From IMG/VR virus record IMGVR_UViG_3300046817_000369: a DNA stretch of 64,000 bases; one strand, written 5' to 3'. The stretch comes from a virus. The position numbers were made by a program, and so were the translations under genes. The notes beneath the pieces are model-generated. The model worked only from the letters and a program-made list of their open reading frames with translations. It made no database searches and was not told the origin of the DNA. Every line of letters begins with the position of its first letter. Position 1 is the stretch's first letter. This document shows positions 1-64,000 of the stretch, piece by piece.

Positions 1-2
1 AG

Positions 3-197
3 GAACGGGCGCGGCGCAACCTGATGCAGATCAGGCGCACGCGGGAGGCCGACATCGCGCGGCGCAGGGTGAGCATGGTGGATCAGATCAAGTTGTATAA
101 CGACAACCAGCTATCGACCTTCCTGGCCGGCAAGTCGGCGGCACGGTTGGCACAGCAGCGCGCGGCGCTCAGGCAGAGACGGTGGGGTGGCAGATGA
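3..197 (+). CDS. 5'-truncated ORF, probable C-terminus of terminase large subunit
   Basis: Open frame from base 3 (ERARRNLMQ...RQRRWGGR*) ending TGA 195-197, upstream of the portal region. Assignment rests on gene order and on the terminase N-terminus starting at 63408. Confidence 0.55.
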   Translation, partial: ERARRNLMQIRRTREADIARRRVSMVDQIKLYNDNQLSTFLAGKSAARLAQQRAALRQRRWGGR

Positions 198-454
198 TCC
201 GCCGCGGCTTCCTGCTTGGCCTGCTCGCGGCGCCCGCGATCATTCGTACGCCCGGCTTGCTGATGCCGGTGAGGCCGTTCCTTATTATTGAACCGCTGAT
301 TTCCGCGAACCAACCAATGTGGCAATTCGGAAACGACGAGTTGATCAGCATCACGCACCGGGCGTTGGTGCCGAAATTGTTCGTTCAGATGTATCAGGAT
401 AATCAACTACTGAAGATGCTCGCGAATGGTGGCGTGGAGGGCATTGTCACATGA
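194..454 (+). CDS. Small protein with Tat-like N-terminus and a segment resembling the major capsid N-terminal arm
   Basis: ATG 194 overlaps upstream TGA. Begins MIRRGFLLGLLAAPAIIR. Contains ELISITHRALVPKLFVQMY, 12/19 identical to capsid ELSSVVQRAFVRKLFVQLY. Confidence 0.65.
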   Translation: MIRRGFLLGLLAAPAIIRTPGLLMPVRPFLIIEPLISANQPMWQFGNDELISITHRALVPKLFVQMYQDNQLLKMLANGGVEGIVT

Positions 455-1044
455 TCCGCCGCCGCTATCGCTGCCCGTCGTGTCAGAGGGTGTTCGAGTA
501 TGACCATCATCCGAGTGTTGAGGCTGATCCGGTCTCGGCTTGCCCTTACACCGGTTGCGACGCCGCCGCCGGTTCCATGGCGCCCGCTTTGGTAATGCCG
601 CATATCGCTAAGTCCATCGGCAGGAACACCGATGCTTATTACCGCGAGATGGAGGCGGGCGCCGCGTTCCGCGCACAGATGGCGCAAGAGACCCACGGCC
701 TGACCACCGAGGAAGCGTCCGCGATCAAGATCACCGACATGCGGGACAACCTGAAGGAAGGCGAGATCGCGGCACCGCCGGTATCGGCCACACCGGGCGG
801 CCTCGGCTTCATCGACGGCGGGCCGATCGCGGCTGGCCTTCAGCAATCTGTCTTCGCCGGCCACCACGTCAACGCGGGCCTGGACGCCATGATGAAGCTG
901 CGCCAGGGCCACGCGCTCACGGCGGCCTCGCGGGTCGCCGCGGGCACCGAGCCGGGCAACAGCCGCGTCTTCGCCAATACCACCATGACCACCGAACTGC
1001 CCGCCAATGAGACCCAGGCACCGGGCTACAGGAGACGCCGCTGA
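451..1044 (+). CDS. Zinc-ribbon (FmdB-like) phage protein
   Basis: N-terminal YRCPSC...CPYTGC; coupled to neighbouring ORFs. Confidence 0.6.
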   Translation: MIRRRYRCPSCQRVFEYDHHPSVEADPVSACPYTGCDAAAGSMAPALVMPHIAKSIGRNTDAYYREMEAGAAFRAQMAQETHGLTTEEASAIKITDMRDNLKEGEIAAPPVSATPGGLGFIDGGPIAAGLQQSVFAGHHVNAGLDAMMKLRQGHALTAASRVAAGTEPGNSRVFANTTMTTELPANETQAPGYRRRR

Positions 1045-1286
1045 TGGCAACCGCCCCGTTGAGCGACGAGCAGGCTTACGTGGTGACGCTGCTGCGCGCG
1101 GCGGAGGCCGCCACGATCAAGCCGCACCGGTCGAACGAGCCGCTGATCATGCTCGGCAACCTGCCCATCTGCACCTGGCCCACGCTGTTCTCGCTGCTGG
1201 GCCGCGAAGTGCTGGTGCCCGACGAGGCGACCGGCGGCTACGCGCTCGCGCCGGCGTGGATCAAAGAACCGAAAGCAAAAACCTGA
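1044..1286 (+). CDS. Hypothetical protein
   Basis: 80 aa ORF with start/stop overlaps on both sides. Confidence 0.6.
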   Translation: MATAPLSDEQAYVVTLLRAAEAATIKPHRSNEPLIMLGNLPICTWPTLFSLLGREVLVPDEATGGYALAPAWIKEPKAKT

Positions 1287-3064
1287 TGGCCCGCCCCGGC
1301 AACGTCGTCCGCCTGAAAACCCGCGGCGCCTACTCGCCGCCCGAAGCCTTGTGGGGCCTGCCCGATGATGACCAGGGCATCATTCGCATCGCGCATGAAC
1401 TGATCGATATCTGCCGCTCCAACGTCGGCCAGCGGTCGGCCACCTATCGCGCCTATCACGACTTCGTGGAGGCTGGCCGCTTCGACAACACGAAGTCCAT
1501 GTGCAACCTGATGTTCGCGCTGCTGGACCGGCGCGCGGCCATGCTCTACTCGCCGACCGACATTCGGTTCAGCCTCGACTTCGAGAACGACTACGACAAG
1601 ATCACCAAGGAACGGGGCCGCGTGGTGACGCGCCTGCTGGGCCGGTCCTGGGAACGCACCAACACCGACACGCAGTTCGCCCAGGGCGTGTTCGAAAGCC
1701 TGAAATACGGCGCATCCATCCTCAAGCAATGGCCCGTCGTGTCCGGTTCCGACCGCCTGCCGGAATACCGCTCGGGACTGATCATGCCGTGGCAATTCGG
1801 CGTGTATCGCCCGGACATGGACGATCTGGACGAACAACCAGCCATGGTGGAAACCTCGACCATCACCCTGCCGGAAGTCTGGCGCCGCATCTGGCAACGC
1901 CCCGACGCGCGGGCGCTGTTCGAGCGGATCAAGTCCAACGCCGCCGGCAATCAGGGCAACATGGAGCAGTCCTGGAACCATCCGGTGCTGTCATCATCGC
2001 CGCTGCAGTTCGAGTCCGCGACGCGCCCGATGCCGGGTGGTGTGGTGGCGTTGACCTCGACCGGCGCCTTCGATGGCGCACGGCCCGATCCCGCCGCCCC
2101 GACCGTGGTATTCCACGAAATCTGGGTCTGGCACGGCGCGGACTATTCCACCATCCAGTTGATCGAGCCGGACATTCTGATCGCGCCATGGGCCAAGATG
2201 GGCAACATGCTGATCCAGGCCCAGGACAGCGGTCTGCACCCCTACACGCTGATCCAGGCGAACCAGCAGGCGGGCAATATCTGGGGCCGGTCGGAACTGG
2301 CCGATGTCATGTCCACGCAGGACTTCCTCAGCCAGACCATGACCGACCTACGGCAGTTGTTCGGGCTACAGGTGGATAAAATCCTCGCCATCACCGGCGA
2401 CGGCCTGACCGACGAGCAATACGGGCAGATGAAGACGGCGGGCTACATGAACCTGGGGCCGGGCGGCGCGGTCAACGATCTGACGCCGAAGATACCGCCG
2501 GAGACCCTGCCGCTGATCGAGCGGTTGATCGGCATCATCGACCTGATCGCGGGCTTCGACAACATGCTTTCGGGCAAGGGCGAATCGGGCGTGCGCTCGG
2601 GCGTGCAGGCCAATCCACTGATGAAGGTGGCGAGCGCGCGGTTGAAGGACGATAGCCTGTTGATCGAGCGGCAGTGCGCCAAGGCGGCGGATCTGCGGTT
2701 GTCGCTGATGGAGGCGAAGGACGGCCGCAAGTTTTGGCTGGACGCCGAGAAGATCGAGGAAACCGGTTTTCTGCTGACCGATATTCCGGACGACCGGCGC
2801 GTGGTGGTGGACGGTCACACGACCTCGCCGATCTTCGCCGATGAACACCAGAGTTTGCTGGTCGGCGGCTTGAAGATGGGCCTGGTGGACAAGCAATCGG
2901 CCATCGAGATGCTGCCGTTCCAGAACAAGGAGACGCTGATCGCGCGGATGAAGGAAGCGGCTGTGGCACAAGCGGCTCAGATGGCGGAACTGAAACGACT
3001 GGACCCGGAGGGTTACGCGCACGCCGCTGAAAAGGCGATCACCGGAGGGGCGAAGAAGAAGTGA
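1286..3064 (+). CDS. Portal protein (P22-like)
   Basis: ~590 aa from ATG 1286 (TGATG overlap). Size, helical character and position between terminase and scaffold/capsid. Confidence 0.75.
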   Translation: MARPGNVVRLKTRGAYSPPEALWGLPDDDQGIIRIAHELIDICRSNVGQRSATYRAYHDFVEAGRFDNTKSMCNLMFALLDRRAAMLYSPTDIRFSLDFENDYDKITKERGRVVTRLLGRSWERTNTDTQFAQGVFESLKYGASILKQWPVVSGSDRLPEYRSGLIMPWQFGVYRPDMDDLDEQPAMVETSTITLPEVWRRIWQRPDARALFERIKSNAAGNQGNMEQSWNHPVLSSSPLQFESATRPMPGGVVALTSTGAFDGARPDPAAPTVVFHEIWVWHGADYSTIQLIEPDILIAPWAKMGNMLIQAQDSGLHPYTLIQANQQAGNIWGRSELADVMSTQDFLSQTMTDLRQLFGLQVDKILAITGDGLTDEQYGQMKTAGYMNLGPGGAVNDLTPKIPPETLPLIERLIGIIDLIAGFDNMLSGKGESGVRSGVQANPLMKVASARLKDDSLLIERQCAKAADLRLSLMEAKDGRKFWLDAEKIEETGFLLTDIPDDRRVVVDGHTTSPIFADEHQSLLVGGLKMGLVDKQSAIEMLPFQNKETLIARMKEAAVAQAAQMAELKRLDPEGYAHAAEKAITGGAKKK

Positions 3065-3273
3065 GGATCAATCTGACCCGGAACAGGAAATGGTACTGCG
3101 GCCTGAACGCACGCCATCTGGTTTTCATGGTGCTTAGAACGAACCGTGTTCATCCGTTGAATAACGTGCCGTTGGAAACGACGTGCTGGTATGTCAGTCT
3201 GACCGAGTTTTCAGCGGGCAGATACGAAGTGGGGAAGCCTGATTGGGTGGACAGTCTGGGTAATGTGATATGA
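3061..3273 (+). CDS. Hypothetical protein
   Basis: GTG start overlapping portal stop; stop overlaps FkbM start. Confidence 0.45.
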   Translation: MRINLTRNRKWYCGLNARHLVFMVLRTNRVHPLNNVPLETTCWYVSLTEFSAGRYEVGKPDWVDSLGNVI

Positions 3274-3995
3274 GTCCCTGGATTGTTCTCGATTCCATCC
3301 ACGGTAAGTTCATCGTCAACCGGCATTGCGCCTATGTGGCGGAGTGGATCGTCAAAACCGGCGCCACGCACATCGAGGCCGAGATCGCGGCGCTCGTGGG
3401 CATCGCCAACACGTTGCCTGAGAAGTGCGTCATCGTGGACGCGGGCGCCTCGCACGGTCTGATCAGCGTGCCGTTGGCGAACACGGTAAAGGCGAAGGGC
3501 GGCGTGGTTCACGCCTATGAAATTCAGGAACCGTTCTGGCAAGCGTTGTGCGGAACGGTGGTATTGAATGATTTGGGGAACCTTATCGTGCATCCATCCG
3601 GCTTGTCGAATGTCGCCGGGTTTGTTCAAATGCCGATAATGGACTACTCAATACCCCAGGACTTTGGTTTGGTGTCGTTGAGGCAATCCAGTGACACAAA
3701 ATCCACCGATGTCATGGTATCATTAGTGGATGACTTTGGTTTTCGCCGCCTCGACCTCCTGAAAATCGACGTTGAGGGCATGGAATTCCAGGTTTTGACC
3801 GGCGCGCGGCGCTCTCTGGTGGAATTTCGGCCATGGGTCTGGTGCGAATACAATTTATCCGACGTTGACGCGCTGAAATCGTGTTTCGACGGCCTGGATT
3901 ACACGTTTTTTCGTTTCGATAAGCAAAATATGCTGTGCGCGCCAAGAAAACGGCTCGTGGAGTCGGGAATCAAGGTCGAAGCGGAGACGATGTAG
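3270..3995 (+). CDS. FkbM-family SAM-dependent methyltransferase
   Basis: VIVDAGASHG motif I, VHAYE, and LDLLKIDVEGMEFQVLTGA are typical of FkbM/Methyltransf_21. Confidence 0.85.
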   Translation: MSPWIVLDSIHGKFIVNRHCAYVAEWIVKTGATHIEAEIAALVGIANTLPEKCVIVDAGASHGLISVPLANTVKAKGGVVHAYEIQEPFWQALCGTVVLNDLGNLIVHPSGLSNVAGFVQMPIMDYSIPQDFGLVSLRQSSDTKSTDVMVSLVDDFGFRRLDLLKIDVEGMEFQVLTGARRSLVEFRPWVWCEYNLSDVDALKSCFDGLDYTFFRFDKQNMLCAPRKRLVESGIKVEAETM

Positions 3996-4001
3996 GCGGT
4001 T

Positions 4002-4190
4002 TCAGTCAATTCTCTGCTTTTCCAGCCACGCCTCGAACTCATTGACGGGATACTGATAGCGGGCGCCTATGCGATAGCAGGGCGGTCCCGATCCTGGCGC
4101 CTTGCGGGTCTTGCGAAGCCAGTCATACGACTTTTGCAACCGATCGCAGACCTCCTTGGAGCCAAGTCTTCGGGACATCGACGCTTCCAT
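4002..4190 (-). CDS. AlpA/excisionase-like HTH DNA-binding protein
   Basis: LGSKEVCDRLQKSYDWLRKTRKAPGSGPPCYRIGARYQYPVNEFEAWLE fits the MerR/Xis-type winged HTH pattern. Confidence 0.7.
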   Translation of the reverse strand: MEASMSRRLGSKEVCDRLQKSYDWLRKTRKAPGSGPPCYRIGARYQYPVNEFEAWLEKQRID

Positions 4191-4319
4191 GCGGCACCCT
4201 TTCACGCGGTAACGCGGTGTTAGACGCTTTCACGCGCGATTTCAACCAGTTGCTTATTTCCGCGCCACATCCGCACGGTCCTTCCGTCACCCGCATTCCG
4301 TGGGGGCAAGGAGAGAACG

Positions 4320-4376
4320 ATGATTCCCACCGATAAGGCCGCTCGCGCGCGCCGCCGTAAGGGCCGCCGGAAGTAA
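4320..4376 (+). CDS. Arg/Lys-rich micropeptide MIPTDKAARARRRKGRRK
   Basis: AGGAGAG RBS before ATG 4320; TAA 4374-4376. Too short for the ORF track. Confidence 0.6.
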   Translation: MIPTDKAARARRRKGRRK

Positions 4377-4423
4377 TTCCGCCGGCTCCCTCCAATGAAC
4401 CCCCTCACACCCAGGAGATCGAC

Positions 4424-4465
4424 ATGAACATTCGTTATCGTCGGCGCAAGCACGGCAGGCGCTAA
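4424..4465 (+). CDS. Arg-rich micropeptide MNIRYRRRKHGRR
   Basis: AGGAG RBS before ATG 4424; TAA 4463-4465. Confidence 0.6.
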   Translation: MNIRYRRRKHGRR

Positions 4466-4471
4466 GCCTTC

Positions 4472-4930
4472 GTGTCCGCTTCACTGACACCGCCTGGCGC
4501 CGGGGGCGGTATGCCTCCACCGCCGGGTGGTGCCCCCCCTGGTGGACCGCCAGGAGCGGGAGGACCGCCAGGCGGTGGCGCGCCCCCGATCGGCTCCTCG
4601 CCGATGACCGGCCCGACCCAGAACCTGGGTTCCATGGCCCAGGCGCAGAAACTGGCCGGGGCGATGGTCGATACCGTCGCCATGATCTTACCAAAAGTCG
4701 GCGCCTCGACGCCATTCGGCCAGGATCTGGTCAAGATCATGCAACTACTCGGCAAGCACGCTCAGGCCGGTGCCCCGCCCAGTGACGGGCTGCGGAACCT
4801 CGCCATGAAGCAGCAACAGAATCAGCCGCACGCCGCCGCGTTGCAGGCGTCCGCTCCTGGTGGCGGTGCCCCAGGCGGAATGCCGCCGGGCGGTGCGCCG
4901 AAACCCCCCATGACGCCCCCAGCGGCGTAG
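4472..4930 (+). CDS. Pro/Gly-rich low-complexity protein with a central helical segment
   Basis: GTG start; PPGG repeats flank AQAQKLAGAMVDTVAMIL...; in the head operon. Confidence 0.65.
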   Translation: MSASLTPPGAGGGMPPPPGGAPPGGPPGAGGPPGGGAPPIGSSPMTGPTQNLGSMAQAQKLAGAMVDTVAMILPKVGASTPFGQDLVKIMQLLGKHAQAGAPPSDGLRNLAMKQQQNQPHAAALQASAPGGGAPGGMPPGGAPKPPMTPPAA

Positions 4931-4940
4931 GAGAAATAAC

Positions 4941-5123
4941 ATGGCTGTTAGCGGTAGTATCTTTCAGGACCCGACTGCCAAGGTTCCCAAGTCGGACGGC
5001 CAGATCGTCCGCGTGGACATGGAGCAGCAGGACATTGGCGGGCGCAAGTCGCATCTCCCGAACGCCAACAAGGCGACCGACATGAACGTGACGCACGTCT
5101 CCGGCAACGGGCGCGGGGCGTAA
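4941..5123 (+). CDS. Small head-operon protein
   Basis: GGAGAA RBS; 60 aa; directly upstream of the scaffold. Confidence 0.65.
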   Translation: MAVSGSIFQDPTAKVPKSDGQIVRVDMEQQDIGGRKSHLPNANKATDMNVTHVSGNGRGA

Positions 5124-5126
5124 GCC

Positions 5127-5717
5127 ATGGCGCGGATCGAGGTCGAGGAAGCCGACTACAACGCCGCCGCCGGCGTGACCGCCGTGGTGCAGCGCATGAT
5201 GTCCAATCCGGCGGCCCGCAAGCTGATCCTTCAGGCCCGCAAGACCGTCGATCCGACCGTCTCGATCCCCGAAATCGACGCCGCCGCGCCGGTCAATGCC
5301 GCCGTGGACGATGTGCGCGGCGAACTGAACAAATTGCGCGCCGATCTGGCCGAACGCGACCGGGTGGCCGAGGAAGAACGCACGCTCGCGCGCTTCAACG
5401 CCAAATGGGAAGGCCAGGCGTCGCAGCTTCGCGCCGCCGGGTGGCGGCAGGCCGGCATCGACGCGGTGAAGACATTCGCCGAGGAAAACGGCATCGCCGA
5501 CCTCTCCATCGCCGCCGACGCCTGGCAGACCCGCAATCCGGCGCCCGCGCCATCCACGTCGGGCGGTAACTTCGGCCTGTTCGGCAATCGCGACGATGCC
5601 GAGGATACCTACGTCATGGACCTGATGAAGTCCGGCTCGCCCGGCGGCAACGTCGATGAGCGCCGGGTGGACAAGGAAATCGCCGCGGCCATCGCCGACG
5701 CGCGGGCCAACCGTTGA
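5127..5717 (+). CDS. Putative capsid scaffolding protein
   Basis: 196 aa acidic coiled-coil protein immediately upstream of the major capsid gene. Confidence 0.6.
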   Translation: MARIEVEEADYNAAAGVTAVVQRMMSNPAARKLILQARKTVDPTVSIPEIDAAAPVNAAVDDVRGELNKLRADLAERDRVAEEERTLARFNAKWEGQASQLRAAGWRQAGIDAVKTFAEENGIADLSIAADAWQTRNPAPAPSTSGGNFGLFGNRDDAEDTYVMDLMKSGSPGGNVDERRVDKEIAAAIADARANR

Positions 5718-5734
5718 AACAAGGAATCCAATAG

Positions 5735-6793
5735 ATGGCACTCGCGGGTTTAGGTGTTGCCCCTCCGGCGGGCGCCGCGTTCAACGAACTCTCATCGGTC
5801 GTGCAGCGCGCCTTCGTGCGAAAGCTGTTCGTGCAGTTGTATTTCGCCTCGCCCGGCCTGTTTTTCCTGTGGGGCAACGCGCAGCGCGCGGCGGGCGGTC
5901 TCAACCAGGTCACGATCCCGATGCAGGGCCAGTCCATGGTCCAGGGGCAGTTCACCAACTACGCGGGCGGCTTCAACGCTCCGGTGGTGATCCCGGCCAT
6001 TCAGAACGGCCAGTGGAACCTCGCCTACTGGGTGGTGCCGGTGCCGCTGATGTTCGGTGAAAGCATCCTGCAATCGACCGACACGGTGATCTCGCTGCTC
6101 AAGGCGAGGATGAACGATGTGTATGCCACCACGCGGCAGAACATCGCCACGCTGCTCTACAAGTCCTCGGTCGGCAACACGCCGCAGTTTCCGAACTCCC
6201 TGGCCGACGCCTTCGATGACGGCACCAACCTGCCGGTCTATGGCGGCATCAACCGAACCTCGGCGGGCAACGCAAACTTCAAGGGCCAGTACATCAACGC
6301 CGGCAACCCGTCTTCGTGGAACACCAATTTCACCACCGCGACGCTGGGTTGGAACCGCAAGGCGATGTCCAGCCTGCTGACCAAGATCACCGACACGGCG
6401 GGCGGCGAGGCACCGACCGCGATGATCATGAATCCCGCCGACTACGCCACGCTGAACAACGACATCATCGGCGTCGAACAGGTCCGCATTCAGCCGAACG
6501 GCAACTACAACCTCGATACCGACGTTCGCTCGTCCTTCCCCAACATCAACATCGCCGGCGTTCCGGTGTTCAGCGATCATTTCTGCCCGGTCGGCAATAT
6601 GTTCGCGCTGAACGTGAAATACACCACGTTCTACATCAGCGAGGACGCCGCGTTGGATTGGTCGGGGTTCCATAGTCTCGTGCCGCTTGGACAGATCGGA
6701 CAACAGGGGGTTTGCGTTTTGGGTTATCAGGTTGTGAGCGCGAAAAGTTCAAGTGGGGCCTGGGTCTTTGGTTTCGGCGGCGCATCGTTCTGA
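5735..6793 (+). CDS. Major capsid protein
   Basis: 352 aa; AAGGA RBS; NELSSVVQRAFVRKLFVQLY N-arm, YGGINR motif, strongly biased codons, position after scaffold. Confidence 0.85.
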   Translation: MALAGLGVAPPAGAAFNELSSVVQRAFVRKLFVQLYFASPGLFFLWGNAQRAAGGLNQVTIPMQGQSMVQGQFTNYAGGFNAPVVIPAIQNGQWNLAYWVVPVPLMFGESILQSTDTVISLLKARMNDVYATTRQNIATLLYKSSVGNTPQFPNSLADAFDDGTNLPVYGGINRTSAGNANFKGQYINAGNPSSWNTNFTTATLGWNRKAMSSLLTKITDTAGGEAPTAMIMNPADYATLNNDIIGVEQVRIQPNGNYNLDTDVRSSFPNINIAGVPVFSDHFCPVGNMFALNVKYTTFYISEDAALDWSGFHSLVPLGQIGQQGVCVLGYQVVSAKSSSGAWVFGFGGASF

Positions 6794-6805
6794 AGGAACA
6801 CTGAA

Positions 6806-7954
6806 ATGGCCAACATCATCCAGGCGCCGGGGGTTGGGCTTTCGGTCCCGTCCTTCCTCTACCCCTCCGAGATTTTCGGCGCCCCCATCGACGTGCCGAC
6901 CGGGCGCATCGCGTTTCCGGGCGCGTCCACCATTCCGCTGCCCGCCGGATCGAACTCCTATCTGTTCGACCTGGGCAACTACTCGTTCATGCAATACTTC
7001 GATCCGGTGATCGGCACGTGGCGTGCGTTCTCGACCGAACGGCAGGGGCATATTCAAACCCCATCGAACGGCGTTGATCTGCGAATCGCGAACCTGACGG
7101 GATGCCCGATTGCCGCGGTCGTGGTCAACGGCGGTTCCGGCTTCACGCAGGCCACCGCCACGGTCTCGGCGAACGTCGGCGGCTCCACGTGGCGGGCCAT
7201 CGTCGGCGGGCAGTTGTCGGTTTCCACCATCAACGCGGCCGGCGCCGGTTACACGATGCCGCCGCTGGTGCTGATCCCCGGCCCGCCCGCCTTCGCGTCC
7301 AATGGCGTCGGCGGCATTCCCGCTCGGGCCTATGCCATCCTGACCGGAACCTCCGTTACCACGGTCAGCCTGACCGAACTGGGCGCTGGCTACACGGTCG
7401 CGCCGACCGCCGTTTTGGTGCCGAACCCCGCCGATCCAAACATCGGTGCCATCACCCCGGCCACCATCACGCTGATCAAGGTCGCGGCGACCGCGGACGC
7501 CATCACCGCGGCGGTCTGCACCAACAACGGCAATGTCCTCGCCACCTTGTCCGCCCTCACTCTGACCGGGGCCGGCGGGGCGGGAAGCGGCTCATCCATC
7601 GTGCCGCAGGTGCTGCGGACCATTACCAGCACATCCGTTGTCGCTGGTGGTGTCGGTTTTGGCACCGCCACCGCGTTCGCCGGTGTCTCGTCCACGGGCG
7701 GGTTCTCGACGCCAACACCGGCATCGCTGGAACCGACCGCCGATCTGACCACGCTGCGGATCAGGCCCGCCTATGGCGTCGGCACCACCAACGCGGGCGG
7801 CACCATCACTGGCGTCACGTTGAACGATCCGGGCTTGTTCCTCTCCAATCCGACCGCCGTGATCACCGCCGGTGGCACGCTGCCGACAACGCTGGCCTCG
7901 ATCACGTTCGCGACCGGCGCGGGCGTGGACAGTATCATCTTCCAGCCGCTGTAA
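6806..7954 (+). CDS. Thr/Gly-rich virion structural protein with GxGY/FT beta-repeats
   Basis: Repeated NGGSGFT, AAGAGYT and ELGAGYT motifs; follows the capsid gene. Confidence 0.6.
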   Translation: MANIIQAPGVGLSVPSFLYPSEIFGAPIDVPTGRIAFPGASTIPLPAGSNSYLFDLGNYSFMQYFDPVIGTWRAFSTERQGHIQTPSNGVDLRIANLTGCPIAAVVVNGGSGFTQATATVSANVGGSTWRAIVGGQLSVSTINAAGAGYTMPPLVLIPGPPAFASNGVGGIPARAYAILTGTSVTTVSLTELGAGYTVAPTAVLVPNPADPNIGAITPATITLIKVAATADAITAAVCTNNGNVLATLSALTLTGAGGAGSGSSIVPQVLRTITSTSVVAGGVGFGTATAFAGVSSTGGFSTPTPASLEPTADLTTLRIRPAYGVGTTNAGGTITGVTLNDPGLFLSNPTAVITAGGTLPTTLASITFATGAGVDSIIFQPL

Positions 7955-8003
7955 CCCGTAACCCTGACCAGAGGGCAACCGCCGATGAGGGAGGGAATGC
8001 CAG

Positions 8004-8738
8004 ATGCTCGCTTCCTACCTCAGCCAGACCCGCAGACTGCTTCAGAACCCGGCCGCTCCGGTGCCGCTCTACAGCGACACCGATCTCACATTGGCGATCA
8101 ACGAGGCGCGCGTACAACTTGCTGCGGAAGCCGCGTGTATCCGGGTGATGGGAACGCTGGCGATCACGGCGACCAACCCCGGACCTTATCAGTTCGCGTC
8201 CATCAACACATCCTCTGCGGTGGGCGTCCTGGATGTCATCGCTGTCCGGACTATCTGGGTGCTCGTGGGATCGGGACAGGTGATGCTGCCGCCGCGGCCT
8301 TTCGAGTGGTTCTCCCTCTACACCCTCAACACGCCGGTTCCTGACCAGGCGGTTCCCAACATCTGGTCGCAGTTCGGCCAGGGTGCCAACGGCACGCTGT
8401 ATTTCAATGTGCCGGATCAGGATTACAGCCTGAATCTCGATACCGTGTGCCTGCCGATTCCGCTCGCGGACGATACCACGGTCGAGGCGATCCCGCCGTT
8501 GTGGCAGTCCGCCGTGCAGTATTACGCCACGTACACGGCGCTGCTCGGCGCCCAGACCGGCGCGCGGATGCAAGAAGCAGACAAGATGCTGGAACGGTAT
8601 GAATTGTTCGTGCAGCGGGCGCGTAAGTTCGCCACGCCGGAAGTGCTGTCCTCGCAATATAGTCAGGTGCCCAATCCTGTCCGCGCCAATCAGATCGGCG
8701 GTCCGCCGCAGCAAGGCCCGCAAGGGGCGGCGGCCTGA
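8004..8738 (+). CDS. Head-tail adaptor-like protein (paralogue 1)
   Basis: MLASYLSQTRRLLQ...DLTLAINEAR; C-terminal DDTTVEAIPPLWQSAVQYYA pattern of connector proteins. Confidence 0.6.
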   Translation: MLASYLSQTRRLLQNPAAPVPLYSDTDLTLAINEARVQLAAEAACIRVMGTLAITATNPGPYQFASINTSSAVGVLDVIAVRTIWVLVGSGQVMLPPRPFEWFSLYTLNTPVPDQAVPNIWSQFGQGANGTLYFNVPDQDYSLNLDTVCLPIPLADDTTVEAIPPLWQSAVQYYATYTALLGAQTGARMQEADKMLERYELFVQRARKFATPEVLSSQYSQVPNPVRANQIGGPPQQGPQGAAA

Positions 8739-9670
8739 TGCCCGCGACGCTCAATACATACTTGCAGCAAGCCCAGCGCCTGCTTCGCGACACGCGCCAG
8801 GAGATGTGGAACCCGGATGATTTGCGGGAATACTGCAACATGGCTCGTCGCGAAGTCGCCATGCGATCTCAGTCGATCCGTCACGTTCCCCGCATGTGGG
8901 GAGCCATTATGTCCGCCACGATCACCAATGGCGGCACCGGTTACACCAACCCAACCGTGACCATCACACCGCCTGATAGTCCGAGCGGAGAGTTGCCGTT
9001 TCCCGCTGGTAATCAAGCCACGGGATCGGCCACGCAAACTGGCGGTGTCATTGATAGCGTATTCATTGATTATGGCGGGGATGGCTACTGGCAACCACAG
9101 ATCACTATTCATGATCCGACCGGCACGGGCGCGACTGCTATTCCAAATATGTCGCCGATCAGTCAGGTATTGCCGGGGCGGGAGGTTTATCAATTTTCTG
9201 AGTTCGACCTGTCCGTGTTTCCCGGCGTTGCCAGCATCTATGCCATTCGTTCGGTCTCCATCCTGTTCGCGCAATGGCGTTACAGTGTCGCCATCTACTC
9301 GTTCAGCGAGTATCAGGCGAAAATCCGTAGCTTCGCGAGTGGATCGTTCCAATGGATACCGACCTACGGCACGCAGTTCGGGCGCGGCTCCGGCGGAAGT
9401 CTGTATCTATATCCGTTACCTTCGCAACCATATCAGATGGAGATCGACTGTTCCTGCCTGCCGCAAGACTTGTTGACCAACCTCAGCGTCGAGGCGATCC
9501 CTGATCCCTGGACCGACGCCGTGCCTTACTGGATGGCGTATATGGCTTATTTAGAGGGGCAAAACCACAACTCCGCTCGTCTTATGCAACAATTATTCGA
9601 TGAGCGCATGACCCGCTTCGGCGCCTACGCCGCCCCCGGCCGCGCGATCAATCGTTACGGTCGCTTATGA
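8738..9670 (+). CDS. Head-tail adaptor-like protein (paralogue 2, with inserted beta-repeat domain)
   Basis: TLNTYLQQAQRLLRD...DLREYCNMAR and LSVEAIPDPWTDAVPYWMA parallel the upstream gene. Confidence 0.6.
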   Translation: MPATLNTYLQQAQRLLRDTRQEMWNPDDLREYCNMARREVAMRSQSIRHVPRMWGAIMSATITNGGTGYTNPTVTITPPDSPSGELPFPAGNQATGSATQTGGVIDSVFIDYGGDGYWQPQITIHDPTGTGATAIPNMSPISQVLPGREVYQFSEFDLSVFPGVASIYAIRSVSILFAQWRYSVAIYSFSEYQAKIRSFASGSFQWIPTYGTQFGRGSGGSLYLYPLPSQPYQMEIDCSCLPQDLLTNLSVEAIPDPWTDAVPYWMAYMAYLEGQNHNSARLMQQLFDERMTRFGAYAAPGRAINRYGRL

Positions 9671-11271
9671 GCGGCGCCCGCCCCCCGCCCCGCGCGCAAC
9701 AACAGCAAGCGCAGCAGGATCAGTCCGGCGGCCTGATCGTGTTCTCGGGCTACAGTGGTCTGAATACCCAGGCCAGTCGCATCGGGATCGAGGACACGCA
9801 AGCCGCCTGGATGGATGGATTTTTTCCGCAAGGCACCGACAACGCCCGCATCATCTTCGATCATGGTCCGGCGTTTCAGTTCATCGCTTTCCCAAGCGTC
9901 ATCGAATCTTTCCAGTTTGGCAATATCGGCGCTGATCCTTACATGATCATCTTCTTGTCGAACGGCCAAATCCTGGCTCAGAACACGCTGACGACCGTTA
10001 CCAGGAGTATCGCGCCGCCAGGGACAATCGTGAATTTCCAGATTGGCATGAGCCAATGGGGATCGACCTACATCCTGATCGTGGCGAATCAGTTGAATGG
10101 CTATTTCGTATGGGACGGCACCACGTTCTATCAGTCCGGCGACACCGTTCCGGGTGATCCAGGCGGCCTGATGCCGACCGGGATCAACGGCACCGCCATC
10201 GAGACCTATACCGGCCACGTCTGGATCGTGAACCAGAATATCCTTGAGTTTTCCGCGCCTGGCAGCATCGTGGACTTCTCCACCGCCAACGGTGGCGGCA
10301 ACCTGACTTCGAACGATTCCACGTTGCGTGTACACTGGACGCAACTGGTCGCCACCAACGGCTATCTCTATCTCTTTGGCGACTCGTCCATCACCTACAT
10401 CGCCAACGTGCAGACCACGGGCGCAGGCCCAAGCACGACGACGTTCACCATTCAGAACGCCGACCCGGAAGTGGGCACGCCATGGCCCGGCACGGTCGAT
10501 GTGATCGGCTCCAACATCGTTTTCGCCAACGCCTGGGGTGCCCATGTGTCTTACGGAGGCCGGACGGCGAAGATTTCCGGCGACCTGGACGGGATTTACA
10601 ATTCGCTGCCTAACTTTGGCGGACAAACACCGACCGCGACCAAGGCGATCATTTTCGGTAAGCGGGTTTGGGCGCTGCTTTTGCCCGTGATTGACGCATT
10701 TACCGGCCAACAGGTCAATAAATTGTTCATCTGGGACGAAAAACGCTGGTGTTCGACGCAACAGAGCCTGAATCTGACCTTCGTGCAGCACCAGGAGATC
10801 GATTCGGTCCTGACGGCGTGGGGAACTGACGGTCACACCATCGCGCAGTTGTTCACGACGCCATCGGCCGACTTCCAGAAGGTGATCCGGTCGAAATTCT
10901 GGGCGATTCCCAAGGGTGACGCCATCGAGAACGCGGTGAACCGGCTTTGGGGCGTGGTTCAGTTCCATTCCGAGCGGGATGCGACCCTGACGATAAGCCT
11001 GGACAGCGAACTCGGCGCCGCGCCGGTCACGGTCGTTCCGCGCAATCCGTTCATGGCCTGGATCAACAACGGGGGTCTGCAAATGACCTGGCAGAACAAC
11101 GCGGCGGTGCAAATGTTCTGGCAATCGACCGGACAAGACATCGTGGTGTTCCCGCCGCAGGCGTGCGGGCAGCATGGCGTGCTGCTCGGCTTCACGTTGA
11201 CCACCAGCGCCGCCGATCTGGGGCTGTTGTCGCTGTCCACCATGCCGGTGCCCGTGCAGGGGAGGTATTAA
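9667..11271 (+). CDS. Tail hub/nozzle (P22 gp10 or T7 gp12-like) protein
   Basis: 534 aa beta-rich protein after the adaptors; typical podoviral gene order. Confidence 0.6.
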   Translation: MSGARPPPRAQQQQAQQDQSGGLIVFSGYSGLNTQASRIGIEDTQAAWMDGFFPQGTDNARIIFDHGPAFQFIAFPSVIESFQFGNIGADPYMIIFLSNGQILAQNTLTTVTRSIAPPGTIVNFQIGMSQWGSTYILIVANQLNGYFVWDGTTFYQSGDTVPGDPGGLMPTGINGTAIETYTGHVWIVNQNILEFSAPGSIVDFSTANGGGNLTSNDSTLRVHWTQLVATNGYLYLFGDSSITYIANVQTTGAGPSTTTFTIQNADPEVGTPWPGTVDVIGSNIVFANAWGAHVSYGGRTAKISGDLDGIYNSLPNFGGQTPTATKAIIFGKRVWALLLPVIDAFTGQQVNKLFIWDEKRWCSTQQSLNLTFVQHQEIDSVLTAWGTDGHTIAQLFTTPSADFQKVIRSKFWAIPKGDAIENAVNRLWGVVQFHSERDATLTISLDSELGAAPVTVVPRNPFMAWINNGGLQMTWQNNAAVQMFWQSTGQDIVVFPPQACGQHGVLLGFTLTTSAADLGLLSLSTMPVPVQGRY

Positions 11272-11658
11272 ATGCCGCTACCGACCCTTTTCGCCGCACA
11301 AACGCTGTCCACCGGGGCGCAACTCGACGCCAATTTCGCCGCCCTCGGCCAGATCGCGGTGATCCCCGGCACGATGGCCGGCACTAACGCCATCACGTTC
11401 ACGCCGCTCGCCACGGCGCCCGCGGTGCCCGCCTACGCCAATTACATGATGTTCGGCGGCGTGGCGGGCGGGACGAACACGGGCGCCACCACGGCCACGG
11501 TGGCGGGCCTTGGCACGTTGTCGGTGTTCAAGGGATCGGCGGCGGGGCCGGTGGCGCTCGCGGCGGGCAACATCTTCGTGGGGAACTTCATCATCCTGGT
11601 TTACAATTCGGCGCTGTCCGGCGGCTCGGGCGGCTTTCAACTGGTGTCGGTGTACTGA
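11272..11658 (+). CDS. Small virion/tail protein
   Basis: MPLPTLFAAQT...AQLDANFAAL resembles the N-termini of tail fibre/needle proteins. Confidence 0.45.
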   Translation: MPLPTLFAAQTLSTGAQLDANFAALGQIAVIPGTMAGTNAITFTPLATAPAVPAYANYMMFGGVAGGTNTGATTATVAGLGTLSVFKGSAAGPVALAAGNIFVGNFIILVYNSALSGGSGGFQLVSVY

Positions 11659-11999
11659 TGGGAATCGCGGACATCTTCAATCTACCCGGCAATGACGACC
11701 AACTCGCGTTCTGGTCGCGGATGCACATGGTCTGGCACCGTTCCGCCATCGTGGAAATCCAGCGTCAGCACGCCATCATCCTCGCGGAGTTCCTGCTCGA
11801 TCCGATTTCGGTTGACGAGATCGACGTGTTTCTCGCCAACCATCAAACCATGCACAACGACCTCGACGCCATCTTGCAGGTGCCGTCGCAAGACCTGACG
11901 AACGTGGACTGGGAGGACGAGACGCAGCGCATCGGCTGGTTCCAGGCACACGCGCAACAGACGCAGCAAGAGAGCAACAAGTTGGGGATCGGGGCATGA
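11658..11999 (+). CDS. Hypothetical His-rich protein
   Basis: 113 aa; coupled stop/start. Confidence 0.6.
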   Translation: MGIADIFNLPGNDDQLAFWSRMHMVWHRSAIVEIQRQHAIILAEFLLDPISVDEIDVFLANHQTMHNDLDAILQVPSQDLTNVDWEDETQRIGWFQAHAQQTQQESNKLGIGA

Positions 12000-12472
12000 G
12001 CGCGACCTTCGTGGAAGTCGAACCGATCAAGGTATGGCGCGCGTTCGCCCCGGACATCGCGGAAGTCGAGGGGTGGCTGATCCCGCGCCTGATGACGCTG
12101 TATCCGGACAGCACTTATATCGGCCTGCGCTCGCGCCTGATGCTGATGACCGTCAGCAACGAGGAACAGGTGGTGCGGACCCAGAACGCGGTCGCCGCCA
12201 TCCGCTCCGTGCCGGAGAACCTGACCGGCGTGCCTTACGCCAAGGTATGGTTCGCGCTTGGCAAGTCAGGCGAGGGCGACGTGGAGGGTGACGAGATCGC
12301 CGAGTTGCACCGCGCCATGCTGACCTGGATGCGGCGCTGCGGCATGGAAACCATGATCTTGTCCGATCTGATGGACTGCGACCGGTCCTACATCCGCCAT
12401 CGCATCGGCAAGCTGACGAAGTATGAGGTCCATGCGTGGCATCTGGGCCAGCAGCCGGCGAAGGAGGGGTAA
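11996..12472 (+). CDS. Hypothetical protein, possible GNAT-like fold
   Basis: 158 aa; precedes a clearer GNAT gene. Confidence 0.5.
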   Translation: MSATFVEVEPIKVWRAFAPDIAEVEGWLIPRLMTLYPDSTYIGLRSRLMLMTVSNEEQVVRTQNAVAAIRSVPENLTGVPYAKVWFALGKSGEGDVEGDEIAELHRAMLTWMRRCGMETMILSDLMDCDRSYIRHRIGKLTKYEVHAWHLGQQPAKEG

Positions 12473-12954
12473 TGTTCGACGCCTCATCCGCTTCGGCCTT
12501 TTCCTTTCAGCGCGAGGCGTTCGCCACCGTGATCGATGAGGCGCGGCCCATGTTGGCGGCGCAATGGATCGAGGCGGGGCAGACCGAGGCGGGCGAATTC
12601 GCGCTGGCCGACGATCGCTATCTCGCGATGGAGCGGGTTGGCGCGCTGCGGATTTACACCGTGCGTCATCACGGGGTGCTGGTGGGTTACGTGTCGCTGT
12701 TCGTGTTCACCGGGATGCACGCCGCCGCCAAGGCGGGGATTTCCGACGCGCTCTACGTGCTGCCCGCGTTTCGGCGCCCGATGGTGTCGCTGCGCCTGAT
12801 GCGCCATGCCGAGGCGGCATTGCTGGCTGAGGGCGTGACGGTCATTCACATGCAGGTCAACGAGCGGTTTCCTGGTCTCGGTCGATTGCTTGAACACATG
12901 GGCTACAGGCCGGTTTCCCGCACTTTCACCAAGGTCATCGATCATGCCGCTTGA
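12472..12954 (+). CDS. GNAT-family acetyltransferase
   Basis: LVGYVSLF...SDALYVLPAFRR...LMRHAEAALLAEGV...LLEHMGYRPV; ATG 12472 after GGAGG. Confidence 0.75.
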   Translation: MFDASSASAFSFQREAFATVIDEARPMLAAQWIEAGQTEAGEFALADDRYLAMERVGALRIYTVRHHGVLVGYVSLFVFTGMHAAAKAGISDALYVLPAFRRPMVSLRLMRHAEAALLAEGVTVIHMQVNERFPGLGRLLEHMGYRPVSRTFTKVIDHAA

Positions 12955-14833
12955 TTTCGGAATTGGCGAGGCGTTGGCGCTGGCTCTTGGCGGTGGTGCG
13001 TTCGCTGAAGCCGCCGCGCCGATCATTGTCGCGGGTGTTGAGGGCGCGGGTCTGGGCGCCGCGGGAAGTGCCATCACGGGCGGCAAGCCCGCGCAAGGTG
13101 CTTTGTTTGGCGGCCTTGGTGGAGCATTGACGGCTGGCGCCGGGGAATTGCTTGGTGGTGTGGGTGGCGTTGCCGGTGACACGGCTTCCCAGGCGGCGGC
13201 CTTGGCTGATCCAGCGTCCAGTTTTGGTGCGTTGCCGGCGGGGTCTCTGTCTGGCGCTGATTTGTTCACGGGGGGCTTTGGCGCGGGTGCTTTTGATGCC
13301 GCTGGTTCGGCTGGTTCAGTGGGCGCGAACTTTGGCAATGTCGCCGGGTTGACGGGGAATTTCGCTGGCGCGGTTGACCCAACCGGAACGCAATTTGGCA
13401 ATGTGGCTGGCGGCGGATCGTTCTCAGGTGGTGGGGAAACCGCTTCTTTTATTCCATCTGATACAGCGGCGCAGGCCACGGCACTGGCTGATCCCGCGTC
13501 TTCGTTTGGCGCGCTCGCGCCGGGATCGCTGGCTGGTGCCGATCTTAGTATCGCCGGAGATATCGGCGGTGCCGTAGGTGGTGATGTCGCGAGCGGTCTC
13601 GCGAGTGCCGGTGGAACGCTGAGCGATCTTGGTGGTGGCGCGACGGCTCCCATAGCGGCGCCGCCGCCCGTGACGCCGTTCACGCAAGCCGCGCAAGGTA
13701 TTCCGACCTTTGGTGGTAGCGGCGGGGACATCGCGACCAGCGCCGGGGCGCCACAGGCGACACTCGCCAGTTTGGGCGGGGGCGCCGGTCCTGGTAGCAC
13801 GGCGGGCGGTACGGCGGCTTTTTCACCGCCGGCGGCCTTGGGTGGTGGCGGGCCGGGCGCGCTGGACTTCACCGCCGCGACGCAAGGCACGCCTGGAAGC
13901 CTGTTCTCGGGGGCATCGGATACGGCGACCTCGCTCGCGCCGGGGGCGACGGATACAGGCGGTGGCCTGGTTGACGTTGGTGGCACCGCGCCAATCAATC
14001 CGCAACAGATCGCGAGTGATTTTGGCGCGACGTTCGGCAACGATACGGGATTGCCCACCGATGTCGTGCCGCCGGTTCCACCAGAGGGCGGACCGCCAGG
14101 ATTGTTGCAGCGGATTGGTGGATCGTTAGCGTCAATTCCAGGCAAGATCGGCACATCTTTGGAGAATGCCGCCAGCGATCCGCTGAAATTGGCGGGCCTC
14201 GCGATTACCGGCGGAGGATTGCTGAAAGACCTCGCCGCACCGCAGCAAATCCCCGGCATTCCGCAACTGACGAACCTCTCCAACACGACAGGCGCGCAAG
14301 GCCAGAGCCTGATTGGGCAGGGTCTTGGGCAACAATCGGCGCCAAGGGCGGGTGCCACCGATCTCGCCACATCCGCCGTGTCACAAGGTCAGTCACTTGC
14401 CTCGCACCTGGAAAACGGCACGTTGCCGCCCGGTGTGCAGGGCGCGATCGATCAGGCGTCCAACGCCGCCATTCAGACCATCAAGGGTCAATATGCCTCG
14501 CGCGGCATGTCGGGGTCGTCCAGCGAATTGCAGGACATCAATGCCGTTAAGGCCCGCGCCGTGACGCAGGGCACCCAGATCGCGTTGCAACTGCAACAAC
14601 AGGGTCTTGGCTTCGAGCAGCTTGGCGCGAATCTTTACAACTCACTGATCGGGCAATCCAACAATCTGTTGCAGGTCGGCGCTAGCCTAACCGGCCAGAG
14701 CGGCAACCAACTCAACGGCCTCATCGCCGCCAACGTCGCGCAGAGCAACCAGGTCAACACCGCCATCGGCAATCTCGGTCGCGCGCTCGCGGGTGGCAAT
14801 GTGACCAATAACACCACGAATGTCGCCGCATGA
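12944..14833 (+). CDS. Gly/Ala-rich internal virion (DNA ejection) protein
   Basis: Hydrophobic Gly/Ala N-terminus and Gln-rich C-terminus; position matches P22 gp7-like pilot proteins. Confidence 0.55.
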   Translation: MPLDFGIGEALALALGGGAFAEAAAPIIVAGVEGAGLGAAGSAITGGKPAQGALFGGLGGALTAGAGELLGGVGGVAGDTASQAAALADPASSFGALPAGSLSGADLFTGGFGAGAFDAAGSAGSVGANFGNVAGLTGNFAGAVDPTGTQFGNVAGGGSFSGGGETASFIPSDTAAQATALADPASSFGALAPGSLAGADLSIAGDIGGAVGGDVASGLASAGGTLSDLGGGATAPIAAPPPVTPFTQAAQGIPTFGGSGGDIATSAGAPQATLASLGGGAGPGSTAGGTAAFSPPAALGGGGPGALDFTAATQGTPGSLFSGASDTATSLAPGATDTGGGLVDVGGTAPINPQQIASDFGATFGNDTGLPTDVVPPVPPEGGPPGLLQRIGGSLASIPGKIGTSLENAASDPLKLAGLAITGGGLLKDLAAPQQIPGIPQLTNLSNTTGAQGQSLIGQGLGQQSAPRAGATDLATSAVSQGQSLASHLENGTLPPGVQGAIDQASNAAIQTIKGQYASRGMSGSSSELQDINAVKARAVTQGTQIALQLQQQGLGFEQLGANLYNSLIGQSNNLLQVGASLTGQSGNQLNGLIAANVAQSNQVNTAIGNLGRALAGGNVTNNTTNVAA

Positions 14834-17800
14834 GCGAAACACTCGAACGACCCAACGCGCAGGCGGTCGCCGCCGATCTTGGTGTCGGCAGCGCGGATAC
14901 GGGCAACGATCCCGACGAAATGCGGAAGAAGGCGCTGGCTGACGCACCGCGTCAGGCACTCGCGCTGAATGTGCCGCCGGTTCCGCCGGTCAGGCCGCGA
15001 TCCGATCGCAATGGAATCGCGGTGCCGACACCAAACGCCGCGGCGCCAAGAACCACCGACGCCGCTCCGGCGGACCCGAACGATCCCTGGCAGTCCTCGC
15101 CCATAATGGTGAGCCTGAAGGGCATTCTGATCCCTGGCGAGGGCGCGGGCGGTGATCCAACGGCCCGCAATCCGATCTCAGGGGCGCGCGGCACGTTTCA
15201 GTTCATGCACGACACTTTCGTTCCGCTGATGAAAAAGAACCATCCCGAGGAAACCCGCGGCAAGAGCGACGCGGAAATCTGGGCGATGGCGGACATCGAT
15301 AAGGTCAACAGCCGCGAGGCCGCCGAACTCGCGCACGACAACATGATCCAGATGCAAAAGGCTGGCGTGCAGATCACACCGCAAACGCTCGCCGGGGCGC
15401 ACCGTCTGGGCGCGGGCGGCATCATCGCCGTGCTGAAAGCCGATCCGAACACGCCCATGAGCGCCATCGTGCCCGCCGCCTTCTCGCAGGGCGGCAACAT
15501 GGACATCCACGACCTGACGGCGGCGCAGTTTCTCGCCAAACCTTACCCCGGTGGGGGTGGAGGCGGTGGGGGCGACCCAACCGGGCAGAACGCTTCCTGG
15601 CAACGGATGCAGCAAAACTTCCAGCAGGCCCAGGAGGCCATGCGGGAGATAACCCAGGACTATCGCAAGGATCGTGATCGCGTGCGCGATCTGGCCTCGC
15701 GCTACAAGCCGTTCGAGCCGACGCCCGCCCCAAGGCCGCCTGAAGTCGATCCGATGCAATCGTTCGGCGGCATCGCCTCGATCTTCGTGGCACTCGCCGC
15801 CGGCCTGTCCAGGACACCCGCCGTGGCGGCGATGAACGGCCTCGCCGGCGTGATCGACGGCGCGCGGGAGAAGGATTGGACCAAGTACGCGGCGAACTAC
15901 AAAGCGTGGAAGGACAACTCGGAATACGCTTACAAGGCGCATGAAGAGTACTCCAAGGATATCAACGAAGCCATGGAAATGATGACCAAGGACGTGAACC
16001 TTGGTGAAGCCATGCTGAAGGCGACGTTGGCCATCGGTGGTCAATACGAGAAGGATATTCAGGAATGGCGTGAGCGTCCGCTGGATTTCCAGATCAAGCA
16101 GGACGCGGCGGTGAAGGCCCGCCAGGAGATGCAGAAGCGTCAGGAAGACATTGACGACGACGTGCAGCTTCGCGGCCTGAATGGTCAACGAGACGCGGCG
16201 CGTGAGCAGTTCACCGCGGCACAGGCGACCAACGATCTGGTGAAGGTCGCCGAGGCGCAAAAGCACCTGACCGACGCGGAAGCCGATGTCGAGCGGAAAC
16301 TGACCGACATCGAGAAGCGCAAGGCCGCGCAACTGGGCGGACGGTCACGTGGCACGGGCGGCGTGATGGATGCCGCGAAACTGAGAATTTACGAACAGTG
16401 GGTCAAGGACAACCCCGACGCGACGGCGGAGCAGAAATCGGCGTTCTTCAACAATGTGATGGGTAAGGAAGATCCTGGGGAAAGAACCCGCATTCGTCAA
16501 CAAGAAGCCGATACCAGGGCAGATCGCGCCAAAGCCGACGCGGATTACAAGGAGAAGATGGCCGCGCTCGGTCAGGACAAGCGAACAGATTCGCGTCAGC
16601 TCGCGGAATCACGCATTGCCGCCGCCAAGGAGTTTCATCAACAGAACGTCGAACTGGCGGTCAAGAAACTTGATCAAAATGCCTCGCAATTCGATCGGAA
16701 AGAGAACGAAAAGGAGAAGCACGACCGCTTCCTTGAAGCCATATCCAACGACAAGGTGCTGAACGACGCGGAAAAGGCCCGCCTGAAACGGGAAGAGGAT
16801 ATTCGCTGGCACGATATGTCGGATGCGCGTGGTTGGGGCGTGATCAAATCACGCGAGCAGATCGCCAAAGAAGGCAACGATCTGAAACGTGAACATGAAG
16901 CCGATTGGGTCAAACTCGGCAACGACAAGACCGCTACGACTAAGGAGATCGCGGACAAGCGGATTGAATCCGCCGACAAATATCATGCTTCTCAGGTGGA
17001 ACTGAAACTTCAGGGGATGCAACTGACGGACGAGCGTCAGAAGGAAACCGCGCGCCACAATCTCAGAGAGGAAGAAATCAGGCAGGACAAACTGCTGAAC
17101 GATGTCGAGAAGAACTCTTTGGTCCTGGAAGAGAGCAAGCGGTGGCATGACCTGTCCAACGCCCGTGGCTGGGGCGGTATCGAACAACGTGATCGCTCTG
17201 GTGCCGCGCGCAACGCCACCACGGTTCAGGTCGCGCAAATGCATGGCGAGTTCGGTGCCGCGCACGATGCTCGCGTCGCCGTTATTCAGGCGGACAATCG
17301 TCTGAGCAGAGAACAGAAAGACGCGGCGATCCTTGCCGAACGCAAGCGCAAAGCGGAGGTCGATGAAGCGTTCCGCGTTGACAAGCAAGGCACCAGCAAG
17401 GCCGCCATCGAAAAGGAGCAATGGGAGGACGCCAAGGGCGTCGCGGAACAGCGGCTTCGGTCCAAGGGGCAAGACCCGAGTCCGGAAGAGGTCGGCGTGG
17501 AAGCAAAACGGGTTCTCGCGGAATCAGGCCGTTTCCCTCCAAAAATTTCGCTTTCGGACGCTACGGTAGCGGAACGAGCGACGGAAATCTACGCCGAGGC
17601 ACCGGAAGGCTCCATGACGCCATCGCAGGCACGGATGCAGGCGATGCACGAAGTCGCGGACGCCAAAAAGGTCGAGCGCACCACACTCGCCATGGAAACC
17701 GCGCGTAAAGTCCAACTTGATATCGCGCGTGCTCATGAGGGAGACCCTGAATGGACTCCTGGCAAGATCGCCATCGCGGCCATGCAGGAAATATCCAGGC

Positions 17801-18843
17801 ACGGGAACCAGGCGCTGAAGCTGGAAGAGTTCGATGCCGTGGTTCAGGATGTGAAGAACGATCATCTGGGTGATCCGTCATGGACACCGGGAAAGATTGT
17901 ACGCGAGGCCAACCGGCAGATCACGGAATCGCACCAGCGGGCGACATCGGCGAACGTGAACAAACAGGTCTATGAGGACGTGCTAAAGGACGTGCAGGCC
18001 GATCCAAAGTTCGCCAATCAGCCGCGTGGCGCGCAGGACATCGAGACCATCCATCGCATGGCCGACGCGCACCGCCAGACGCCGCCGACCCTGAACGACG
18101 CTGCTGCCGATATGGAGGCGAAGCAGTTCCTGATGACCGGGCAGATGCCGTCCATGGGCATCGGCGGTCTCGGCGCTCGCACGCAAATCCTCAACCGCGC
18201 CGCTGAGATCGCCATGGAAACCGGCCACACGATCCAGGATTACATCGTTGGACGGGCCACGCTGAAGGCGGACGCCGGGGCGTTGTCGCAGATCACCAAG
18301 ATCGCGTCCGCCGTCGATGCGTTTGAGAAGACCGCGCTGAAGAACATGGACGTGGCCGAGGCGTTGATGAACAAGGGTGCCGGCACCGCCGCCGGTCCCG
18401 TGGTGAACCGTTGGTTGCAGCGGGGCCGCTATGGCATTGGCGACAAGGACGTGGCGGAGTTCGACACCGCGATGGGCGCCATCCAGGGCGAATATGCCAA
18501 GATCATCTCGGGCGGTTCCGCCTCCATCGCGGCTTCGCCGGAAGGCGCGCGGTTGGAAGCGCAGAAATGGTTGGACGCGATGCAGTCGCCCGCCGCCATT
18601 CGCGGCCAGTTCGCCGTGGCGCGGCGCGACATGCAAAATCGGATTACGTCGCTGCGCGAGGAAGAGTCGATCTTGCGGAAACACATGCTCAGTCCGGTGG
18701 ACGCGGATAAGTCCGGTGGACCGACCGCGGCACCTCAACAGACCGGCGGGCTCCCAGAACGAAAAGACCTCGTGAAAAACAAACTGTATCCTGGTTACGG
18801 AACCTGGACCGGCACCGGGTTCCGCCCGGAGGCATCGCCCTGA
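14830..18843 (+). CDS. Large internal virion protein with N-terminal lysozyme-like/transglycosylase domain
   Basis: IPGEG...ARNPISGARGTFQFMHDTF...AHRLGAGG resembles SLT motifs; long coiled coil follows; 1337 aa. Confidence 0.7.
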   Translation: MSETLERPNAQAVAADLGVGSADTGNDPDEMRKKALADAPRQALALNVPPVPPVRPRSDRNGIAVPTPNAAAPRTTDAAPADPNDPWQSSPIMVSLKGILIPGEGAGGDPTARNPISGARGTFQFMHDTFVPLMKKNHPEETRGKSDAEIWAMADIDKVNSREAAELAHDNMIQMQKAGVQITPQTLAGAHRLGAGGIIAVLKADPNTPMSAIVPAAFSQGGNMDIHDLTAAQFLAKPYPGGGGGGGGDPTGQNASWQRMQQNFQQAQEAMREITQDYRKDRDRVRDLASRYKPFEPTPAPRPPEVDPMQSFGGIASIFVALAAGLSRTPAVAAMNGLAGVIDGAREKDWTKYAANYKAWKDNSEYAYKAHEEYSKDINEAMEMMTKDVNLGEAMLKATLAIGGQYEKDIQEWRERPLDFQIKQDAAVKARQEMQKRQEDIDDDVQLRGLNGQRDAAREQFTAAQATNDLVKVAEAQKHLTDAEADVERKLTDIEKRKAAQLGGRSRGTGGVMDAAKLRIYEQWVKDNPDATAEQKSAFFNNVMGKEDPGERTRIRQQEADTRADRAKADADYKEKMAALGQDKRTDSRQLAESRIAAAKEFHQQNVELAVKKLDQNASQFDRKENEKEKHDRFLEAISNDKVLNDAEKARLKREEDIRWHDMSDARGWGVIKSREQIAKEGNDLKREHEADWVKLGNDKTATTKEIADKRIESADKYHASQVELKLQGMQLTDERQKETARHNLREEEIRQDKLLNDVEKNSLVLEESKRWHDLSNARGWGGIEQRDRSGAARNATTVQVAQMHGEFGAAHDARVAVIQADNRLSREQKDAAILAERKRKAEVDEAFRVDKQGTSKAAIEKEQWEDAKGVAEQRLRSKGQDPSPEEVGVEAKRVLAESGRFPPKISLSDATVAERATEIYAEAPEGSMTPSQARMQAMHEVADAKKVERTTLAMETARKVQLDIARAHEGDPEWTPGKIAIAAMQEISRHGNQALKLEEFDAVVQDVKNDHLGDPSWTPGKIVREANRQITESHQRATSANVNKQVYEDVLKDVQADPKFANQPRGAQDIETIHRMADAHRQTPPTLNDAAADMEAKQFLMTGQMPSMGIGGLGARTQILNRAAEIAMETGHTIQDYIVGRATLKADAGALSQITKIASAVDAFEKTALKNMDVAEALMNKGAGTAAGPVVNRWLQRGRYGIGDKDVAEFDTAMGAIQGEYAKIISGGSASIAASPEGARLEAQKWLDAMQSPAAIRGQFAVARRDMQNRITSLREEESILRKHMLSPVDADKSGGPTAAPQQTGGLPERKDLVKNKLYPGYGTWTGTGFRPEASP

Positions 18844-20603
18844 TGGCTGAGAAGGAACTGTCTTACGAAGATGCCGTCGCTCGCGGGCCACAACAAGGCG
18901 AAGTGTCCTATGAGGACGCGGTGAAAGGTGGCTCAGCGGAGACACCGCCCGCCAAACCCATGTCTACCTTGGGCCGGTTCGCCACGGGCTTCCGCGATCC
19001 GATCACGGGCGTCGAGCAGATCGCCGAGCATATCCGGGGCAAGGGCAAGGAAGCCGACGAATACGTGCGCGACCGTGAGAAGCGGATCGCGGCCTCGACG
19101 CCGAACATCGCGCAAAGCAAGACCGTGCTGGATGATTTGGGGCGTGCTTCGCATACGCGAGAAGAGCCGCCGGGAGATAGTTCGCCCGATCCGGTGCGTG
19201 GCCTGGGAGAAATGGCGAATCCGTTGACCTGGGCCGGGAGTTGGTTGCGACCTGGATTGCGGACGGCGGTGGAACTGGGTGTCAGGCAGGGAGTGTTGTC
19301 ACCGACCACGGATGAGGATTTCGCCTCGGGCAAGACCAAACAGGTCGTTGGTGGTGCCGTGACAGGCGCGGCGACACAAGGCGCGGGACGAGTGTTGGGC
19401 GGTGCCATCCGGCCGGAAGTGCGTCCTGGCGTTCGCGCCTTGATGGACGAAGGCGTGCAACTCACGCCCGGTCAGATGGCCGGCGGGAACATGCGCGACA
19501 ATATGATGGGGAACATCGTCAAGCGGGCTGAGGAAGCGGCGAAAAGCATCCCCATTGTCGGATCGTTCATCCGCGCCTCGGAACGCCGTACGCTGGACAC
19601 CTTCAATCGCGCCACCGCCAATCAGGCCCTCGCTCCCATTGGTGTGAGGGTGCCCGAGACCTCCACGGGGCATATGATCATCGGCGATGGGCAACTGGCT
19701 TTGAGCGACGCTTACGATGCCGTGTTGCAAAGAATACACTTCGACATGAACCGCGATCCGCAGTTCGGTCCCGATGTTCAGAGTCTGTTCAATCTGACTC
19801 GTGGGTTGCCAGAAGCGCAACGCGGGCAGTTCGATTTCATTCTCAGGCAGCGCCTGGCGGGTCGATTGAGTCCGACCGGGACAATGAGCGGTGATACACT
19901 GAAGGGCGTGGAAAGCGAACTCGGGAACTTTGCTTCAAATTACCGCCATTCGTCTGACGCGGCGCAACGTCAGTTGGGGGAGGCGGTATCGGAGTTGCAG
20001 GCCATCGTTCGGGATTCACTCGCGCGCCAGCATCCGAACGAGGCGCAACGGTTGCAGGACATCAACACGGCCTATGCCATGTTCGCGCGGATTGAGGGCG
20101 CGGCGGCGCGGCGAGCGAGTTCCACGGGCGTTTTTACCCCAGGTGATTTGCTGGGCGCCATCAAAGCGCAGGACCGGACCGTTCGGAAACGCGGCTTCGC
20201 GCGTGGTGACGCGCTACTTCAGAACTGGGCGGAAACCGGCAACGACGTGATTGGCAATAAGCTACCGGACAGCGGCTCTCCGGAGCGGTTGTTATGGGAT
20301 GTCGGCAAGGGCGCTCTTGTTGGCGGCGGTGCGCATGTCGCGGGCGCCGGGCTTCCGGTTCTCGGCGCGATGGGTGTCGGTTCCACCATTTACAGCGAGC
20401 CGGCGCAACGCGCGCTGAACTGGGCCGTAAGGAATCGCTCGCCCTGGCGTGATACCGCCAAGGCGGCGATCAACCGCAATGCGGCCTATGCCGCGCCGCC
20501 TGTCGCCGCCGGAACATTGGCTGAACTCGGCGTGGGGCAAAATGACGAGCAAAGCCTGAGTGAGACCGCGCGATCTTTGCTGTCTTCCATGGGTTTGCAG
20601 TAA
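18843..20603 (+). CDS. Internal virion/ejection protein
   Basis: 586 aa helical protein with hydrophobic Gly-rich segments; third gene of the ejection trio. Confidence 0.55.
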   Translation: MAEKELSYEDAVARGPQQGEVSYEDAVKGGSAETPPAKPMSTLGRFATGFRDPITGVEQIAEHIRGKGKEADEYVRDREKRIAASTPNIAQSKTVLDDLGRASHTREEPPGDSSPDPVRGLGEMANPLTWAGSWLRPGLRTAVELGVRQGVLSPTTDEDFASGKTKQVVGGAVTGAATQGAGRVLGGAIRPEVRPGVRALMDEGVQLTPGQMAGGNMRDNMMGNIVKRAEEAAKSIPIVGSFIRASERRTLDTFNRATANQALAPIGVRVPETSTGHMIIGDGQLALSDAYDAVLQRIHFDMNRDPQFGPDVQSLFNLTRGLPEAQRGQFDFILRQRLAGRLSPTGTMSGDTLKGVESELGNFASNYRHSSDAAQRQLGEAVSELQAIVRDSLARQHPNEAQRLQDINTAYAMFARIEGAAARRASSTGVFTPGDLLGAIKAQDRTVRKRGFARGDALLQNWAETGNDVIGNKLPDSGSPERLLWDVGKGALVGGGAHVAGAGLPVLGAMGVGSTIYSEPAQRALNWAVRNRSPWRDTAKAAINRNAAYAAPPVAAGTLAELGVGQNDEQSLSETARSLLSSMGLQ

Positions 20604-20614
20604 CGGATCATGCC

Positions 20615-20851
20615 ATGAGCCAGCCCCCCGCCATCGAGACCAAGTTGACCCGCCTCGCCGAACAACTGCTGGACGACGCGATCACCGGCCAGGAAAGCGT
20701 GGACGCGGTGGACGTGTTCAAGGCGGTCAGCACCTGGCAACTCGCGATGAAGAAGGCCGCCGGGAAGGATGCACCTGACCCATCCGGCTCGTTCGCCGCC
20801 ATCCGCTCCGCGCTCACGCAGAAACCCGCCAACAAGGAAGAACTGCAATGA
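20615..20851 (+). CDS. Hypothetical protein
   Basis: 78 aa; coupled to downstream ORF. Confidence 0.55.
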   Translation: MSQPPAIETKLTRLAEQLLDDAITGQESVDAVDVFKAVSTWQLAMKKAAGKDAPDPSGSFAAIRSALTQKPANKEELQ

Positions 20852-20979
20852 AGAAGCCCATGCCGCCGCCCCCGAAGTCAGGCACGCGCTACGCCGCCGC
20901 CTCGCCGTCCCTGCCACGCAACGCCAAGGTCGAGGAACAGCACACCCGCAAGCCGCCGCTGAAGCACAAGGGCAAATGA
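20848..20979 (+). CDS. Basic Pro/Lys-rich 43 aa protein
   Basis: MKKPMPPPPKSG...KPPLKHKGK; ATGA overlaps at both ends. Confidence 0.5.
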   Translation: MKKPMPPPPKSGTRYAAASPSLPRNAKVEEQHTRKPPLKHKGK

Positions 20980-22943
20980 TGATCCGTCTGCTGATCGCGC
21001 TGTTGCTGCTGTCCGGCGCCGCATGGGGCCAACCCGTGCAGCAATCCAAGACCGTCACGCCGGGCCATGTTTCGACATGGACAACCACGGGCGTCATTCA
21101 GGATGGTGGCACGCCAGATGATCCCAAGGTGACAGGCGGCATTGGCGCGGTCAGCACGAACATGCGCTCCATCTGCACCCAGAACCGCACCAGCGGCGCG
21201 GTGTCGCAGATGTGTCTTGGCGTCACACCGGACGCGGGGATTCTGTCCCTGGAAAATCTGAGCGGTCCTGGCCTACCGCTACAATTCGACATCAACGGCG
21301 TACGCTATACGTTTCCGTTTCCCGCCGCGCCGATCAACGTGCCGTGGCTGGCCGCGACCTCGTTCGGCGTGGTGGCGGATGGTGTGACCTCGGACGATGT
21401 GGCGATGAAGAACGCTTTCGCCGCGTGTGCCGCTGGTGGGTATCAGTTGTTGTTGCCGCGGGGCCGTATTCTGATGACGGGTGCGGCGGGACCGATTACT
21501 CTTCAGAACTGTCATGTTGAAGGTACTGGGGTTGTCGCGGGTGAAACGGCCGTGGCTACCCAGGGAACCATGCTATTGCTGACCAGCACCACGGTCAAAC
21601 CATTCATTGCTGGGTCTAACTGGGCATGGTCGGGAACCAACTTCTTCTGGCCGAACCAAACCACGGGATCGGTGGTTTATCCGCCGCTGTTTAACATCCA
21701 AGCGGGATCGGGTGGCTGCAAGTGGAGGTTCTTCCACAACGTAGTCGTCAACGCTTACGATTTCCTGGATGACACACCTGGGACTGGATATTGTGAGGGT
21801 GAGTGGAATATTCACGACAATATACTTTATGTGATGCACTACGGGATTAGTTCCGCTGGGCAAGGAGACACCATATTCGTTAATAACAATCAGTTTTCCC
21901 CCGGCGCGTGGTTTAACGTGGACCCGGTTAATTCGCCGTCAGCATGGCTCGTTGCACGAGCGAACAACTGGATGTTTCATGTAAAGGGAGGAACCGCGTT
22001 CGCCTGGAACATCATCGCGAAAAGCAATGCGTTTTTCTCATGGCGCGGCGCGTTTCTGCTGGATGCGACAGCTACGGTCGGGATAAGTGATGTCAACATG
22101 ACGACTGATTTCGTGTCCACGTTGATTGACACCAGTTCTGGCGGCACGTGGGCGACGGGTAATACGTTCAGTGTCACTGGGAATTGTCAATATTTTGGGA
22201 CGGGTCATGCGCCGCCATGCTTTAACCTTGGTCTGGGAAGCATCGTCGAGGTCAGGGACAGCGTGTTCGTGGCAGCCGGCTCCGCTTTTGAAACAGCTGG
22301 GTCAAATGTGACATTGCAGAGTTCCAACATAACCGGGATTGGTGCTCAGAATGACGGAACTGAGTATTACGGCGTCCATTATACCGGAGGTTCCGGTGGC
22401 GAGCAAATCATCATTCAGGACAGCACGATCCAGGGGAACCTCTTGTCGAACAAAGCGCATGTTCATGGGATAACGACTGATGTCGCGCCTTCTCGCTTGG
22501 TCATCCAGAATAACCGAATGAATTTTTTGAACGAAGTCATCGACATTCAGACAGCGGCTACCACCATCATCACGGGGAACTGGGCGGTAGGCACGAATGG
22601 CGCGTCTTCGGTTCTGATCAGCGGAACAGGTGGTGTGCAGTACGCTAACAATGACTTTGACAAGGGGCCGAACGCTACTTTAGCTAATTGCGGTGGAGCA
22701 ACCGTGGCGCAAGGGGCGTTCTCGGGGTTCTTTACGGTCGGGCCGACTAATCCGACCACCACATGTGACATGACGTTCCCGTTTAACTTACTCGGTGCTG
22801 GTGGTGGCGCTTGTCAATTTGGGCCAAGTTCGAATACCAATTTATGGGCCAATGTAAGTGGCGCTCCGGCAACGTGGGCGATCCGATCCAGCGCCGATAT
22901 TCATTCTCAAAACGTGTTCTTCAATTGTAGGGCGGCGCAATGA
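20976..22943 (+). CDS. Tailspike-like beta-helix protein (pectate-lyase-3-like) with signal peptide
   Basis: True start ATG 20976: MMIRLLIALLLLSGAAWG|Q. FGVVADGVTSDDVAMKNAFAAC motif; 12 Cys. Confidence 0.75.
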   Translation: MMIRLLIALLLLSGAAWGQPVQQSKTVTPGHVSTWTTTGVIQDGGTPDDPKVTGGIGAVSTNMRSICTQNRTSGAVSQMCLGVTPDAGILSLENLSGPGLPLQFDINGVRYTFPFPAAPINVPWLAATSFGVVADGVTSDDVAMKNAFAACAAGGYQLLLPRGRILMTGAAGPITLQNCHVEGTGVVAGETAVATQGTMLLLTSTTVKPFIAGSNWAWSGTNFFWPNQTTGSVVYPPLFNIQAGSGGCKWRFFHNVVVNAYDFLDDTPGTGYCEGEWNIHDNILYVMHYGISSAGQGDTIFVNNNQFSPGAWFNVDPVNSPSAWLVARANNWMFHVKGGTAFAWNIIAKSNAFFSWRGAFLLDATATVGISDVNMTTDFVSTLIDTSSGGTWATGNTFSVTGNCQYFGTGHAPPCFNLGLGSIVEVRDSVFVAAGSAFETAGSNVTLQSSNITGIGAQNDGTEYYGVHYTGGSGGEQIIIQDSTIQGNLLSNKAHVHGITTDVAPSRLVIQNNRMNFLNEVIDIQTAATTIITGNWAVGTNGASSVLISGTGGVQYANNDFDKGPNATLANCGGATVAQGAFSGFFTVGPTNPTTTCDMTFPFNLLGAGGGACQFGPSSNTNLWANVSGAPATWAIRSSADIHSQNVFFNCRAAQ

Positions 22944-24883
22944 ACCGCATCCTCGCCACGCTGTTTGGCCTTGTCTTCACGGTCTCCGCGTCGGCGCAGT
23001 CCGTGCGGCAGTCGGGCACGGTCACACGCGGTCACATTCCCATGTGGGTGACGGACGGGGTGATCCAGGACGGCGGCACACCATCCACGCCGCTGATCAC
23101 CGGCGGCCTTGGGGTAGCGAACTCCAATCAACGCTCCATCTGCACACAGGACAGTCCCACGGGGGCGGTCTCACAGATTTGCCTTGGCTCGACACCGACT
23201 GGCACGTTCCTCACGTCCACCAGCCCATTCACCATTCAGGTTGATGGCGCCAATTTCCCCTTTCCAGCGGCTTTGCTACCGTTTCCATTCCTCGACGCGC
23301 GTACCTTTGGCGTGAAGGCCGATGGCGTCACATCCGACGACGTGGCGTTGAAGGCCGCGATCGATGCCTGTTCCGTCGCCGGCACGGCGCTCTACCTTCC
23401 GGCGGGCCTGATCCGGTTGACCGGGGCGGGGTCCACCACCAGCACGATCCAGAACTGCCACGTCATGGGCGCGGTGGGGTCGGCCGGCGGATCGAACGCC
23501 AACGCGCCAAGCATGGGCACGACGTTCCAGATCGAAAGCACCACCGTCAAGCCGTTCACATGCGGCTCCAGTTGGGCCGTGTCCTACGTGAACTTCTGGT
23601 ATCCCAATCAGACGGACGGCGTGACGGTCTATCCGCCGACGATCTCCGACAACGGGGCGACGCAGTGCCATCACGCGATGATGGATCATTTCACCGTGGT
23701 CAATGCCTATGAGTTTGTTGTCGAGACACCGAACCTGTCATGGGAAGCGTTCCAGTTCTCCGACTTCAACTGCTACGCCGTGAAGACCTGCTTCAGCCTG
23801 TCCAAGACCGGCGACAGCTTCAACTTCATCAATGCCCGCTTCACGCCGACGCCGTGGTTCGACATCTGCAACTCGACGGTGCCGTGCTTCGCCGCGATTT
23901 CCGCCGCCGCGCATGTCAACGCGATCTACCGCGCCACCGCGCAGGTCGGCCCAGGCGTCACGATCAACGTCGGATCGACGGAGGCGTTCGCGTGGCGGTA
24001 TGGGTTCAAGGTGGAAACCAACGGCCTGATCGAAGGATCGATCATGGACATCAACTGGGATAGCGTCGGAACGCTGATCGACGCGACAGCCAGTGGGGCG
24101 ACGTGGGGTATCAACAACGTGCTACGCGGTTTCACGCCGCAGTGCGGTATCCAGAACCTGGGCAGCGCGGCTGACGTGAGTAACTGTTTTCAGATGGGTC
24201 CGATATCCAGTCTGGTGCTGGATCACTTCAGTGGTGCCGCGTCCGGTGACTGGTTTCAGTCATCTGGCTCATCGCTCTACATGACCGGTGGCGTTCTGGG
24301 AGGCATTGGTCTGGGTGAAGCTGGCGTCGATCATTATTTCGTGAATGTGTCCGCCGGAAACGCCGTCGTTCATATCCGCGATGTCGAGATCGGATACGCG
24401 CAGTCGCTGAACGTCCACAGACACGCCATCAAGACCGATAATATCCAGGACTTCGTGCTTCAGAACAGTTCTTTCCGTGGGTTCAACGAAGTCGTGGCCG
24501 GGCCGTATCCGTCGCAGCAAGGTATTATCGCGGGGAACACGGGCGTTGGCATCGGCGCGCCAGCGGTAGCTCTGACCGGCGCCGGTTCGGTCCGATATCA
24601 ACTCAATCAGTGGGACAATCCGCCCTTGGCCCAAGTCAGCGCGTGCGGTGCGGGCGCGGTTATCAACGGCACGATCAACGGTGGAATTAACGTCGGTACG
24701 GCGGCGGGAACGACATGCACCGTGACCACGCCGATTGTCATGCCACTCATGAATTGCAGCTTTGGACTTGCTCTCGCGTTGCCGTTCTCTACCATCCAGT
24801 TGGGTGCTGGTGTTTGGAAGCTGACCGCGACGGGTGACATCAGCGGCACGCAAATCACATATCGATGTGGAGGCGATTCATAA
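22940..24883 (+). CDS. Second tailspike-like beta-helix protein with signal peptide
   Basis: MNRILATLFGLVFTVSASA|Q; FGVKADGVTSDDVALKAAIDAC; 16 Cys; paralogue of the upstream gene. Confidence 0.75.
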   Translation: MNRILATLFGLVFTVSASAQSVRQSGTVTRGHIPMWVTDGVIQDGGTPSTPLITGGLGVANSNQRSICTQDSPTGAVSQICLGSTPTGTFLTSTSPFTIQVDGANFPFPAALLPFPFLDARTFGVKADGVTSDDVALKAAIDACSVAGTALYLPAGLIRLTGAGSTTSTIQNCHVMGAVGSAGGSNANAPSMGTTFQIESTTVKPFTCGSSWAVSYVNFWYPNQTDGVTVYPPTISDNGATQCHHAMMDHFTVVNAYEFVVETPNLSWEAFQFSDFNCYAVKTCFSLSKTGDSFNFINARFTPTPWFDICNSTVPCFAAISAAAHVNAIYRATAQVGPGVTINVGSTEAFAWRYGFKVETNGLIEGSIMDINWDSVGTLIDATASGATWGINNVLRGFTPQCGIQNLGSAADVSNCFQMGPISSLVLDHFSGAASGDWFQSSGSSLYMTGGVLGGIGLGEAGVDHYFVNVSAGNAVVHIRDVEIGYAQSLNVHRHAIKTDNIQDFVLQNSSFRGFNEVVAGPYPSQQGIIAGNTGVGIGAPAVALTGAGSVRYQLNQWDNPPLAQVSACGAGAVINGTINGGINVGTAAGTTCTVTTPIVMPLMNCSFGLALALPFSTIQLGAGVWKLTATGDISGTQITYRCGGDS

Positions 24884-25167
24884 TGTCAGGCAACGCACGT
24901 CCGGTCTTCACACCAGTCGATAACGATCCCCCCGCCTCCAACGCCGCGGCGGCGGTCGGCACGCGAATGATCCTCGCGGGGCTGCACGCGCTCTCGCAGC
25001 GGGCGCTGACCGCCATCTCAGACCTGTTCAGCCTGATCCTGGTGGGCGCCGTGTGGCTGCTCGCGGACCGAGTGCTGGACAATCCCTCGCAGCTTCAGAT
25101 CGGCACGGTGTTCCTGTTCGCCGCCTTTTGCGTGCTGATCGACGTGATCCGGAGACGATCCAAATGA
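24883..25167 (+). CDS. Two-TM membrane protein
   Basis: DLFSLILVGAVWLLA and IGTVFLFAAFCVLIDVI followed by a basic RRRSK tail. Confidence 0.6.
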   Translation: MSGNARPVFTPVDNDPPASNAAAAVGTRMILAGLHALSQRALTAISDLFSLILVGAVWLLADRVLDNPSQLQIGTVFLFAAFCVLIDVIRRRSK

Positions 25168-26927
25168 GACTGATCCTCGCGTTACTTTTTCTGTTGGTGA
25201 CGAACCATGTGCTGGCGCAATCCAGTAACGCCGTCTTGCAGCAATATGATCATGACAAGTCATCGCAGGGACCGGATTACGCAAATCGGCAACTGGCCAA
25301 CACCGTTGGACAACTGAACTCGAACAATACGTTCGTATCTTCCGTCAACCGCGCGCCGACACCGAACGATGACACCGCGCACGGCCATCTGACGACTGAT
25401 CTCTGGCTCAATCCCTTGGATGGTCAGGTGTACAACATGGCGGATGGAACCGCTGGCCTGGCAAGTTGGGTGAAAATGATCGTTCCCGTCACACCGGGTG
25501 ATGCTGGCGGCACACCATTGGTGAGTTATGGGGTTTGTCGGGTTGTTGGCGCTTATGTAGGGAATTTGTTTACCGTTACCAGAACGAGCGACTCAACCAC
25601 GCAAGCGGCACCGCAGAGCACGAATGGTTGCGCTGATCCCGCTCCGCTGGATACGTTCTGCGCGAATACGGTTTGCTTCATCTCGACACTGAACGATCAG
25701 AGCGGCAATGCCTTTGATTGCGTGGGCACGGCGGCCAATGGCCCTCAGTGGATGCCGAACATTGTCATCAACGGACAGCGCGCGATACGCTTCCCTTCCG
25801 TTCCTCATACCATTGGTTCACTGACGACCGTCGCCAAACTTTGCACGGCGGAGGGCGTCACGAGTTGGAGCACGAGTTCTTATTCGATCGTATTCGCGGG
25901 GCGAGTGTCACTTTCGGCCGGCCCCGCGTCGCTATTTACTGATAGCCCCGCGTCCGCTGGTTTCAGTACCGCCGGAAATAACCATGTCGCCGCGATCTTT
26001 GGTAGTGGCGGCATCGCGCCACAACTCGCGATACCTGTCACACCCATTACCCTTGGGTTCACCACGATAGGAGGTGTCGGCGGCGCGAAACTTTGGGTAG
26101 GCAACGATTTCGCGGTCGCGAATACAGTGGCTCTGGGAACAAAAACTGGACTTATCCTCGGAACAGCGTCCACTCAATATCAGAGGATGGATCTTCTGTC
26201 ATTCACACTCTATGCTACACCCCTGACTGACGCGCAAATGCTGAACGTAAGAACATCAGTGGCGGGTCAGTGGAAAATCCCGCCACAGTGTTGTGATTTC
26301 ATCGTATCGGTACATGGCGACAGTCTCAATACCGGAGATGGCTCCGTTACTCAGGTTGGGTATCCGAACCGAGCCATCGAATTACAAAACACTCCTGTTA
26401 AAATGTATAATTTTAGCACATTTGGTAATAATCTTGTAGGAAATGGTGGAATCCTGGCGCTCGCCACAACCGACATGAACCTTATCTGGCGTTCCAACGC
26501 GCGTCTCATGCTTGAGATTATCGAGGGAGGCGCGAACGATATTCGGGCCGGGATTCTGACATCCACGCTGATTGACGGAATACGCGCATGGAATCCGACG
26601 TTTAAGCTAAATCGTCCCAACCTGAAAGTCATGTACGCCACGACACCTTTGCAGTCTAATACGTTGGCCAATCTTGGTTGGTTGGACCAGGCGCATAGCT
26701 TCAATGACATCATCGCCAGGAATTTTAATATATTGATCAATAGTGGCGGTCTTGGTGGCGATTTCCTGATGAATTTGTGGGCTAATCCGTTGGTCGGCCA
26801 GGGCAACTACACCACAAGTGCGTTCAACAGCCTGACATGCTCACTGGATGGTGGTCATATGACCGATTTGTGCCAGGGGCAACTCTCTGGAACAGCGGCG
26901 GGCGCGATCATGGGGGCACTCCAATGA
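25164..26927 (+). CDS. Signal-peptide protein with ConA/LamG-like lectin domain and C-terminal SGNH esterase
   Basis: MRLILALLFLLVTNHVLA|Q. SGNH blocks HGDSLNTG, GGANDI and DGGH. Central STLNDQSGNAF resembles arabinofuranosidase-B/LamG-like domains. Confidence 0.7.
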   Translation: MRLILALLFLLVTNHVLAQSSNAVLQQYDHDKSSQGPDYANRQLANTVGQLNSNNTFVSSVNRAPTPNDDTAHGHLTTDLWLNPLDGQVYNMADGTAGLASWVKMIVPVTPGDAGGTPLVSYGVCRVVGAYVGNLFTVTRTSDSTTQAAPQSTNGCADPAPLDTFCANTVCFISTLNDQSGNAFDCVGTAANGPQWMPNIVINGQRAIRFPSVPHTIGSLTTVAKLCTAEGVTSWSTSSYSIVFAGRVSLSAGPASLFTDSPASAGFSTAGNNHVAAIFGSGGIAPQLAIPVTPITLGFTTIGGVGGAKLWVGNDFAVANTVALGTKTGLILGTASTQYQRMDLLSFTLYATPLTDAQMLNVRTSVAGQWKIPPQCCDFIVSVHGDSLNTGDGSVTQVGYPNRAIELQNTPVKMYNFSTFGNNLVGNGGILALATTDMNLIWRSNARLMLEIIEGGANDIRAGILTSTLIDGIRAWNPTFKLNRPNLKVMYATTPLQSNTLANLGWLDQAHSFNDIIARNFNILINSGGLGGDFLMNLWANPLVGQGNYTTSAFNSLTCSLDGGHMTDLCQGQLSGTAAGAIMGALQ

Positions 26928-27847
26928 AACACTGGCTTCTCGCGCTCGGGTTGCTCTTGCCGGCCTCGGCGCTGGCCGCTGAATCGGACACCTATTGGCT
27001 CGGTGGCACGAGCAGCACGGGCGTTCCGATCTTCATTCCGGTCTCGCCCACCAATCCCATGCCCGTGACCGGAACGGGGTCGGGCACGCCGATCACCATC
27101 CAAGGCTCCGCCGTTATCAGCGCCGGCAACTCGACCACCACGCCGCTCGCGGGAGGCGCCACCTTCACCGGCACGGCGGTGGATATCAGCACGTTCAGTC
27201 AGGTCCAGGTTTACGTTAAATCGGATCAGGCCTCGGCGGTGGGCGGTGTGCAACTGGAGTTTAGCCCGGACGGGACTACCTGGGGCGATACGTCTGTTTA
27301 CGATTTCACGCCCGGCAGCACGACGAACGCAGATCAGTCCTACAACGTGGGATCGCGCGCCAAGTTCTTCCGGTTCGTCTACACCAACGGCGCCACGCCG
27401 CAGGGATCGGTGCTGATATCGACGCTGTTGCGCGGTCAGAACGCCTTGGGTGATTTCGTGGATATGTCGGTGCCGCCATCGCAGTTCGGCCACGGCCCGG
27501 TCACGTCGTCCGTCATCAGCGGCACGGGCGGCAAGGGGCCGGTCTTGCTCCATTCCAGCGCGACGGGGCGGCTTGATGGGGTGATTACCTGGATCGCGCC
27601 GACCTTTGGTTCGGTGACGGTGAGCGGGGTCGTCGTCGCGGCGGGGCCGACTGTTTCCATTATCACCAACACGACGGGCGGGGCGCGGCTTACCCTGAAC
27701 GTCTTCGGTGGCGCGGCGGTCGATAACGTCGGCATTCCGCTTCAACCCGGTGACCGGGCGACGATCCAAGGTCAACCGTCCGGCACGGCGATCAACGGCA
27801 TTTGCAGTTCCGGGACATGCACCTTCACCGCGCAGTCGGGGAGTTAG
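26924..27847 (+). CDS. Signal-peptide beta-sandwich protein
   Basis: ATG 26924: MKHWLLALGLLLPASALA|A. STTTPLAGGATFTG and VQLEFSPDGTTW are jelly-roll-like. Confidence 0.65.
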   Translation: MKHWLLALGLLLPASALAAESDTYWLGGTSSTGVPIFIPVSPTNPMPVTGTGSGTPITIQGSAVISAGNSTTTPLAGGATFTGTAVDISTFSQVQVYVKSDQASAVGGVQLEFSPDGTTWGDTSVYDFTPGSTTNADQSYNVGSRAKFFRFVYTNGATPQGSVLISTLLRGQNALGDFVDMSVPPSQFGHGPVTSSVISGTGGKGPVLLHSSATGRLDGVITWIAPTFGSVTVSGVVVAAGPTVSIITNTTGGARLTLNVFGGAAVDNVGIPLQPGDRATIQGQPSGTAINGICSSGTCTFTAQSGS

Positions 27848-27851
27848 GCAC

Positions 27852-28466
27852 ATGCTGAAACGCCTGATTCTCGCTTCGGCTCTGGTATTTCCCTCGGTCG
27901 TGCTGGCGCAATCGGCCGTCATGATCACGCCCGGACCGAATCCGGGCGCCAGCAAGCATCTCGTATCGTCGGTTCTCACCAAAATCGCGGGCGCGGGCAC
28001 CTACACCGGCGCGACATCGGCGGCACCGGAGGCGGTATGTCTGTTCGCCTCCGTCACCGCTTGCGCTCCCATGACCATGACGGCCTCGCTGAACCCGCTT
28101 GTCACCGGGAACATCACCGGCATATCCCTGACCAAATCAACCACGGGCGCGACGGCGGCTACGTTCCGCGTGCATGTGTTCCAGGCCGCGCCAACCTTGA
28201 CGGGCATCTTCAACACGACCGTCTACTTGACGCCGATCGCGGACCTCGCGAGCGCCGCCTATCTGGGTTCGTGGGAGTGCGCCACGCAGATCGTCAACAG
28301 TGACAACAGCTATTACGAGTGTTCGCCCAATCGTCCGGCGGGTAACCTCGCGTTCAATCTGACGGATGGAACGCTGCGGTTCGTTCTGGTGGCGACGGGG
28401 GCTTATGTGTCCGGGTCTTCTGAGACGTTCCAGGTGTCGGCTGATATCCTGACGAGCGTTCCGTGA
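27852..28466 (+). CDS. Signal-peptide protein
   Basis: ATG 27852: MLKRLILASALVFPSVVLA|QSAVMITP. Confidence 0.65.
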   Translation: MLKRLILASALVFPSVVLAQSAVMITPGPNPGASKHLVSSVLTKIAGAGTYTGATSAAPEAVCLFASVTACAPMTMTASLNPLVTGNITGISLTKSTTGATAATFRVHVFQAAPTLTGIFNTTVYLTPIADLASAAYLGSWECATQIVNSDNSYYECSPNRPAGNLAFNLTDGTLRFVLVATGAYVSGSSETFQVSADILTSVP

Positions 28467-29500
28467 GGCTGCGTTTTCTTCTCGCGCTGATCGCGGGGGC
28501 TCTCGCCGCGACACCCGTCTGGGCGCTAACGCCACGCCAAAAGCTATTGCTGTTGTTGCCTCACGCGCCGCCCTCGCTCGACCTGAATTTCATCTCAGGC
28601 GTGCTCGACCCGCGCATCACGTTCACGCGAGCAGCGGGACCGGCGACCTACTTCGACGTGGCGGGGACGCTGCAAACGGCGGGGACCAATGTTCCGCGAT
28701 TTGACTACGACCCGGTGACCCACGCGGCGAAGGGACTGCTGATCGAGGAGTCGCGGATCAACCTGTATCTCAATAGCGCCACGTTGGGGACGCAGGGCGT
28801 TACCACCGCGAATATCCCTTATACAGTTTCATTTTATGGCACCGGGACCATCACTTTCACCGGCACATGTTCTGGCGCCACCAGCCTCGTCGGCGCGGGG
28901 GCCTTCCCCGCGCGAGCCTCCAAGACCTTCACCCCGACCGCCGGAACCTGCACCAGCACGATCTCCGGCAGCGTCCTGGATGCTAATTTTGAGGCGGGAG
29001 CGTTCGCGACCAGTTACATCACAACGACGGGGGCAACTGGCACTCGCGCGGCTGATGTGGCGACGATGCCAATTGGACAGTGGTTCAATCTGGCCTCTGG
29101 CACATACTTCGGGGAATTTGCATTGAACGCCGCAACGGGTCGCGTCGTTCAGTTGGGCGACGGGAACAACGCGGATATTTTGTTTTTACAACCCGCGAAC
29201 GTCGCCAGCGGAAATACGTTCTCCGCGACGGTCAACCAGGGGCGGATCAATACCGGTGCGGCTTTTGTCGCTGGCGTGGTGAACAAGACCGCTTATGCGG
29301 TCAATAATAAAATCCGAGCGTTGATCGCGAATGGAGGGACGATTGTGGCATCCACCACGGCTGCTCGGCCGGTCGGTCCGACGACTTTGTATATCGGTAT
29401 TGATAACTCCAGTACATCACAAGCCAATGGCTACCTGCGCCGCATCCGCTACTGGTCGCGCGTGTTGTCCAACGCCGAACTTCAGCAGGTGACGCGATGA
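28463..29500 (+). CDS. Signal-peptide tail-fibre-like protein with LamG/ConA-like domain
   Basis: MRLRFLLALIAGALAATPVWA|L; ITFTRA...PRFDYDPVTHAAKGLLIEESRIN...FATSYITT is a common phage fibre module. Confidence 0.7.
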   Translation: MRLRFLLALIAGALAATPVWALTPRQKLLLLLPHAPPSLDLNFISGVLDPRITFTRAAGPATYFDVAGTLQTAGTNVPRFDYDPVTHAAKGLLIEESRINLYLNSATLGTQGVTTANIPYTVSFYGTGTITFTGTCSGATSLVGAGAFPARASKTFTPTAGTCTSTISGSVLDANFEAGAFATSYITTTGATGTRAADVATMPIGQWFNLASGTYFGEFALNAATGRVVQLGDGNNADILFLQPANVASGNTFSATVNQGRINTGAAFVAGVVNKTAYAVNNKIRALIANGGTIVASTTAARPVGPTTLYIGIDNSSTSQANGYLRRIRYWSRVLSNAELQQVTR

Positions 29501-30366
29501 GCGTCAAACGTGAGGTTATGATGAAGTGGTTCTTCGCGGCGGTTCTCGCGCGCCTTCTCCTTCTCGCCGCGCTTTCCTTGCCATCGGCCGCGCTCGCGCA
29601 ATCGGCGGTCATGATCACGCCCGCGTCACCGGGCCGGTGGGTCACATCCACGTTCGTCGCCAATAACACCTATACCGCCGAGGCGGACGTTACCCAGGTA
29701 TTGATCACCGCCATCGGCCCCGGCAGCGGCGGTGGCGGCGGTCAGGCCGTCGCGTCAACGGCGGGTGGCGGTGGTTCCGGCAGCGGAGACTGGATCATGA
29801 ATTATCCGGTCGCGGTCACGCCAGGGCAGGTTCTGACGCTCACGGTGCCGGCGGGTGGCCTCTCAGGTCCGGCGGGATCGAATGGAGGCGGCGCCGGTGG
29901 GCCGACGACAATTTCCGGTCTGACGGCACCGTTATCCACGATAAGCCTCGGCGCCGGTCAAGTCGGGAACGTGGGCGTCGGCGGCGTCGGCGGCGCGGGC
30001 GGAAACGGCGGCGGCACGTTTGGAGGGGCGGGTGGCATAGGCGGTGCGGCCGGCACGGCCGGCGCTTGTTTCGCGAATAGCTGCACGGGATCGGGTGGCG
30101 GTGGTGGTGGCGCGACAGCGGGCGCGGCTGGACTTGGTGCCATTCTGCCCTCATTGCCGTTCCTGCGAGGTGGTGGCGGTGGAACGGGCGGCGGCGGCTC
30201 TGGCGGCGTTTCCATTTATGGTCAACCGCAAGCCGGCGGCGCGCAGAACGTGGCTTGTTCCGGCAACGCGGCGCCAGGGGCGGGCGGGTCCGGCGGCGGT
30301 TCCAACGCGGCGGGATGCGCCGGTGGCACGGGGCGGGTGGATATCACGCGCTGGACGCGGTTCTGA
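29497..30366 (+). CDS. Signal-peptide Gly-rich tail-fibre-like protein
   Basis: MKWFFAAVLARLLLLAALSLPSAALA|QSAVMITP; IGPGSGGGGG...AGGSGGGSNAAG...GRVDI glycine-rich domain. Confidence 0.65.
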   Translation: MSVKREVMMKWFFAAVLARLLLLAALSLPSAALAQSAVMITPASPGRWVTSTFVANNTYTAEADVTQVLITAIGPGSGGGGGQAVASTAGGGGSGSGDWIMNYPVAVTPGQVLTLTVPAGGLSGPAGSNGGGAGGPTTISGLTAPLSTISLGAGQVGNVGVGGVGGAGGNGGGTFGGAGGIGGAAGTAGACFANSCTGSGGGGGGATAGAAGLGAILPSLPFLRGGGGGTGGGGSGGVSIYGQPQAGGAQNVACSGNAAPGAGGSGGGSNAAGCAGGTGRVDITRWTRF

Positions 30367-30499
30367 TGCGCGGGTGGGACCATCCGCCGGGGTGACGCCC
30401 GGTTCCAACATACCCATGCTCAAACTCGCCTACGGCGAGATCGTGAAACCATCATTAAATGCGCGATAACGGGGGATTCGCATACGCGGGGGACTGCGT

Positions 30500-31153
30500 A
30501 TGTCTGACGAAGGAGAACGGCCCGGTGTCGGAATGCCGAGGCCGCGCTGGGATCGCGAGCGGAGGGTCAGCCAGCAATCAGCGGACGACGCGGTGATCCG
30601 GTCGTGGGTCACGGTGCTGATGGCCTTCGTGTGCAAGCACTGGCCATGGGTATCGGCGACGTTGACCACCGGGCTTCTGGCGCTGCTTTACAATGTCTAC
30701 GTCCTGGGCGGCATGGCGCAGATGGTCAACAGCAACATCGACCGGCTCGTGGCCATGTCCATCGCCGTCGAGGATATGAAGCTGCACGTGCGCGGCCTGG
30801 AGGTGCATCACGACGACCTCACGGCGCGGGTCGAGACGCTGGAACGGTCAGGCAGCCCGGTGGTGCAGGCCTTGCGAGTGCAGGTGGAATCCCTGGCGAT
30901 CGGGTATCACGAGTTGTATCCGATGGTGAGCAAAGACCTGCACGACCTGATCGCGCGGATCGAGGGGTTGCAGGAACACAGCAAGGGCGACGTTGAGCGG
31001 TTCGATGGGGTCAACCGGCGGATCGGCGGCGTCGAGGACAGAAGCAACGCGGCGGACAATGAGATACGAACCCGTATGAACCTGTTCCAACAGCGCATGG
31101 AACTGCTGTCCGACCGGGTCGGGGGAACGGGAACGCGGCCGGGGGCGCCATGA
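30500..31153 (+). CDS. Single-TM coiled-coil protein
   Basis: Hydrophobic WPWVSATLTTGLLALLYNVYVLGG followed by long heptad repeats. Confidence 0.6.
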   Translation: MSDEGERPGVGMPRPRWDRERRVSQQSADDAVIRSWVTVLMAFVCKHWPWVSATLTTGLLALLYNVYVLGGMAQMVNSNIDRLVAMSIAVEDMKLHVRGLEVHHDDLTARVETLERSGSPVVQALRVQVESLAIGYHELYPMVSKDLHDLIARIEGLQEHSKGDVERFDGVNRRIGGVEDRSNAADNEIRTRMNLFQQRMELLSDRVGGTGTRPGAP

Positions 31154-31174
31154 GAATGTGAAAGGGTAACCGCG

Positions 31175-31417
31175 ATGGGATGCTTTTCGGCGGCGTGGTT
31201 GGTTCAGTTCATCGTCTGGCTGATCGTGGTCTGTGCCATCGTGGCGATCGGGCGCCGCGTGCTTCCCATTGTTCTTGGTTGGTTGGGCGTGGCCGGTGAT
31301 GTCGTCATGCAGGTCATCAACATCATACTTATCGCCATAGTGCTGATCTGGTTGGTTTGGCTGTGTTACGATCTCCTGACCTGTTCCGGCGGCATCGGCC
31401 TGCCGGGCCGGCGATGA
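31175..31417 (+). CDS. Two-TM small membrane protein, holin candidate
   Basis: Two hydrophobic helices, 80 aa. Function inferred only from size and position. Confidence 0.55.
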   Translation: MGCFSAAWLVQFIVWLIVVCAIVAIGRRVLPIVLGWLGVAGDVVMQVINIILIAIVLIWLVWLCYDLLTCSGGIGLPGRR

Positions 31418-31491
31418 ACCACACGTCCTGGCTCCCGATCGCGATCCTCGGACTGGCGCTGATGCTGGTCTGGGTGCTTGTGAGGGTGTGA
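31414..31491 (+). CDS. Single-TM microprotein (25 aa)
   Basis: MNHTSWLPIAILGLALMLVWVLVRV; ATGA overlap with upstream stop. Confidence 0.5.
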   Translation: MNHTSWLPIAILGLALMLVWVLVRV

Positions 31492-31494
31492 GCC

Positions 31495-31581
31495 ATGATC
31501 GATAGCGCCGCATGGCTTATCCTGGCGATCGCCGTTGGCTGGCTCGTGGCGCTGGGCGTCTGGCGCTGGTGGCGGCGGTGA
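31495..31581 (+). CDS. Single-TM microprotein (28 aa)
   Basis: MIDSAAWLILAIAVGWLVALGVWRWWRR; GAGG upstream. Confidence 0.5.
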   Translation: MIDSAAWLILAIAVGWLVALGVWRWWRR

Positions 31582-31685
31582 TGCCGTTGGACCGTGAGAT
31601 CGTCCGCGTGTGGCTCGCGATCATCGCCGCGCTGGCCGTCGTGTGGGGCGGGATCATCGCCGTGGCCTGGTGGCTCGCGGAATGA
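31581..31685 (+). CDS. Single-TM microprotein (34 aa)
   Basis: MPLDREIVRVWLAIIAALAVVWGGIIAVAWWLAE; TGATG overlap. Confidence 0.5.
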   Translation: MPLDREIVRVWLAIIAALAVVWGGIIAVAWWLAE

Positions 31686-31849
31686 GCGAAAGCCATACAC
31701 AACAAGACCTTATTGATCATGAAGATGGTTTTCGGTGTGGATACGACAATGAGGGGATGTGGACGGATAAGAGCGAAGCGTGGTTACTCGGTTTCGCGGA
31801 GGGGACAGAATTGAGATTATGGTTTGAGGCCTTAATGGAAGAATCATGA
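31682..31849 (+). CDS. Small acidic protein (55 aa)
   Basis: MSESHTQQDL...EALMEES; ATGA overlaps at both ends; lower GC. Confidence 0.5.
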   Translation: MSESHTQQDLIDHEDGFRCGYDNEGMWTDKSEAWLLGFAEGTELRLWFEALMEES

Positions 31850-31950
31850 TCATCCAGGCGCTGCTCGTCATAGGCCTGGTCGCCGCGGTGTCAGTGGCGA
31901 CGGCATGGCTCGCGGGGTGGCTCGCGCGGTTGCCAAGGCCGAGGAATTAG
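31846..31950 (+). CDS. Single-TM microprotein (34 aa)
   Basis: MIIQALLVIGLVAAVSVATAWLAGWLARLPRPRN; ATGA overlap. Confidence 0.5.
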   Translation: MIIQALLVIGLVAAVSVATAWLAGWLARLPRPRN

Positions 31951-32075
31951 AGGAAGATGGCGGGTGTCCGGGGCGGCTTCTGACACCGCCACCGGACTGA
32001 CCAGGAACGAGCTGGTCGGGAACCACGGATACGGTCTTACCCGATGTCGGCTTGCTCCGCAATACGGAGTAGACC

Positions 32076-32279
32076 ATGGCCCATTCGCGCGGTGCCAGAA
32101 CTCAAAACATCCAGGCCAAAATCCCAAATCCCATCATGCGGCGGCTGGACGCGGCGGTGGACCGACTTGGCCTTGGCAGCCGCGCCGAGGCGCTGAATCG
32201 GGCGATACCGTTCTGGCTTGATCACGTCGAATCTGGTTATCAGGTCACGGAGCGGGAAACAGGACAGGGAGGCGGCTAA
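32076..32279 (+). CDS. Ribbon-helix-helix (CopG-like) protein
   Basis: TQNIQAKIPNPIMRRLDAAVDRLGLGSRAEALNRAI; GGAG RBS. Confidence 0.7.
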   Translation: MAHSRGARTQNIQAKIPNPIMRRLDAAVDRLGLGSRAEALNRAIPFWLDHVESGYQVTERETGQGGG

Positions 32280-32280
32280 G

Positions 32281-32493
32281 ATGGTGGGACGGTGGAACTG
32301 GGACGAGCCGGTGCTCAGGTTGCCAGCGAAGGACGCCATGGAAATCGCGGTGGTAATGGACCCCGGCGTCCCACCGCCCGCCGCCATCGCCGCGTTCATG
32401 GACGTGGTGCGCCGTCTTAATACAAGCGTGGACTTTGGCGAGGTCGAACCGGCGGCCGGTGTGTGGCGATGGCTTGAGGGGCTGGCGCGGTGA
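32281..32493 (+). CDS. Hypothetical protein
   Basis: GGAGG RBS before ATG 32281. Confidence 0.45.
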   Translation: MVGRWNWDEPVLRLPAKDAMEIAVVMDPGVPPPAAIAAFMDVVRRLNTSVDFGEVEPAAGVWRWLEGLAR

Positions 32494-32687
32494 GCGAAGA
32501 AGACCTGGCCGCGTTGCTGCGCGAGCAGGGATGTCGGATGTTGGACATGCGGGACACACTGGAAGCGGCGGCGCGCCAGTTCGACTCTTATGCGATTTAT
32601 CACGCGAAAAAGGTGCCGCCCGATCTGGACAAGGCGACCGCCAATGCGGAATGGGCTCGGCGTTGCCGCCAATGGTCAGACGCCTGA
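32490..32687 (+). CDS. Hypothetical protein
   Basis: GTG start overlapping upstream stop. Confidence 0.45.
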   Translation: MSEEDLAALLREQGCRMLDMRDTLEAAARQFDSYAIYHAKKVPPDLDKATANAEWARRCRQWSDA

Positions 32688-32736
32688 GTATATCCCGTTC
32701 CTGTTCCCGCCGCGCGCCGTGTGGCATGGTGCGGCA

Positions 32737-33147
32737 ATGAGCCGCCAACCCGATCGCGAGCATGACCGAGACGACCGATTCGTGGCCCGCGTGGTCGCCG
32801 CGATCAAGGCGGAACTCGATCAGGTTCATGCCGAACTGCACGCCGCGCACGCGAAACTTGACTATGATCACACCTTAATCGAGGAGTTGAAAACCATGTC
32901 CGCTACTCTCCAATCCGACCTCGCGGCCCAGAGCGCGGCCGTTCAGGCGCTTGCCACTGAAGTCAGTGATGGTCTCGCGGCCAATGCTGCCGCCATCCAG
33001 GCGTTGAAGGATCAGATCGCGGCCGGTAGCCCGGTTACAGCGGCAGACCTGACAACCCTTGAGGGCAACACCGCTGCCGTTCAGGCTGCCACCACGGCGT
33101 TGCAGGCGGCGCTCAACCCTGCGCCGGTTACTCCACCGACCCCCTGA
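32737..33147 (+). CDS. Ala-rich coiled-coil protein with a second in-frame start at 32896
   Basis: LQSDLAAQSAAVQALATEV...; GAGGAG RBS inside the ORF before ATG 32896. Confidence 0.6.
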   Translation: MSRQPDREHDRDDRFVARVVAAIKAELDQVHAELHAAHAKLDYDHTLIEELKTMSATLQSDLAAQSAAVQALATEVSDGLAANAAAIQALKDQIAAGSPVTAADLTTLEGNTAAVQAATTALQAALNPAPVTPPTP

Positions 33148-33685
33148 TGATTTCACCAGCGGACCAGAACCTTCCGTAGTGGATGCGTGCTGCATCGCAA
33201 TATGCGGCATGTGCCGCTTCGGGAGTATCGAACGTGCCGATTCGAGTTGGCTTGCCTGATATCGTCAGGCGGGCATAATAGTGCCCATTACGTTTATCAT
33301 AGCTAACGCCCTTGAAACCTGATGTATTATTCCTCTGAATTTTTGAGTTCCACTGATTTTCTGATAGTGTGGCCAAGCGAAGATTTGTCCATCGAGTGTT
33401 TGTGACATGCCTATCTTTATGGTCAACAATTCTGGATGGGTTTTCGCCTGTCATTATCTTCCAAATTACATGAGATATCTGATGGTGACACCTTGTTATG
33501 CAGACCGTGCGATATTCTCCTGACCCTGCGATCCTACCAGCAAAATGGCCGTTGAATGTCTGCCACCCTCGCTCGGTCGGAAAATGTTCCCGCGGTCTTT
33601 CACGCCACGTCAGAACGCCAGTCTCCGGGTCATAGGAGAAACAGGCGACAAGATAATCCTGATCTGGTAGTGGTCTTCTACGCAT
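33128..33685 (-). CDS. HNH endonuclease with C-terminal AP2 domain
   Basis: IVDHKDRHVTNTRWTNLRLAT (HNH) and NNTSGFKGVSYDK...IGTFDTPEAAHAAY (AP2). Confidence 0.9.
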   Translation of the reverse strand: MRRRPLPDQDYLVACFSYDPETGVLTWRERPREHFPTERGWQTFNGHFAGRIAGSGEYRTVCITRCHHQISHVIWKIMTGENPSRIVDHKDRHVTNTRWTNLRLATLSENQWNSKIQRNNTSGFKGVSYDKRNGHYYARLTISGKPTRIGTFDTPEAAHAAYCDAARIHYGRFWSAGEIIRGSVE

Positions 33686-33855
33686 CGCTCCGCTTCCTCG
33701 GTTCGGTGTCAGGCCCGATGTCAGCGTTGACGCGCTGCTCGGGCCGATCTCGCATCATAGCAAGACCAGCGAGTTACGCAACGCCTTGACGCGACCGGAC
33801 GGCGGTGGCACCGTCCTGAGACGGATCTCCAACTGGCCCGCACGGGGTACGAACC

Positions 33856-33895
33856 GAGAAGCCCGCTGTCCTATGAAATGGTCAGCGGGCTTTTC
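33856..33895. terminator. Hairpin immediately 3' of tRNA-Cys, possibly a bidirectional terminator
   Basis: AAGCCCGCTG...CAGCGGGCTT inverted repeat with short T runs. Confidence 0.55.
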
Positions 33896-33898
33896 GCA

Positions 33899-33973
33899 TG
33901 GAGACGCGAGCCGGAATCGAACCGGCGTGATCCAGTTTTGCAGACTGGCCCTTAGCCTCTCAGGCACCGCGTC
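33899..33973 (-). tRNA. tRNA-Cys (GCA), CCA encoded
   Basis: Reverse complement GACGCGG..CCAGT CTGCAAA ACTGG..GCCGG TTCGATT CCGGC TCGCGTC T CCA folds into a full cloverleaf with U73 discriminator. Confidence 0.92.
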
Positions 33974-34190
33974 AAATTGATCGTCGCACCATTCCCTCAA
34001 GTCGTTCGACCATGGCCTTCCATTCCGCGTCTCGCTTGTGGCTACGTGACAGAAGCCGTTGCATCGCGAGGACCATGCAGGTCTGAAACAGAAATAATAC
34101 CAGCAAAAACATGGCCATGCCGCACATTACTTCCTTTCCAGTTCGTCCAGTTCCGCGCGGCAGGTTTCCATTTCGTCTGGCGTGAGCCAC
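33972..34190 (-). CDS. Small membrane-anchored protein
   Basis: MAMFLLVLFLFQTCMVLAM hydrophobic stretch; true start uncertain. Confidence 0.4.
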   Translation of the reverse strand: MAHARRNGNLPRGTGRTGKEVMCGMAMFLLVLFLFQTCMVLAMQRLLSRSHKRDAEWKAMVERLEGMVRRSI

Positions 34191-34504
34191 ACGTAGTAAT
34201 CGCCGCCACCGCTTTCGACGCGATCCAGGATCGTCCGCAGCGCCGACTTCGGCGGCTTGTAGGCCAGCAGCGCGGCCTTGATCGTGGGCCAGTGCTTATC
34301 GCACAATTCACTACGCTCCAAACTGGCTACCGGCCAGTTCTCGATATCCGCGACTATCTTCGCGCCGGTTTTCATCGTGCGATACTTTGGAGGATATGCA
34401 TTTCGCGCGGCCTCATAGTTTTGTTCGCTTTGTGCCATTGGATGCTTCTGTCCGACTTTCCACACTGAAGCAGAGTGATCGTGGTCATTGACCACAACAG
34501 TCAT
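34127..34504 (-). CDS. Hypothetical protein
   Basis: GGAGG RBS; start uncertain. Confidence 0.5.
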   Translation of the reverse strand: MTVVVNDHDHSASVWKVGQKHPMAQSEQNYEAARNAYPPKYRTMKTGAKIVADIENWPVASLERSELCDKHWPTIKAALLAYKPPKSALRTILDRVESGGGDYYVWLTPDEMETCRAELDELERK

Positions 34505-34773
34505 CGTCCGCCTCCGCCGCCTTGAATGATCGTGAACGTCACCGTTCCGCCGCACGGCAGATCGTACGAGAACGATTTTGGCATGGCTGCTGGGTAACAT
34601 GGCGGCACGCCGGGGCGCGCGGGTTCGCCGCAGACCGATATCATCGGTTCCATCGTCAATGGACCGGAAGCATCTTTATAGCCTTCCGCCTCGGCAAGCG
34701 CGGCCTCGATGAGCCACACGCCGAATAGCGCGCCGGTCAGGATCATGGCGAGGCTGGCGACGGCGCGGGTCAT
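34501..34773 (-). CDS. Small secreted or membrane protein
   Basis: MTRAVASLAMILTGALFGVWLIEAALA; three Cys in the mature part. Confidence 0.5.
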   Translation of the reverse strand: MTRAVASLAMILTGALFGVWLIEAALAEAEGYKDASGPLTMEPMISVCGEPARPGVPPCYPAAMPKSFSYDLPCGGTVTFTIIQGGGGGR

Positions 34774-35120
34774 CGTTCCGCCTCCTTTTCCTTCCGTGCT
34801 TCCGCTACCAGCGCGAGGCAGCGGTGCGCGAGGGCTTCCCACATTTCCAGGCGTTCCGCCGCGCTGTATCCAAGCTGACGCATGATGACATCCTGCCGGC
34901 CGATCACCTGGTCAACCTGGAAAGCATTGCGTGTCGCTTGTTTGGTGTCGCTCATGGCCATAGCCGCGCGATATTGAACCCGATCGCGAAGCCGCTGATC
35001 CAGATCAGGAGGATCGATCCCCATGGCGCGCGTCGCCACCAGATGGGCTTTGACGGGATCTCGACCCAACCAAACGGGGTGTGCCGGCGGGCGGAGATGC
35101 GGCGGAGGGTCATGTCCCAT
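34770..35120 (-). CDS. Hypothetical protein
   Basis: GAGGGAG RBS; coupled to downstream ORF. Confidence 0.5.
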   Translation of the reverse strand: MGHDPPPHLRPPAHPVWLGRDPVKAHLVATRAMGIDPPDLDQRLRDRVQYRAAMAMSDTKQATRNAFQVDQVIGRQDVIMRQLGYSAAERLEMWEALAHRCLALVAEARKEKEAER

Positions 35121-35376
35121 CTCCCTCAATTTCCGCGAGCAGCGCGCGGGCCTCTATCATGCACGATTCGTTACTAAGCGCGGGTAGCGCCTTCGCCAGC
35201 GCGTCACCAAAGACGTACATTGCTTGCAACACCGCAAGCAACTCCGGCGCCTTCAACAGCAACCGCGCCCGCGCCGGATCGTGCAGGTTCGGCAGGAACG
35301 TGACTGCGGTGCCGCCAGAGTCGAAGATGGTGTGAAGGGTCTCGTCGTATTCCCATGGCGCTTTGAAGTCGCTCAT
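35110..35376 (-). CDS. Hypothetical phage protein
   Basis: PWEY...ARARLLLKAPELLAVL is a common phage motif. Confidence 0.55.
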   Translation of the reverse strand: MSDFKAPWEYDETLHTIFDSGGTAVTFLPNLHDPARARLLLKAPELLAVLQAMYVFGDALAKALPALSNESCMIEARALLAEIEGDGT

Positions 35377-35548
35377 GTTTTCAATCCTTCCATCGCCGCG
35401 TGCGCCTCGCGCCCTTCCTGGTAGCGTCTGTTAAGTTCCGCTTCCATGCGGTCGAACTCATGCGCGAGTTCGCGCAGGCGCGTGGCATGAACAGGCGAAC
35501 GCTGAACATCGAATATCAGTGCCATCGCGCGCAGTTCGGCACCGCCGG

Positions 35549-35866
35549 TCATGAATCACCTATCTTGTTTCCAGGATCGCGCGGATTATCGACGTTAATT
35601 CTCCCGATGATATTGGTCGGGATCGATATAGGTGTGCCGGTTGGCAGTGGTCTGTTTTGTTGCTTTACGTCAGGCGCATCAATCTGGATATCCACGACAA
35701 TCTTCTCCATCAGCAACTCGCGGATGAAGCCTTCGCCACCGACCGCGCGATAGACCGTATCGTAGGGCGCATCCAAATGATTGTGCCGCATGTAGTCGCA
35801 AAGGTCTTTGATCTGATCAAGGCAGCGGAAGATTTGCTTTACGTCATGTTTGTCGAGTGTCGGCAT
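35549..35866 (-). CDS. Hypothetical protein
   Basis: ATG 35866 overlaps upstream TGA. Confidence 0.5.
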   Translation of the reverse strand: MPTLDKHDVKQIFRCLDQIKDLCDYMRHNHLDAPYDTVYRAVGGEGFIRELLMEKIVVDIQIDAPDVKQQNRPLPTGTPISIPTNIIGRINVDNPRDPGNKIGDS

Positions 35867-36147
35867 CACCAGAACCCTCCCGCATCGACCGGCGCCGCGC
35901 ACATGACGAGAACTCGGATAGTGTCGCCGGACGATACGACATACAGCACCGCGCCGCCGCGGATGCCGGATACGTGGATGTGGTCGCCGGGGCGCAGCAT
36001 GTCGCGCGCCTCATTGAAAAAACCGGGCGCGGTGATGGAACTCAGCAAAGTGTCGCCGGCCTTATACGACCATAAAGTAAATCCGTTGGCGAACTGCAAC
36101 ACGCTCAGGTCGCGGACGGCGAAGCGGGGGATGGTTTCGGTGGGCAT
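35866..36147 (-). CDS. Conserved alphaproteobacterial hypothetical protein (LSVLxxANGFTLWxY motif)
   Basis: RDLSVLQFANGFTLWSY...GFFNEARDMLRPGDHI; GGAGAA RBS before ATG 36147. Motif recognised from memory. Confidence 0.65.
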   Translation of the reverse strand: MPTETIPRFAVRDLSVLQFANGFTLWSYKAGDTLLSSITAPGFFNEARDMLRPGDHIHVSGIRGGAVLYVVSSGDTIRVLVMCAAPVDAGGFW

Positions 36148-36250
36148 CTGCGTTCTCCATATCTGTTGCATAAGATGGCACGGACGGAAAAATGACGCAA
36201 GCGTCGATTTTGCATTTGCCGCAATCGACCGTGCGTGGTATGCAACGCCC
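36148..36250. promoter_or_regulatory. Divergent promoter/operator region
   Basis: AT-richer spacer between divergent genes; inverted GTTGCATA (36165-36172) and TATGCAAC (36239-36246). Confidence 0.5.
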
Positions 36251-36472
36251 ATGACCCTGGCCGATTACCTGAAGCGATATGACCTGTCCCTCGCCGCTTT
36301 CGGCGCGCGCCTCGATCCGGCGGCGGGCGCGAGCAGCGTGGCGCGCTGGCGGGACGGGCTGATCTTCCCGCGGATGAAGAATATAAAGGAGATCGAACGC
36401 GCGACCCAGGGCAGGGTCACGATCCGTGATCTGCGCCGCGCTTATGACAAGCACTGGATGAACGGCGCATGA
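36251..36472 (+). CDS. Cro-like HTH regulator
   Basis: MTLADYLKRYDLSLAAFGARL...SSVARWRDGLIFPRMKNIKEIERATQGRVTIRDL. Confidence 0.8.
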   Translation: MTLADYLKRYDLSLAAFGARLDPAAGASSVARWRDGLIFPRMKNIKEIERATQGRVTIRDLRRAYDKHWMNGA

Positions 36473-36681
36473 AAACGAAAACACGCGCGACGGAGAACGA
36501 CGATGACGCGCGTGCTACCGAGCCTCCCTCGCGGGCGGGCCTCGGTCGGAACCACCAGCCCGGCAGGCGGAGGCTTGCGGTTTCCCTCGGCTGTCCGCCG
36601 GGGCTGGTGGTTTCAACTCATTCCCAAACCCGCATCGACACGCGGGATGCCGGCGGCTTTTCCCCATTGCCCGCCGGTAAA

Positions 36682-36720
36682 CTCCCGGCGCCGTTGCAAC
36701 CGCGGCGTCGGGGTTTCTTC
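36682..36720 (+). terminator. Rho-independent terminator candidate
   Basis: CCCGGCGCCG...CGGCGTCGGG followed by GTTTCTTC. Confidence 0.5.
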
Positions 36721-36740
36721 ATTTGGGAAGGAAACTAAAC

Positions 36741-37013
36741 ATGATTGATGCCATATTGTTCATATTCACCATAACAGGTCAAATAGTTTGGTCGTATTTT
36801 GCATGGTGTTTTGTGTCTCGCTTAGTTAGAATCATGATATTTATGTATCGTATGGGATGGAAAGAAGTGAGAAGTATTTACATACGTGATTGGATTGATA
36901 TTATTATAAATCCACCAGATAAATTGGGCGCTACTTATTATCCTGGTAAACGTGGTAAAGAAATGCGACAACGTGATGAACGAGATCCAAGCACCGTGTG
37001 TGGACCGACGTGA
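36741..37013 (+). CDS. AT-rich membrane protein (moron-like)
   Basis: AAGGAAA RBS; hydrophobic N-terminus; visibly much lower GC than flanks. Confidence 0.5.
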   Translation: MIDAILFIFTITGQIVWSYFAWCFVSRLVRIMIFMYRMGWKEVRSIYIRDWIDIIINPPDKLGATYYPGKRGKEMRQRDERDPSTVCGPT

Positions 37014-37338
37014 TCGCGACGGAGTTGATCTGATGGTGGCTCATCTGACATCCGAGGAACGCGACAATACCCCTTGCTACATCGCGCGTACGACAAATCC
37101 GACAAAGCGACACCCAATCGTGGGGACCGCTGTTTGCGCCATTGTAGACGATGGAACACGTGTCAAGGAAACGGCCAAGGAAGTCGCGGCCTGGATACGG
37201 GACCGTCTGGTGATCGAGCGAGTGCCTGTCTGGTGGGTTCGCCTCCATCTGTTCACTGCTGAGCCGTACCGGATCGGGCCGCTTGATCCAGGACTGACCG
37301 ACGCCGGGCGCGCGGCGATCAAGGCGGCGCGAGGATGA
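36976..37338 (+). CDS. Hypothetical protein
   Basis: Coupled to downstream ORF; start uncertain. Confidence 0.45.
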   Translation: MNEIQAPCVDRRDRDGVDLMVAHLTSEERDNTPCYIARTTNPTKRHPIVGTAVCAIVDDGTRVKETAKEVAAWIRDRLVIERVPVWWVRLHLFTAEPYRIGPLDPGLTDAGRAAIKAARG

Positions 37339-37604
37339 GCCGCGATTGGGTTCACGTCCTGGTGATGCCGGACTACAAGCCCGGCGATCTGCCGCCCGAA
37401 GGCTATCTGCAATGGCACGAATGGGCCGAGGTCCAACGCAAGGCCGGGATTAAGCAGCGGCAATGTCCGACGTGCGGCCTGTGGCGGACACCGCAGGAAC
37501 TATCAACGCGACAGATCGAATGGACGGTGAAGGATCGAAATGGACACGCGATCATGCGTTCGGATTTTGAGTGCGCGAAATGTGAGGCGAAACGTGCAAC
37601 CTGA
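37335..37604 (+). CDS. Small zinc-finger protein
   Basis: CPTCGLW and CAKC pairs. Confidence 0.6.
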   Translation: MSRDWVHVLVMPDYKPGDLPPEGYLQWHEWAEVQRKAGIKQRQCPTCGLWRTPQELSTRQIEWTVKDRNGHAIMRSDFECAKCEAKRAT

Positions 37605-38007
37605 CTTAACCGCGATCTTCGCGCTGCGCCTGTCCAGCCAACGCAAGCTGATGCTCATCGCCATGATCCATCGCGCCGAGCAAGGCTGGTATTGGGGCAC
37701 CGCCGCCATGATCGCGCGGGACGCATCGTGCAACATCAACACGATGAGCGAGGCGATCCGCAAGCTGGAAGCGGCGAACCTGATCCATCCGCACCCCGAC
37801 AACAAGCCGACCGCGCCGTTCAGGCGGTGGCACCTCGATCCGAAATTCATCGTGGAAACTCAGAATGGCAAATCAGGAATGGACGGCAGCCGAGGTCGAG
37901 ACGCTGCGAGCGTTGTGGACGGAGGGACTGTCAGCGGCGGAAATCGGGCGGCGGATTTTCCGGCCGAAAAACAGCGTCATCAGCAAAAGCCATCGCCTGC
38001 TCCTTGA
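37594..38007 (+). CDS. HTH-domain protein (replication-initiator-like N-terminus)
   Basis: LSSQRKLMLIAM...WGTAAMIARDASCNINTMSEAIRKLEAANLI. Confidence 0.55.
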   Translation: MQPDLTAIFALRLSSQRKLMLIAMIHRAEQGWYWGTAAMIARDASCNINTMSEAIRKLEAANLIHPHPDNKPTAPFRRWHLDPKFIVETQNGKSGMDGSRGRDAASVVDGGTVSGGNRAADFPAEKQRHQQKPSPAP

Positions 38008-38389
38008 ACCGCGGCCATCCTGCATTATCCGGAACGGCGAGCCGCGTCCGGCGCGGGTTCCTACCGTCACGCTACCGCCGCTCCCAAGCCGTCAGGAGCC
38101 GGTCGCCATGATCGTGCCACCAAAGGCACCGGGCCACGCCAACCGCGCCAGCGCGGCCGCCAGGGCGTCGCATACGCCGTCGATTTTCGACAACGTGGTG
38201 TATCGCCCGATCATCAGGGAGGCGCCGCGACTGCCGATGCCGACAACGAAGACGTGCCAGTGGCCCATGAACGACGGCGCCCCGGCGTGGCTGTTCTGCG
38301 AATTGCCGGCGACGACGCGATGTTATTGTACCAGTCATGCCAGTGTCGCGTTCGTGCGCGTCAGGGATCGGCGGGAGGACGCGGCGTGA
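37865..38389 (+). CDS. gcrA: GcrA-like cell-cycle regulator
   Basis: EWTAAEVETLRALWTEGLSAAEIGRRI..KNSVISKSHRL and C-terminal TCQWP...FC...YCTSH. Confidence 0.85.
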   Translation: MANQEWTAAEVETLRALWTEGLSAAEIGRRIFRPKNSVISKSHRLLLEPRPSCIIRNGEPRPARVPTVTLPPLPSRQEPVAMIVPPKAPGHANRASAAARASHTPSIFDNVVYRPIIREAPRLPMPTTKTCQWPMNDGAPAWLFCELPATTRCYCTSHASVAFVRVRDRREDAA

Positions 38390-39471
38390 GGTTCGGATCG
38401 GTGTGTAGCGGGATCGAGGCCGCGTCCGTTGCGTGGTTGCCGCTCGGTTGGCGGTGTGAGTTCATGTCGGAAATTGAAGCGTTCCCGCGGGCCGTGCTGA
38501 AACACCACTATCCGGACACACCGCTTCATGGCGATTTCACCACGATCCAGGCAGCCGAATACGGACCAATCGACGTTCTCGTGGGAGGAACCCCCTGCCA
38601 ATCGTTCAGCATCGCCGGATTGCGCGGCGGTCTCGCTGACGAGCGCGGCAATCTTGCCCTTGAGTATATTCGCCTGGTTGACCGACTACGCCCCCGTTGG
38701 GTGGTTTGGGAGAACGTCCCCGGCGTCCTGTCGTCGGCTGGCGGACGGGACTTTGGTGCCTTTCTCGGGGGCCTGGGAGAGTGCGGGTATGGGTGGTCCT
38801 ACCGAGTGCTTGACGCTCAGTATTTCGGACTGACCCAAAGACGGAAGCGTGTGTTCGTTGTCGGCTGTCTTGGAGACTGGCGCGGTCCCGCCCAGGTATT
38901 GGCTATCCCCGATGGCCTGCGCGGGCATCCTGCGCCGCGCCGAACGCAGGGGGAAGGAACTTCCCATTCAGTTGCGGGAAGCCTTACAGGCAATGGCGAT
39001 GCTCATTCCGGGTTCAAAGACGAGCACGGACTGATCGCGCCCACGCTGGAAGCCGGCACGAACCGAACGGGCGGCACAAGACCGCCAGGAACAACCGTAG
39101 ATACGATCGAGTGCCTGGTCGCCCACTCCCTCCGCGCCGATGGCTTCGATGCGTCCGAGGACGGCACGGGACGGGGGACGCCGCTGGTGGCCTTCGCGCA
39201 GAACCAGCGCGACGAAGTGCGGGAAATGGACGTAGCTGGTGCGCTCGCATCGCGGCACGGGATGAAGCAGCAGACCTACGTCAACACGTCGATGGTGCGC
39301 CGCCTTACGCCGACAGAGTGCGCCAGACTTCAGGGATTTCAGGACGACTACCTTGACATCGCGTTCCGCGGCAAGCCGGCGGCGGATGGGAACAAGTACC
39401 GTGCGCTCGGCAACAGCATGGCCGTTCCGTGTATCCAATGGATCGGCCGGCATATCATGGAGGCCGCATGA
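38386..39471 (+). CDS. C5-cytosine DNA methyltransferase
   Basis: SVCSGIEA motif I, GGTPCQSFS motif IV, WENVPG motif VI, QRRKRVF, YRALGNSM motif X. Confidence 0.93.
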   Translation: MRFGSVCSGIEAASVAWLPLGWRCEFMSEIEAFPRAVLKHHYPDTPLHGDFTTIQAAEYGPIDVLVGGTPCQSFSIAGLRGGLADERGNLALEYIRLVDRLRPRWVVWENVPGVLSSAGGRDFGAFLGGLGECGYGWSYRVLDAQYFGLTQRRKRVFVVGCLGDWRGPAQVLAIPDGLRGHPAPRRTQGEGTSHSVAGSLTGNGDAHSGFKDEHGLIAPTLEAGTNRTGGTRPPGTTVDTIECLVAHSLRADGFDASEDGTGRGTPLVAFAQNQRDEVREMDVAGALASRHGMKQQTYVNTSMVRRLTPTECARLQGFQDDYLDIAFRGKPAADGNKYRALGNSMAVPCIQWIGRHIMEAA

Positions 39472-39689
39472 CCCCCCTCGAACGCCTCGCCCTTGAGATT
39501 TCCGCGCGTATCAGTGGCGCCGACCTCGTGCTGGTGCTGGATTACGCCGAGGCGCTGAAACGCGAGACCCGGATCGAGGCGCTACACGATGCGCTGGCCG
39601 TCGTGAGCCTGGGACTTCCCAACGTGCGGACGGTCGCCGAACAGGCGCTGCGTGAATTTATCGAAAAGGAGACAGCGGATGGACCCTGA
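39468..39689 (+). CDS. Hypothetical protein
   Basis: ATGA-coupled. Confidence 0.5.
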   Translation: MTPLERLALEISARISGADLVLVLDYAEALKRETRIEALHDALAVVSLGLPNVRTVAEQALREFIEKETADGP

Positions 39690-39870
39690 ACAGCAAGCGA
39701 AGGAGATGGCTGATGTGCGCCGCGAGGCCCGGTTCGAGGCGCTGCGGGAGGCGCTTAATCTCGTGATACGGCTTAGTTCATATACCGGTCCCGAACCGAC
39801 ACTGACGGAAAGGGAACTGCGGAAGATGATCCAAAAGACGGTCGAGAGCGAGACGCCCGAGGATGAGTGA
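39679..39870 (+). CDS. Hypothetical protein, similar to upstream ORF
   Basis: RREARFEALREAL echoes KRETRIEALHDAL of the previous gene. Confidence 0.5.
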   Translation: MDPEQQAKEMADVRREARFEALREALNLVIRLSSYTGPEPTLTERELRKMIQKTVESETPEDE

Positions 39871-40414
39871 CGATCCGGCGCCGCGTGATAAACCTTGGAT
39901 AGCGAATAAGCCAGAAGACAGGCTCAAGATCGCGACGCTGCGATTTCTTGAACGGGCTCTGGTGCCGCCGTTTTATGTGGTCTCGATCCACGATTCGGAT
40001 GGTGGCGGTCGGTCAGACTTGCAGCGTATCCGTGATGCCAACAAAGGAATCCGCAGTGGGCAGTTGGATATGGATGTGGTGCAAGGACCGCACGGGCTCG
40101 CGCGCAAGTTGGAACTGAAGCGAGGGAAGAACAAGCCAACCGCGCACCAGCAGAAGACTATCGCCGAGCTAACGAAGTGCGGCGCCGCGCCGGTCGTGGC
40201 GTGGTCTCTGAGCGATGTTCTGGACGGTCTGGAAGCGGTCGGCTTTCGCTTCTTGCCCAACACCGAAACAATCTGGGCACACTGGCAAGCGCAGCTTGAA
40301 GCATGGGACAGGACCGCTGATCTTGTGAAGTCAGGCGTGATCGTGAAGAAGCGGCGCCCCGCGAAAGCCCACGCTCGCAAATTGCCCGGCACAACCTGGA
40401 TTTTACCCACATGA
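39863..40414 (+). CDS. VRR-NUC-like nuclease
   Basis: GIRSGQLDMDVV...KLELKRGKNKPTAHQ PD-(D/E)xK-type pattern. Confidence 0.7.
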   Translation: MSDDPAPRDKPWIANKPEDRLKIATLRFLERALVPPFYVVSIHDSDGGGRSDLQRIRDANKGIRSGQLDMDVVQGPHGLARKLELKRGKNKPTAHQQKTIAELTKCGAAPVVAWSLSDVLDGLEAVGFRFLPNTETIWAHWQAQLEAWDRTADLVKSGVIVKKRRPAKAHARKLPGTTWILPT

Positions 40415-40683
40415 AGCAACTCACAATTACCCTGACCCTCCCGCTCGAACTTGACTATTTCGGCCTGCACACCGTCCCCGATGGCACGCGGGAATGGTTG
40501 GGACTGCTGCGCACCGGCGCCGAGGAGCACGGCTGCACCGTCGCCATGGAGGTCGAGGACGTAAAGGGGCTACGCAAGGCGCCGGGACGACGTATCAAGC
40601 CCACCAGTCGCACGCGGGAAGCGGTGGCGCGGTTGGACAAACAAGATGGCGCGATGAACATGGTGCCGAACGATGCCGCGTGA
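40411..40683 (+). CDS. Hypothetical protein
   Basis: ATGA-coupled, 90 aa. Confidence 0.5.
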   Translation: MKQLTITLTLPLELDYFGLHTVPDGTREWLGLLRTGAEEHGCTVAMEVEDVKGLRKAPGRRIKPTSRTREAVARLDKQDGAMNMVPNDAA

Positions 40684-40891
40684 GCCCATATTCCGGATAG
40701 GAGACAGGGTGCGCCTGAACGAAACAGCGAAACGAAACGGCGTCGGCACCCAGCGTCCAGGCCACTTTAATCGTGTCGGCACCGTTATAGGGCTTTCCCG
40801 AGATGGCAATCCTCGTGTTCGGTGGGACGGCATCAGAGCGAGCTATCCTTACGGGCCTTTGTTTCTTTCGGTTGTTCGCGATGCCACCTGA
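40673..40891 (+). CDS. Small SH3-like beta protein
   Basis: FRIGDRVRL...RVGTVIG...PRVRWDG. Confidence 0.55.
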   Translation: MPREPIFRIGDRVRLNETAKRNGVGTQRPGHFNRVGTVIGLSRDGNPRVRWDGIRASYPYGPLFLSVVRDAT

Positions 40892-41074
40892 CCCCACACT
40901 CGCCGCCGCCTGCCCATGCGGCGCCCCGCCGTTCGCCATCCGGCCCGGCGTGGAGCCGGTGCGGCGTGGGGCGATCGATCTTTTCACGCGCCGACAAAAG
41001 GCCCTCGAAGCAGGTGTGGCGTGCGTCGTGCTATGCCGCGCGTGCTGGCTGAAGCGGTTCGGGAGGCGGGCGGC

Positions 41075-41842
41075 ATGACACCGCGCAAGGAAGTCATTGG
41101 CGACGCGGAACTGTGGTTAGGGGATTGCCGGGATGTGCTGCCGATGCTCGGGACGGTCGATTCCGTTGTGACTGATCCACCGTATGGGATTGGATTCAAA
41201 TACGATAGTCACGATGATACACCAGAAGGTTATGGTATCTGGATTTGGTCCATTATCGAGGCGGCTGAGAGTTTATGCCTGTCGGGTTCTCCCGTTTTCG
41301 TATGGCAGGCTCAGAAGAACATCAGACAGTTGCATTCCTGGTTTCCGCGCGATTGGCGCTTATTCATATCGGCTCGCAATTTCACGCAGATGAACCGGGA
41401 CGGGATGCCGCATTCCTATGAGCCAGTAGTGGTCTGGTGGACGGAAGGTGAAAAGTGGCATTCACCGCAAGGTGAAGGAATTGGCGTTCTAAGGGATTTT
41501 CACGTCGCGGATGCCGCTGGCGGATTGCTTCGCAACAAAATATCAGGTGCTTCGTCGCATCCATGCCCGCGGCAAGAAGACGCAATGGAGTTTGTAATCG
41601 GGAATTGGGTTCGTCCATCCGGTGTTGTCCTCGACCCCTTCATGGGTAGCGGCACGACCGGCGTCGCCTGCGCGCGGCTCGGACGCCGCTTCATTGGCAT
41701 CGAAATCCATGAACCGTATTTTAACATCGCGGTGAGACGTATTGAGCAGGCGTATCGTCAGGCGGATTTGTTCGTAAGTCGCCCCACGCCGAAACCCGTC
41801 GTCACCGCCGACCTGTTCGCCGCGCGGGGGGATGGAGGATGA
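41075..41842 (+). CDS. N6-adenine/N4-cytosine DNA methyltransferase (beta class)
   Basis: LWLGDCRDVL, VTDPPYG, HPCPR, VLDPFMGSGTTG. Confidence 0.9.
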   Translation: MTPRKEVIGDAELWLGDCRDVLPMLGTVDSVVTDPPYGIGFKYDSHDDTPEGYGIWIWSIIEAAESLCLSGSPVFVWQAQKNIRQLHSWFPRDWRLFISARNFTQMNRDGMPHSYEPVVVWWTEGEKWHSPQGEGIGVLRDFHVADAAGGLLRNKISGASSHPCPRQEDAMEFVIGNWVRPSGVVLDPFMGSGTTGVACARLGRRFIGIEIHEPYFNIAVRRIEQAYRQADLFVSRPTPKPVVTADLFAARGDGG

Positions 41843-44208
41843 CAATCCAGGTCATTCACGGCGACATGCGCGACGTGCTGCCGACGCTGGAGGCGGAGAG
41901 CGCGCATAGCATCGTCACAGATCCGCCCTACGAACTCGGGTTCATGAACCGCGCCTGGGACAAACGCGGGGTCGCCTTCGATCCCGACACGTGGCGCGCG
42001 GTGCTGCGTGTATTGAAGCCGGGTGGCTACCTGCTGGCATTTGGCGGCACAAGAACGCAACACCGGATGATCTGTGCCATCGAGGACGCGGGGTTCGAGG
42101 TTCGTGACGTTATCGCATGGGTTTACGGGTGCCTGGATGAAAAGACGGAGGTTGCCACGGCAAAGGGCGTCATGCCCTACCATAAAACCTTGATAGGTGA
42201 TCTCGTATTGTGTTATGATCCTTCCAGTAGCGAATATAGTTATCAGCCGATCCTGGAAATCATTGAATATGAATACAACGATACCGCCTACCGTCTTATT
42301 GGAGATTTTGGCGAGCAAATTGTCTCCCGAAACCACCGTTGCATTATTGAACGAGACGGAGTGGAAGTATTCTGTCGCGCTGAAGAAGCCGCACGGGAAC
42401 ACGAAGCGCGTGTACCCATTCTGGAAAGTCTGCCAGAACTGCGAGAAGCCTTATCAAACATGGACACGAGAACAGTCGGTCCGCAACAAAGCGTGCTCGC
42501 ATCCTTGCGCGATAGCTCTGACAGAAGGGCCGCGCGCCAAGCTCCCAATCGAACAACGCAAGGGTCGTCAGATATCGTGCGCGATTTGTGGCGTGGAGAT
42601 ATGGAAGCCGGATGCGTGGCTTCGCAAGGTCATGACCCCGACATGTTCTTACAAGTGCAACGGCGTGTTGCGCGGTTCGGAATGGGCGACCCATGCTCAC
42701 AAGGGCCGAGCCAACTGGACGAGGGAAAGCGAGGATGCGCTCGTGGTCCGGATGACGGGCACCACCAATCCAGCATGGAAGGGTGGCCTTACATACCGAA
42801 ACCGGAAGGGGAAATACGCGGATCAGTCGATCAAGTATGTCCGGTGTCCTCAGATGTTCCTGGATATGGCGCGGAAGGATGGTTACGTGATGGAGCATCG
42901 GCTGGTGGTGGCGAGGGCCGTCGGACGGTCGTTGACCAGGATCGAGACGGTGCATCACAGGGACCACGATGCGACCAGGAATTCCTCGCGGAACCTGATG
43001 CTGTTCGCGACCAATGCCGAACACAAGGCATACGAGCATGGCGCGGCCATCACTCCGCTGTGGTGCGGATTGTGCCATTCCATCACACCGGAAAAGTCTG
43101 GTGTCTGCGAGTGCCGACCGGTGCCTTTGTCGCGGTTCGCGGCGGAGTAGCGTTCCCTACTGGCAATAGTGGCTTCCCAAAAAGTTTAGACATATCAAAA
43201 GCGATCGACCGCGCGGCGGGAGCGGAGCGGGAGGTTGTTGGCATCAAGCCAGGGCACGAAGGATTTGCCAATCGAGGCAATATGTCGAGTGTTCAATCGT
43301 TCAAGGGAACCATGGGAGGCGAAGGCGGTTTCGCCAGGCCATGGATGGATGATCCTGAAAAGGTTGAAGCATACCATCAGCAAACCGCCCCCGCGACCGA
43401 CGCCGCGAAGCAATGGAACGGTTGGGGAACAGCGTTGAAGCCGTCCATGGAAATCATTGCCGTAGCGAGACGACCGTTGAGCGAGAGGACGGTGGCGGCC
43501 AATGTGTTGAAGCACTCTACAGGCGGCATCAACATCGACGCGACACGAATACCGTTAGGCGCCACCGATCCGCTACAAGCCGGCATAGCGGGCCGCGACG
43601 GGCACGGCATGGATACGGCCGGCACGGAAGGCGCCTGGGGGTTTAAGGCGGTTGATCGCGCGGCCGGTCTGGGGCGCTGGCCGGCCAATCTCGTCCACGA
43701 CGGATCGCCCGAGGTCGAGGCCGCGTTCGCCGCTTTTGGTAATGCACCAGGACAGCAACGCTATGTCGGGCCAGAACATGGCGAGAAGCTATCCAAGGGC
43801 ATATATGGTGACTTCGGAGAGCATAGACCGCATGAGCCTCGCGGCGACGCCGGCACCGCCTCGCGATTTTTTTATTCAAGTAAGGCGGATGCGAGCGACA
43901 GAGCCGGCTCACTTCATCCGACAATTAAGCCCATCGACCTGATGCGTTGGCTCGTCCGAATGGTCACGCCGCCCGGTGGCACGGTGCTGGATTGCTTCGC
44001 CGGCTCGGGAAGTACGGGTGAAGCAGCCATGCTGGAAGGCTTCAACGCCGTCCTGATCGAACGCGAGGCGGAATACGCCGCCGACATAAAACATCGCATG
44101 AAACGATGGGGCGGCGGCGATCTGCCATTGTTCGCTGATCCGATACCCGAAGACCCGGACCTCGCGCGGCAGGTGGATTTGTGGCGCGAACCGGAGAGTG
44201 GCGCGTGA
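41839..44208 (+). CDS. Beta-class DNA methyltransferase containing an intein
   Basis: VTDPPYELGFM...WVYG|SGFPKS (split by intein)...HPTIKPIDLMRWL..VLDCFAGSGSTG. Confidence 0.9.
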   Translation: MTIQVIHGDMRDVLPTLEAESAHSIVTDPPYELGFMNRAWDKRGVAFDPDTWRAVLRVLKPGGYLLAFGGTRTQHRMICAIEDAGFEVRDVIAWVYGCLDEKTEVATAKGVMPYHKTLIGDLVLCYDPSSSEYSYQPILEIIEYEYNDTAYRLIGDFGEQIVSRNHRCIIERDGVEVFCRAEEAAREHEARVPILESLPELREALSNMDTRTVGPQQSVLASLRDSSDRRAARQAPNRTTQGSSDIVRDLWRGDMEAGCVASQGHDPDMFLQVQRRVARFGMGDPCSQGPSQLDEGKRGCARGPDDGHHQSSMEGWPYIPKPEGEIRGSVDQVCPVSSDVPGYGAEGWLRDGASAGGGEGRRTVVDQDRDGASQGPRCDQEFLAEPDAVRDQCRTQGIRAWRGHHSAVVRIVPFHHTGKVWCLRVPTGAFVAVRGGVAFPTGNSGFPKSLDISKAIDRAAGAEREVVGIKPGHEGFANRGNMSSVQSFKGTMGGEGGFARPWMDDPEKVEAYHQQTAPATDAAKQWNGWGTALKPSMEIIAVARRPLSERTVAANVLKHSTGGINIDATRIPLGATDPLQAGIAGRDGHGMDTAGTEGAWGFKAVDRAAGLGRWPANLVHDGSPEVEAAFAAFGNAPGQQRYVGPEHGEKLSKGIYGDFGEHRPHEPRGDAGTASRFFYSSKADASDRAGSLHPTIKPIDLMRWLVRMVTPPGGTVLDCFAGSGSTGEAAMLEGFNAVLIEREAEYAADIKHRMKRWGGGDLPLFADPIPEDPDLARQVDLWREPESGA
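42130..43167 (+). mobile_element. Intein (346 aa) in DNA methyltransferase
   Basis: Block A CLDEKTEV at 42130, block B-like SRNHRC, block F/G KVWCLRVPTGAFVAVRGGVAFPTGN followed by Ser+1. Excision restores WVYGSGFPKS. Confidence 0.9.
42269..43150 (+). CDS. Zinc-finger HNH homing endonuclease overprinted in +1 frame inside the intein
   Basis: CQNC..CSHPC, CAIC..CSYKC, NPAWKGG, GYVMEHRLVV...ETVHHRDHDATRNSSRNLMLF; frame open 42197-43150; start codon uncertain. Confidence 0.85.
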   Translation: MNTTIPPTVLLEILASKLSPETTVALLNETEWKYSVALKKPHGNTKRVYPFWKVCQNCEKPYQTWTREQSVRNKACSHPCAIALTEGPRAKLPIEQRKGRQISCAICGVEIWKPDAWLRKVMTPTCSYKCNGVLRGSEWATHAHKGRANWTRESEDALVVRMTGTTNPAWKGGLTYRNRKGKYADQSIKYVRCPQMFLDMARKDGYVMEHRLVVARAVGRSLTRIETVHHRDHDATRNSSRNLMLFATNAEHKAYEHGAAITPLWCGLCHSITPEKSGVCECRPVPLSRFAAE

Positions 44209-44330
44209 CCCGAAACCGTCCGCTTGAGATCATGCAGATCGCCGGCATGATCCTTATATTCTCGCTGATTGCGATGGCATGGATCGTGTTCGCCGTCGTT
44301 TTAACGCATTTCGTGGTGAAGTTCTGGTGA
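44205..44330 (+). CDS. Single-TM small protein (41 aa)
   Basis: GTG coupled to MTase stop; IAGMILIFSLIAMAWIVFAVVL. Confidence 0.5.
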   Translation: MTRNRPLEIMQIAGMILIFSLIAMAWIVFAVVLTHFVVKFW

Positions 44331-44364
44331 TTGGAGGTTGACCACCGTTCATTAAACGCTTAAC

Positions 44365-44571
44365 GTGACCGGCATGAACAAAGACGCGCTCCTGACTCTG
44401 CTACGAAACCGCATCGACGCCGCCGGCAGCCTACGCGAGTTCGCGCGGCAGCACGGTTTCAGCCCTTCCTACGCGCATCAGGTGCTGCACGGACGCGCGC
44501 CGCCGGGGCCGCGTATCCTCGCGGCGTTGGGGTTGAAGGTGGACTACCGGAAGGGCCGAGTCGATGGCTGA
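44365..44571 (+). CDS. Cro/C1-type HTH protein
   Basis: GSLREFARQHGFSPSYAHQVLHGRAPPGPRILAALGL. Confidence 0.75.
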   Translation: MTGMNKDALLTLLRNRIDAAGSLREFARQHGFSPSYAHQVLHGRAPPGPRILAALGLKVDYRKGRVDG

Positions 44572-44836
44572 TCAGAAGCAAGAAAGCCGCCGCGTGGATC
44601 GTCCGGAACCGGGCCGCTTCAAGATTCGCGTGACCCGTGGCGGACCCTGGTGCGCGGCAAGGATCTGGTCCGTCATGGGCATCCTGCAGGCCGAGATCGG
44701 CTATCAGTCGGCGCCAGTCGAGGATGTGTGGCTCTACGGCGAGCGATGCACCGACGCCGAGTATTTCCGCTTGCGCGATCATCCCGCCGACAAGCCGGGT
44801 GAGCGAGTCGATATTCGCCGCGTAACTACATTCTAG
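44564..44836 (+). CDS. Hypothetical phage protein
   Basis: PEPGRFKIRVTRGGPWCAARIW. Confidence 0.55.
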   Translation: MADQKQESRRVDRPEPGRFKIRVTRGGPWCAARIWSVMGILQAEIGYQSAPVEDVWLYGERCTDAEYFRLRDHPADKPGERVDIRRVTTF

Positions 44837-44848
44837 AAAGGTAACGAC

Positions 44849-45628
44849 ATGCTGACCGGAGAGATGGGAGCGGACCTCGCCACCGCGCAAAGATTGAACA
44901 GCCCGCGCGTTGATCTCGCCTCGGCGCTGGACCCGAACCTGCTGACGGACTACCTGGACGAACAGTATGCCAGTCACCGCGCCGCCGCCGTCGTCTTGTG
45001 CGACCGTTACGAGCGGTTCCTGGTAGCCACCAAGGACGGCATCGCGGATGAGCACATCTGCGGCATCGCCACGGATTTCAGGGAGCAGGTCAAGGCCGGG
45101 ATCGCGGATTGCGACAAAACCAGATCCGCCATCAAAGCCCCGGTTTTGCAGGCCCAACGGCTCATAGACGGTGCCGCGAAGGCAATCTCAGATCCGCTCG
45201 CCAACCTGCTGCCGATCATCGAGCAGCGCATCGCCGCCTTCCTCGCCGCCAAGGCCCGCGCCGAGCGCGAGGCGGCGGAGCGGGAGGCGCAACGCCTCGC
45301 CGCGGCGGCGCTTGATGCCATGCACCAGAACGACCACGGCGAAGTGACCAATGACGTGGCCATCGAGGCGCTACAGGCCGCGCAAGAGGCCGAGGCGCGG
45401 GCGACGGCATCGCTGCCGGAACTGTCGCGGGTGCGGTCGGTGCATAACTCGGTCGCCGGGTTGAGCGACAACTGGGAATATGGAATCACGCACCCGGACC
45501 TCGTTCCGCGCCAGTTCCTGATGGTGAACGACGCCGCGGTGAAGGCCGCCATTAAGGGCGGCGCGCGGGAGATACCGGGGCTGAGTATCTTTAATTCGCC
45601 CCGCGTTTATACGCGGAAGGGTCGATGA
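44849..45628 (+). CDS. Coiled-coil phage protein with Gp157/Gam-like C-terminus
   Basis: DLVPRQFLMVNDAAVKAAIKGGAREIPGLSI. Confidence 0.55.
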   Translation: MLTGEMGADLATAQRLNSPRVDLASALDPNLLTDYLDEQYASHRAAAVVLCDRYERFLVATKDGIADEHICGIATDFREQVKAGIADCDKTRSAIKAPVLQAQRLIDGAAKAISDPLANLLPIIEQRIAAFLAAKARAEREAAEREAQRLAAAALDAMHQNDHGEVTNDVAIEALQAAQEAEARATASLPELSRVRSVHNSVAGLSDNWEYGITHPDLVPRQFLMVNDAAVKAAIKGGAREIPGLSIFNSPRVYTRKGR

Positions 45629-45843
45629 TGGCGCGCGATCTTGAGGCAGGCTTGTTCGTCCGTGTTTGGCCGACCGGCGAGATCGGCATGGTGATCGACC
45701 TGGACTCGCCTCGCGTTGGCATCATGTTCGTGAGCAATGGGCCGTATCACTATTACGATCGCGAGAAACTGATCCCGGCGACACGGGCGCAGATCAGGGA
45801 CGCCGGACTGGAAAGCGTCGGCTGCGTCGAGCCACCGGAGTGA
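45625..45843 (+). CDS. Small SH3-like protein
   Basis: LEAGLFVRVWPTGEIGMVID. Confidence 0.45.
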   Translation: MMARDLEAGLFVRVWPTGEIGMVIDLDSPRVGIMFVSNGPYHYYDREKLIPATRAQIRDAGLESVGCVEPPE

Positions 45844-46046
45844 GTGCCGCCACATACAACCGCCGAGGATGGCGAACGACGGCACCGTACCATGGCGAAT
45901 GCACCCGTGTAACGCTGCGTCTGTCACCGGAGGTCGCCACCAAAGTCAAACAGTCAGCCGATCACGCCGGCCTTCCGGTCAACGTGTGGATCGCGACATG
46001 GCTCGCGGAAATAACAGAGATACATCAGAAAGGGACAATGACATGA
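45840..46046 (+). CDS. Arc/RHH-like protein
   Basis: RVTLRLSPEVATKVKQSADHAGLPVNVWI. Confidence 0.55.
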   Translation: MSAATYNRRGWRTTAPYHGECTRVTLRLSPEVATKVKQSADHAGLPVNVWIATWLAEITEIHQKGTMT

Positions 46047-46234
46047 AGTTCACGCCAATCAGCAAGGCAGCGGCGGACGCGGGAATGCGGGCGCACGAAC
46101 TGTATCTCGCCAGTCAGGACGCGATTGAACTGGCGGAGCATGTGAACAAGGAAAGCGCCGACGCGGCGGCCATCGACGCGATGGACGAGGCGCGGGTGGC
46201 GTATAACGAATACCGGGCGCTGCTGCTAAAATGA
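46043..46234 (+). CDS. Hypothetical protein
   Basis: ATGA-coupled; helical. Confidence 0.5.
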   Translation: MKFTPISKAAADAGMRAHELYLASQDAIELAEHVNKESADAAAIDAMDEARVAYNEYRALLLK

Positions 46235-46581
46235 GGCTCCTGGTATGCGGCGGCCGTGATTTCAGAGACGATGCCCTGTTGTCCGCTCATCTCGACGCGG
46301 TTCACGCCGACAGGCCGATATCCTGCGTTATTTCTGGTGCGGCCTCGGGAGCGGATCATTTGGCTTACAACTGGGCAAAGGCCCGAGGCATAGATGTCGT
46401 GGAATTTCCGGCGGACTGGAAAACACACGGGAAAGCAGCCGGGCCGATCCGAAACCGAAAAATGATCGTTGAAGGAAAACCGGATGAGGTCATCGCGTTT
46501 CCGGGTGGTCGCGGGACCGCCGACATGAAACGCGCGGCTCTGGCCGCTGGTATTCCAACATGGAGTTACCCTAACGGGTAA
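46231..46581 (+). CDS. DUF2493/YspA-like SLOG-family protein
   Basis: MRLLVCGGRDF...VISGAASGADHLA...HGKAAGPIRNRKM...IAFPGGRGTADM. Confidence 0.85.
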   Translation: MRLLVCGGRDFRDDALLSAHLDAVHADRPISCVISGAASGADHLAYNWAKARGIDVVEFPADWKTHGKAAGPIRNRKMIVEGKPDEVIAFPGGRGTADMKRAALAAGIPTWSYPNG

Positions 46582-46634
46582 TGGGCGAGGCGGACGGCCC
46601 GGATGGTCCGCGCAAAGTGTGAAAGGTTGAAACA

Positions 46635-47390
46635 ATGGCTTTCGGCATACCAGGCTCAGAGAAATCCTCGGGTGAATTCTTAGGCAGAATACAGTACGAT
46701 ACCCGCGTCGGCTTCTGGCAGACCGTCAAACGCGCCCAGGACGCCGATGGCAACTGGGTCGATGATAAAGGCGAGCAGTTCAAGAATCCCACGATGCTGT
46801 TCGATTTCGCGACACTGGAAATCGGCTACATCAAATTCGCCGTGCCGCCCGCCTTCCTGGTCGTCCCTTACGGCCAGTCCGTGCCGCCGCAACCGCAGGA
46901 GATGATGGCGGACGCGCAAGGCAAGCAGCGCAAATCCTTCCTGCCCGGCTTTCGTCTCAAGGTCGCCTCGCAAAAGGTGTTCGGCGACGCCAACGCCTAC
47001 TACTTCGCGCACAACGCCAAGACCGTCCTGGAACCGATGGACGAACTCTACCAGATTTACGAACAGTCGCCCGAAGCCGCGATGGGCAAGGTGCCGCTGG
47101 TGGAAGTGACCGGCACCCGCATTGTCGAAGTCAGAAGCGGCCAGGGCACCAACCGTTATCACGCGCCGATCTTCGTCATCAAGGCGTGGTATGATCGCCT
47201 GCCGGTGTTCGGCGACCGTCTGGTGCCCGCGCCACACGCCACCAACAACAGCGTTCCGGTGCAGCCCACACGTCCCGTCGCACCGCCTCCCCCTCCACCG
47301 CCACCGGTTCAGCCCGTCGTGCCGCCAGCGGCCTCGACCGGCGCGCGGACGATGGCGGAAGAGATGCCTTTCGGCCCGATGATGGACTAA
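46635..47390 (+). CDS. Putative ssDNA-binding/recombination protein
   Basis: Beta-rich core, Pro-rich linker and acidic-aromatic tail (EEMPFGPMMD); replication-module position. Confidence 0.5.
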   Translation: MAFGIPGSEKSSGEFLGRIQYDTRVGFWQTVKRAQDADGNWVDDKGEQFKNPTMLFDFATLEIGYIKFAVPPAFLVVPYGQSVPPQPQEMMADAQGKQRKSFLPGFRLKVASQKVFGDANAYYFAHNAKTVLEPMDELYQIYEQSPEAAMGKVPLVEVTGTRIVEVRSGQGTNRYHAPIFVIKAWYDRLPVFGDRLVPAPHATNNSVPVQPTRPVAPPPPPPPPVQPVVPPAASTGARTMAEEMPFGPMMD

Positions 47391-47420
47391 GCGATACCGT
47401 CACGGAACCTTTCGGTTCCC

Positions 47421-47430
47421 GTGCTATAAT
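47421..47430 (+). promoter_or_regulatory. Extended -10 promoter TGcTATAAT
   Basis: GTGCTATAAT perfect consensus in an intergenic region of a GC-rich genome. Confidence 0.55.
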
Positions 47431-47466
47431 AGTCTCGGGCGCGAGCCCACATTGCTCAGTCACCTT

Positions 47467-47496
47467 AGCCCCGGCCTCGCGCCGGGGTTCTTTTAT
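47467..47496 (+). terminator. Rho-independent terminator
   Basis: GCCCCGGC-loop-GCCGGGGT followed by TCTTTTAT. Confidence 0.7.
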
Positions 47497-47562
47497 GTCA
47501 GGAAGGCGACAGACGGAAGAAGGGTGTTGACTGGTGCATATTGTGTATGTAGCGTGCACCAC

Positions 47563-47772
47563 ATGACCGACCGATTGAACATGCGCCTCCCGATCGAAGT
47601 CCGAACCACCGTCGATCGCATCGCGGGCGAACGCGGGCTCACGCGAACCGCCGTCATGCGTCAGGCCCTCGGCTTGTTCCAGGCGGCGCACGACGGCGCC
47701 AAGCAAGGCCACTACATCGGCCTGACCAAGAATCCGGAAAACCTGGACACGCTGCTCGTCGCCCCGCTCTGA
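47563..47772 (+). CDS. Ribbon-helix-helix (CopG-like) protein
   Basis: RLNMRLPIEVRTTVDRIAGERGLTRTAVMRQAL; TTGACT -35-like hexamer upstream. Confidence 0.7.
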   Translation: MTDRLNMRLPIEVRTTVDRIAGERGLTRTAVMRQALGLFQAAHDGAKQGHYIGLTKNPENLDTLLVAPL

Positions 47773-47881
47773 GGCGCCGATAAAAGACTGAGCAATAAAG
47801 GAAACGGCCAATGATGCGCGTCCGTTCAACCATGCCTGATTCCATGATCCGCGGCGCCGCCAGCGTCGCGGAGTAGCCGCG

Positions 47882-48265
47882 ATGCCCTTATCACCGGAGG
47901 ACCGCGAACGACTGGCGAAGCTGCTCGCCATGTTCTCGTCCACCTTCACCGGCGAAATCCTCAACGCGGCCCGCGCCGCCGAACGGCTGGTGAAAGCCCG
48001 CGGCGAAACCTGGGAAAGCGTGATCGTCTTCTCGCAACAGGTCGATCCGCCTCCACACCGGCCCACCCAACCAAAACCCAAACCGCACCGGTCCGCCTTT
48101 CAGGACGAAATCGACGCCTGCATGGCGAAAGCCAACTTCCTGACCGACTGGGAACGGAACTTCCTGACCTCGATCTCCGACCGATGGTCGCTCACCGAAA
48201 AGCAACAGGCCCGATTCGATCAGATCAAAGCCAAGGTCGCGCGCTATCAGGACATGGACTTTTGA
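47882..48265 (+). CDS. Hypothetical phage protein
   Basis: RERLAKLLAMFSS..GEILNAARAA; LTDWERNFLTSI..LTEKQQA. Confidence 0.65.
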   Translation: MPLSPEDRERLAKLLAMFSSTFTGEILNAARAAERLVKARGETWESVIVFSQQVDPPPHRPTQPKPKPHRSAFQDEIDACMAKANFLTDWERNFLTSISDRWSLTEKQQARFDQIKAKVARYQDMDF

Positions 48266-50472
48266 GTACCCCATGGCACGCCGACGCCAGCGAGATCGGC
48301 CGCTTTGTTCGTGCCCTGTTCGCCTACGCCGAATCCGACACCTACATCAGCCTGCGCGCCTTCGATCAGTTCGACCGGATGGCGCCGCCTAAGTTCATCC
48401 GCCCGATCCGCGTCAACGGACACATAGAAGATATCATCCGCGAGGCCACGGTCGCCGCCGAGGACACCGCGCAATTCGATGATGCCTCCGTGTTCTGTCC
48501 GCCCATCGCCACGTTCACGCGCGCCTACACCGCCGCCGGCACGGCACTGGCCAACGGACTTACCCTGTCCGTGGAACTGGATGACACCGACCCCGACGCG
48601 GCCCGCGCTCGCCTGGAAGGGATCATCGGACCCCTTACCGTCCTGATCCGGTCCGGCTCCGACTGGATCGATCCGGCCACGGGAGAAATCAAGCCGAAGG
48701 TGCATTTGCACTGGCGCCTGACCGAACCGACCACGACCGATGAAGATCACGCCAGGCTCCGGCAGGCACGGACCCTGGCATCCCTACTGGTCGGCGGAGA
48801 CCCAACCGGCAAACCCGTTGTTCACCCCCTACGCTGGCCGGGTTCCTGGAACCTGAAAACCACGCCGCGCATGGCGACCATCGCGGTACTGAACGATGCC
48901 GCCGAAATCAACCTGACCGACGCGCTCGAAGCCCTGGAACTGGCCGCCGATGCCATTGGGACCGTTCGCCATGACGCCATGCCGGGCACCTCATCCACCC
49001 CCGAGGCGAGGTTGTCCGACGTACGATCGGCCATGGCGGCCATACCCAACCCGGACGACATCGAGCCAGGAAGCCTGCACTACGATCGATGGGTCACGTT
49101 CGGATACGCGATCTATCGCGCGACCGGCGGCGCGCCGGAAGGCTTCGAGGTCTTCGATAACTGGTCTCGCCTGTCGGATAAGTATGAAAGAAAGGGGCCG
49201 GGTGAGACACTGAAGACGTGGCGGGCCATCGCCAGTTCCGTGAAGGGTGGCGCGCACTCCCGACCGGCCGGCGCGGGGACCATCTTCTTTCATGCCACGG
49301 CGAATGGATGGGTGCGCCCTTTCCCTTTGGGATATACGGGAAACGGTCATGATTCCAATGGGTTCCATGATGAGACAAATGGGACAGAAAGCGGGACAAC
49401 AAATGGAACAGCGGACACGCTGCCACCCATTCTCACGGCCCGCCAGTTCCTCGATACGTTCACCGTTCCGGATTACCTGATCGATGGTATCGTCCAGCGA
49501 GGCCGGGTTTACGCCCTCACATCACCGACCGGACACGGCAAGACAGCGGTAGCCTTGTTGCTCGGTTGCATGGTCGCCATCGGGCGGAACATCGGGAACA
49601 TGGAAGTGGAACAAGGCCATGTCCTGTTCCTGGCCGGCGAGAACCCCGACGACCTGACCGCGCGCTTTCATGCCGCCTGCCAGACCTACGGTCTGACCGA
49701 TCCCGATCATCTGCCGATCCATTTCATGCCGGGTAATTTTCCCGTCACACCTGAAACCGCCGAATTGCTCAGGGGAAAGATCGACGCCACCGGGAACACC
49801 TACGGACTGATCATCGGCGATAGCGTCGCGGCCTACTTCTCCGGCGAAAATGAGAACGACAACGTGCAAATGGGAGCCTGCGCCCGAAACTGGCGGATAC
49901 TCTCGAAATGCCGCGGAACGCCGGCCGTGATCGCGCTGTCACACCCCGTCAAAAACCCCGACCGGGAAAACCTGCTCCCGCGTGGGGGTGGCGCGTTCAT
50001 CGCCGAAATCGACGTGAACCTGACCCTATGGGCCGAGGGGGAGCGGGAAACCACGTCGCTCCATTGGGCCGGAAAAATCCGGGGTGCTGATTTCTCGCCG
50101 GTCAATTTCGCGCTTGTTCCAGTGAAACTCATTGATAAGGCAGATAAAAAAGGCAGACCGTTCATGTCCGTGGTCGCCACGGTACAGTCCGAGGAACAAG
50201 CGCAAAAAGTACGGGAAACCGCCATATCAGATGAGAACGTGGTGCTGGACTGGCTCCGCCGTCACCCTGGCATAACCCTACGGACCATCGCCGAGAACGC
50301 GGGATGGGTGACGATCGAGGGGAGGGCACAGTCCTCCAAGGTTCACCGTCTCCTGAAAAGCCTGCGAACAAACAAACTGGTCAAAAACTGGCGCGGGAAA
50401 TGGGTCATCACCGACGCGGGAATGCACGAATTAAACCCGTCTCACAAACGAGAAACGTCTCATGAAGCCTAG
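48262..50472 (+). CDS. Primase-helicase (RepB/AEP-like N-terminus, PriCT-2, AAA_25/RepA helicase)
   Basis: VELDD and KVHLHWRL primase motifs; YDRWVTFGYAI..FDNWS..SDKY (PriCT-2); SPTGHGKT Walker A; LIIGDS Walker B. Confidence 0.85.
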   Translation: MSTPWHADASEIGRFVRALFAYAESDTYISLRAFDQFDRMAPPKFIRPIRVNGHIEDIIREATVAAEDTAQFDDASVFCPPIATFTRAYTAAGTALANGLTLSVELDDTDPDAARARLEGIIGPLTVLIRSGSDWIDPATGEIKPKVHLHWRLTEPTTTDEDHARLRQARTLASLLVGGDPTGKPVVHPLRWPGSWNLKTTPRMATIAVLNDAAEINLTDALEALELAADAIGTVRHDAMPGTSSTPEARLSDVRSAMAAIPNPDDIEPGSLHYDRWVTFGYAIYRATGGAPEGFEVFDNWSRLSDKYERKGPGETLKTWRAIASSVKGGAHSRPAGAGTIFFHATANGWVRPFPLGYTGNGHDSNGFHDETNGTESGTTNGTADTLPPILTARQFLDTFTVPDYLIDGIVQRGRVYALTSPTGHGKTAVALLLGCMVAIGRNIGNMEVEQGHVLFLAGENPDDLTARFHAACQTYGLTDPDHLPIHFMPGNFPVTPETAELLRGKIDATGNTYGLIIGDSVAAYFSGENENDNVQMGACARNWRILSKCRGTPAVIALSHPVKNPDRENLLPRGGGAFIAEIDVNLTLWAEGERETTSLHWAGKIRGADFSPVNFALVPVKLIDKADKKGRPFMSVVATVQSEEQAQKVRETAISDENVVLDWLRRHPGITLRTIAENAGWVTIEGRAQSSKVHRLLKSLRTNKLVKNWRGKWVITDAGMHELNPSHKRETSHEA

Positions 50473-50672
50473 AATGTTGCTGGAACATGACGAATTCTTG
50501 TCCTTTATACAGTTCATTCGGGACATAAAATGAAAAAAACCCAGGTCTCTCTAGGTTGTCCTCTGGAACAGAGGGTGAGGACAGCCCCTAGGAAAGCAGT
50601 TGTTTGTCCTGCTGTCTTTCCTAGGGGTCCCCATGGAACAAGGACAAAAACAGATTGTTATTGGAGGTAAGC

Positions 50673-51386
50673 GTGTCTAACACAAACAGGATACGGACAG
50701 ACGAGGACGCGCTGCGATTCAAGTTGGCCCTCGTGCCTGTCGATGCCGCCTTCCATGCCAGCGAGCAGCGATGGGGCGTCGGCCGCCTCGAACGCCTGGT
50801 CTCCCCGGCCACGCTCGCCGCGTACTCGCGCGGCTGGACCGCCTACGCCGCCGCCCTGAACGACAGCGACGGACCCGCCATCGAAGCCATCGGCCCCAAG
50901 ATGACCCGGATGCTCGAAATCATGGGCGCCGAAGCCGAAGCCGCCGGCCACCAACCGCTCGCCACCGAAACCTGGGAAACCGAACTGGGGCACACCGGAA
51001 CAACGCTCGTCATCTGCCGCACCAAGGCCGAAGCCAGCCATGTCATCCGACAGGCCAACGGAAACAGGTTCACGGCAACGCCTGGAGGCGGGCTACAGGT
51101 CGAGGGGCAGGCGGAGACCACCCTACCTCCCGATATCGCCGTGACCGTCCGCCACCAGCACGAGGGACGCCGCCTGGATGTGTGGTGCCTCGATGAAATC
51201 GCCAACCTGATCCTGGCTCATGGCTCCGTCGCCCGCGAAAAAGGCAAATGGGAGGGAACGCCAGCCCACTCCGGCGTCCAGATGGACGAAGGTGCCCCCG
51301 CCGAGATCGTCAGGAACGGTTATCCGTTGGAAAGCGCGCTCGCCATGACGGACGAACTACCGAAAAAAGTCGCCCTGGACTTCTGA
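50673..51386 (+). CDS. Hypothetical phage protein
   Basis: GGAGG RBS before GTG 50673; EQRWGVGRLERLV motif. Confidence 0.65.
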   Translation: MSNTNRIRTDEDALRFKLALVPVDAAFHASEQRWGVGRLERLVSPATLAAYSRGWTAYAAALNDSDGPAIEAIGPKMTRMLEIMGAEAEAAGHQPLATETWETELGHTGTTLVICRTKAEASHVIRQANGNRFTATPGGGLQVEGQAETTLPPDIAVTVRHQHEGRRLDVWCLDEIANLILAHGSVAREKGKWEGTPAHSGVQMDEGAPAEIVRNGYPLESALAMTDELPKKVALDF

Positions 51387-51466
51387 ACCGGAGCCGCCCG
51401 CATGACCCTCATCCAACCCCTCGCCCTCGCCACCCTCACCGCCGCCACCCTGGTCGCCGCCCTCAC

Positions 51467-51628
51467 ATGATCCCCTGGCAACTCGCCGCGGGCGTGGCCC
51501 TCGTCCTCGCCGCGCCATGGGCCTGGCCTTACAATCCCCACACGCCCCCGTGGCGGCCACTCCTCTCGACGCTCATGAGCACAACCGGCGGATACCTCTT
51601 CGGCTACCTCGCCGGCCTGATATCATGA
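51467..51628 (+). CDS. Small membrane protein
   Basis: MIPWQLAAGVALVLAAPWAW...GGYLFGYLAGLIS. Confidence 0.45.
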   Translation: MIPWQLAAGVALVLAAPWAWPYNPHTPPWRPLLSTLMSTTGGYLFGYLAGLIS

Positions 51629-51939
51629 CCCCCCTGGAATATGCCGCGAGCGCCTCCTGGAACGCCACCAGAGCGCCCATGAGCGCCACATGGGACGAAC
51701 TGGCCGCCTGCCAACCAGGCAGCCCCGGAGCCCGATGCCAGGACCGCCACCGCGCCATCGTCCGCGCTGCCCTGGCCGCCACCAGGGAGGCAAGCGACCA
51801 GATGATCGATGCGATCCACTCGACGCACAGGCCGGGATGGGATGTCTCGTGGCGTTACATCTGGGAAACCATGCTCGACGCTCTCCTGGCCGAACAACCG
51901 GAGCCGCCCACCCCGGCCTCCCCGATCCACCAACCGTGA
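51625..51939 (+). CDS. Hypothetical protein
   Basis: ATGA-coupled. Confidence 0.5.
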   Translation: MTPLEYAASASWNATRAPMSATWDELAACQPGSPGARCQDRHRAIVRAALAATREASDQMIDAIHSTHRPGWDVSWRYIWETMLDALLAEQPEPPTPASPIHQP

Positions 51940-52031
51940 CCTACCCACGGACATGCCCCGCGCGCCTTCCTACAATCCCGTACACGGCGCGAATGCCCAT
52001 CCCTTACCATCTGACCATGCAGGAGAGCGAA

Positions 52032-52334
52032 ATGGCCTACCAGTTCATTATCTCAACCGACCCGAAAACCGGCGCCGACCTCGCCTCATGCGATGGCTTC
52101 CACGCCAAATCCTCCCGGTCATGCGCCGCCCGTGTCCTGGCCAGGATGCTCATGGACGCGGAATGGGCGGATGGACCAACCGAAGCGAGGGGAACCGATG
52201 GCCGCCTTCGCTATACCGTCAAACGCCTGCACGCCTTCGCCATGACCCGGCTGGTGGAGAACCCAACCATCGCCATTAAGCCATTCACCCAAACAGACTT
52301 CTCGAATTTTCGCGACCAGGACGACGCCACATGA
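52032..52334 (+). CDS. Hypothetical protein
   Basis: AGGAGAG RBS before ATG 52032. Confidence 0.55.
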   Translation: MAYQFIISTDPKTGADLASCDGFHAKSSRSCAARVLARMLMDAEWADGPTEARGTDGRLRYTVKRLHAFAMTRLVENPTIAIKPFTQTDFSNFRDQDDAT

Positions 52335-52558
52335 CCGAAAACGACGAGACGACGGATCAGATCGAGATGCTCATCGGGACAATCATGCGCCGGGTCTGGA
52401 TGGACGAAGATGGCAACGTCCATTCTGAAATCGTCCCTCGGACAGAATGGGCCAGCGACCAGGATGATGCCGCCTGACAGACCCCGCACGCTACCCGACA
52501 CAACAAAAGCCCGAGGCGCGACCCTCGGGCTGCATGATCGTGACCGGGATCTTCGCCG

Positions 52559-52765
52559 TCAACCGCTCTCCTTGTCCAACGCCGCCAACGCCTCGCGCAA
52601 CGCCTCACGGGCCGGAGCGTTTGGACCATGGCGCGTTTCGCGCTGAGCGTTTGTTCGATCAATCCGTTCCAGCAACGCACGCGCCGCCGCGATCACCGCG
52701 TCCTGACGCTTCATCTTGTCCAGTAGCCGGGTCAGCGTGCCGTCCGCTAAATGTGATATCGCCAT
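52559..52765 (-). CDS. Hypothetical early protein
   Basis: GGAGGG RBS; helical. Confidence 0.45.
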   Translation of the reverse strand: MAISHLADGTLTRLLDKMKRQDAVIAAARALLERIDRTNAQRETRHGPNAPAREALREALAALDKESG

Positions 52766-52767
52766 CG

Positions 52768-52980
52768 TCAACCCTCCGTCGGTGCCCGAATGCTCCATGT
52801 CGCATCCGGGCGGTGTATCCGAACCACCGCCCGCCGGTGGTCCTCCGACAAACGACGCGCGAATTGCTCCGCCCACGCATCGCTATCGCCTGCCCGAACC
52901 CACTTCTCGCGCTTCGGCTGCCCCGTCTCAATGTTGAACTCGGAAGTCGCGATGCTGAATGTGTAAGTCGCCATCGTCAT
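52768..52980 (-). CDS. Hypothetical early protein
   Basis: GGAGAA RBS. Confidence 0.5.
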   Translation of the reverse strand: MTMATYTFSIATSEFNIETGQPKREKWVRAGDSDAWAEQFARRLSEDHRRAVVRIHRPDATWSIRAPTEG

Positions 52981-53044
52981 TCTCCGTCAGCCGCTCGCGT
53001 CGTGCCGTTGGCACACATTATGTCCTTCCGGGACGACGCGGGGG

Positions 53045-53293
53045 TTAAATCGCGATGACTTCAACCGGATCGGCCCAGTCGCAGGCATCCCCCTCATCCC
53101 ACCGATCTTCCCCGTCCAGCGCGTCCCACGCCTCTGTCGTGTCCCACGCGACACGATACTCACCACCATCCGGGCCGGTCGCGTGCGCGTAGTAACGCAC
53201 TCCGCCATCCGTCCCGTAATTGTCGCAATATGCATCCTGCGTCAGCGTGTAGGTAATGCCGTTGAACTCAACCGTTCCGTGATCCTGTGTCAT
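53045..53293 (-). CDS. Acidic early protein
   Basis: TVEFNGITYTLTQDAY...YRVAWD...DACDWADP. Confidence 0.6.
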   Translation of the reverse strand: MTQDHGTVEFNGITYTLTQDAYCDNYGTDGGVRYYAHATGPDGGEYRVAWDTTEAWDALDGEDRWDEGDACDWADPVEVIAI

Positions 53294-53377
53294 CTCATCA
53301 TCTCCATCTCTGCCGCGGCGAAACGCGTCGTGGCCTCTGGCCCCATACTTGACCCCAACGGGGTCCGCGCGGGGGTG

Positions 53378-53617
53378 TCAGGCCGTTTCGTCAGCAGGCC
53401 GCGGAACCCAACCCTTCCGGCCAAATCCCGCCGCCTCCAAAACAACCCACGCCCGACCCTCGGCCCATTGCCGCTCCTGCCATACCAATAACCGCCGGCC
53501 ACCCTTCCCCACACGCTCGATCCGACGCGCCCGGCCATTCCCGCGAACCACGATCCGATATTCCCCACTGTCCAGAATCACCGGAACCTCACGCTCGCCC
53601 TCCGCTAAAGTGGTCAC
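53378..53617 (-). CDS. Hypothetical early protein
   Basis: Coupled to upstream ORF. Confidence 0.45.
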   Translation of the reverse strand: MTTLAEGEREVPVILDSGEYRIVVRGNGRARRIERVGKGGRRLLVWQERQWAEGRAWVVLEAAGFGRKGWVPRPADETA

Positions 53618-53820
53618 CGGTCCCGCCTCCGCTGCTCTTCCAGCAATCGAACCTGCTTTTCCTGTAACCGAATTAAATCCCGCATGTCATCGTGCCGCTG
53701 CTGCTCAACCTGCCGCGCGTCAACGTCGCGAAACCAATCATGCAACGCCTGGTGCGGGTCCACCTGCGCCATGGCCGAACCACCCGCCAGGCACAACACC
53801 ACCGCCAATATGGTTTTCAT
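53614..53820 (-). CDS. Small secreted protein
   Basis: MKTILAVVLCLAGGSAMA|Q signal peptide. Confidence 0.6.
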   Translation of the reverse strand: MKTILAVVLCLAGGSAMAQVDPHQALHDWFRDVDARQVEQQRHDDMRDLIRLQEKQVRLLEEQRRRDR

Positions 53821-54089
53821 CGTTCCGTATCCCGTTCATCGTTTCGATACCGTTCCCGCTCCTCGCTGCTCCAAACCCGAACCGGCGGCGCCCGAGGCGC
53901 CGGATGCGCGATATGGTAAGCCGCCAGATCCTCAAGCCACGCCACGATCTCCCCAGGCACCGAATGCCGCCCACTCACCCAACGCTGCCCCGATCCCTCC
54001 CTTACCCCCGCCGCCCGGCCCAACGCCGAACCCGACCAACACAAAATCGCCAACGCCCGATCAAACCGCGACCTCAGATGGGCCGTCAT
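53817..54089 (-). CDS. HTH protein (paralogue of 56468-56680)
   Basis: ALAILCWSGSALGRAAGVREGSGQRWVSG...VAWLEDLAAYH. Confidence 0.65.
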   Translation of the reverse strand: MTAHLRSRFDRALAILCWSGSALGRAAGVREGSGQRWVSGRHSVPGEIVAWLEDLAAYHIAHPAPRAPPVRVWSSEERERYRNDERDTER

Positions 54090-54310
54090 CTTCCCGCCTC
54101 CCGATACCGCTCCATGCAACCCGCCACCGACGCCCGCCACACGCGATCCTCAGGCGTCGATTCAGCCGCCAACGCCCCAATCACCCCAAATACATACAGC
54201 GCTGTGTAAGGCCGCTCCCCAGCCTCGTGATGACACGCCCGGACCTGCTCATACCGCGCCCCACACCCGGCGAGCGACAACGCGCCCGCCAGGATCAATG
54301 CCCGTCTCAT
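54086..54310 (-). CDS. Small lipoprotein
   Basis: MRRALILAGALSLAG|C lipobox. Confidence 0.65.
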   Translation of the reverse strand: MRRALILAGALSLAGCGARYEQVRACHHEAGERPYTALYVFGVIGALAAESTPEDRVWRASVAGCMERYREAGR

Positions 54311-54637
54311 GCCGCGTCCTCCACCATGGGGACCGGACACCCCGCCAGCCAATGATCCCGGCAACGCTCCGCCGACATCCCGACAATCGATCCGTCCGCC
54401 TGGATAACGCCCCAGTCCGCTCGCGTGCCACGTCCGCGCATGTCCTTTTGGCCCCACCGAACCACCATGCCAGGAACGGCCTCGATCTCCGCCGTCAACC
54501 CGATCAACCCGCCAAACCGCAATTCAGGCTTGCCGCCAATCGGCCACGCGGTCACGATCGCGATCCATGGCCTCGACCACCGCCGATCGTTGTAAGGCGG
54601 GAACTCTCTCGTTATTCTCATGCCGCGTCCTCCACCA
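54306..54637. repeat. 21-bp direct repeat pair (54306-54326, 54617-54637)
   Basis: Identical CTCATGCCGCGTCCTCCACCA at both positions. Confidence 0.85.
54307..54621 (-). CDS. Hypothetical early protein flanked by 21-bp direct repeats
   Basis: YNDRRWSRPWIAIVT; flanks CTCATGCCGCGTCCTCCACCA. Confidence 0.6.
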   Translation of the reverse strand: MRITREFPPYNDRRWSRPWIAIVTAWPIGGKPELRFGGLIGLTAEIEAVPGMVVRWGQKDMRGRGTRADWGVIQADGSIVGMSAERCRDHWLAGCPVPMVEDAA

Positions 54638-54662
54638 CCGGAACCGCGTTCACACGCCATCG

Positions 54663-55049
54663 TCACTTGTAAACCGCGATCCCCCGCGAATAGTAACTGT
54701 CCGCCGCGCACCCATCCGGCACGTCACCCGGCCGCAGCACATACAACGCCGCACCTCGCGGATCACCTTGCACATAAGGCGACAATCCAGGATAACCCGC
54801 CATGATCCGGCTCAACCGCTTCAACGCGCCGCCCTCACGATCCGCCATGGGATACCGGCTGCCCGAGTAACTGTTCAACCAGTACGCCTTGCCCGTCGCC
54901 TCATCCCGCTCGATGGCGCCCGTATCCGTGCCACACTCCAATTCGTGCCACCGATGCAACGTCATGGAAATCCGGCGCAACGCCACCGCGTCACGATACC
55001 GAATGCCCAACGATACCAATTGAGCCACGCAATCATTGTTTCTGGCCAT
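54663..55049 (-). CDS. Conserved phage hypothetical protein (QGDPRG motif)
   Basis: LRRISMTLHRWHELECG...YVQGDPRGAALY. Confidence 0.65.
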   Translation of the reverse strand: MARNNDCVAQLVSLGIRYRDAVALRRISMTLHRWHELECGTDTGAIERDEATGKAYWLNSYSGSRYPMADREGGALKRLSRIMAGYPGLSPYVQGDPRGAALYVLRPGDVPDGCAADSYYSRGIAVYK

Positions 55050-55102
55050 CGTTTCACGTCTCCCGTGAGGCCCGCGCAATACACGCGGGCCGGTTAAGTC
55101 AA

Positions 55103-55327
55103 TCAATCGTCCGAATACATCGCGAACGTCAAACCCGTCTTGTCGCCCATGTTCACCCGCGCGCAAACCTCGGCCGCCGCTTCCTTCGTCGCCCAGGTCT
55201 CATTGCTTTCCACAACCGAAGCCGTGCCGCTTCCCTGATACCGGCGCAGCATGTAACGCCAGACCGGCTTGCTGTAGTCTCCGTTTTCGTAAGCCGGCGT
55301 GGCCGATACGTTGAATTGCGCGCTCAT
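55103..55327 (-). CDS. Hypothetical early protein
   Basis: ATGA-coupled. Confidence 0.5.
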   Translation of the reverse strand: MSAQFNVSATPAYENGDYSKPVWRYMLRRYQGSGTASVVESNETWATKEAAAEVCARVNMGDKTGLTFAMYSDD

Positions 55328-55437
55328 ACCCGCTTCCCCATCACATTGAGCGCGAACCCCAACGCCCAACCCTTCCCGATCTGGACCGTGATTATCAGGC
55401 TGTCGCCCTTGATCTCATGTGTCACGTTATGCACCAT
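55324..55437 (-). CDS. 37 aa early protein
   Basis: GGGAGACGT RBS; MVHNVTHEIKGDSLIITVQIGKGW...; absent from the ORF track. Confidence 0.45.
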   Translation of the reverse strand: MVHNVTHEIKGDSLIITVQIGKGWALGFALNVMGKRV

Positions 55438-55514
55438 ACGTCTCCCGCTATCGAGCGAACCATTCCGCTCGGGAATGCCGACGCGCGTGGCGCCAGCAAA
55501 CCTGAACCAATGGA

Positions 55515-56420
55515 CTACCTCAATTGTTCATTCAACCCGATCTGATTGCCCGTGTTCGCGCCCATCGCGTAAGCGTCCCGATCAACCCGCTTTGCTTCCT
55601 TGGCGTCCATCCGCGCCCAACGACGCTTCATCTTCTCATACTCCGCCGCCTCCCGACGCCGCCTCACATCCCGCTGCCTCTCAGTCTCCTCCCTGACAGG
55701 TTCCGGAACCGGAGGATTGGCCGCCCGCTCCGCCGCCTCCGCGGCCCACCGCGTCTCATTCTCGCGACGGTTCCGCGCCGTCGTCCCCGGCGCATACCCC
55801 CACCGCAAGTCCCGGTTCAAATCCTCTTCGCTGGAATAAACATCGGCCAGAACCAAATCCGAACCATTGCCCCGCGGCCCCTCATTCCGCTCCGCACGCG
55901 ATGCCGCCTCACTCTCTTGCCGCTGCTTATACAGCCGATCATCCAACCTGTTGGCGCAACCCTCATTCCAGGACCGGCGACTCTTGACCTTCCGCTTGTC
56001 CGTGAAAGGATTGAGACGATCCATCGTGGCCGTCAGGTACTCATACATCCGGCGCGACGTATCAAGATTGATCTTGCGGCCGATCATGTAATGCGAATGT
56101 CCGATTAATTCGTTTCGATCGTCAAACCTATTGTTTGTCCAGTGCAGACAGAAATTGTTGCGCGCGATGCCAGCCATTAAATCAACCTGCCACCGCTCCG
56201 TTGTCTCCGCGAATGCCTCGCTCTTCGCACGCTCCGAGTCCGGATCAACCTCTTCCGCGCCGGTCTCGACAACCTGAGACATTTCCAGGTTATACTGTCC
56301 CAACAATGCCTGAACCTTGGCACTCGCCGCGGCCGCCTCATTCTCATTGCCGCGCGTGTCGGCCGCCAAGGCCATTAACTTCTGTAATCGAACCTTCAAA
56401 CCTTCTGGTATCATACCCAT
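55515..56420 (-). CDS. DUF2786-domain protein
   Basis: VRLQKLMALA...NENEAAAASAKVQALLGQYNL N-terminus; DAYAMG..GNQIGLNEQL C-terminus. Confidence 0.75.
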   Translation of the reverse strand: MGMIPEGLKVRLQKLMALAADTRGNENEAAAASAKVQALLGQYNLEMSQVVETGAEEVDPDSERAKSEAFAETTERWQVDLMAGIARNNFCLHWTNNRFDDRNELIGHSHYMIGRKINLDTSRRMYEYLTATMDRLNPFTDKRKVKSRRSWNEGCANRLDDRLYKQRQESEAASRAERNEGPRGNGSDLVLADVYSSEEDLNRDLRWGYAPGTTARNRRENETRWAAEAAERAANPPVPEPVREETERQRDVRRRREAAEYEKMKRRWARMDAKEAKRVDRDAYAMGANTGNQIGLNEQLR

Positions 56421-56467
56421 GGTAACGTCTCCCGTTTCGATCAGGCCCCATGCCTGACCATGTCATG

Positions 56468-56680
56468 CTACTTGCCGTCTTCCTTCCCCGGCATCGGGTG
56501 CCGCTCGTGATACGCCGCCAGATCCGCTACCCAGACACGCAATCGATCCGGCATCGGATATTCCCCCGCCCGCGAAGTCCACCGCCGAACGGTAGAGGAA
56601 CTAACCCCAACCATCCGCGCGAAACCCTCCCCGGACCAATGCAACGCCTTCAACGCGTCGCGTAACAGAAACTCGCCCAT
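56468..56680 (-). CDS. HTH protein
   Basis: ALKALHWSGEGFARMVGVSSSTVRRW...WVADLAAYHERHP. Confidence 0.7.
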   Translation of the reverse strand: MGEFLLRDALKALHWSGEGFARMVGVSSSTVRRWTSRAGEYPMPDRLRVWVADLAAYHERHPMPGKEDGK

Positions 56681-57663
56681 TACCTCCCCTTTCCATAAAA
56701 GATGTAGTCGTCCACATCATCGGTCCCATAACCGAGATCGGTCAGAAACGCCGCCACGTCGCCCGCGTGCCGCCTGACATAATCCTCGAACTCATCACGC
56801 GGCCGCGCGCCATCCAGGTCCCGGCCATCGGCCCACAAATCCGTGTCCCATGCCTTGACCACGAACCGATCAGCCCACTCATCCCGCGCCGCCGGATCAC
56901 GCTCGCACACAAGATCATCAAAGTTCGCCGTTACCATGATATCCCGCAACCGAACCAAATGCCCCACGTCCAACCATTCATGCCCGGTGTGCTGCTTGTG
57001 ATACCCCACGGAGATATTCGTACACTCCGGAACAATCCCCATGTAATTCGCCGTATCAGTAAAACTTCCCCCGTCACTGGCCACATAATCCAACGGTCGC
57101 AACGCCTCCGCCAAACTCCGCGCGAACGCCTCCGAAGCACACCGACGCCCGCCTTGATGCGTGATAATGTCGCCCGTTCCCTTGCGGTCAAACGCCACCG
57201 CGAACTTTATTCCGTCCAGCCATCCGTCCATCTCCGCGACGAACTCACTCCCCCCGCCACCGATCTCCTCATCCCGATGGAATACATACGTCCCCGCCAC
57301 GCCCGCGCGAATCATCTGACACATCAGCCAAACCCCCGCGCCATCGTCCGCGCCCAAACACTCGCCCGCCTCCACACTGGCCACGCCAAGCCCATATAAC
57401 ACCCTCTGAGTGCCCTCGGTCCGATGCACCGTGTCGGTGTGGCAGGACCACAATACCGGGCTCCCCTCGCCAACCGTGACCCACCGATTGCCGTACGCGT
57501 CCCCCAACGCGCCCAACGGATCAATATACCGCGCGATGAAAGCCGCCTCCCCCGCGCCCCCCGATGGCCGCTTCATCGTTAACATGGCCAACAATTCCCG
57601 CGCATCGGGGGAGATCATCCCCCCCGACACAACCTTCTCAACCTTCTTGCTCTTCCGCGTCAT
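56680..57663 (-). CDS. Zn-dependent M20/M28-family peptidase-like protein
   Basis: SCHTDTVH, LGADDGAG, FHRDEEIG, AFDRKG, SFTDTA, ISVGYHKQHT. Confidence 0.8.
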   Translation of the reverse strand: MTRKSKKVEKVVSGGMISPDARELLAMLTMKRPSGGAGEAAFIARYIDPLGALGDAYGNRWVTVGEGSPVLWSCHTDTVHRTEGTQRVLYGLGVASVEAGECLGADDGAGVWLMCQMIRAGVAGTYVFHRDEEIGGGGSEFVAEMDGWLDGIKFAVAFDRKGTGDIITHQGGRRCASEAFARSLAEALRPLDYVASDGGSFTDTANYMGIVPECTNISVGYHKQHTGHEWLDVGHLVRLRDIMVTANFDDLVCERDPAARDEWADRFVVKAWDTDLWADGRDLDGARPRDEFEDYVRRHAGDVAAFLTDLGYGTDDVDDYIFYGKGR

Positions 57664-59024
57664 ACCGCGAACTCCTCTTGCCGCGCGTCTTCAATACGCG
57701 CCACCTCGCGCGTGGCCATCCACGCCGCGATATCCTCGTCATCACAGTCCGCGCCAATCTCCGGCCATTCCGCGTGACGTTCCTTAACCGGCAAATTCCG
57801 TTCCGTTATCGCGCAAACGAAACCATGCTTCTCGAACTCCGACTCCATCCATGTGTCGCCATCGTCCATTTCCACACTCGGATCATTCTCCGGATCAAAC
57901 CAATCCCCGGAATAATCACTCAGGCGGAAATTCTCCTCGGCGTACGCCAAACTGTAGGCGCTATCGTCCACTTCAACGTGATCCACATCGTCCGAACAAA
58001 CCTCGTCAAACCCCTCGCACGTAAAGGTGTGGTTATCTGCGCAATACTCGCACCAGGTCTCTGTATTCCAGTAACCACGTGATGAACGATACGTCGCGAC
58101 ACTTCGCATGTCGTATTCGTCTTCAATCCTGTCCTCGCATCGTTCGCACCAGCCAGCCGGCTCCTCCGGCTCCTCCGGCTCCGCCATGATCCACCCTTGA
58201 GTCTCGCTTCCGCTCAACTCGCCATTCCGAGACATGCGGAAATAATCGCCCGAATCGTCTACGCCATACCCATTATCAAGATACGGCATAACATACGCGC
58301 CGGATCGCTCATCCGACTCAATCTTCAATAGTCGCGCGCCATTGAAGGAAGCGCCGGCCGCGAGAAAACGATAACCGTTGCCTAGCAACTTTGCTTCAAG
58401 CGCGGCATACGCCGCCGATGACTCGGCATCGCTTTCAAAGCCGTCCGAGGACCAACATCCAGGTGTTGGATAAACCCGGCCCGCTACCTACTTGTCCGGC
58501 CATACCAAACACCGAGCCAGAACATCATGCTCCGGCCGGCCCTTCGGTGCCGTTCCCTCAAGATAAGCAATCGCCAGATCCCCCGCCGCGTAAACCCGGA
58601 CCGGCATATCGTCCAAATCTCTGAAATTCCGCCCGTCCATGCAAGAGGTCGGCCCTCTCGCGTAAACACTGGATATATCCTCGCATGTTGTTGCGAGTCT
58701 TAGTTCCAGATCGTCCACCGATGATGCCGGTCGCTTGCCCTTGGCTTGCCACGCGGCATAAAAAGCAATCTGTTTCGCCGTCAACACCGACGAAAAGAAC
58801 TTGGTAAGATACCGGCCGGGCTTAATCGGCGTGTAAATCCCCCGCTCGCCCTTACTGTCATCCTGCACATAGGCGAGCAGCTTGTCGTCATTTTCGGAAA
58901 CATGTAGGTAGTGACTGTCATGTATGGCAATGTTATCGCACCAGAACGACTCGCATATCCATACCGCCGGCATACGTTCAAGATTACGCGCGGCCTCACG
59001 CTCGCGCCACGATACCGTTTCCAT
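57660..59024 (-). pseudogene. Single 454-codon early gene interrupted by one in-frame TAG at 58488-58490 (or a read-through gene)
   Basis: The two track ORFs share a frame: ...ARCLVWPDK*VAGRVYPTPG...; C-terminal half has CxxC pairs. Confidence 0.7.
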
Positions 59025-59154
59025 CCGAGTCCTCACTCTGGATCGCCGATCGCGCCCATTGCGCTGATCTGAGGGAGAGTATAACGGAGTGACGGTCAAG
59101 CCGTCTATACGGTATCCGACATATAGAATGTATCAAGAAAGAGATTGCGCCGAA

Positions 59155-59613
59155 TCAGTCCGGCAATCGATCCCGACTCCCGCGACCACGAAGATGCGCG
59201 CCCGTCTTCGACGGCGGACCATCGCCTGCCATCTTAATGTGGTCGCGTAACTCATCACATAACGCGAGACCTATCCTGCAGCGTGCCTCTATATAGGTGA
59301 GCAACCGCTCGCACGCCCAACGCGGCATGTTGTCATGCCATTTCCACCGATGAAAGCTACTGTTGGGAACCTCGCGTCCAAGTATCGTCCGAATGCCCCT
59401 CAGATGGCCAGGATATGAGAAGATGGACCATGGCAGGCACCACTCGGCCGCACGGCGAGCCATCGTCGGTGGCTTCTCAGGTCGCCGAGATAAGTCAGTA
59501 GCCGGTGTAAGACGCTTGCGAGCCGCCATGGCCACAACGTGGTTCGGAACTCGCGCCGGCACTGGCGAGCCGCTAGCATCGGCTCTTGTTTCCGCTCTTA
59601 CATTCGCGTGCAT
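59155..59613 (-). CDS. Hypothetical protein, possible HTH
   Basis: LRGIRTILGREVPNSSFHRWKW; start uncertain. Confidence 0.4.
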   Translation of the reverse strand: MHANVRAETRADASGSPVPARVPNHVVAMAARKRLTPATDLSRRPEKPPTMARRAAEWCLPWSIFSYPGHLRGIRTILGREVPNSSFHRWKWHDNMPRWACERLLTYIEARCRIGLALCDELRDHIKMAGDGPPSKTGAHLRGRGSRDRLPD

Positions 59614-59683
59614 GAGGCACGTTGTAGCGGTTTAAGTGCCTGTCTCGTAATGCTTAATCGTCATCCGAGTGTTAGTGACTACC

Positions 59684-59750
59684 AGATATCAATAGGTTAC
59701 AAGCGACCGTTTCAATTCACGTCACGATATCGCGTAACCTATTGATATCT
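59684..59750. repeat. Perfect 17-bp inverted repeat with 33-bp spacer
   Basis: AGATATCAATAGGTTAC (59684-59700) and GTAACCTATTGATATCT (59734-59750). Confidence 0.9.
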
Positions 59751-60309
59751 CTCACTACCCGACTTAACATAATACACCTTCTGTGGTCTACCTAGGGTTG
59801 AACACGACTACAACCGCCCTGTCTGTGACCATCCTACCACACTATCGCCCGCTACCGCCATCCCATTGCGCCCGGCACCGGGACGGGGGAAGGCTGGAAC
59901 TCGGCTACCGCACCCACTTTGTTTTCCCAGGTCTGAGCCGTTTCCAGGTCCATGGCGGTCATGGTGCTACGGCGGCGCTCTCGTGTCCAGACTGATCTTT
60001 ACTGGGGGCGGTGTGGACTTTGGTGTTGGTGCTGTTTGGCCTGCTGTTTCGTGGCCGACCTGCTTGTGGCCTCCGAGGTCGCCGGTCGTCACGATGGATC
60101 AGGTACTCATGTAGTATGTACCGCGCGCGAGACTTTAATACAGGAATTTATTCTTTCAAGGTGTGTCTGTTAGCGTGTTGGTTTTGTTGAACATTAAAGC
60201 GAGATATGGGAATATTAACTATCCAATTCGAGAGATGTTTTGTAAACGCAACTTGCGGGATCGTTTGGAGTGTGTTAGCGTTGGTTACGTGTTGAACAGG
60301 GAGACTGAC

Positions 60310-60516
60310 ATGGCTGATGACGACAAGCGTCCGTGGCACGGTTCCGAGAACCCCCTAAATTCACTTCATGATTGGATGGTGAGTGAGATCGCGCGACTCG
60401 AAGGGGAGATTGCGAAGATCAGCGCGCCGCGGTCGGAGCCTGTTTCGGGCAAGGTTGATTATGAGAGGCCGAAGACAGGTCTTGAGCGTCCGAGCGTGAA
60501 GGAGAAGTCGTCGTGA
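60310..60516 (+). CDS. Hypothetical protein
   Basis: AGGGAGA RBS before ATG 60310. Confidence 0.55.
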   Translation: MADDDKRPWHGSENPLNSLHDWMVSEIARLEGEIAKISAPRSEPVSGKVDYERPKTGLERPSVKEKSS

Positions 60517-60803
60517 GCGTCGGTCAGATGGAAATGATGACGATCGAGACGGATCGTGAGGCTCGGTTGGCGCGCGATCTGTTGGATGCGCGGGCTGAGG
60601 TTGCGATTTTCCGGTCTCAGTTGGCGGCTTCGTGGGATCGGGAAAGGGCGCAGCAGGCGGTGATTTCGGGGTTGCGGCGGGAATTGTTGGAGTGCCGGGA
60701 TCGTCTGGGTCGAGACCACTGTGATCTGGATGACAGTATATATAGTACCGCGCCGAACCCGTTCCGCGACTTTGGCGGGGATCGTCGGCGTGTCGGGGGT
60801 TAG
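60513..60803 (+). CDS. Coiled-coil hypothetical protein
   Basis: GTGA-coupled. Confidence 0.45.
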   Translation: MSVGQMEMMTIETDREARLARDLLDARAEVAIFRSQLAASWDRERAQQAVISGLRRELLECRDRLGRDHCDLDDSIYSTAPNPFRDFGGDRRRVGG

Positions 60804-61033
60804 TTGTCCGCATTGCGCGGCCGGGAATATCGCCGCCTGGCGGGAATCGACCTCGGAGTGGGTGCATCGCTACAGTCCGGTGCTTCCGAGTGGTGGGCGG
60901 CAGTTCTCGATCACGTTGTGTGTGGCCGGGACTCCGTTTGTCAGCCGCGCGCCGGCGGCGTTGACCGAGGCGATTTCGGCTCGTGCGGCGGCGATTTCTG
61001 TTGATAACCCGCCAGTTTCAGGAGGTTCTCCGG

Positions 61034-61297
61034 ATGGAACTGCCGCACCGGTTTCTGGCTGACATTCAGGTTCGCGGGATCGATGGTGATCTGAGCCGAG
61101 TATGGGTTGATCGGCGGGATTATGAGGCTCTGGTGTCGATTTCCATCGTTGTCAGGCGCATGTTGGACGATCCGGAATCAGCTAAGCTATTGAGAAGGGC
61201 CAAGAAGTTGATTGATAAGCGGTCTGTGGTCGCGTTAGATGAGTTGGAAGGCACTGAGGTAGGCTTAGAAGGCTCTGAGACCTCCGTAGCGTCCTGA
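61034..61297 (+). CDS. Hypothetical protein
   Basis: GGAGG RBS before ATG 61034. Confidence 0.45.
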   Translation: MELPHRFLADIQVRGIDGDLSRVWVDRRDYEALVSISIVVRRMLDDPESAKLLRRAKKLIDKRSVVALDELEGTEVGLEGSETSVAS

Positions 61298-62760
61298 TGA
61301 AAATGGCGGAAATCCGTCAGTTTGGAGGATTGGTGGCTGACGGGTTTGGTGGCATTTCGGAAAGTCGTAGAACCAGCCTACAGTTCCTGAACCACGCGAT
61401 TTCGGTGTCCAAGGCCGATCCGGCGATGTCCTACAGATCCGCGGTCGGGGCGATTCGGGCGGATGGGAGCAACGCGGAGGCGTGGCTGTTGCTTGGGATA
61501 CAGTTGCGGGACATGGGGAATGAGAAGGCGGCGTGCGCCGCGTATCGGGCCGGGTTGCGGTGTCCGATTGGCGGAAATCCAGGAGATTTGGTGCCTTTGA
61601 CACGGCACAAGCTGCTGGTGAACCTCGGTCACTCGCTGATGAACGACGGTCAGATGGAGGCGGCGCTGAGGGTGACGAATGACGCGCTTGCATCGGGGGA
61701 TGAGGTTGAAGAGAAGCAGGGGAGGGCGTTCGCGTGGACGAATCGTTCGCTGATCTTGCAGCATCTTGGCGGTGACAAGCAGGCTGTGACAGATGCCCGT
61801 CGTGGGTTCAAGATATTTCCCGACACGCTGACTGAACTCGGACTCGCGTTCGCGCTGCTGTTCGATGAACAATATGCCGAGGGCATCCGGCACTTCGAGC
61901 GACGGTTCGAGTATAAGATACCGGCGATGCTGAACATGCCGTGGCCCCGATGGGACGGTAGTTACGTTGACACTCTTGTTATCATGCCAGACATGGGTTT
62001 GGGCGACACGTTATCGTTCGCTCGGTTCGTTGCCATGGCGGCGATGCCGGTCAGGCGGCTGATCTTCATGGTGCAGCCGGAACTTCTGACCTTGTTGCGT
62101 GGCGCGATGGCGGGGTTCCTGAACGTCGAGGTCGTGTTGAACGACTCCATTCTGCCTCCCGCCGATGCGTGGTGTCCGATCTTTTCAGTTCCGACCGCGT
62201 TGGGACTTAATGATGAAGAAATCCGTGACTGTGAGGGTTTGAGACCGGATTACTTTCCGAATGGATCGGTCTCGGACACGTTGAAACTGGACGACAGGGA
62301 CTTCAACATCGCGATTTCATGGGCTGGTGCGCCGGGGAATGACATTGATCGTCACCGTAGTATTCCTGTGACGGAATTTTTAAGTCTGCTTGAAGTGCCG
62401 AACGTGAAATTATGGTCGGTGCAGGTCGGAAGCCGGGTTCAGGAGTTGCATAATTCAGGACTCGCGGCAATGATCCAGGATTTAAGCCCGATGATCCGAG
62501 ACGCCGCCGACACGGCGGGCATCTTGCGGTGCATGGACCTGATCGTGACCTGCGAATCGTTCCTTGGGCACCTCTCGGGGGCGCTCGATCTGCCGTGCTG
62601 GGTGGCGGCGAGTAAGCGTGGGCGGGATTGGCGGATCGGCACACGCGGCGAGCGGCCTTTGTGGTATGACAAGACGCGAATCTGGCGGCAAGGCGACGAT
62701 CTGGCGTGGCCAGGCGTGTTCGCGGCCATGGTGGAGGAGCTGAAGCGTGTCCGTTCCTGA
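61297..62760 (+). CDS. TPR-repeat protein with C-terminal GT9-like glycosyltransferase
   Basis: TPR helices (AEAWLLLGIQL, AFAWTNRSLIL) followed by DMGLGDTL, IAISWAG..RHRSI, ADTAGILRCMDLIVTCESFLGHLSGALDLP, PLWY. Confidence 0.85.
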   Translation: MKMAEIRQFGGLVADGFGGISESRRTSLQFLNHAISVSKADPAMSYRSAVGAIRADGSNAEAWLLLGIQLRDMGNEKAACAAYRAGLRCPIGGNPGDLVPLTRHKLLVNLGHSLMNDGQMEAALRVTNDALASGDEVEEKQGRAFAWTNRSLILQHLGGDKQAVTDARRGFKIFPDTLTELGLAFALLFDEQYAEGIRHFERRFEYKIPAMLNMPWPRWDGSYVDTLVIMPDMGLGDTLSFARFVAMAAMPVRRLIFMVQPELLTLLRGAMAGFLNVEVVLNDSILPPADAWCPIFSVPTALGLNDEEIRDCEGLRPDYFPNGSVSDTLKLDDRDFNIAISWAGAPGNDIDRHRSIPVTEFLSLLEVPNVKLWSVQVGSRVQELHNSGLAAMIQDLSPMIRDAADTAGILRCMDLIVTCESFLGHLSGALDLPCWVAASKRGRDWRIGTRGERPLWYDKTRIWRQGDDLAWPGVFAAMVEELKRVRS

Positions 62761-62924
62761 GATGCACTCGCTTCTGGAAAGCGTGACCTTATTGGCTAGC
62801 CGGGAGGCGCCCCGGTTCATGCTCATCCGGCCCCGGATGTTTCGCCAGTTCTGCTTTTGGAACAAGCGAAAGGTTCGGTACCGCCGCCCCGCCTTTTATG
62901 AGCGCCGGGTGAAGAGGATATGCC

Positions 62925-63146
62925 ATGCCCGTTCCTGACATGCGCGAGGTCACGTCGAGCAACGTCGATGCCGTGGGCTACGACAACGGCACGCTGTTCA
63001 TCCGTTGGAAGTCCGGCAAGCTATCGTCCTACGCGGGCGTTCCCGCCGACGTGGCCGAGCGCGCGGCGAACTCGTGGAGTGTCGGGACGTTCGTGCGGGA
63101 ATCGGTGATCGGGCGGTATGAGCATCGGTACGTGTCTGATGAGTGA
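62925..63146 (+). CDS. KTSC-domain protein
   Basis: VTSSNVDAVGYDNGTLFIRWKSGKLSSYAGVP...SVGTFVRESV. Confidence 0.85.
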   Translation: MPVPDMREVTSSNVDAVGYDNGTLFIRWKSGKLSSYAGVPADVAERAANSWSVGTFVRESVIGRYEHRYVSDE

Positions 63147-63408
63147 CCCCGACCCCCGCGCTCTTCAGGCCGCCGCGGCGCTGGACGAACTCTCGGCCAA
63201 GGTGACGCTGAACGCCGGGAACGGCTTCGCGGGGTGCTTCGCGCTGGTGCCGCCGGGAGAAGGCGACGTGGTGACGACGCTGATCCTCGATCCATCCGCC
63301 TCGCCGGCGGTGTTCTGGTCACTGGTCTCGACCAAGGCCAAGATCGCGCTGGATCAGATCGCCGAGGACGAACGGGGCGGGTCCATGGGCGGGTTCGGGC
63401 GGCGCTGA
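63139..63408 (+). CDS. Hypothetical protein
   Basis: FAGCFALVPP...SPAVFWSLV; coupled to terminase start. Confidence 0.55.
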   Translation: MSDPDPRALQAAAALDELSAKVTLNAGNGFAGCFALVPPGEGDVVTTLILDPSASPAVFWSLVSTKAKIALDQIAEDERGGSMGGFGRR

Positions 63409-64000
63409 TGGCGGGATGGACGCCCGAACTGGCCGACCGTCACAAGGAAGCCTTCCTGCGGCATCTGGATTATACGTTCTGCAAAAGTAAGGACTACGGC
63501 TACATCAGTCTTGGTAAGAACCTTTTGAACTCTCAGAAGATGGTGATAGATACGGTTTTCACCGGACTTGGCGAGGACAAGCACGATTTCAAGTTCCTGA
63601 AATCACGACAACTTGGTATTTCTACCATAACCCGCGCTATTTCTTTGTATTGGAACGGCATTTTCGAGATGACTTCGGCGTTGCTGTTCGACACGACGCA
63701 GCATCTGGACGAAGCGCGCCTCGAACTGATCGACATGCTGCAAAAGTTTCCGCCCGAATACGAGTTCCCGCGCAAGGTCCGCGACAATCGCTACTCTCTG
63801 ACCCTGGCCGGCGGCTCGCGTATCAACCTGATGTCGGCCGGCGTCGGCAAAACCAAGTCCAGCGGCGGCCTTGGGTCAGGCTCCGGCATCAGCATGGTCC
63901 ACCGGTCGGAACTGTGCGGCTATGGCGATCCCGAGGCGCTGGAAAACTTCCGCCACACGCTCTCGCGGCTCAATCCGAATCGTCTGTTCATCGATGAATC
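63408..64000 (+). CDS. terL: Terminase large subunit, N-terminal ATPase part (3'-truncated)
   Basis: Translated by hand: FLKSRQLGISTITRA (Walker A), VHRSELCGY (Walker B-like), LFIDES. Open to window end; missing from the ORF track. Confidence 0.85.
   Translation, partial: MAGWTPELADRHKEAFLRHLDYTFCKSKDYGYISLGKNLLNSQKMVIDTVFTGLGEDKHDFKFLKSRQLGISTITRAISLYWNGIFEMTSALLFDTTQHLDEARLELIDMLQKFPPEYEFPRKVRDNRYSLTLAGGSRINLMSAGVGKTKSSGGLGSGSGISMVHRSELCGYGDPEALENFRHTLSRLNPNRLFIDE

Follow-up and report, generated by a model that had tools for sequence, protein, structure and literature searches.

Particles of tailed phages are taught to be products of cytoplasmic self-assembly, and the locus described here raises the question of why seven fibre- and spike-like genes of one such phage each begin with a putative secretion signal, and where their products would end up. 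The window analysed is the whole stretch of 64,000 nucleotides from IMGVR_UViG_3300046817_000369; its source is an uncultured soil phage, a podophage with SU10-like adaptors. The seven genes (g1 to g7) lie at 20976–30366 on the plus strand. They come after the ejection proteins in the late operon, are joined by ATGA or GTGA overlaps and directly precede membrane-protein genes in the usual lysis position. No internal terminator above chance level was found within the module.

The original prediction that all seven have signal-peptide-like N-termini held for every ORF, coordinate and site. Each leader contains a basic residue, an uncharged hydrophobic core of 12–16 residues and an AxA-type site, with cleavage predicted at AWG|Q (20976), ASA|Q (22940), VLA|Q (25164), ALA|A (26924), VLA|Q (27852), VWA|L (28463) and ALA|Q (29518). 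The leaders are 18–27 residues long, K or R stands close to the N-terminus in each, Pro or Gly occurs at −4 to −6 in most, and the +1 residues are Q, Q, Q, A, Q, L and Q. A lipobox with Cys at +1 and a twin-arginine motif are absent from all seven, g6 having R-L-R only. Leaders were scored by a crude rule of our own, not by SignalP or another trained predictor, and by this rule the features of Sec-type substrates of signal peptidase I (basic n-region, h-region of ~7–16 residues, small residues at −1 and −3) were found in 7/7. Among 174 other ORFs of at least 100 aa only one passed, and that ORF lies in a non-coding frame; when any in-frame start was allowed, 3/47 control genes passed, against 7/7 here. 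None of the upstream head, adaptor, nozzle and ejection proteins of the window scored convincingly. By this rule, a chance origin of the pattern is excluded.

Such segments could have a function other than export. The proteins would then be assembled in the cytoplasm by the textbook route, and the N-terminus would be a docking or oligomerisation helix, a piece removed by a phage protease, or the result of a mis-called start. For four of the seven, an earlier in-frame start does exist in the ORF, and g7 adds a fifth case with two candidates, the ATGA-coupled ATG at 29497 being as good as the start at 29518 and differing only in a longer n-region. However, the starts as corrected in the original prediction were borne out both by translational coupling (ATGA/GTGA overlaps with the preceding stop codon) and by homologues with the same start position, including those in the related phages L002 and L003. 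An in-frame upstream extension of g1 to 20769 was rejected as Arg/Pro-rich off-frame sequence. The leaders also proved to be conserved in relatives: 18 of 20 full-length g2 homologues carry one, with the form kept and the sequence not. Leader identity among homologues is 11–53%, compared with 52–82% for the next domain, and relatives that are 27–81% identical retain a leader of unrelated sequence. Leader-bearing spike homologues occur on six other phage backbones, and the g1 homologue P0002 has at its start a leader almost identical to that of g1. A docking helix should keep its sequence, whereas these segments keep a physico-chemical pattern only, and the strict link of the leader to Cys enrichment and even Cys numbers described below would be left unexplained. 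A cytoplasmic role for the leaders is considered very improbable.

The bodies behind the leaders are true fibre and spike modules, with g4 a XepA-like beta-sandwich, and the receptor-binding-like bodies originally proposed (two beta-helix spikes, a lectin with an SGNH esterase, and fibres of LamG and Gly-rich type) were confirmed. The first gene, g1 (20976–22943; leader of 18 aa), encodes a type I N-domain of ~95 aa followed by a right-handed beta-helix spike with 12 mature Cys, and is 36% identical to g2 (22940–24883; leader of 19 aa), a type I beta-helix tailspike with 16 Cys. Within the window the type I domain is confined to these two. A Pfam match to Pect-lyase_RHGA_epim was obtained for g2, and its AF2 model (pLDDT 80.8; beta-helix at residues 113–647) had the Sf6, HK620, Pam1 and K2-2 tailspikes and alginate epimerases as top PDB matches. 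The right-handed parallel beta-helix body of P22/Sf6-type tailspikes was therefore found in the g2 model and, via the 36% identity, in g1. The next gene inside the module, TM100 (24865–25167, plus strand), has no leader and encodes a small conserved protein of holin-like form, in which two hydrophobic segments are combined with a basic C-terminus; it is 97% identical over 64 aa to its copy in L002, where the adjacent genes are just 39–49% identical, and a copy is present in L003 too.

The product of g3 (25164–26927; leader of 18 aa, 10 Cys) combines a concanavalin-like lectin/glucanase part (Pfam ArabFuran-catal, residues 114–186) with an SGNH (GDSL) esterase. The SGNH hydrolase blocks are GDS at 385, GGAND (GxND) at 455–459 and DGGH (DxxH) at 562–565; no Pfam SGNH model reached E 0.01. 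A leader is present in the g3 homologue P0023, and the homologue in L002 (26% identical) is leaderless. In g4 (26924–27847; leader of 18 aa, 2 Cys) a conserved mature N-terminus, ESDTYWLGGTSS, precedes a lectin-like beta-sandwich core with 2980 relatives, and the family is common in large phage structural proteins. The N-terminal motif recurs in L002 and L003, on proteins of 145 and 642 aa respectively. The model of g4 contains one confident beta-sandwich (residues 61–175, pLDDT >90), for which XepA ranked first in the PDB, before lectins and CBMs (E 1e-5, TM ~0.3; 17% identity over ~135–170 aligned columns); XepA was also an Atlas lead for g4. The 185-aa body of g5 (27852–28466; leader of 19 aa, 4 Cys) is of unassigned fold, and its Atlas look-alikes are viral hypothetical proteins of 178–195 aa. 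A 46-nt junction is common to g5 and g7. A tail-fibre domain and a LamG-type C-terminal domain (Pfam Laminin_G_3) make up g6 (28463–29500; leader of 21 aa, 2 Cys), which matched phrog_5939 (tail protein; E 1.9e-47) over profile positions 340–461 of 801, and residues 42–180 resemble tail-fibre proteins of cultured T5-like, Synechococcus, Ralstonia and Limnohabitans phages. The last gene, g7 (29497–30366; 4 Cys), encodes a Gly-rich fibre domain (Pfam Gly_rich_2, residues 49–276), and its L002 homologue is 64% identical with a different leader.

Cysteine content separates leader-bearing from leaderless proteins. The number of mature Cys is even in 25/26 leader-bearing fibre-module proteins of the window and related phages (p = 4e-7), whereas parity is random in leaderless fibre-like neighbours (3 even, 6 odd, 1 zero). 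In the g4 family, Cys numbers are even in 16/18 leader-bearing versus 46/124 leaderless members (Fisher p = 4.6e-5), and Cys content is 1.29% versus 0.28%; the leader-bearing members are also the shorter ones. The Cys of g1 and g2 stand in close sequential pairs that are conserved between both. Leaderless homologues are without the Cys pairs of their leader-bearing relatives: the leaderless L002 copy of the N-domain is missing the pair of that domain, and the leaderless g6 homologue of Limnohabitans DC31 has 1 Cys. Even and closely paired Cys, enriched over cytoplasmic homologues, are the marks of exported disulfide-bonded proteins, and all of them were found here. Since a secretion signal and paired cysteines coincide in all seven, folding of these tail-fibre-like proteins very probably takes place outside the cytoplasm and away from the particles to which they would be expected to belong.

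Whether the leaders would be cut was judged from the residues at the predicted sites and from leaderless relatives. Small residues at −1 and −3 in 7/7, with a helix breaker before most, predict cleavage. Leaderless homologues start at the residue that this cleavage would expose; in L011, which shares adaptors, nozzle and p128 with the window at 51–58% identity, a leaderless type I spike immediately after the nozzle gene begins M-SVRQ, the exact N-terminus predicted for the leader-bearing spikes after processing. These observations, and cores rich in Leu, Ile and Val instead of the weakly hydrophobic Gly/Ala/Ser-rich cores of SAR domains, argue against uncleaved signal anchors that would tether the proteins, as fibres or lysis helpers, to the inner membrane, facing the periplasm, until depolarisation set them free. 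Sec-targeted, membrane-held and holin-released proteins are established for SAR endolysins (PMC6116005), and a conserved holin-like protein, TM100, lies within the module, but tethering of this kind is regarded as improbable. Three independent lines, namely leader conservation, Cys parity, and the starts and missing Cys pairs of leaderless homologues, support the original inference of export, and in all likelihood g1 to g7 cross the inner membrane via Sec, are cut by signal peptidase I and are disulfide-bonded in the periplasm.

Of the possible fates of exported proteins, the two originally put forward, loading on particles and action as free secreted factors, are still the leading readings. 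For exported proteins to become virion parts, assembly would have to proceed in two steps. Late in infection the seven would be exported via Sec and cut at the AxA site by signal peptidase I, mostly exposing Gln, and would fold in the periplasm with every cysteine in a disulfide, while DNA-filled particles with portal, adaptor and nozzle would be made in the cytoplasm. Membrane lesions at the time of lysis would then merge the compartments, particles would meet the periplasmic pool, and the processed N-terminal modules would dock on the tail (g1 and g2 at least, probably most others). The likely gain would be a set of very stable, oxidatively folded fibres suited to soil. We know of no tailed phage that loads tail parts after export. 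A virion role is supported by the homology of the bodies to tail proteins in virions of cultured phages, by the position of the genes after the ejection proteins in the coupled late operon with no standout terminator, and by N-modules that are backbone-specific and more strongly conserved than the beta-helix. The type I module was seen only on the SU10-like backbone common to the window, L002, L003 and L011; the beta-helix moves between backbones, and in L001 a beta-helix with 77% identity follows another N-module. A virion role is also supported by the L011 spike beside the nozzle, which starts at the predicted mature N-terminus, by the lack of any other variable receptor-binding candidate or leaderless variable fibre in the window, and by leader-bearing proteins gp085–gp087 of phage phi18:3, annotated from virion MS/MS. 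Taken as a whole, the statement that the seven mature in the periplasm and join the tail at lysis as the host-recognition proteins of the virion is a serious candidate that falls somewhat short of an even chance. More tentatively, a widespread group of tailed phages may split assembly over two compartments, with the whole host-recognition set exported and attached at lysis; on this reading tail-fibre attachment would be, equally tentatively, a post-export step needing host Sec and Dsb.

The same export evidence (leader conservation, the split of the g4 family, Cys parity) would be obtained if the proteins never became virion parts and were free accessory factors, periplasmic or released, with an origin in fibre modules, like XepA, an explanation that we hold to be possible, with roughly a third of our confidence. 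Surface polysaccharide, nascent or in the surroundings, could be cut or de-acetylated by such factors; other possible tasks are to assist lysis and egress, or to mask receptors so that superinfection is prevented and progeny are not lost on debris. Enzyme domains are at hand in the lyase/epimerase-like beta-helices and the SGNH esterase; Xanthomonas phage PBR31 encodes gp40, a leader-bearing SGNH esterase with chemistry in common with g3, in its lysis cassette (PMC10975493), and the module itself directly precedes the genes in lysis position. The best match of the g4 core, XepA, is exported late and absent from PBSX particles, which speaks against a virion role, as do the short leader-bearing members of the g4 and g6 families, in which the extended N-terminal part seen in leaderless and presumably virion-bound relatives is missing. 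Most related phages also encode leaderless fibre genes that could serve the particle; L011 encodes a leader-bearing spike as well, and its cytoplasmic leaderless spike, with the same N-domain, could occupy the docks first. Free factors are, however, hard to reconcile with the LamG and Gly-rich fibres, which lack an enzyme domain and as free binders would be in competition with virions over receptors. Backbone-specific N-modules that are better conserved than the catalytic parts fit a phage-encoded docking partner, which free enzymes should not need, and the window has no leaderless variable fibre to take their place. Transport by Sec alone ends in the periplasm, short of the cell surface, neither a T9SS-type C-terminal domain nor any other tag for secretion was found in the seven, and expression from the late operon is ill-suited to exclusion.

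If the fibres and spikes of many uncultured phages do mature in the periplasm, host Sec, signal peptidase and Dsb would be phage dependency factors, recombinant receptor-binding proteins and depolymerases of such phages would need periplasmic expression, and two kinds of method, host-range prediction and virion-protein classification, would err on them where leader-bearing proteins are dismissed as non-structural. Should the proteins stay free, phages would encode a large and unrecognised class of periplasmic factors, made from fibre modules, that bind and process glycans; this would matter for exclusion, for egress out of polysaccharide matrices and for the turnover of carbon in soil. Under either fate, leader plus cysteine parity would be a simple criterion for picking out exported phage proteins from metagenomic sequence.

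Among known systems, the spikes of P22 (gp9), Sf6 and HK620 resemble g1 and g2 in the beta-helix, in a conserved N-module with a diverged or swapped receptor part, and in the late structural operon. To our knowledge, P22/Sf6-type tailspikes have no signal peptide and are assembled in the cytoplasm; the seven differ in having a leader (7/7) and fully paired cysteines in every one. Llp of T5, Cor of phi80 and N15 and Lom of lambda are envelope-targeted products encoded in or beside the tail-fibre region, with roles in exclusion or progeny protection, and are small lipoproteins or proteins of the outer membrane that have no relation to fibres; the lipobox, Cys at +1 and small size of the Llp/Cor type were not found in the seven. 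T7 fibres dock by their N-termini. In SU10, fibre N-termini contact the adaptor and nozzle (PMC9509320). Exported and SAR endolysins (Oenococcus fOg44 Lys44; P1 Lyz) are late phage proteins that pass via Sec before lysis (PMC6116005), but the bodies here are those of fibres and spikes, and no muramidase, amidase, peptidase or other peptidoglycan hydrolase domain was found in the seven with Pfam, PHROGs and NCBIfam. XepA of PBSX, a defective prophage of Bacillus subtilis (PDB 6i56), is exported from a late operon, adjoins lysis genes, is cytotoxic, is reported to be absent from PBSX particles and belongs to a Gram-positive host (PMC6834076). XepA and g4 are both late phage beta-sandwich proteins; XepA is a pentameric two-domain dumbbell, and in the g4 model one sandwich is confident. 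Disulfides in virions can also arise without export, as reported for Agrobacterium phage Milano (PMC10811340), and this too counts against the two-compartment route.

In the cultured Cellulophaga phage phi18:3 (Pachyviridae, NC_021794), the consecutive gp085, gp086 and gp087 have leader-like N-termini and are annotated as virion structural or tail proteins 'based on experimental MS/MS proteomics'; their N-terminal modules occur in 'tail fiber' and 'pectate lyase' PHROG families. Particle mass spectrometry of phi18:3 might include co-purified envelope material. Like the seven, these proteins form a Sec-type tail-region set, although no sequence relationship was seen and the host is of the Bacteroidota. 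No paper discussing their leaders was found, nor any describing export signals on tail fibres of tailed phages. The system originally put forward as a candidate for an undescribed one is not wholly new, XepA and the annotated virion proteins of phi18:3 being precedents. In bacterial genomes, the family of the seven was found on one small phage-like contig among 185,579 species. Tailspike or fibre folds with an export signal are also encoded by cells, as in the MAT fibres of Bdellovibrio, where a common N-terminal module precedes variable tips (PMC10769870), and in WceF of Pantoea (PMC7949094); those are bacterial chromosomal genes, whereas the seven belong to a complete phage genome.

All seven tailspike- or fibre-like ORFs on the plus strand between 20976 and 30366 (g1–g7, starting at 20976, 22940, 25164, 26924, 27852, 28463 and 29497 or 29518) carry a leader-type N-terminus, as the original prediction had placed them. 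Each leader consists of one or two basic residues, 12–16 uncharged hydrophobic residues and a c-region with small residues at −3 and −1; positions −4 to −6 usually include Pro or Gly. Leaders were scored using a strict rule devised for this analysis, not a trained predictor; under this rule 1 of the 174 other window ORFs of at least 100 aa had a leader score, and with any in-frame start allowed, 3 of 47 control genes scored against 7 of 7 in the fibre block. The corrected starts proved right, in that homologues begin at the same residue and start and stop codons are coupled: every start codon except that of g1, which follows a 124-nt gap, either overlaps or adjoins the stop before it (ATGA or GTGA). 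In-frame extensions upstream of the chosen starts look like off-frame sequence. At +1, the prediction is Gln in five of the seven (Ala in one, Leu in one); roughly half of the homologues likewise have Gln there, and an N-terminal pyroglutamate is likely on the mature proteins.

Conservation of the signal peptides, which had been proposed as a check, was found in 18 of 20 full-length g2 homologues (27–81% identical), and a leader was also present in every spike homologue from six further phage backbones. The leaders of the g2 homologues differ in sequence, so that form is conserved and not sequence; identity to g2 was 11–53% in the leader, and 52–82% in the next domain among relatives with the type I domain, which follows the leader in g1 and g2. 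A 46-nt stretch is 87% identical between g5 (27888–27933) and g7 (29578–29623), covering the leader end and first mature codons (LAQSAVMITP) of genes with otherwise unrelated bodies, and may mark a site of recombination at which leaders or modules are exchanged.

Mature g1–g7 contain 12, 16, 10, 2, 4, 2 and 4 Cys, respectively, in close sequential pairs that are conserved between g1 and g2. Among 20 leader-bearing fibre-module proteins of related loci, 18 had an even, non-zero Cys count, 1 an odd count and 1 no Cys, giving 25 even versus 1 odd when pooled with the window (binomial p = 4e-7). Leaderless fibre-like neighbours were 3 even, 6 odd and 1 zero, and the Cys-containing genes in the rest of the window were split by parity at about 20 to 19. 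Parity was also analysed in 142 representatives of the g4 core family: the 18 leader-bearing members had 1.29% Cys and an even count in 16, and among the 124 leaderless members, at 0.28% Cys, the count was even in 46, odd in 45 and zero in 33 (even count versus leader, Fisher p = 4.6e-5). In leaderless homologues there is no space for a leader, and the protein starts at the predicted cleavage point; the leaderless spike of L011, a locus from a related uncultured phage, begins M-SVRQRNPVTPNH, and leader-bearing spikes read ASA followed, after the predicted cleavage, by QSVRQSGTVTPGH. The N-domain Cys pair is absent from leaderless copies of that domain. Because four independent lines (conservation of form but not sequence, Cys parity, the g4 family and the leaderless homologues) agree, the predicted export of the seven proteins is well supported and the leaders are very probably real export signals. 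Virion disulfides form without export in phage Milano (PMC10811340), which is a caveat to the Cys argument, yet leaves the link between parity and leader unexplained.

The receptor-binding-type bodies expected of the mature parts (beta-helix spikes, lectin plus SGNH esterase, LamG, Gly-rich fibre) were recovered in family and motif matches and in the g2 model. The beta-helix spikes g1 and g2 are paralogues with 36% identity. For g2 the model is confident at residue 113 and beyond, and it matches best to the tailspikes of Sf6, HK620, Pam1 and K2-2 and to alginate epimerases. g3, for which only two close relatives were found, has a concanavalin-like part and all three SGNH motifs. The beta-sandwich core of g4 has 2980 relatives, is often repeated within large phage proteins and matches best in the PDB to XepA, an exported protein of PBSX, then to lectins and carbohydrate-binding modules. 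No close relatives of g5 were found in IMG/VR, and its look-alikes are viral proteins. g6 joins a LamG domain to a tail-fibre domain that occurs within fibres of cultured T5-like, cyanobacterial, Ralstonia and Limnohabitans phages; the Limnohabitans homologue lies after the tape measure gene, is leaderless and has one Cys. g7 consists of a Gly-rich fibre domain. None of the seven has a peptidoglycan hydrolase domain in Pfam, PHROGs or NCBIfam, so the idea that one of them is an exported endolysin was rejected.

Between g2 and g3 lies a 100-aa protein (24865–25167, plus strand), holin-like in form: it contains two hydrophobic segments and has a basic C-terminal end (RRRSK). Copies are present in related loci L002 (11956–12246) and L003 (8942–9262); over the last 64 residues it shares 97% identity with the L002 copy, with many synonymous DNA differences, versus 39–49% in neighbouring genes. 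Scanning of three ORFs after the fibre block (30500–31153, 31175–31417 and 32590–33147) against PHROGs gave no endolysin or spanin family.

The window is a nearly complete genome of an uncultured short-tailed phage. It encodes a portal, an FkbM methyltransferase, a major capsid protein, a pair of adaptor-like proteins (the Pfam SU10_adaptor domain is present in one), a 534-aa protein in the nozzle position and a 128-aa small protein; three large proteins (647, 1337 and 586 aa; 12890–20603) occupy the ejection-protein position, and the seven-gene block sits between these and small membrane-protein genes. The three had no Pfam or PHROG match, and a single-sequence scan found no close relatives of the 586-aa protein; all three lack Cys, quite unlike the seven genes that follow. 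The leaderless, Gly/Ala-rich 128-aa protein (11272–11658, plus strand) adjoins the nozzle gene 3′, is 51% identical in L011 (7623–8015) and had no family match; its N-terminus (..LDANFAALG..) is fibre-like in look, and the protein may serve as a small tail fibre, a needle or an adaptor for fibres. No cultured phage is close; the capsid was 32% identical to those of two spring-water metagenome phages, and neither near-identical DNA nor a near-identical spike protein was found in cultured phages. DNA of the region was present in at least 17 soil or rhizosphere metagenome runs. A search of cellular genome contigs gave no relatives of the primase, and the spike family was found in cellular genomes on a single 3.9-kb contig of a Polyangia MAG, itself phage-derived in appearance. 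A Bacteroidota host, suggested by the five Gln +1 residues under the Bacteroidetes 'Q-rule' (Gln at +1 of signal peptides; PMC10367356), was set aside on the grounds that many uncoupled genes have Shine-Dalgarno-like motifs ahead of them and that GC is 60% (58–66% per 2-kb window).

Short conserved modules follow the leaders: type I (~95 aa, QSVxQSGTVTPGH..W..GVIQDGGTP) in g1 and g2, ExDxYWLGGTSS in g4, and QSAVMITP...GRW in g7 and partly in g5. The type I domain matched no Pfam family at E up to 1, and its AF2 monomer model is unreliable (pLDDT below 50). The backbone of the window is common to L002 (the same as L007), L003 and L011, with ejection proteins 30–55% identical; the L011 capsid is 73% and its adaptors and nozzle 51–58% identical. 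In these three loci the same N-modules occur on proteins with different C-terminal parts. L001, L004–L006, L008 and L009 have only the beta-helix in common with the window, always after a leader and with other N-modules, e.g. ACPGxPxxCG; that of L001 is 77% identical behind an unrelated N-module and leader. Judged from sequence, the arrangement is that of receptor-binding proteins anchored on the virion, in which the anchor follows the tail and the tip follows the host. In SU10, adaptor and nozzle contacts are made by fibre N-termini (PMC9509320). The unrelated backbone of L005 (IMGVR_UViG_3300027824_000009) carries five consecutive leader-bearing ORFs (17367–21422), of which four are complete, with mature Cys counts of 2, 4, 6 and 4, and the last is truncated where the contig stops; this contig also has a leader-bearing spike beside leaderless spike-like genes.

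Of the two fates originally envisaged for the exported proteins, particle loading and free factors, both still lead and neither was singled out. Loading onto the virion is our tentative first choice, held at somewhat less than even confidence. The modular anatomy, with conserved N-module and exchangeable body, counts for it, as do the late-operon position and translational coupling. The leaderless type I spike of L011 lies directly after nozzle and p130 and has the N-terminus predicted for processed leader-bearing spikes, which also favours loading. So does the finding that g1 and g2 are the sole type I proteins in the window; apart from them no variable candidate for receptor binding was found there, just the 128-aa protein, which is conserved. 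Canonical holins produce very large inner-membrane lesions while the outer membrane is still intact; particles would then briefly be in one confined space with periplasmic proteins, which would be a workable route for loading. A cultured precedent comes from Cellulophaga phage phi18:3, whose gp085, gp086 and gp087 (NC_021794, 32891–38583) have Sec-type leaders ending SQ or AQ, are annotated in the record as virion or tail proteins from MS/MS and have N-terminal modules common to PHROG families annotated tail fibre and pectate lyase; no discussion of these leaders was found in the literature.

Against loading count the lack of a known loading mechanism for exported tail parts, the presence in L011 of a leader-bearing type I spike alongside the leaderless one, and the g4 and g6 families, whose leader-bearing members are without the long N-terminal parts of leaderless relatives. 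XepA, exported late and not in particles (PMC6834076), and gp40 of Xanthomonas phage PBR31, a leader-bearing esterase of the lysis cassette (PMC10975493), also count against it. That the exported proteins stay outside the virion as free factors is an only slightly less likely alternative, ranked second; uncleaved anchors or unused leaders take the remaining probability. Complex prediction with two copies of the 310-aa SU10-type adaptor and three of g2 residues 20–118 returned 'no answer' (score 0.00) and weighs neither way. Loading, if true, would be a categorically new assembly route for tailed phages, and is the boldest reading of the evidence.

The literature searched contained no description of tailed phages whose fibres or spikes carry Sec signals; matches were limited to endolysins, spanins, filamentous-phage coat proteins, cell-encoded tailspike-like enzymes and leader-bearing prophage CAZymes. 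The known kinds drawn on here are exported phage late proteins and modular tailspikes. P22/Sf6-like tailspikes with exchangeable bodies have the same fold and modularity, but the known ones are leaderless. Sec-exported and SAR endolysins use the same Sec route with a different body, and XepA resembles the seven in being exported and late but differs as a non-virion protein of a Gram-positive host. Bdellovibrio MAT fibres and WceF are fibre-like and exported as here, but cell-encoded, and the virion proteins of phi18:3 have the same leader pattern as the seven.

Follow-up and report, generated by a model that had tools for sequence, protein, structure and literature searches.

A phage DNA methyltransferase intein that encloses an HNH endonuclease gene in the +1 reading frame

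What kind of element interrupts a phage methyltransferase gene with 346 codons that begin and end like an intein, contain no stop, and read in their middle like sequence out of frame, when the +1 frame of the same stretch encodes zinc fingers and an HNH core? The question is raised by a locus in a soil phage, IMG/VR virus record IMGVR_UViG_3300046817_000369, of which 64,000 nt (the window) were analysed. The insert is very probably a composite mobile element in which two genes of the same strand overlap, an intein and a separate HNH gene in the +1 frame.

The methyltransferase gene and its intein

Coordinates and reading frames given in a preliminary description of this DNA agree with a recheck of the sequence, and the frame of the methyltransferase divides as follows.

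40916–41842, plus strand: second, upstream N6/N4 DNA methyltransferase gene (ORF; Pfam N6_N4_Mtase, E 1.9e-24)
41839–44208, plus strand: intein-containing N6/N4 DNA methyltransferase precursor, 789 aa (Pfam N6_N4_Mtase, E 5e-26; PHROG 67, E 8e-63)
41839–42129, plus strand: N-extein, 97 aa, ending ...IAWVYG (82% identity to residues 2–97 of P0004)
42130–43167, plus strand: class-1-type intein, 346 codons, Cys1 to Asn346, followed by Ser+1; exactly the stretch absent from P0004
42130–42468, plus strand: N-terminal half of the Hint splicing domain, residues 1–113 (AF2 pLDDT 83–92)
42469–43020, plus strand: disordered linker, residues 114–297, read from the HNH gene in the intein frame (pLDDT ~30)
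43021–43167, plus strand: C-terminal half of the Hint domain with blocks F/G, ...VWCLRVPTGAFVAVRGGVAFPTGN (pLDDT 80–92)
43168–44208, plus strand: C-extein, 346 aa, starting SGFPKSLDISK, plus stop codon (67% identity to P0004)

The stop codon of the upstream methyltransferase overlaps the start of the intein-bearing gene (ATGA at 41839–41842), and the tandem order is that of Mantra gp63 and gp64. The sequence is reproduced by contigs from an independent soil run, covering 41500–42631 and 42654–43900 with 0 differences and 0 gaps. A sequencing frameshift, which the preliminary description had itself raised as a danger to its reading, is thus absent, and two compensating frameshifts are ruled out by frames that are common to 85 independent assemblies as well as by the exact match in the independent run.

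The splicing ends first noticed in the methyltransferase frame (G/CLDEKTEV...TGN/S, with 346 open codons between) are confirmed by an allele that lacks the insert. P0004, an intein-less protein of 417 aa and the closest extein homologue, reads IAWVYG/SGFPKSLDIG... and so gives the exact empty site at the level of protein sequence. Contigs of related intein-less alleles in three soil and rhizosphere runs apparently join across the intein as well, a hint only, since the matching sides are just 23–33 nt long at 90% likeness. The boundaries are identical in all relatives. Cys1 and Asn346 are invariant in seven of seven aligned sequences, Ser+1 is present in every locus examined, and block B (VSRNH, residues 65–69) contains the T/S-x-x-H motif as S66-R-N-H69, in which N68 and H69 do not vary; the SxxH motif as a whole is invariant in the aligned relatives, as are Cys1, the terminal Asn and Ser+1. 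At the penultimate position Gly replaces the usual His, a residue that is frequent in inteins but not obligatory.

Structure prediction points the same way. Residues 1–113 and 298–346 of the AF2 intein model have pLDDT 80–92, and the top Foldseek matches of these ends against the PDB are all inteins or Hint domains, including the hedgehog Hint domain (E 2e-5 to 1e-3, probability 1.00, TM by target 0.45–0.57). The HMM search that had been proposed for the Hint domain was less rewarding: curated intein models gave no match to the whole insert or to its ends in Pfam (E <= 1) or in NCBIfam/TIGRFAM (E <= 10), and because of this the intein assignment rests on the fold, the motifs and homology to an actinophage methylase intein. 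The missing match is a limit of model sensitivity and not a defining biological feature.

The homologue is the LAGLIDADG intein of an actinophage DNA methylase family, exemplified by Mycobacterium phage Hannaconda gp142 (Gosselin et al. 2023, PMC9957025), whose insertion site is identical to that of the window (W-x-Y-G / C ... T-G-N / S-G-F-P-K-S). The hhalign comparison pairs the N-terminal Hint half with this intein at a probability of 98% (E 1.8e-13), block B falling on TPNH, and the C-terminal half is 64% identical to it over 28 aa (E 4e-9). A ShiLan-type read-through insertion, or an intron, with ends that merely look like those of an intein would account for the silence of the curated HMMs, and ShiLan-type HNH inserts without an intein do occur in the same methyltransferase family (Mantra gp64; locus L013 of the survey below; PMC11855218). 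Such an insertion would leave unexplained, however, the Hint fold of the ends with inteins as top structural matches, the invariance of the splicing residues, a dN/dS of 0.07–0.08 in both Hint halves and the homologous intein at the same site, and an Rfam search over 41500–43700 returned no intron or other RNA family; we regard it as extremely improbable. That the insert is an intein is supported by the Hint fold, the empty-site allele and the low dN/dS of both splicing halves. Translated in the methyltransferase frame, a class-1-type intein of this kind would consist of Hint halves of ~113 aa and ~49 aa linked by ~185 residues of meaningless, disordered read-through, and it presumably folds and splices itself out to leave a methyltransferase of 443 aa.

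The endonuclease gene in the +1 frame

No stop interrupts the +1 frame between 42197 and a TAG at 43148–43150, and it holds ATG codons at 42215 and, in the conserved column, at 42269.

42190–42219, plus strand: match to a sigma-70-like promoter (TTGATA, 18 nt spacer, TG-n-TATGAT), located within Hint-coding DNA
42269–43150, plus strand: HNH homing endonuclease gene, +1 frame, 293 aa from the conserved ATG (PHROG matches, dN/dS, ATG column)
42269–42430, plus strand: doubly constrained overlap of Hint strands with block B (frame 0) and the HNH N-terminal helical region (+1)
42431–42508, plus strand: zinc ribbon 1 of the HNH protein, Cys55, 58, 76 and 80 (invariant columns, alignment A1)
42578–42658, plus strand: zinc ribbon 2 of the HNH protein, Cys104, 107, 126 and 130 (invariant columns, alignment A1)
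42893–43036, plus strand: HNH catalytic core, E209-H210-R211...V228-H229-H230...N242-L243...H252-K253 (invariant columns)
43061–43147, plus strand: C-terminal tail of the HNH ORF across Hint blocks F/G, unconstrained (pLDDT <50)

The two zinc fingers and HNH core originally read from this frame are borne out as two CxxC...CxxxC ribbons followed by an EHR...VHH...N..NL...HK core, and eight PHROG HNH families match the +1 protein (best E 4.2e-15). The catalytic residues H229/H230, N242 and H252 are invariant in alignment A1, and of the 59 columns that are invariant across the family none is altered in the window, the eight zinc-binding Cys and the HNH residues among them. The Pfam HNH_3 model, which had been suggested as a check, gave a divided answer: the window itself scores below the gathering cut-off (E 0.0036, 17.3 bits against 24.8), but five of seven relatives match (best E 2.8e-8), over residues 210–251. 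Among solved structures the best VIA-align match is I-HmuI, a weak one (Z 5.3, rmsd 4.4, 79 aligned positions, residues 165–260), and 39 BFVD models match at E <= 0.001, most of them phage HNH endonucleases. Foldseek with the whole multi-domain model found no significant match in the PDB, and the HNH alignment profile found just weak zinc-finger matches (E > 0.2) among PDB sequences. The C-terminal tail is confined to the window's clade; in other clades the HNH frame stops 71–86 nt before the end of the intein.

The gene product would thus be an HNH protein of 293 aa that is initiated independently in the +1 frame and consists of a helical N-terminal region, two zinc ribbons and a core of the HNH_3 type. 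Its presumed target is the region around WVYG/SGFPKS in alleles that lack the intein, and repair of the break would then copy the whole element into them.

Selection in two frames and the start of the HNH gene

If the HNH gene lies inside a translated intein, selection should hold the intein frame free of stops across it, because a stop there would kill the methyltransferase. Synonymous-codon shuffles of the HNH frame, with stops counted in the intein frame, bear this out. In 5000 shuffles of the window the ~200 middle codons acquired a mean of 6.6 stops where 0 are observed, and 0 of the 5000 were open; across eight loci (the window and seven relatives, 32–64% G+C) 0 stops stand against 4–17 expected, with P(open) <= 0.003 for each. 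Frame-specific dN/dS (NG86; the sequence pairs are not independent of each other) gave the following values.

Intein codons 1–45: dN/dS 0.08 in the intein frame, 1.48 in the +1 frame
Intein codons 47–100: 0.28 in the intein frame, 0.13 in the +1 frame
Intein codons 105–300: 1.81 in the intein frame, 0.10 in the +1 frame
Last 30 intein codons: 0.07 in the intein frame, 1.85 in the +1 frame

Codon-position entropy and dN/dS, the latter a test proposed in the preliminary description, both swap frames at the Hint/HNH borders as expected. The impression given there that the middle of the intein frame is off-frame sequence agrees with the high ratio and the predicted disorder there. The preliminary estimate of about 880 nt of dual coding needs to be divided. 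Some 880–950 nt are open in both frames, but because dN/dS switches frame along the intein, true double constraint at the protein level is limited to ~160 nt (42269–42430), where all three codon positions vary little, the HNH helices are predicted at pLDDT 84–91, and the HNH N-terminal motif is kept even in a free-standing relative (L087) in which the other frames are closed. The overlap of HNH with block B is accordingly a doubly constrained one, but that with blocks F/G, claimed in the same breath, involves only the clade-specific tail and shows no constraint in the +1 frame.

The HNH protein most likely starts at ATG 42269. This ATG column is kept in most of 77 unique loci, with a Shine-Dalgarno sequence in relatives that is often AAAGGAG or GGAG, 9–10 nt upstream; the window's own is weak, GGAA where relatives have GGAG. 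RNA folding around the ATG gave a stability not above that of shuffles (z +1.48), so there is no structure-based signal at this position, and a scan for terminators found none. The promoter match lies ~50 nt upstream of the ATG and is not significant alone, with 1 site found against 0.7 expected. At the codons for LCY(D/N), relatives carry a TGnTA(T)(A/G)A(T) element, which has 5–6 of 6 matches in 51 of 66 unique sequences, 29 of the 66 having a perfect TATAAT, and T-ending codons are enriched there over extein controls (21 of 24 against 36% in G+C-rich loci, by a statistic that ignores shared ancestry). It is possible, to judge from these patterns, that the HNH gene has a transcript of its own, started from an extended -10 promoter within Hint-coding DNA.

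The first reading of the locus had left it open whether the endonuclease is separately translated or produced by frameshifting. Programmed +1 ribosomal frameshifting would yield a fusion of N-extein, N-terminal Hint half and HNH in place of a separately initiated protein, and both the ~160 nt of frame overlap under double constraint and the weak Shine-Dalgarno of the window are what it would lead one to expect. There is nonetheless reason to think it very unlikely: full-length free-standing relatives (L087 and L089) begin at the same ATG column behind their own Shine-Dalgarno sequence, the ATG is widely retained and in one clade stands 9 nt behind a strong AAAGGAG, and no conserved slippery motif was seen in the codon alignment. 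Internal initiation is the part of that alternative to be favoured, and a separately encoded HNH protein is further upheld by the dN/dS of 0.10 in its frame and the retention of its catalytic and zinc-binding residues.

Mobility and relation to known systems

A survey of 95 records (the window and 94 other loci) found both Hint halves in one uninterrupted ORF with a +1 HNH gene in 85, and an HNH sharing the frame of the Hint halves in 0 of the 95; the family extends to at least 188 metagenomic stretches of 32–64% G+C. The inteins of two loci (L039 and L044) are 97.1% identical in DNA over 1032 nt, in flanks that align just in patches of 45–53 nt, and another (L065) shares 97.8–98.5% of its intein with two loci (L062 and L068) whose partial flanks are 74–87% identical. 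Sequences 97–98% identical inside methyltransferases with barely alignable flanks carry the signature of homing, and the earlier proposal that intein and endonuclease act as one homing element is supported accordingly. This transfer of the unit between divergent alleles is seen in relatives and not in the window's own copy, for which no recent transfer is apparent, as its closest sampled relatives are ~70% identical in HNH. That distance, the Shine-Dalgarno weaker than in relatives and the existence of decaying family copies (L018 with a stop in the intein frame; L051, L010, L046 and L050 without the C-terminal Hint half) would all suit an inactive relic in the window, that is, a splicing intein inherited vertically with a +1 frame that is open for lack of time to decay. 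Yet the ORF of the window is intact with every invariant column present and the family-wide HNH dN/dS is 0.10, and a relic is in our judgement very unlikely.

The composite of intein and separate HNH gene can be set beside several known elements. The Hannaconda intein carries an in-frame LAGLIDADG endonuclease, in whose stead the window has an out-of-frame HNH gene. Free-standing phage HNH genes (I-HmuI-like, HNH_3) share the catalytic core of the window HNH; they sit between genes or split a host gene, whereas the window HNH is nested in an intein, so that the insert would be removed from the host protein after translation. The free-standing relatives L087 and L089 have the same N-terminus and zinc ribbons as the nested HNH.

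The preliminary description had correctly pointed to out-of-frame HNH insertions in actinophage methylases without splicing domains. The ShiLan domain is a hidden out-of-frame HNH in a mycobacteriophage DNA methylase (Arsenault, Gosselin, and Gogarten 2025, PMC11855218), and it resembles the window element in its methyltransferase family, Mantra gp64 aligning with the window exteins, and in having an out-of-frame zinc-finger and HNH gene across which the host frame remains without stops. Between the two HNH proteins the relationship is distant (27% identity, E 2e-5). ShiLan, however, has no splicing domain, is thought to remain in the protein as a loop, lies in frame 3 and is inserted elsewhere, after ...VVARKP; the window element stands at the intein site with a full Hint domain and on that ground is not of ShiLan type.

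One intein 'allele' thus occurs with two unrelated endonuclease modules, an in-frame LAGLIDADG in actinophages and a +1-frame HNH in soil and water phages, next to free-standing members of the HNH family and an intein-less read-through insert in this methyltransferase family. These might be natural intermediates of endonuclease gain or exchange, a tentative reading that we hold to be somewhat short of probable; if it is right, the series shows inteins gaining or swapping homing endonucleases through invasion by free-standing genes, and the Hint sequence of the +1 form would have three jobs, encoding splicing strands, encoding the helices at the N-terminus of the nuclease and carrying the extended -10 promoter for it. 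The family is a large and diverse natural data set on how inteins acquire and exchange homing endonucleases. It also places three overlapping-gene regimes side by side (single coding, openness only and true double coding) and so offers a good test case for methods of overprinted-gene detection. Such endonucleases are missing from protein databases because gene callers see just the long methyltransferase ORF, and in annotation the insert passes for an unknown domain.

Inteins with an out-of-frame endonuclease were already reported in 2025–26 by the Gogarten laboratory, but not a +1 HNH in this methyltransferase intein. An antisense LAGLIDADG in a cyanobacterial dnaX intein goes back to Gorbalenya (1998), as cited in bioRxiv 10.1101/2025.01.02.630785, and is also the subject of bioRxiv 10.64898/2026.09.14.751524. 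The actinobacteriophage inteins with an endonuclease in a separate reading frame comprise antisense LAGLIDADG, antisense VSR-like and same-strand frame-3 endonuclease VII-like types, in DNA polymerase, minor capsid, terminase and thymidylate synthase genes, with second ORFs that typically lie outside the splicing domain (Gosselin, Arsenault, and Gogarten, bioRxiv 10.1101/2025.01.02.630785). Like the window element they have Hint halves in the extein frame, a second endonuclease ORF inside, an unstructured in-frame middle and signs of a unit that is still moving, and they too are proposed to have arisen when a free-standing endonuclease gene invaded an intein. The window type differs from them in that its endonuclease is a +1 zinc-ribbon HNH and its host gene encodes an N6/N4 methyltransferase in uncultured phages of soil and water, and in the ~54 codons of its HNH gene that overlap the block-B region under double selection.

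The intein and its host gene

The insert interrupts a DNA methyltransferase gene in a phage genome recovered from metagenomes of soil and rhizosphere:

40916..41842, second methyltransferase gene, upstream of the following ORF
41839..44208, N6/N4 DNA methyltransferase, 789 aa (Pfam E 5e-26; PHROG 67 E 8e-63)
42130..43167, insert of 346 codons, Cys first and Asn last, between ...IAWVYG and SGFPKS...

An ATGA overlap (41839-41842) joins the tandem methyltransferase genes, and gp63/gp64 of Mycobacterium phage Mantra are two methylases arranged likewise.

The insert is an intein, as its canonical splicing ends had led the preliminary description to propose, and an empty-site allele, structural matches to Hint domains and invariant motifs all bear this out. 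Among 5.8 billion proteins, the homologue closest to the C-extein is the intein-less methyltransferase P0004 (417 aa), which shares 82% identity with the N-extein and 67% with the C-extein; its empty site (IAWVYG/SGFPKSLDIG) sets the intein boundaries at 42130 and 43167. Residues 1-113 and 298-346 are modeled as an all-beta domain with pLDDT 80-92, and residues 114-297 have a pLDDT of ~30 (AlphaFold2, 7 sequences); inteins or Hint domains make up all of the model's top PDB matches (AceL NrdHF, gp41-1, hedgehog and DnaE; Foldseek, E 2e-5 to 1e-3). Cys1, N68-H69 of the SRNH block B and the terminal T-G-N are invariant, with Gly instead of His as the penultimate residue; curated intein HMMs returned no match to the intein frame. 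G+C is 45-46% at 42100-42400, the N-terminal Hint region, vs ~58-66% around it, which is consistent with the element being of foreign origin or with selection for an AT-rich promoter region.

The HNH gene in the +1 frame

The insert ends, the +1 opening, the zinc ribbons and the HNH core had all been described accurately. In the +1 frame no stop occurs between 42197 and a TAG at 43148-43150. The encoded product contains an HNH core as well as two CxxC...CxxxC ribbons, matches eight HNH families in PHROG (best E 4e-15) and weakly matches Pfam HNH_3. Helices are predicted in its N-terminal region (AlphaFold2, pLDDT 84-91), and the window's ORF is intact with all invariant residues present. The seemingly conserved VP(I/V)LE motif of the intein frame (42413-42430, at this column in every locus) is an unavoidable consequence of the +1 coding for YPFWK(V/I)C in zinc ribbon 1, and is also found amid stops in the closed frame of the free-standing gene at locus L087.

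Searches with the +1 protein yielded 6 IMG/VR loci, 6 loci in metagenome-assembled genomes, the best 80 of 188 metagenome loci and one 484-kb uncultured phage. Profile HMMs were built for Hint-N, Hint-C and HNH, and all three forward frames were scored in 95 records (the window, 93 loci and Mantra, which lacks Hint).

Arrangement of Hint and HNH matches in the 95 records
One uninterrupted ORF with both Hint halves, HNH in +1: 85
HNH sharing the frame of the Hint halves: 0
Hint-N and +1 HNH, Hint-C not matched (decay or end of contig): 4
Intein frame with a stop between Hint halves: 1
Hint-C shifted to another frame: 1
HNH present, neither Hint half matched (L087, L089, L013, Mantra): 4

Five copies are apparently decaying or incomplete, with the HNH ORF open in all: L018 has an intein-frame stop, L051 has the C-half of Hint in another frame, L010 and L050 lack the Hint C-half and C-extein although the contig continues, and the L046 contig stops near the end of HNH, which may by itself account for the missing part. 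A shorter relative (L014:2862-3695) has a 278-codon intein, and the first zinc ribbon is missing from its +1 HNH.

When synonymous codons of the HNH frame were shuffled 5000 times over ~200 middle codons in eight loci (32-64% G+C), 4.4-17 intein-frame stops were expected and 0 observed, with P(open) of 0 in six of the loci and <=0.003 in the remaining two. Codon-position entropy (12 loci) and NG86 dN/dS (71 gapless pairs, not independent of one another) delineate four regimes.

dN/dS along the intein (intein frame; +1 frame)
Codons 1-45: 0.08; 1.48; intein only
Codons 47-100: 0.28; 0.13; both constrained
Codons 105-300: 1.81; 0.10; HNH only
Last 30 codons: 0.07; 1.85; intein only

The ~880 nt previously regarded as dual-coding therefore hold up as sequence open in both frames (~880-950 nt), though double constraint covers only ~160 nt of them. 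The claimed overlap of the HNH frame with the splicing blocks likewise stands at block B, where both frames are constrained, but across blocks F/G the HNH tail of the window's clade is unconstrained read-on; in other clades the HNH stop lies 71-86 nt short of the intein end. A sequencing frameshift as the source of the out-of-frame HNH is rejected, since an independent soil run matched the window with 0 differences and 0 gaps. The comparative evidence indicates that the out-of-frame arrangement is conserved and selected.

Expression and mobility

A free-standing 271-aa HNH homologue (L087:2495-3310; L089:1302-2135) is flanked by small phage ORFs; both other frames are closed there, and no methyltransferase gene lies close by. 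The homologue begins at the same ATG column as the intein-borne HNH, 5 nt past GGTGAG, its own Shine-Dalgarno sequence, and retains the N-terminal motif found in the doubly coded stretch of the inteins, so this region is truly part of the nuclease. It is possible that this gene is an ancestor or an escapee of the intein-borne one.

Most of 77 unique loci have an ATG in the 42269 column, preceded at 9 nt by AAAGGAG in one clade and at 10 nt by GGAG in the window's clade (GGAA in the window itself). Some 50 nt upstream of this ATG the stretch encoding the Hint residues LCY(D/N) has the sequence TG-n-TA(T)(A/G)A(T), forming a perfect extended -10 (TGnTATAAT) in 29 of 66 unique loci and matching 5 of 6 positions in 22 more. 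In G+C-rich loci, codons at two LCY(D/N) positions end in T in 21/24 cases vs 36% in extein controls (nominal p 3e-7, shared ancestry uncorrected), and a promoter scan of the window found TTGATA-18-TATGAT at 42190..42219. An internal promoter for HNH inside the Hint coding sequence is a plausible hypothesis, which may be right or wrong with about equal chance; frameshifting from the intein frame, which the preliminary description had allowed as a source of the HNH protein, seems unlikely.

That intein and endonuclease form one homing element, as had been proposed, is supported by near-identical inteins between divergent flanks in relatives. L039 and L044 are 97.1% identical over 1032 nt of intein DNA, with flanks aligning just in 45-53 nt patches, and L065 is 97.8-98.5% identical to L062 and L068 in the intein and 74-87% in parts of the flanks; in both cases the identity breakpoints are the intein ends. 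This is a classic homing signature that takes in the Hint halves together with the +1 HNH, and the two behave as a single unit. No recent transfer of the window's own copy is visible among the sampled relatives, the nearest being ~70% identical in HNH. For 42108-43207, public runs X14, X15 and X16 (same soil/rhizosphere campaigns) contain contigs apparently with related intein-less methyltransferase alleles, one reading WVY-SQGFPKNHDISKA, so filled and empty alleles may co-occur, although the matching sides span only 23-33 nt.

Relation to known elements

In mycobacteriophage methylases, the 'ShiLan domain' was shown to be an HNH encoded out of frame that lacks a splicing domain (Arsenault et al. 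2025, PMC11855218), and Mantra gp64 shows the same. A Deinococcaceae MAG contig (L013:2469-4391) encodes a relative of this HNH with 37-40% identity. It is read in +1 within an insertion that keeps the frame of its host gene, a methyltransferase of the same family, and has no Hint domain. The insertion point lies ~18 codons downstream from that of the intein, a new site for a read-through insert of this ShiLan-like type. Inteins with the endonuclease in another frame have been reported as antisense LAGLIDADG, antisense VSR-like and same-strand frame-3 endonuclease VII-like forms in four host genes, none of them methylases, with HNH only in frame (Gosselin et al., bioRxiv 10.1101/2025.01.02.630785), and a dnaX case is the subject of a 2026 preprint (bioRxiv 10.64898/2026.09.14.751524). 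The kind of element is therefore already known. In the literature on such inteins we found no report of a +1-frame HNH inside an intein, of one in this methylase intein, allelic to a LAGLIDADG form, of an endonuclease ORF with functional block-B overlap, or of the family's broad occurrence beyond actinophages.

A LAGLIDADG intein has been described in the actinophage methylase family (Gosselin et al. 2023, PMC9957025). A member of this family, Mycobacterium phage Hannaconda gp142 (L095:722-2956), carries such an intein at the identical methyltransferase site. Its Hint halves are homologous to the window's (hhalign E 1.8e-13, probability 98%), with 64% identity over the C-terminal 28 aa. The gene immediately upstream of gp142 is gp141, annotated as a free-standing HNH gene. 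The original observation is confirmed and its interpretation supported, with corrections. The +1 HNH in an intein is a variation on a recently described kind of element, and could serve as a model for studying both overlapping genes and the way inteins exchange endonucleases.
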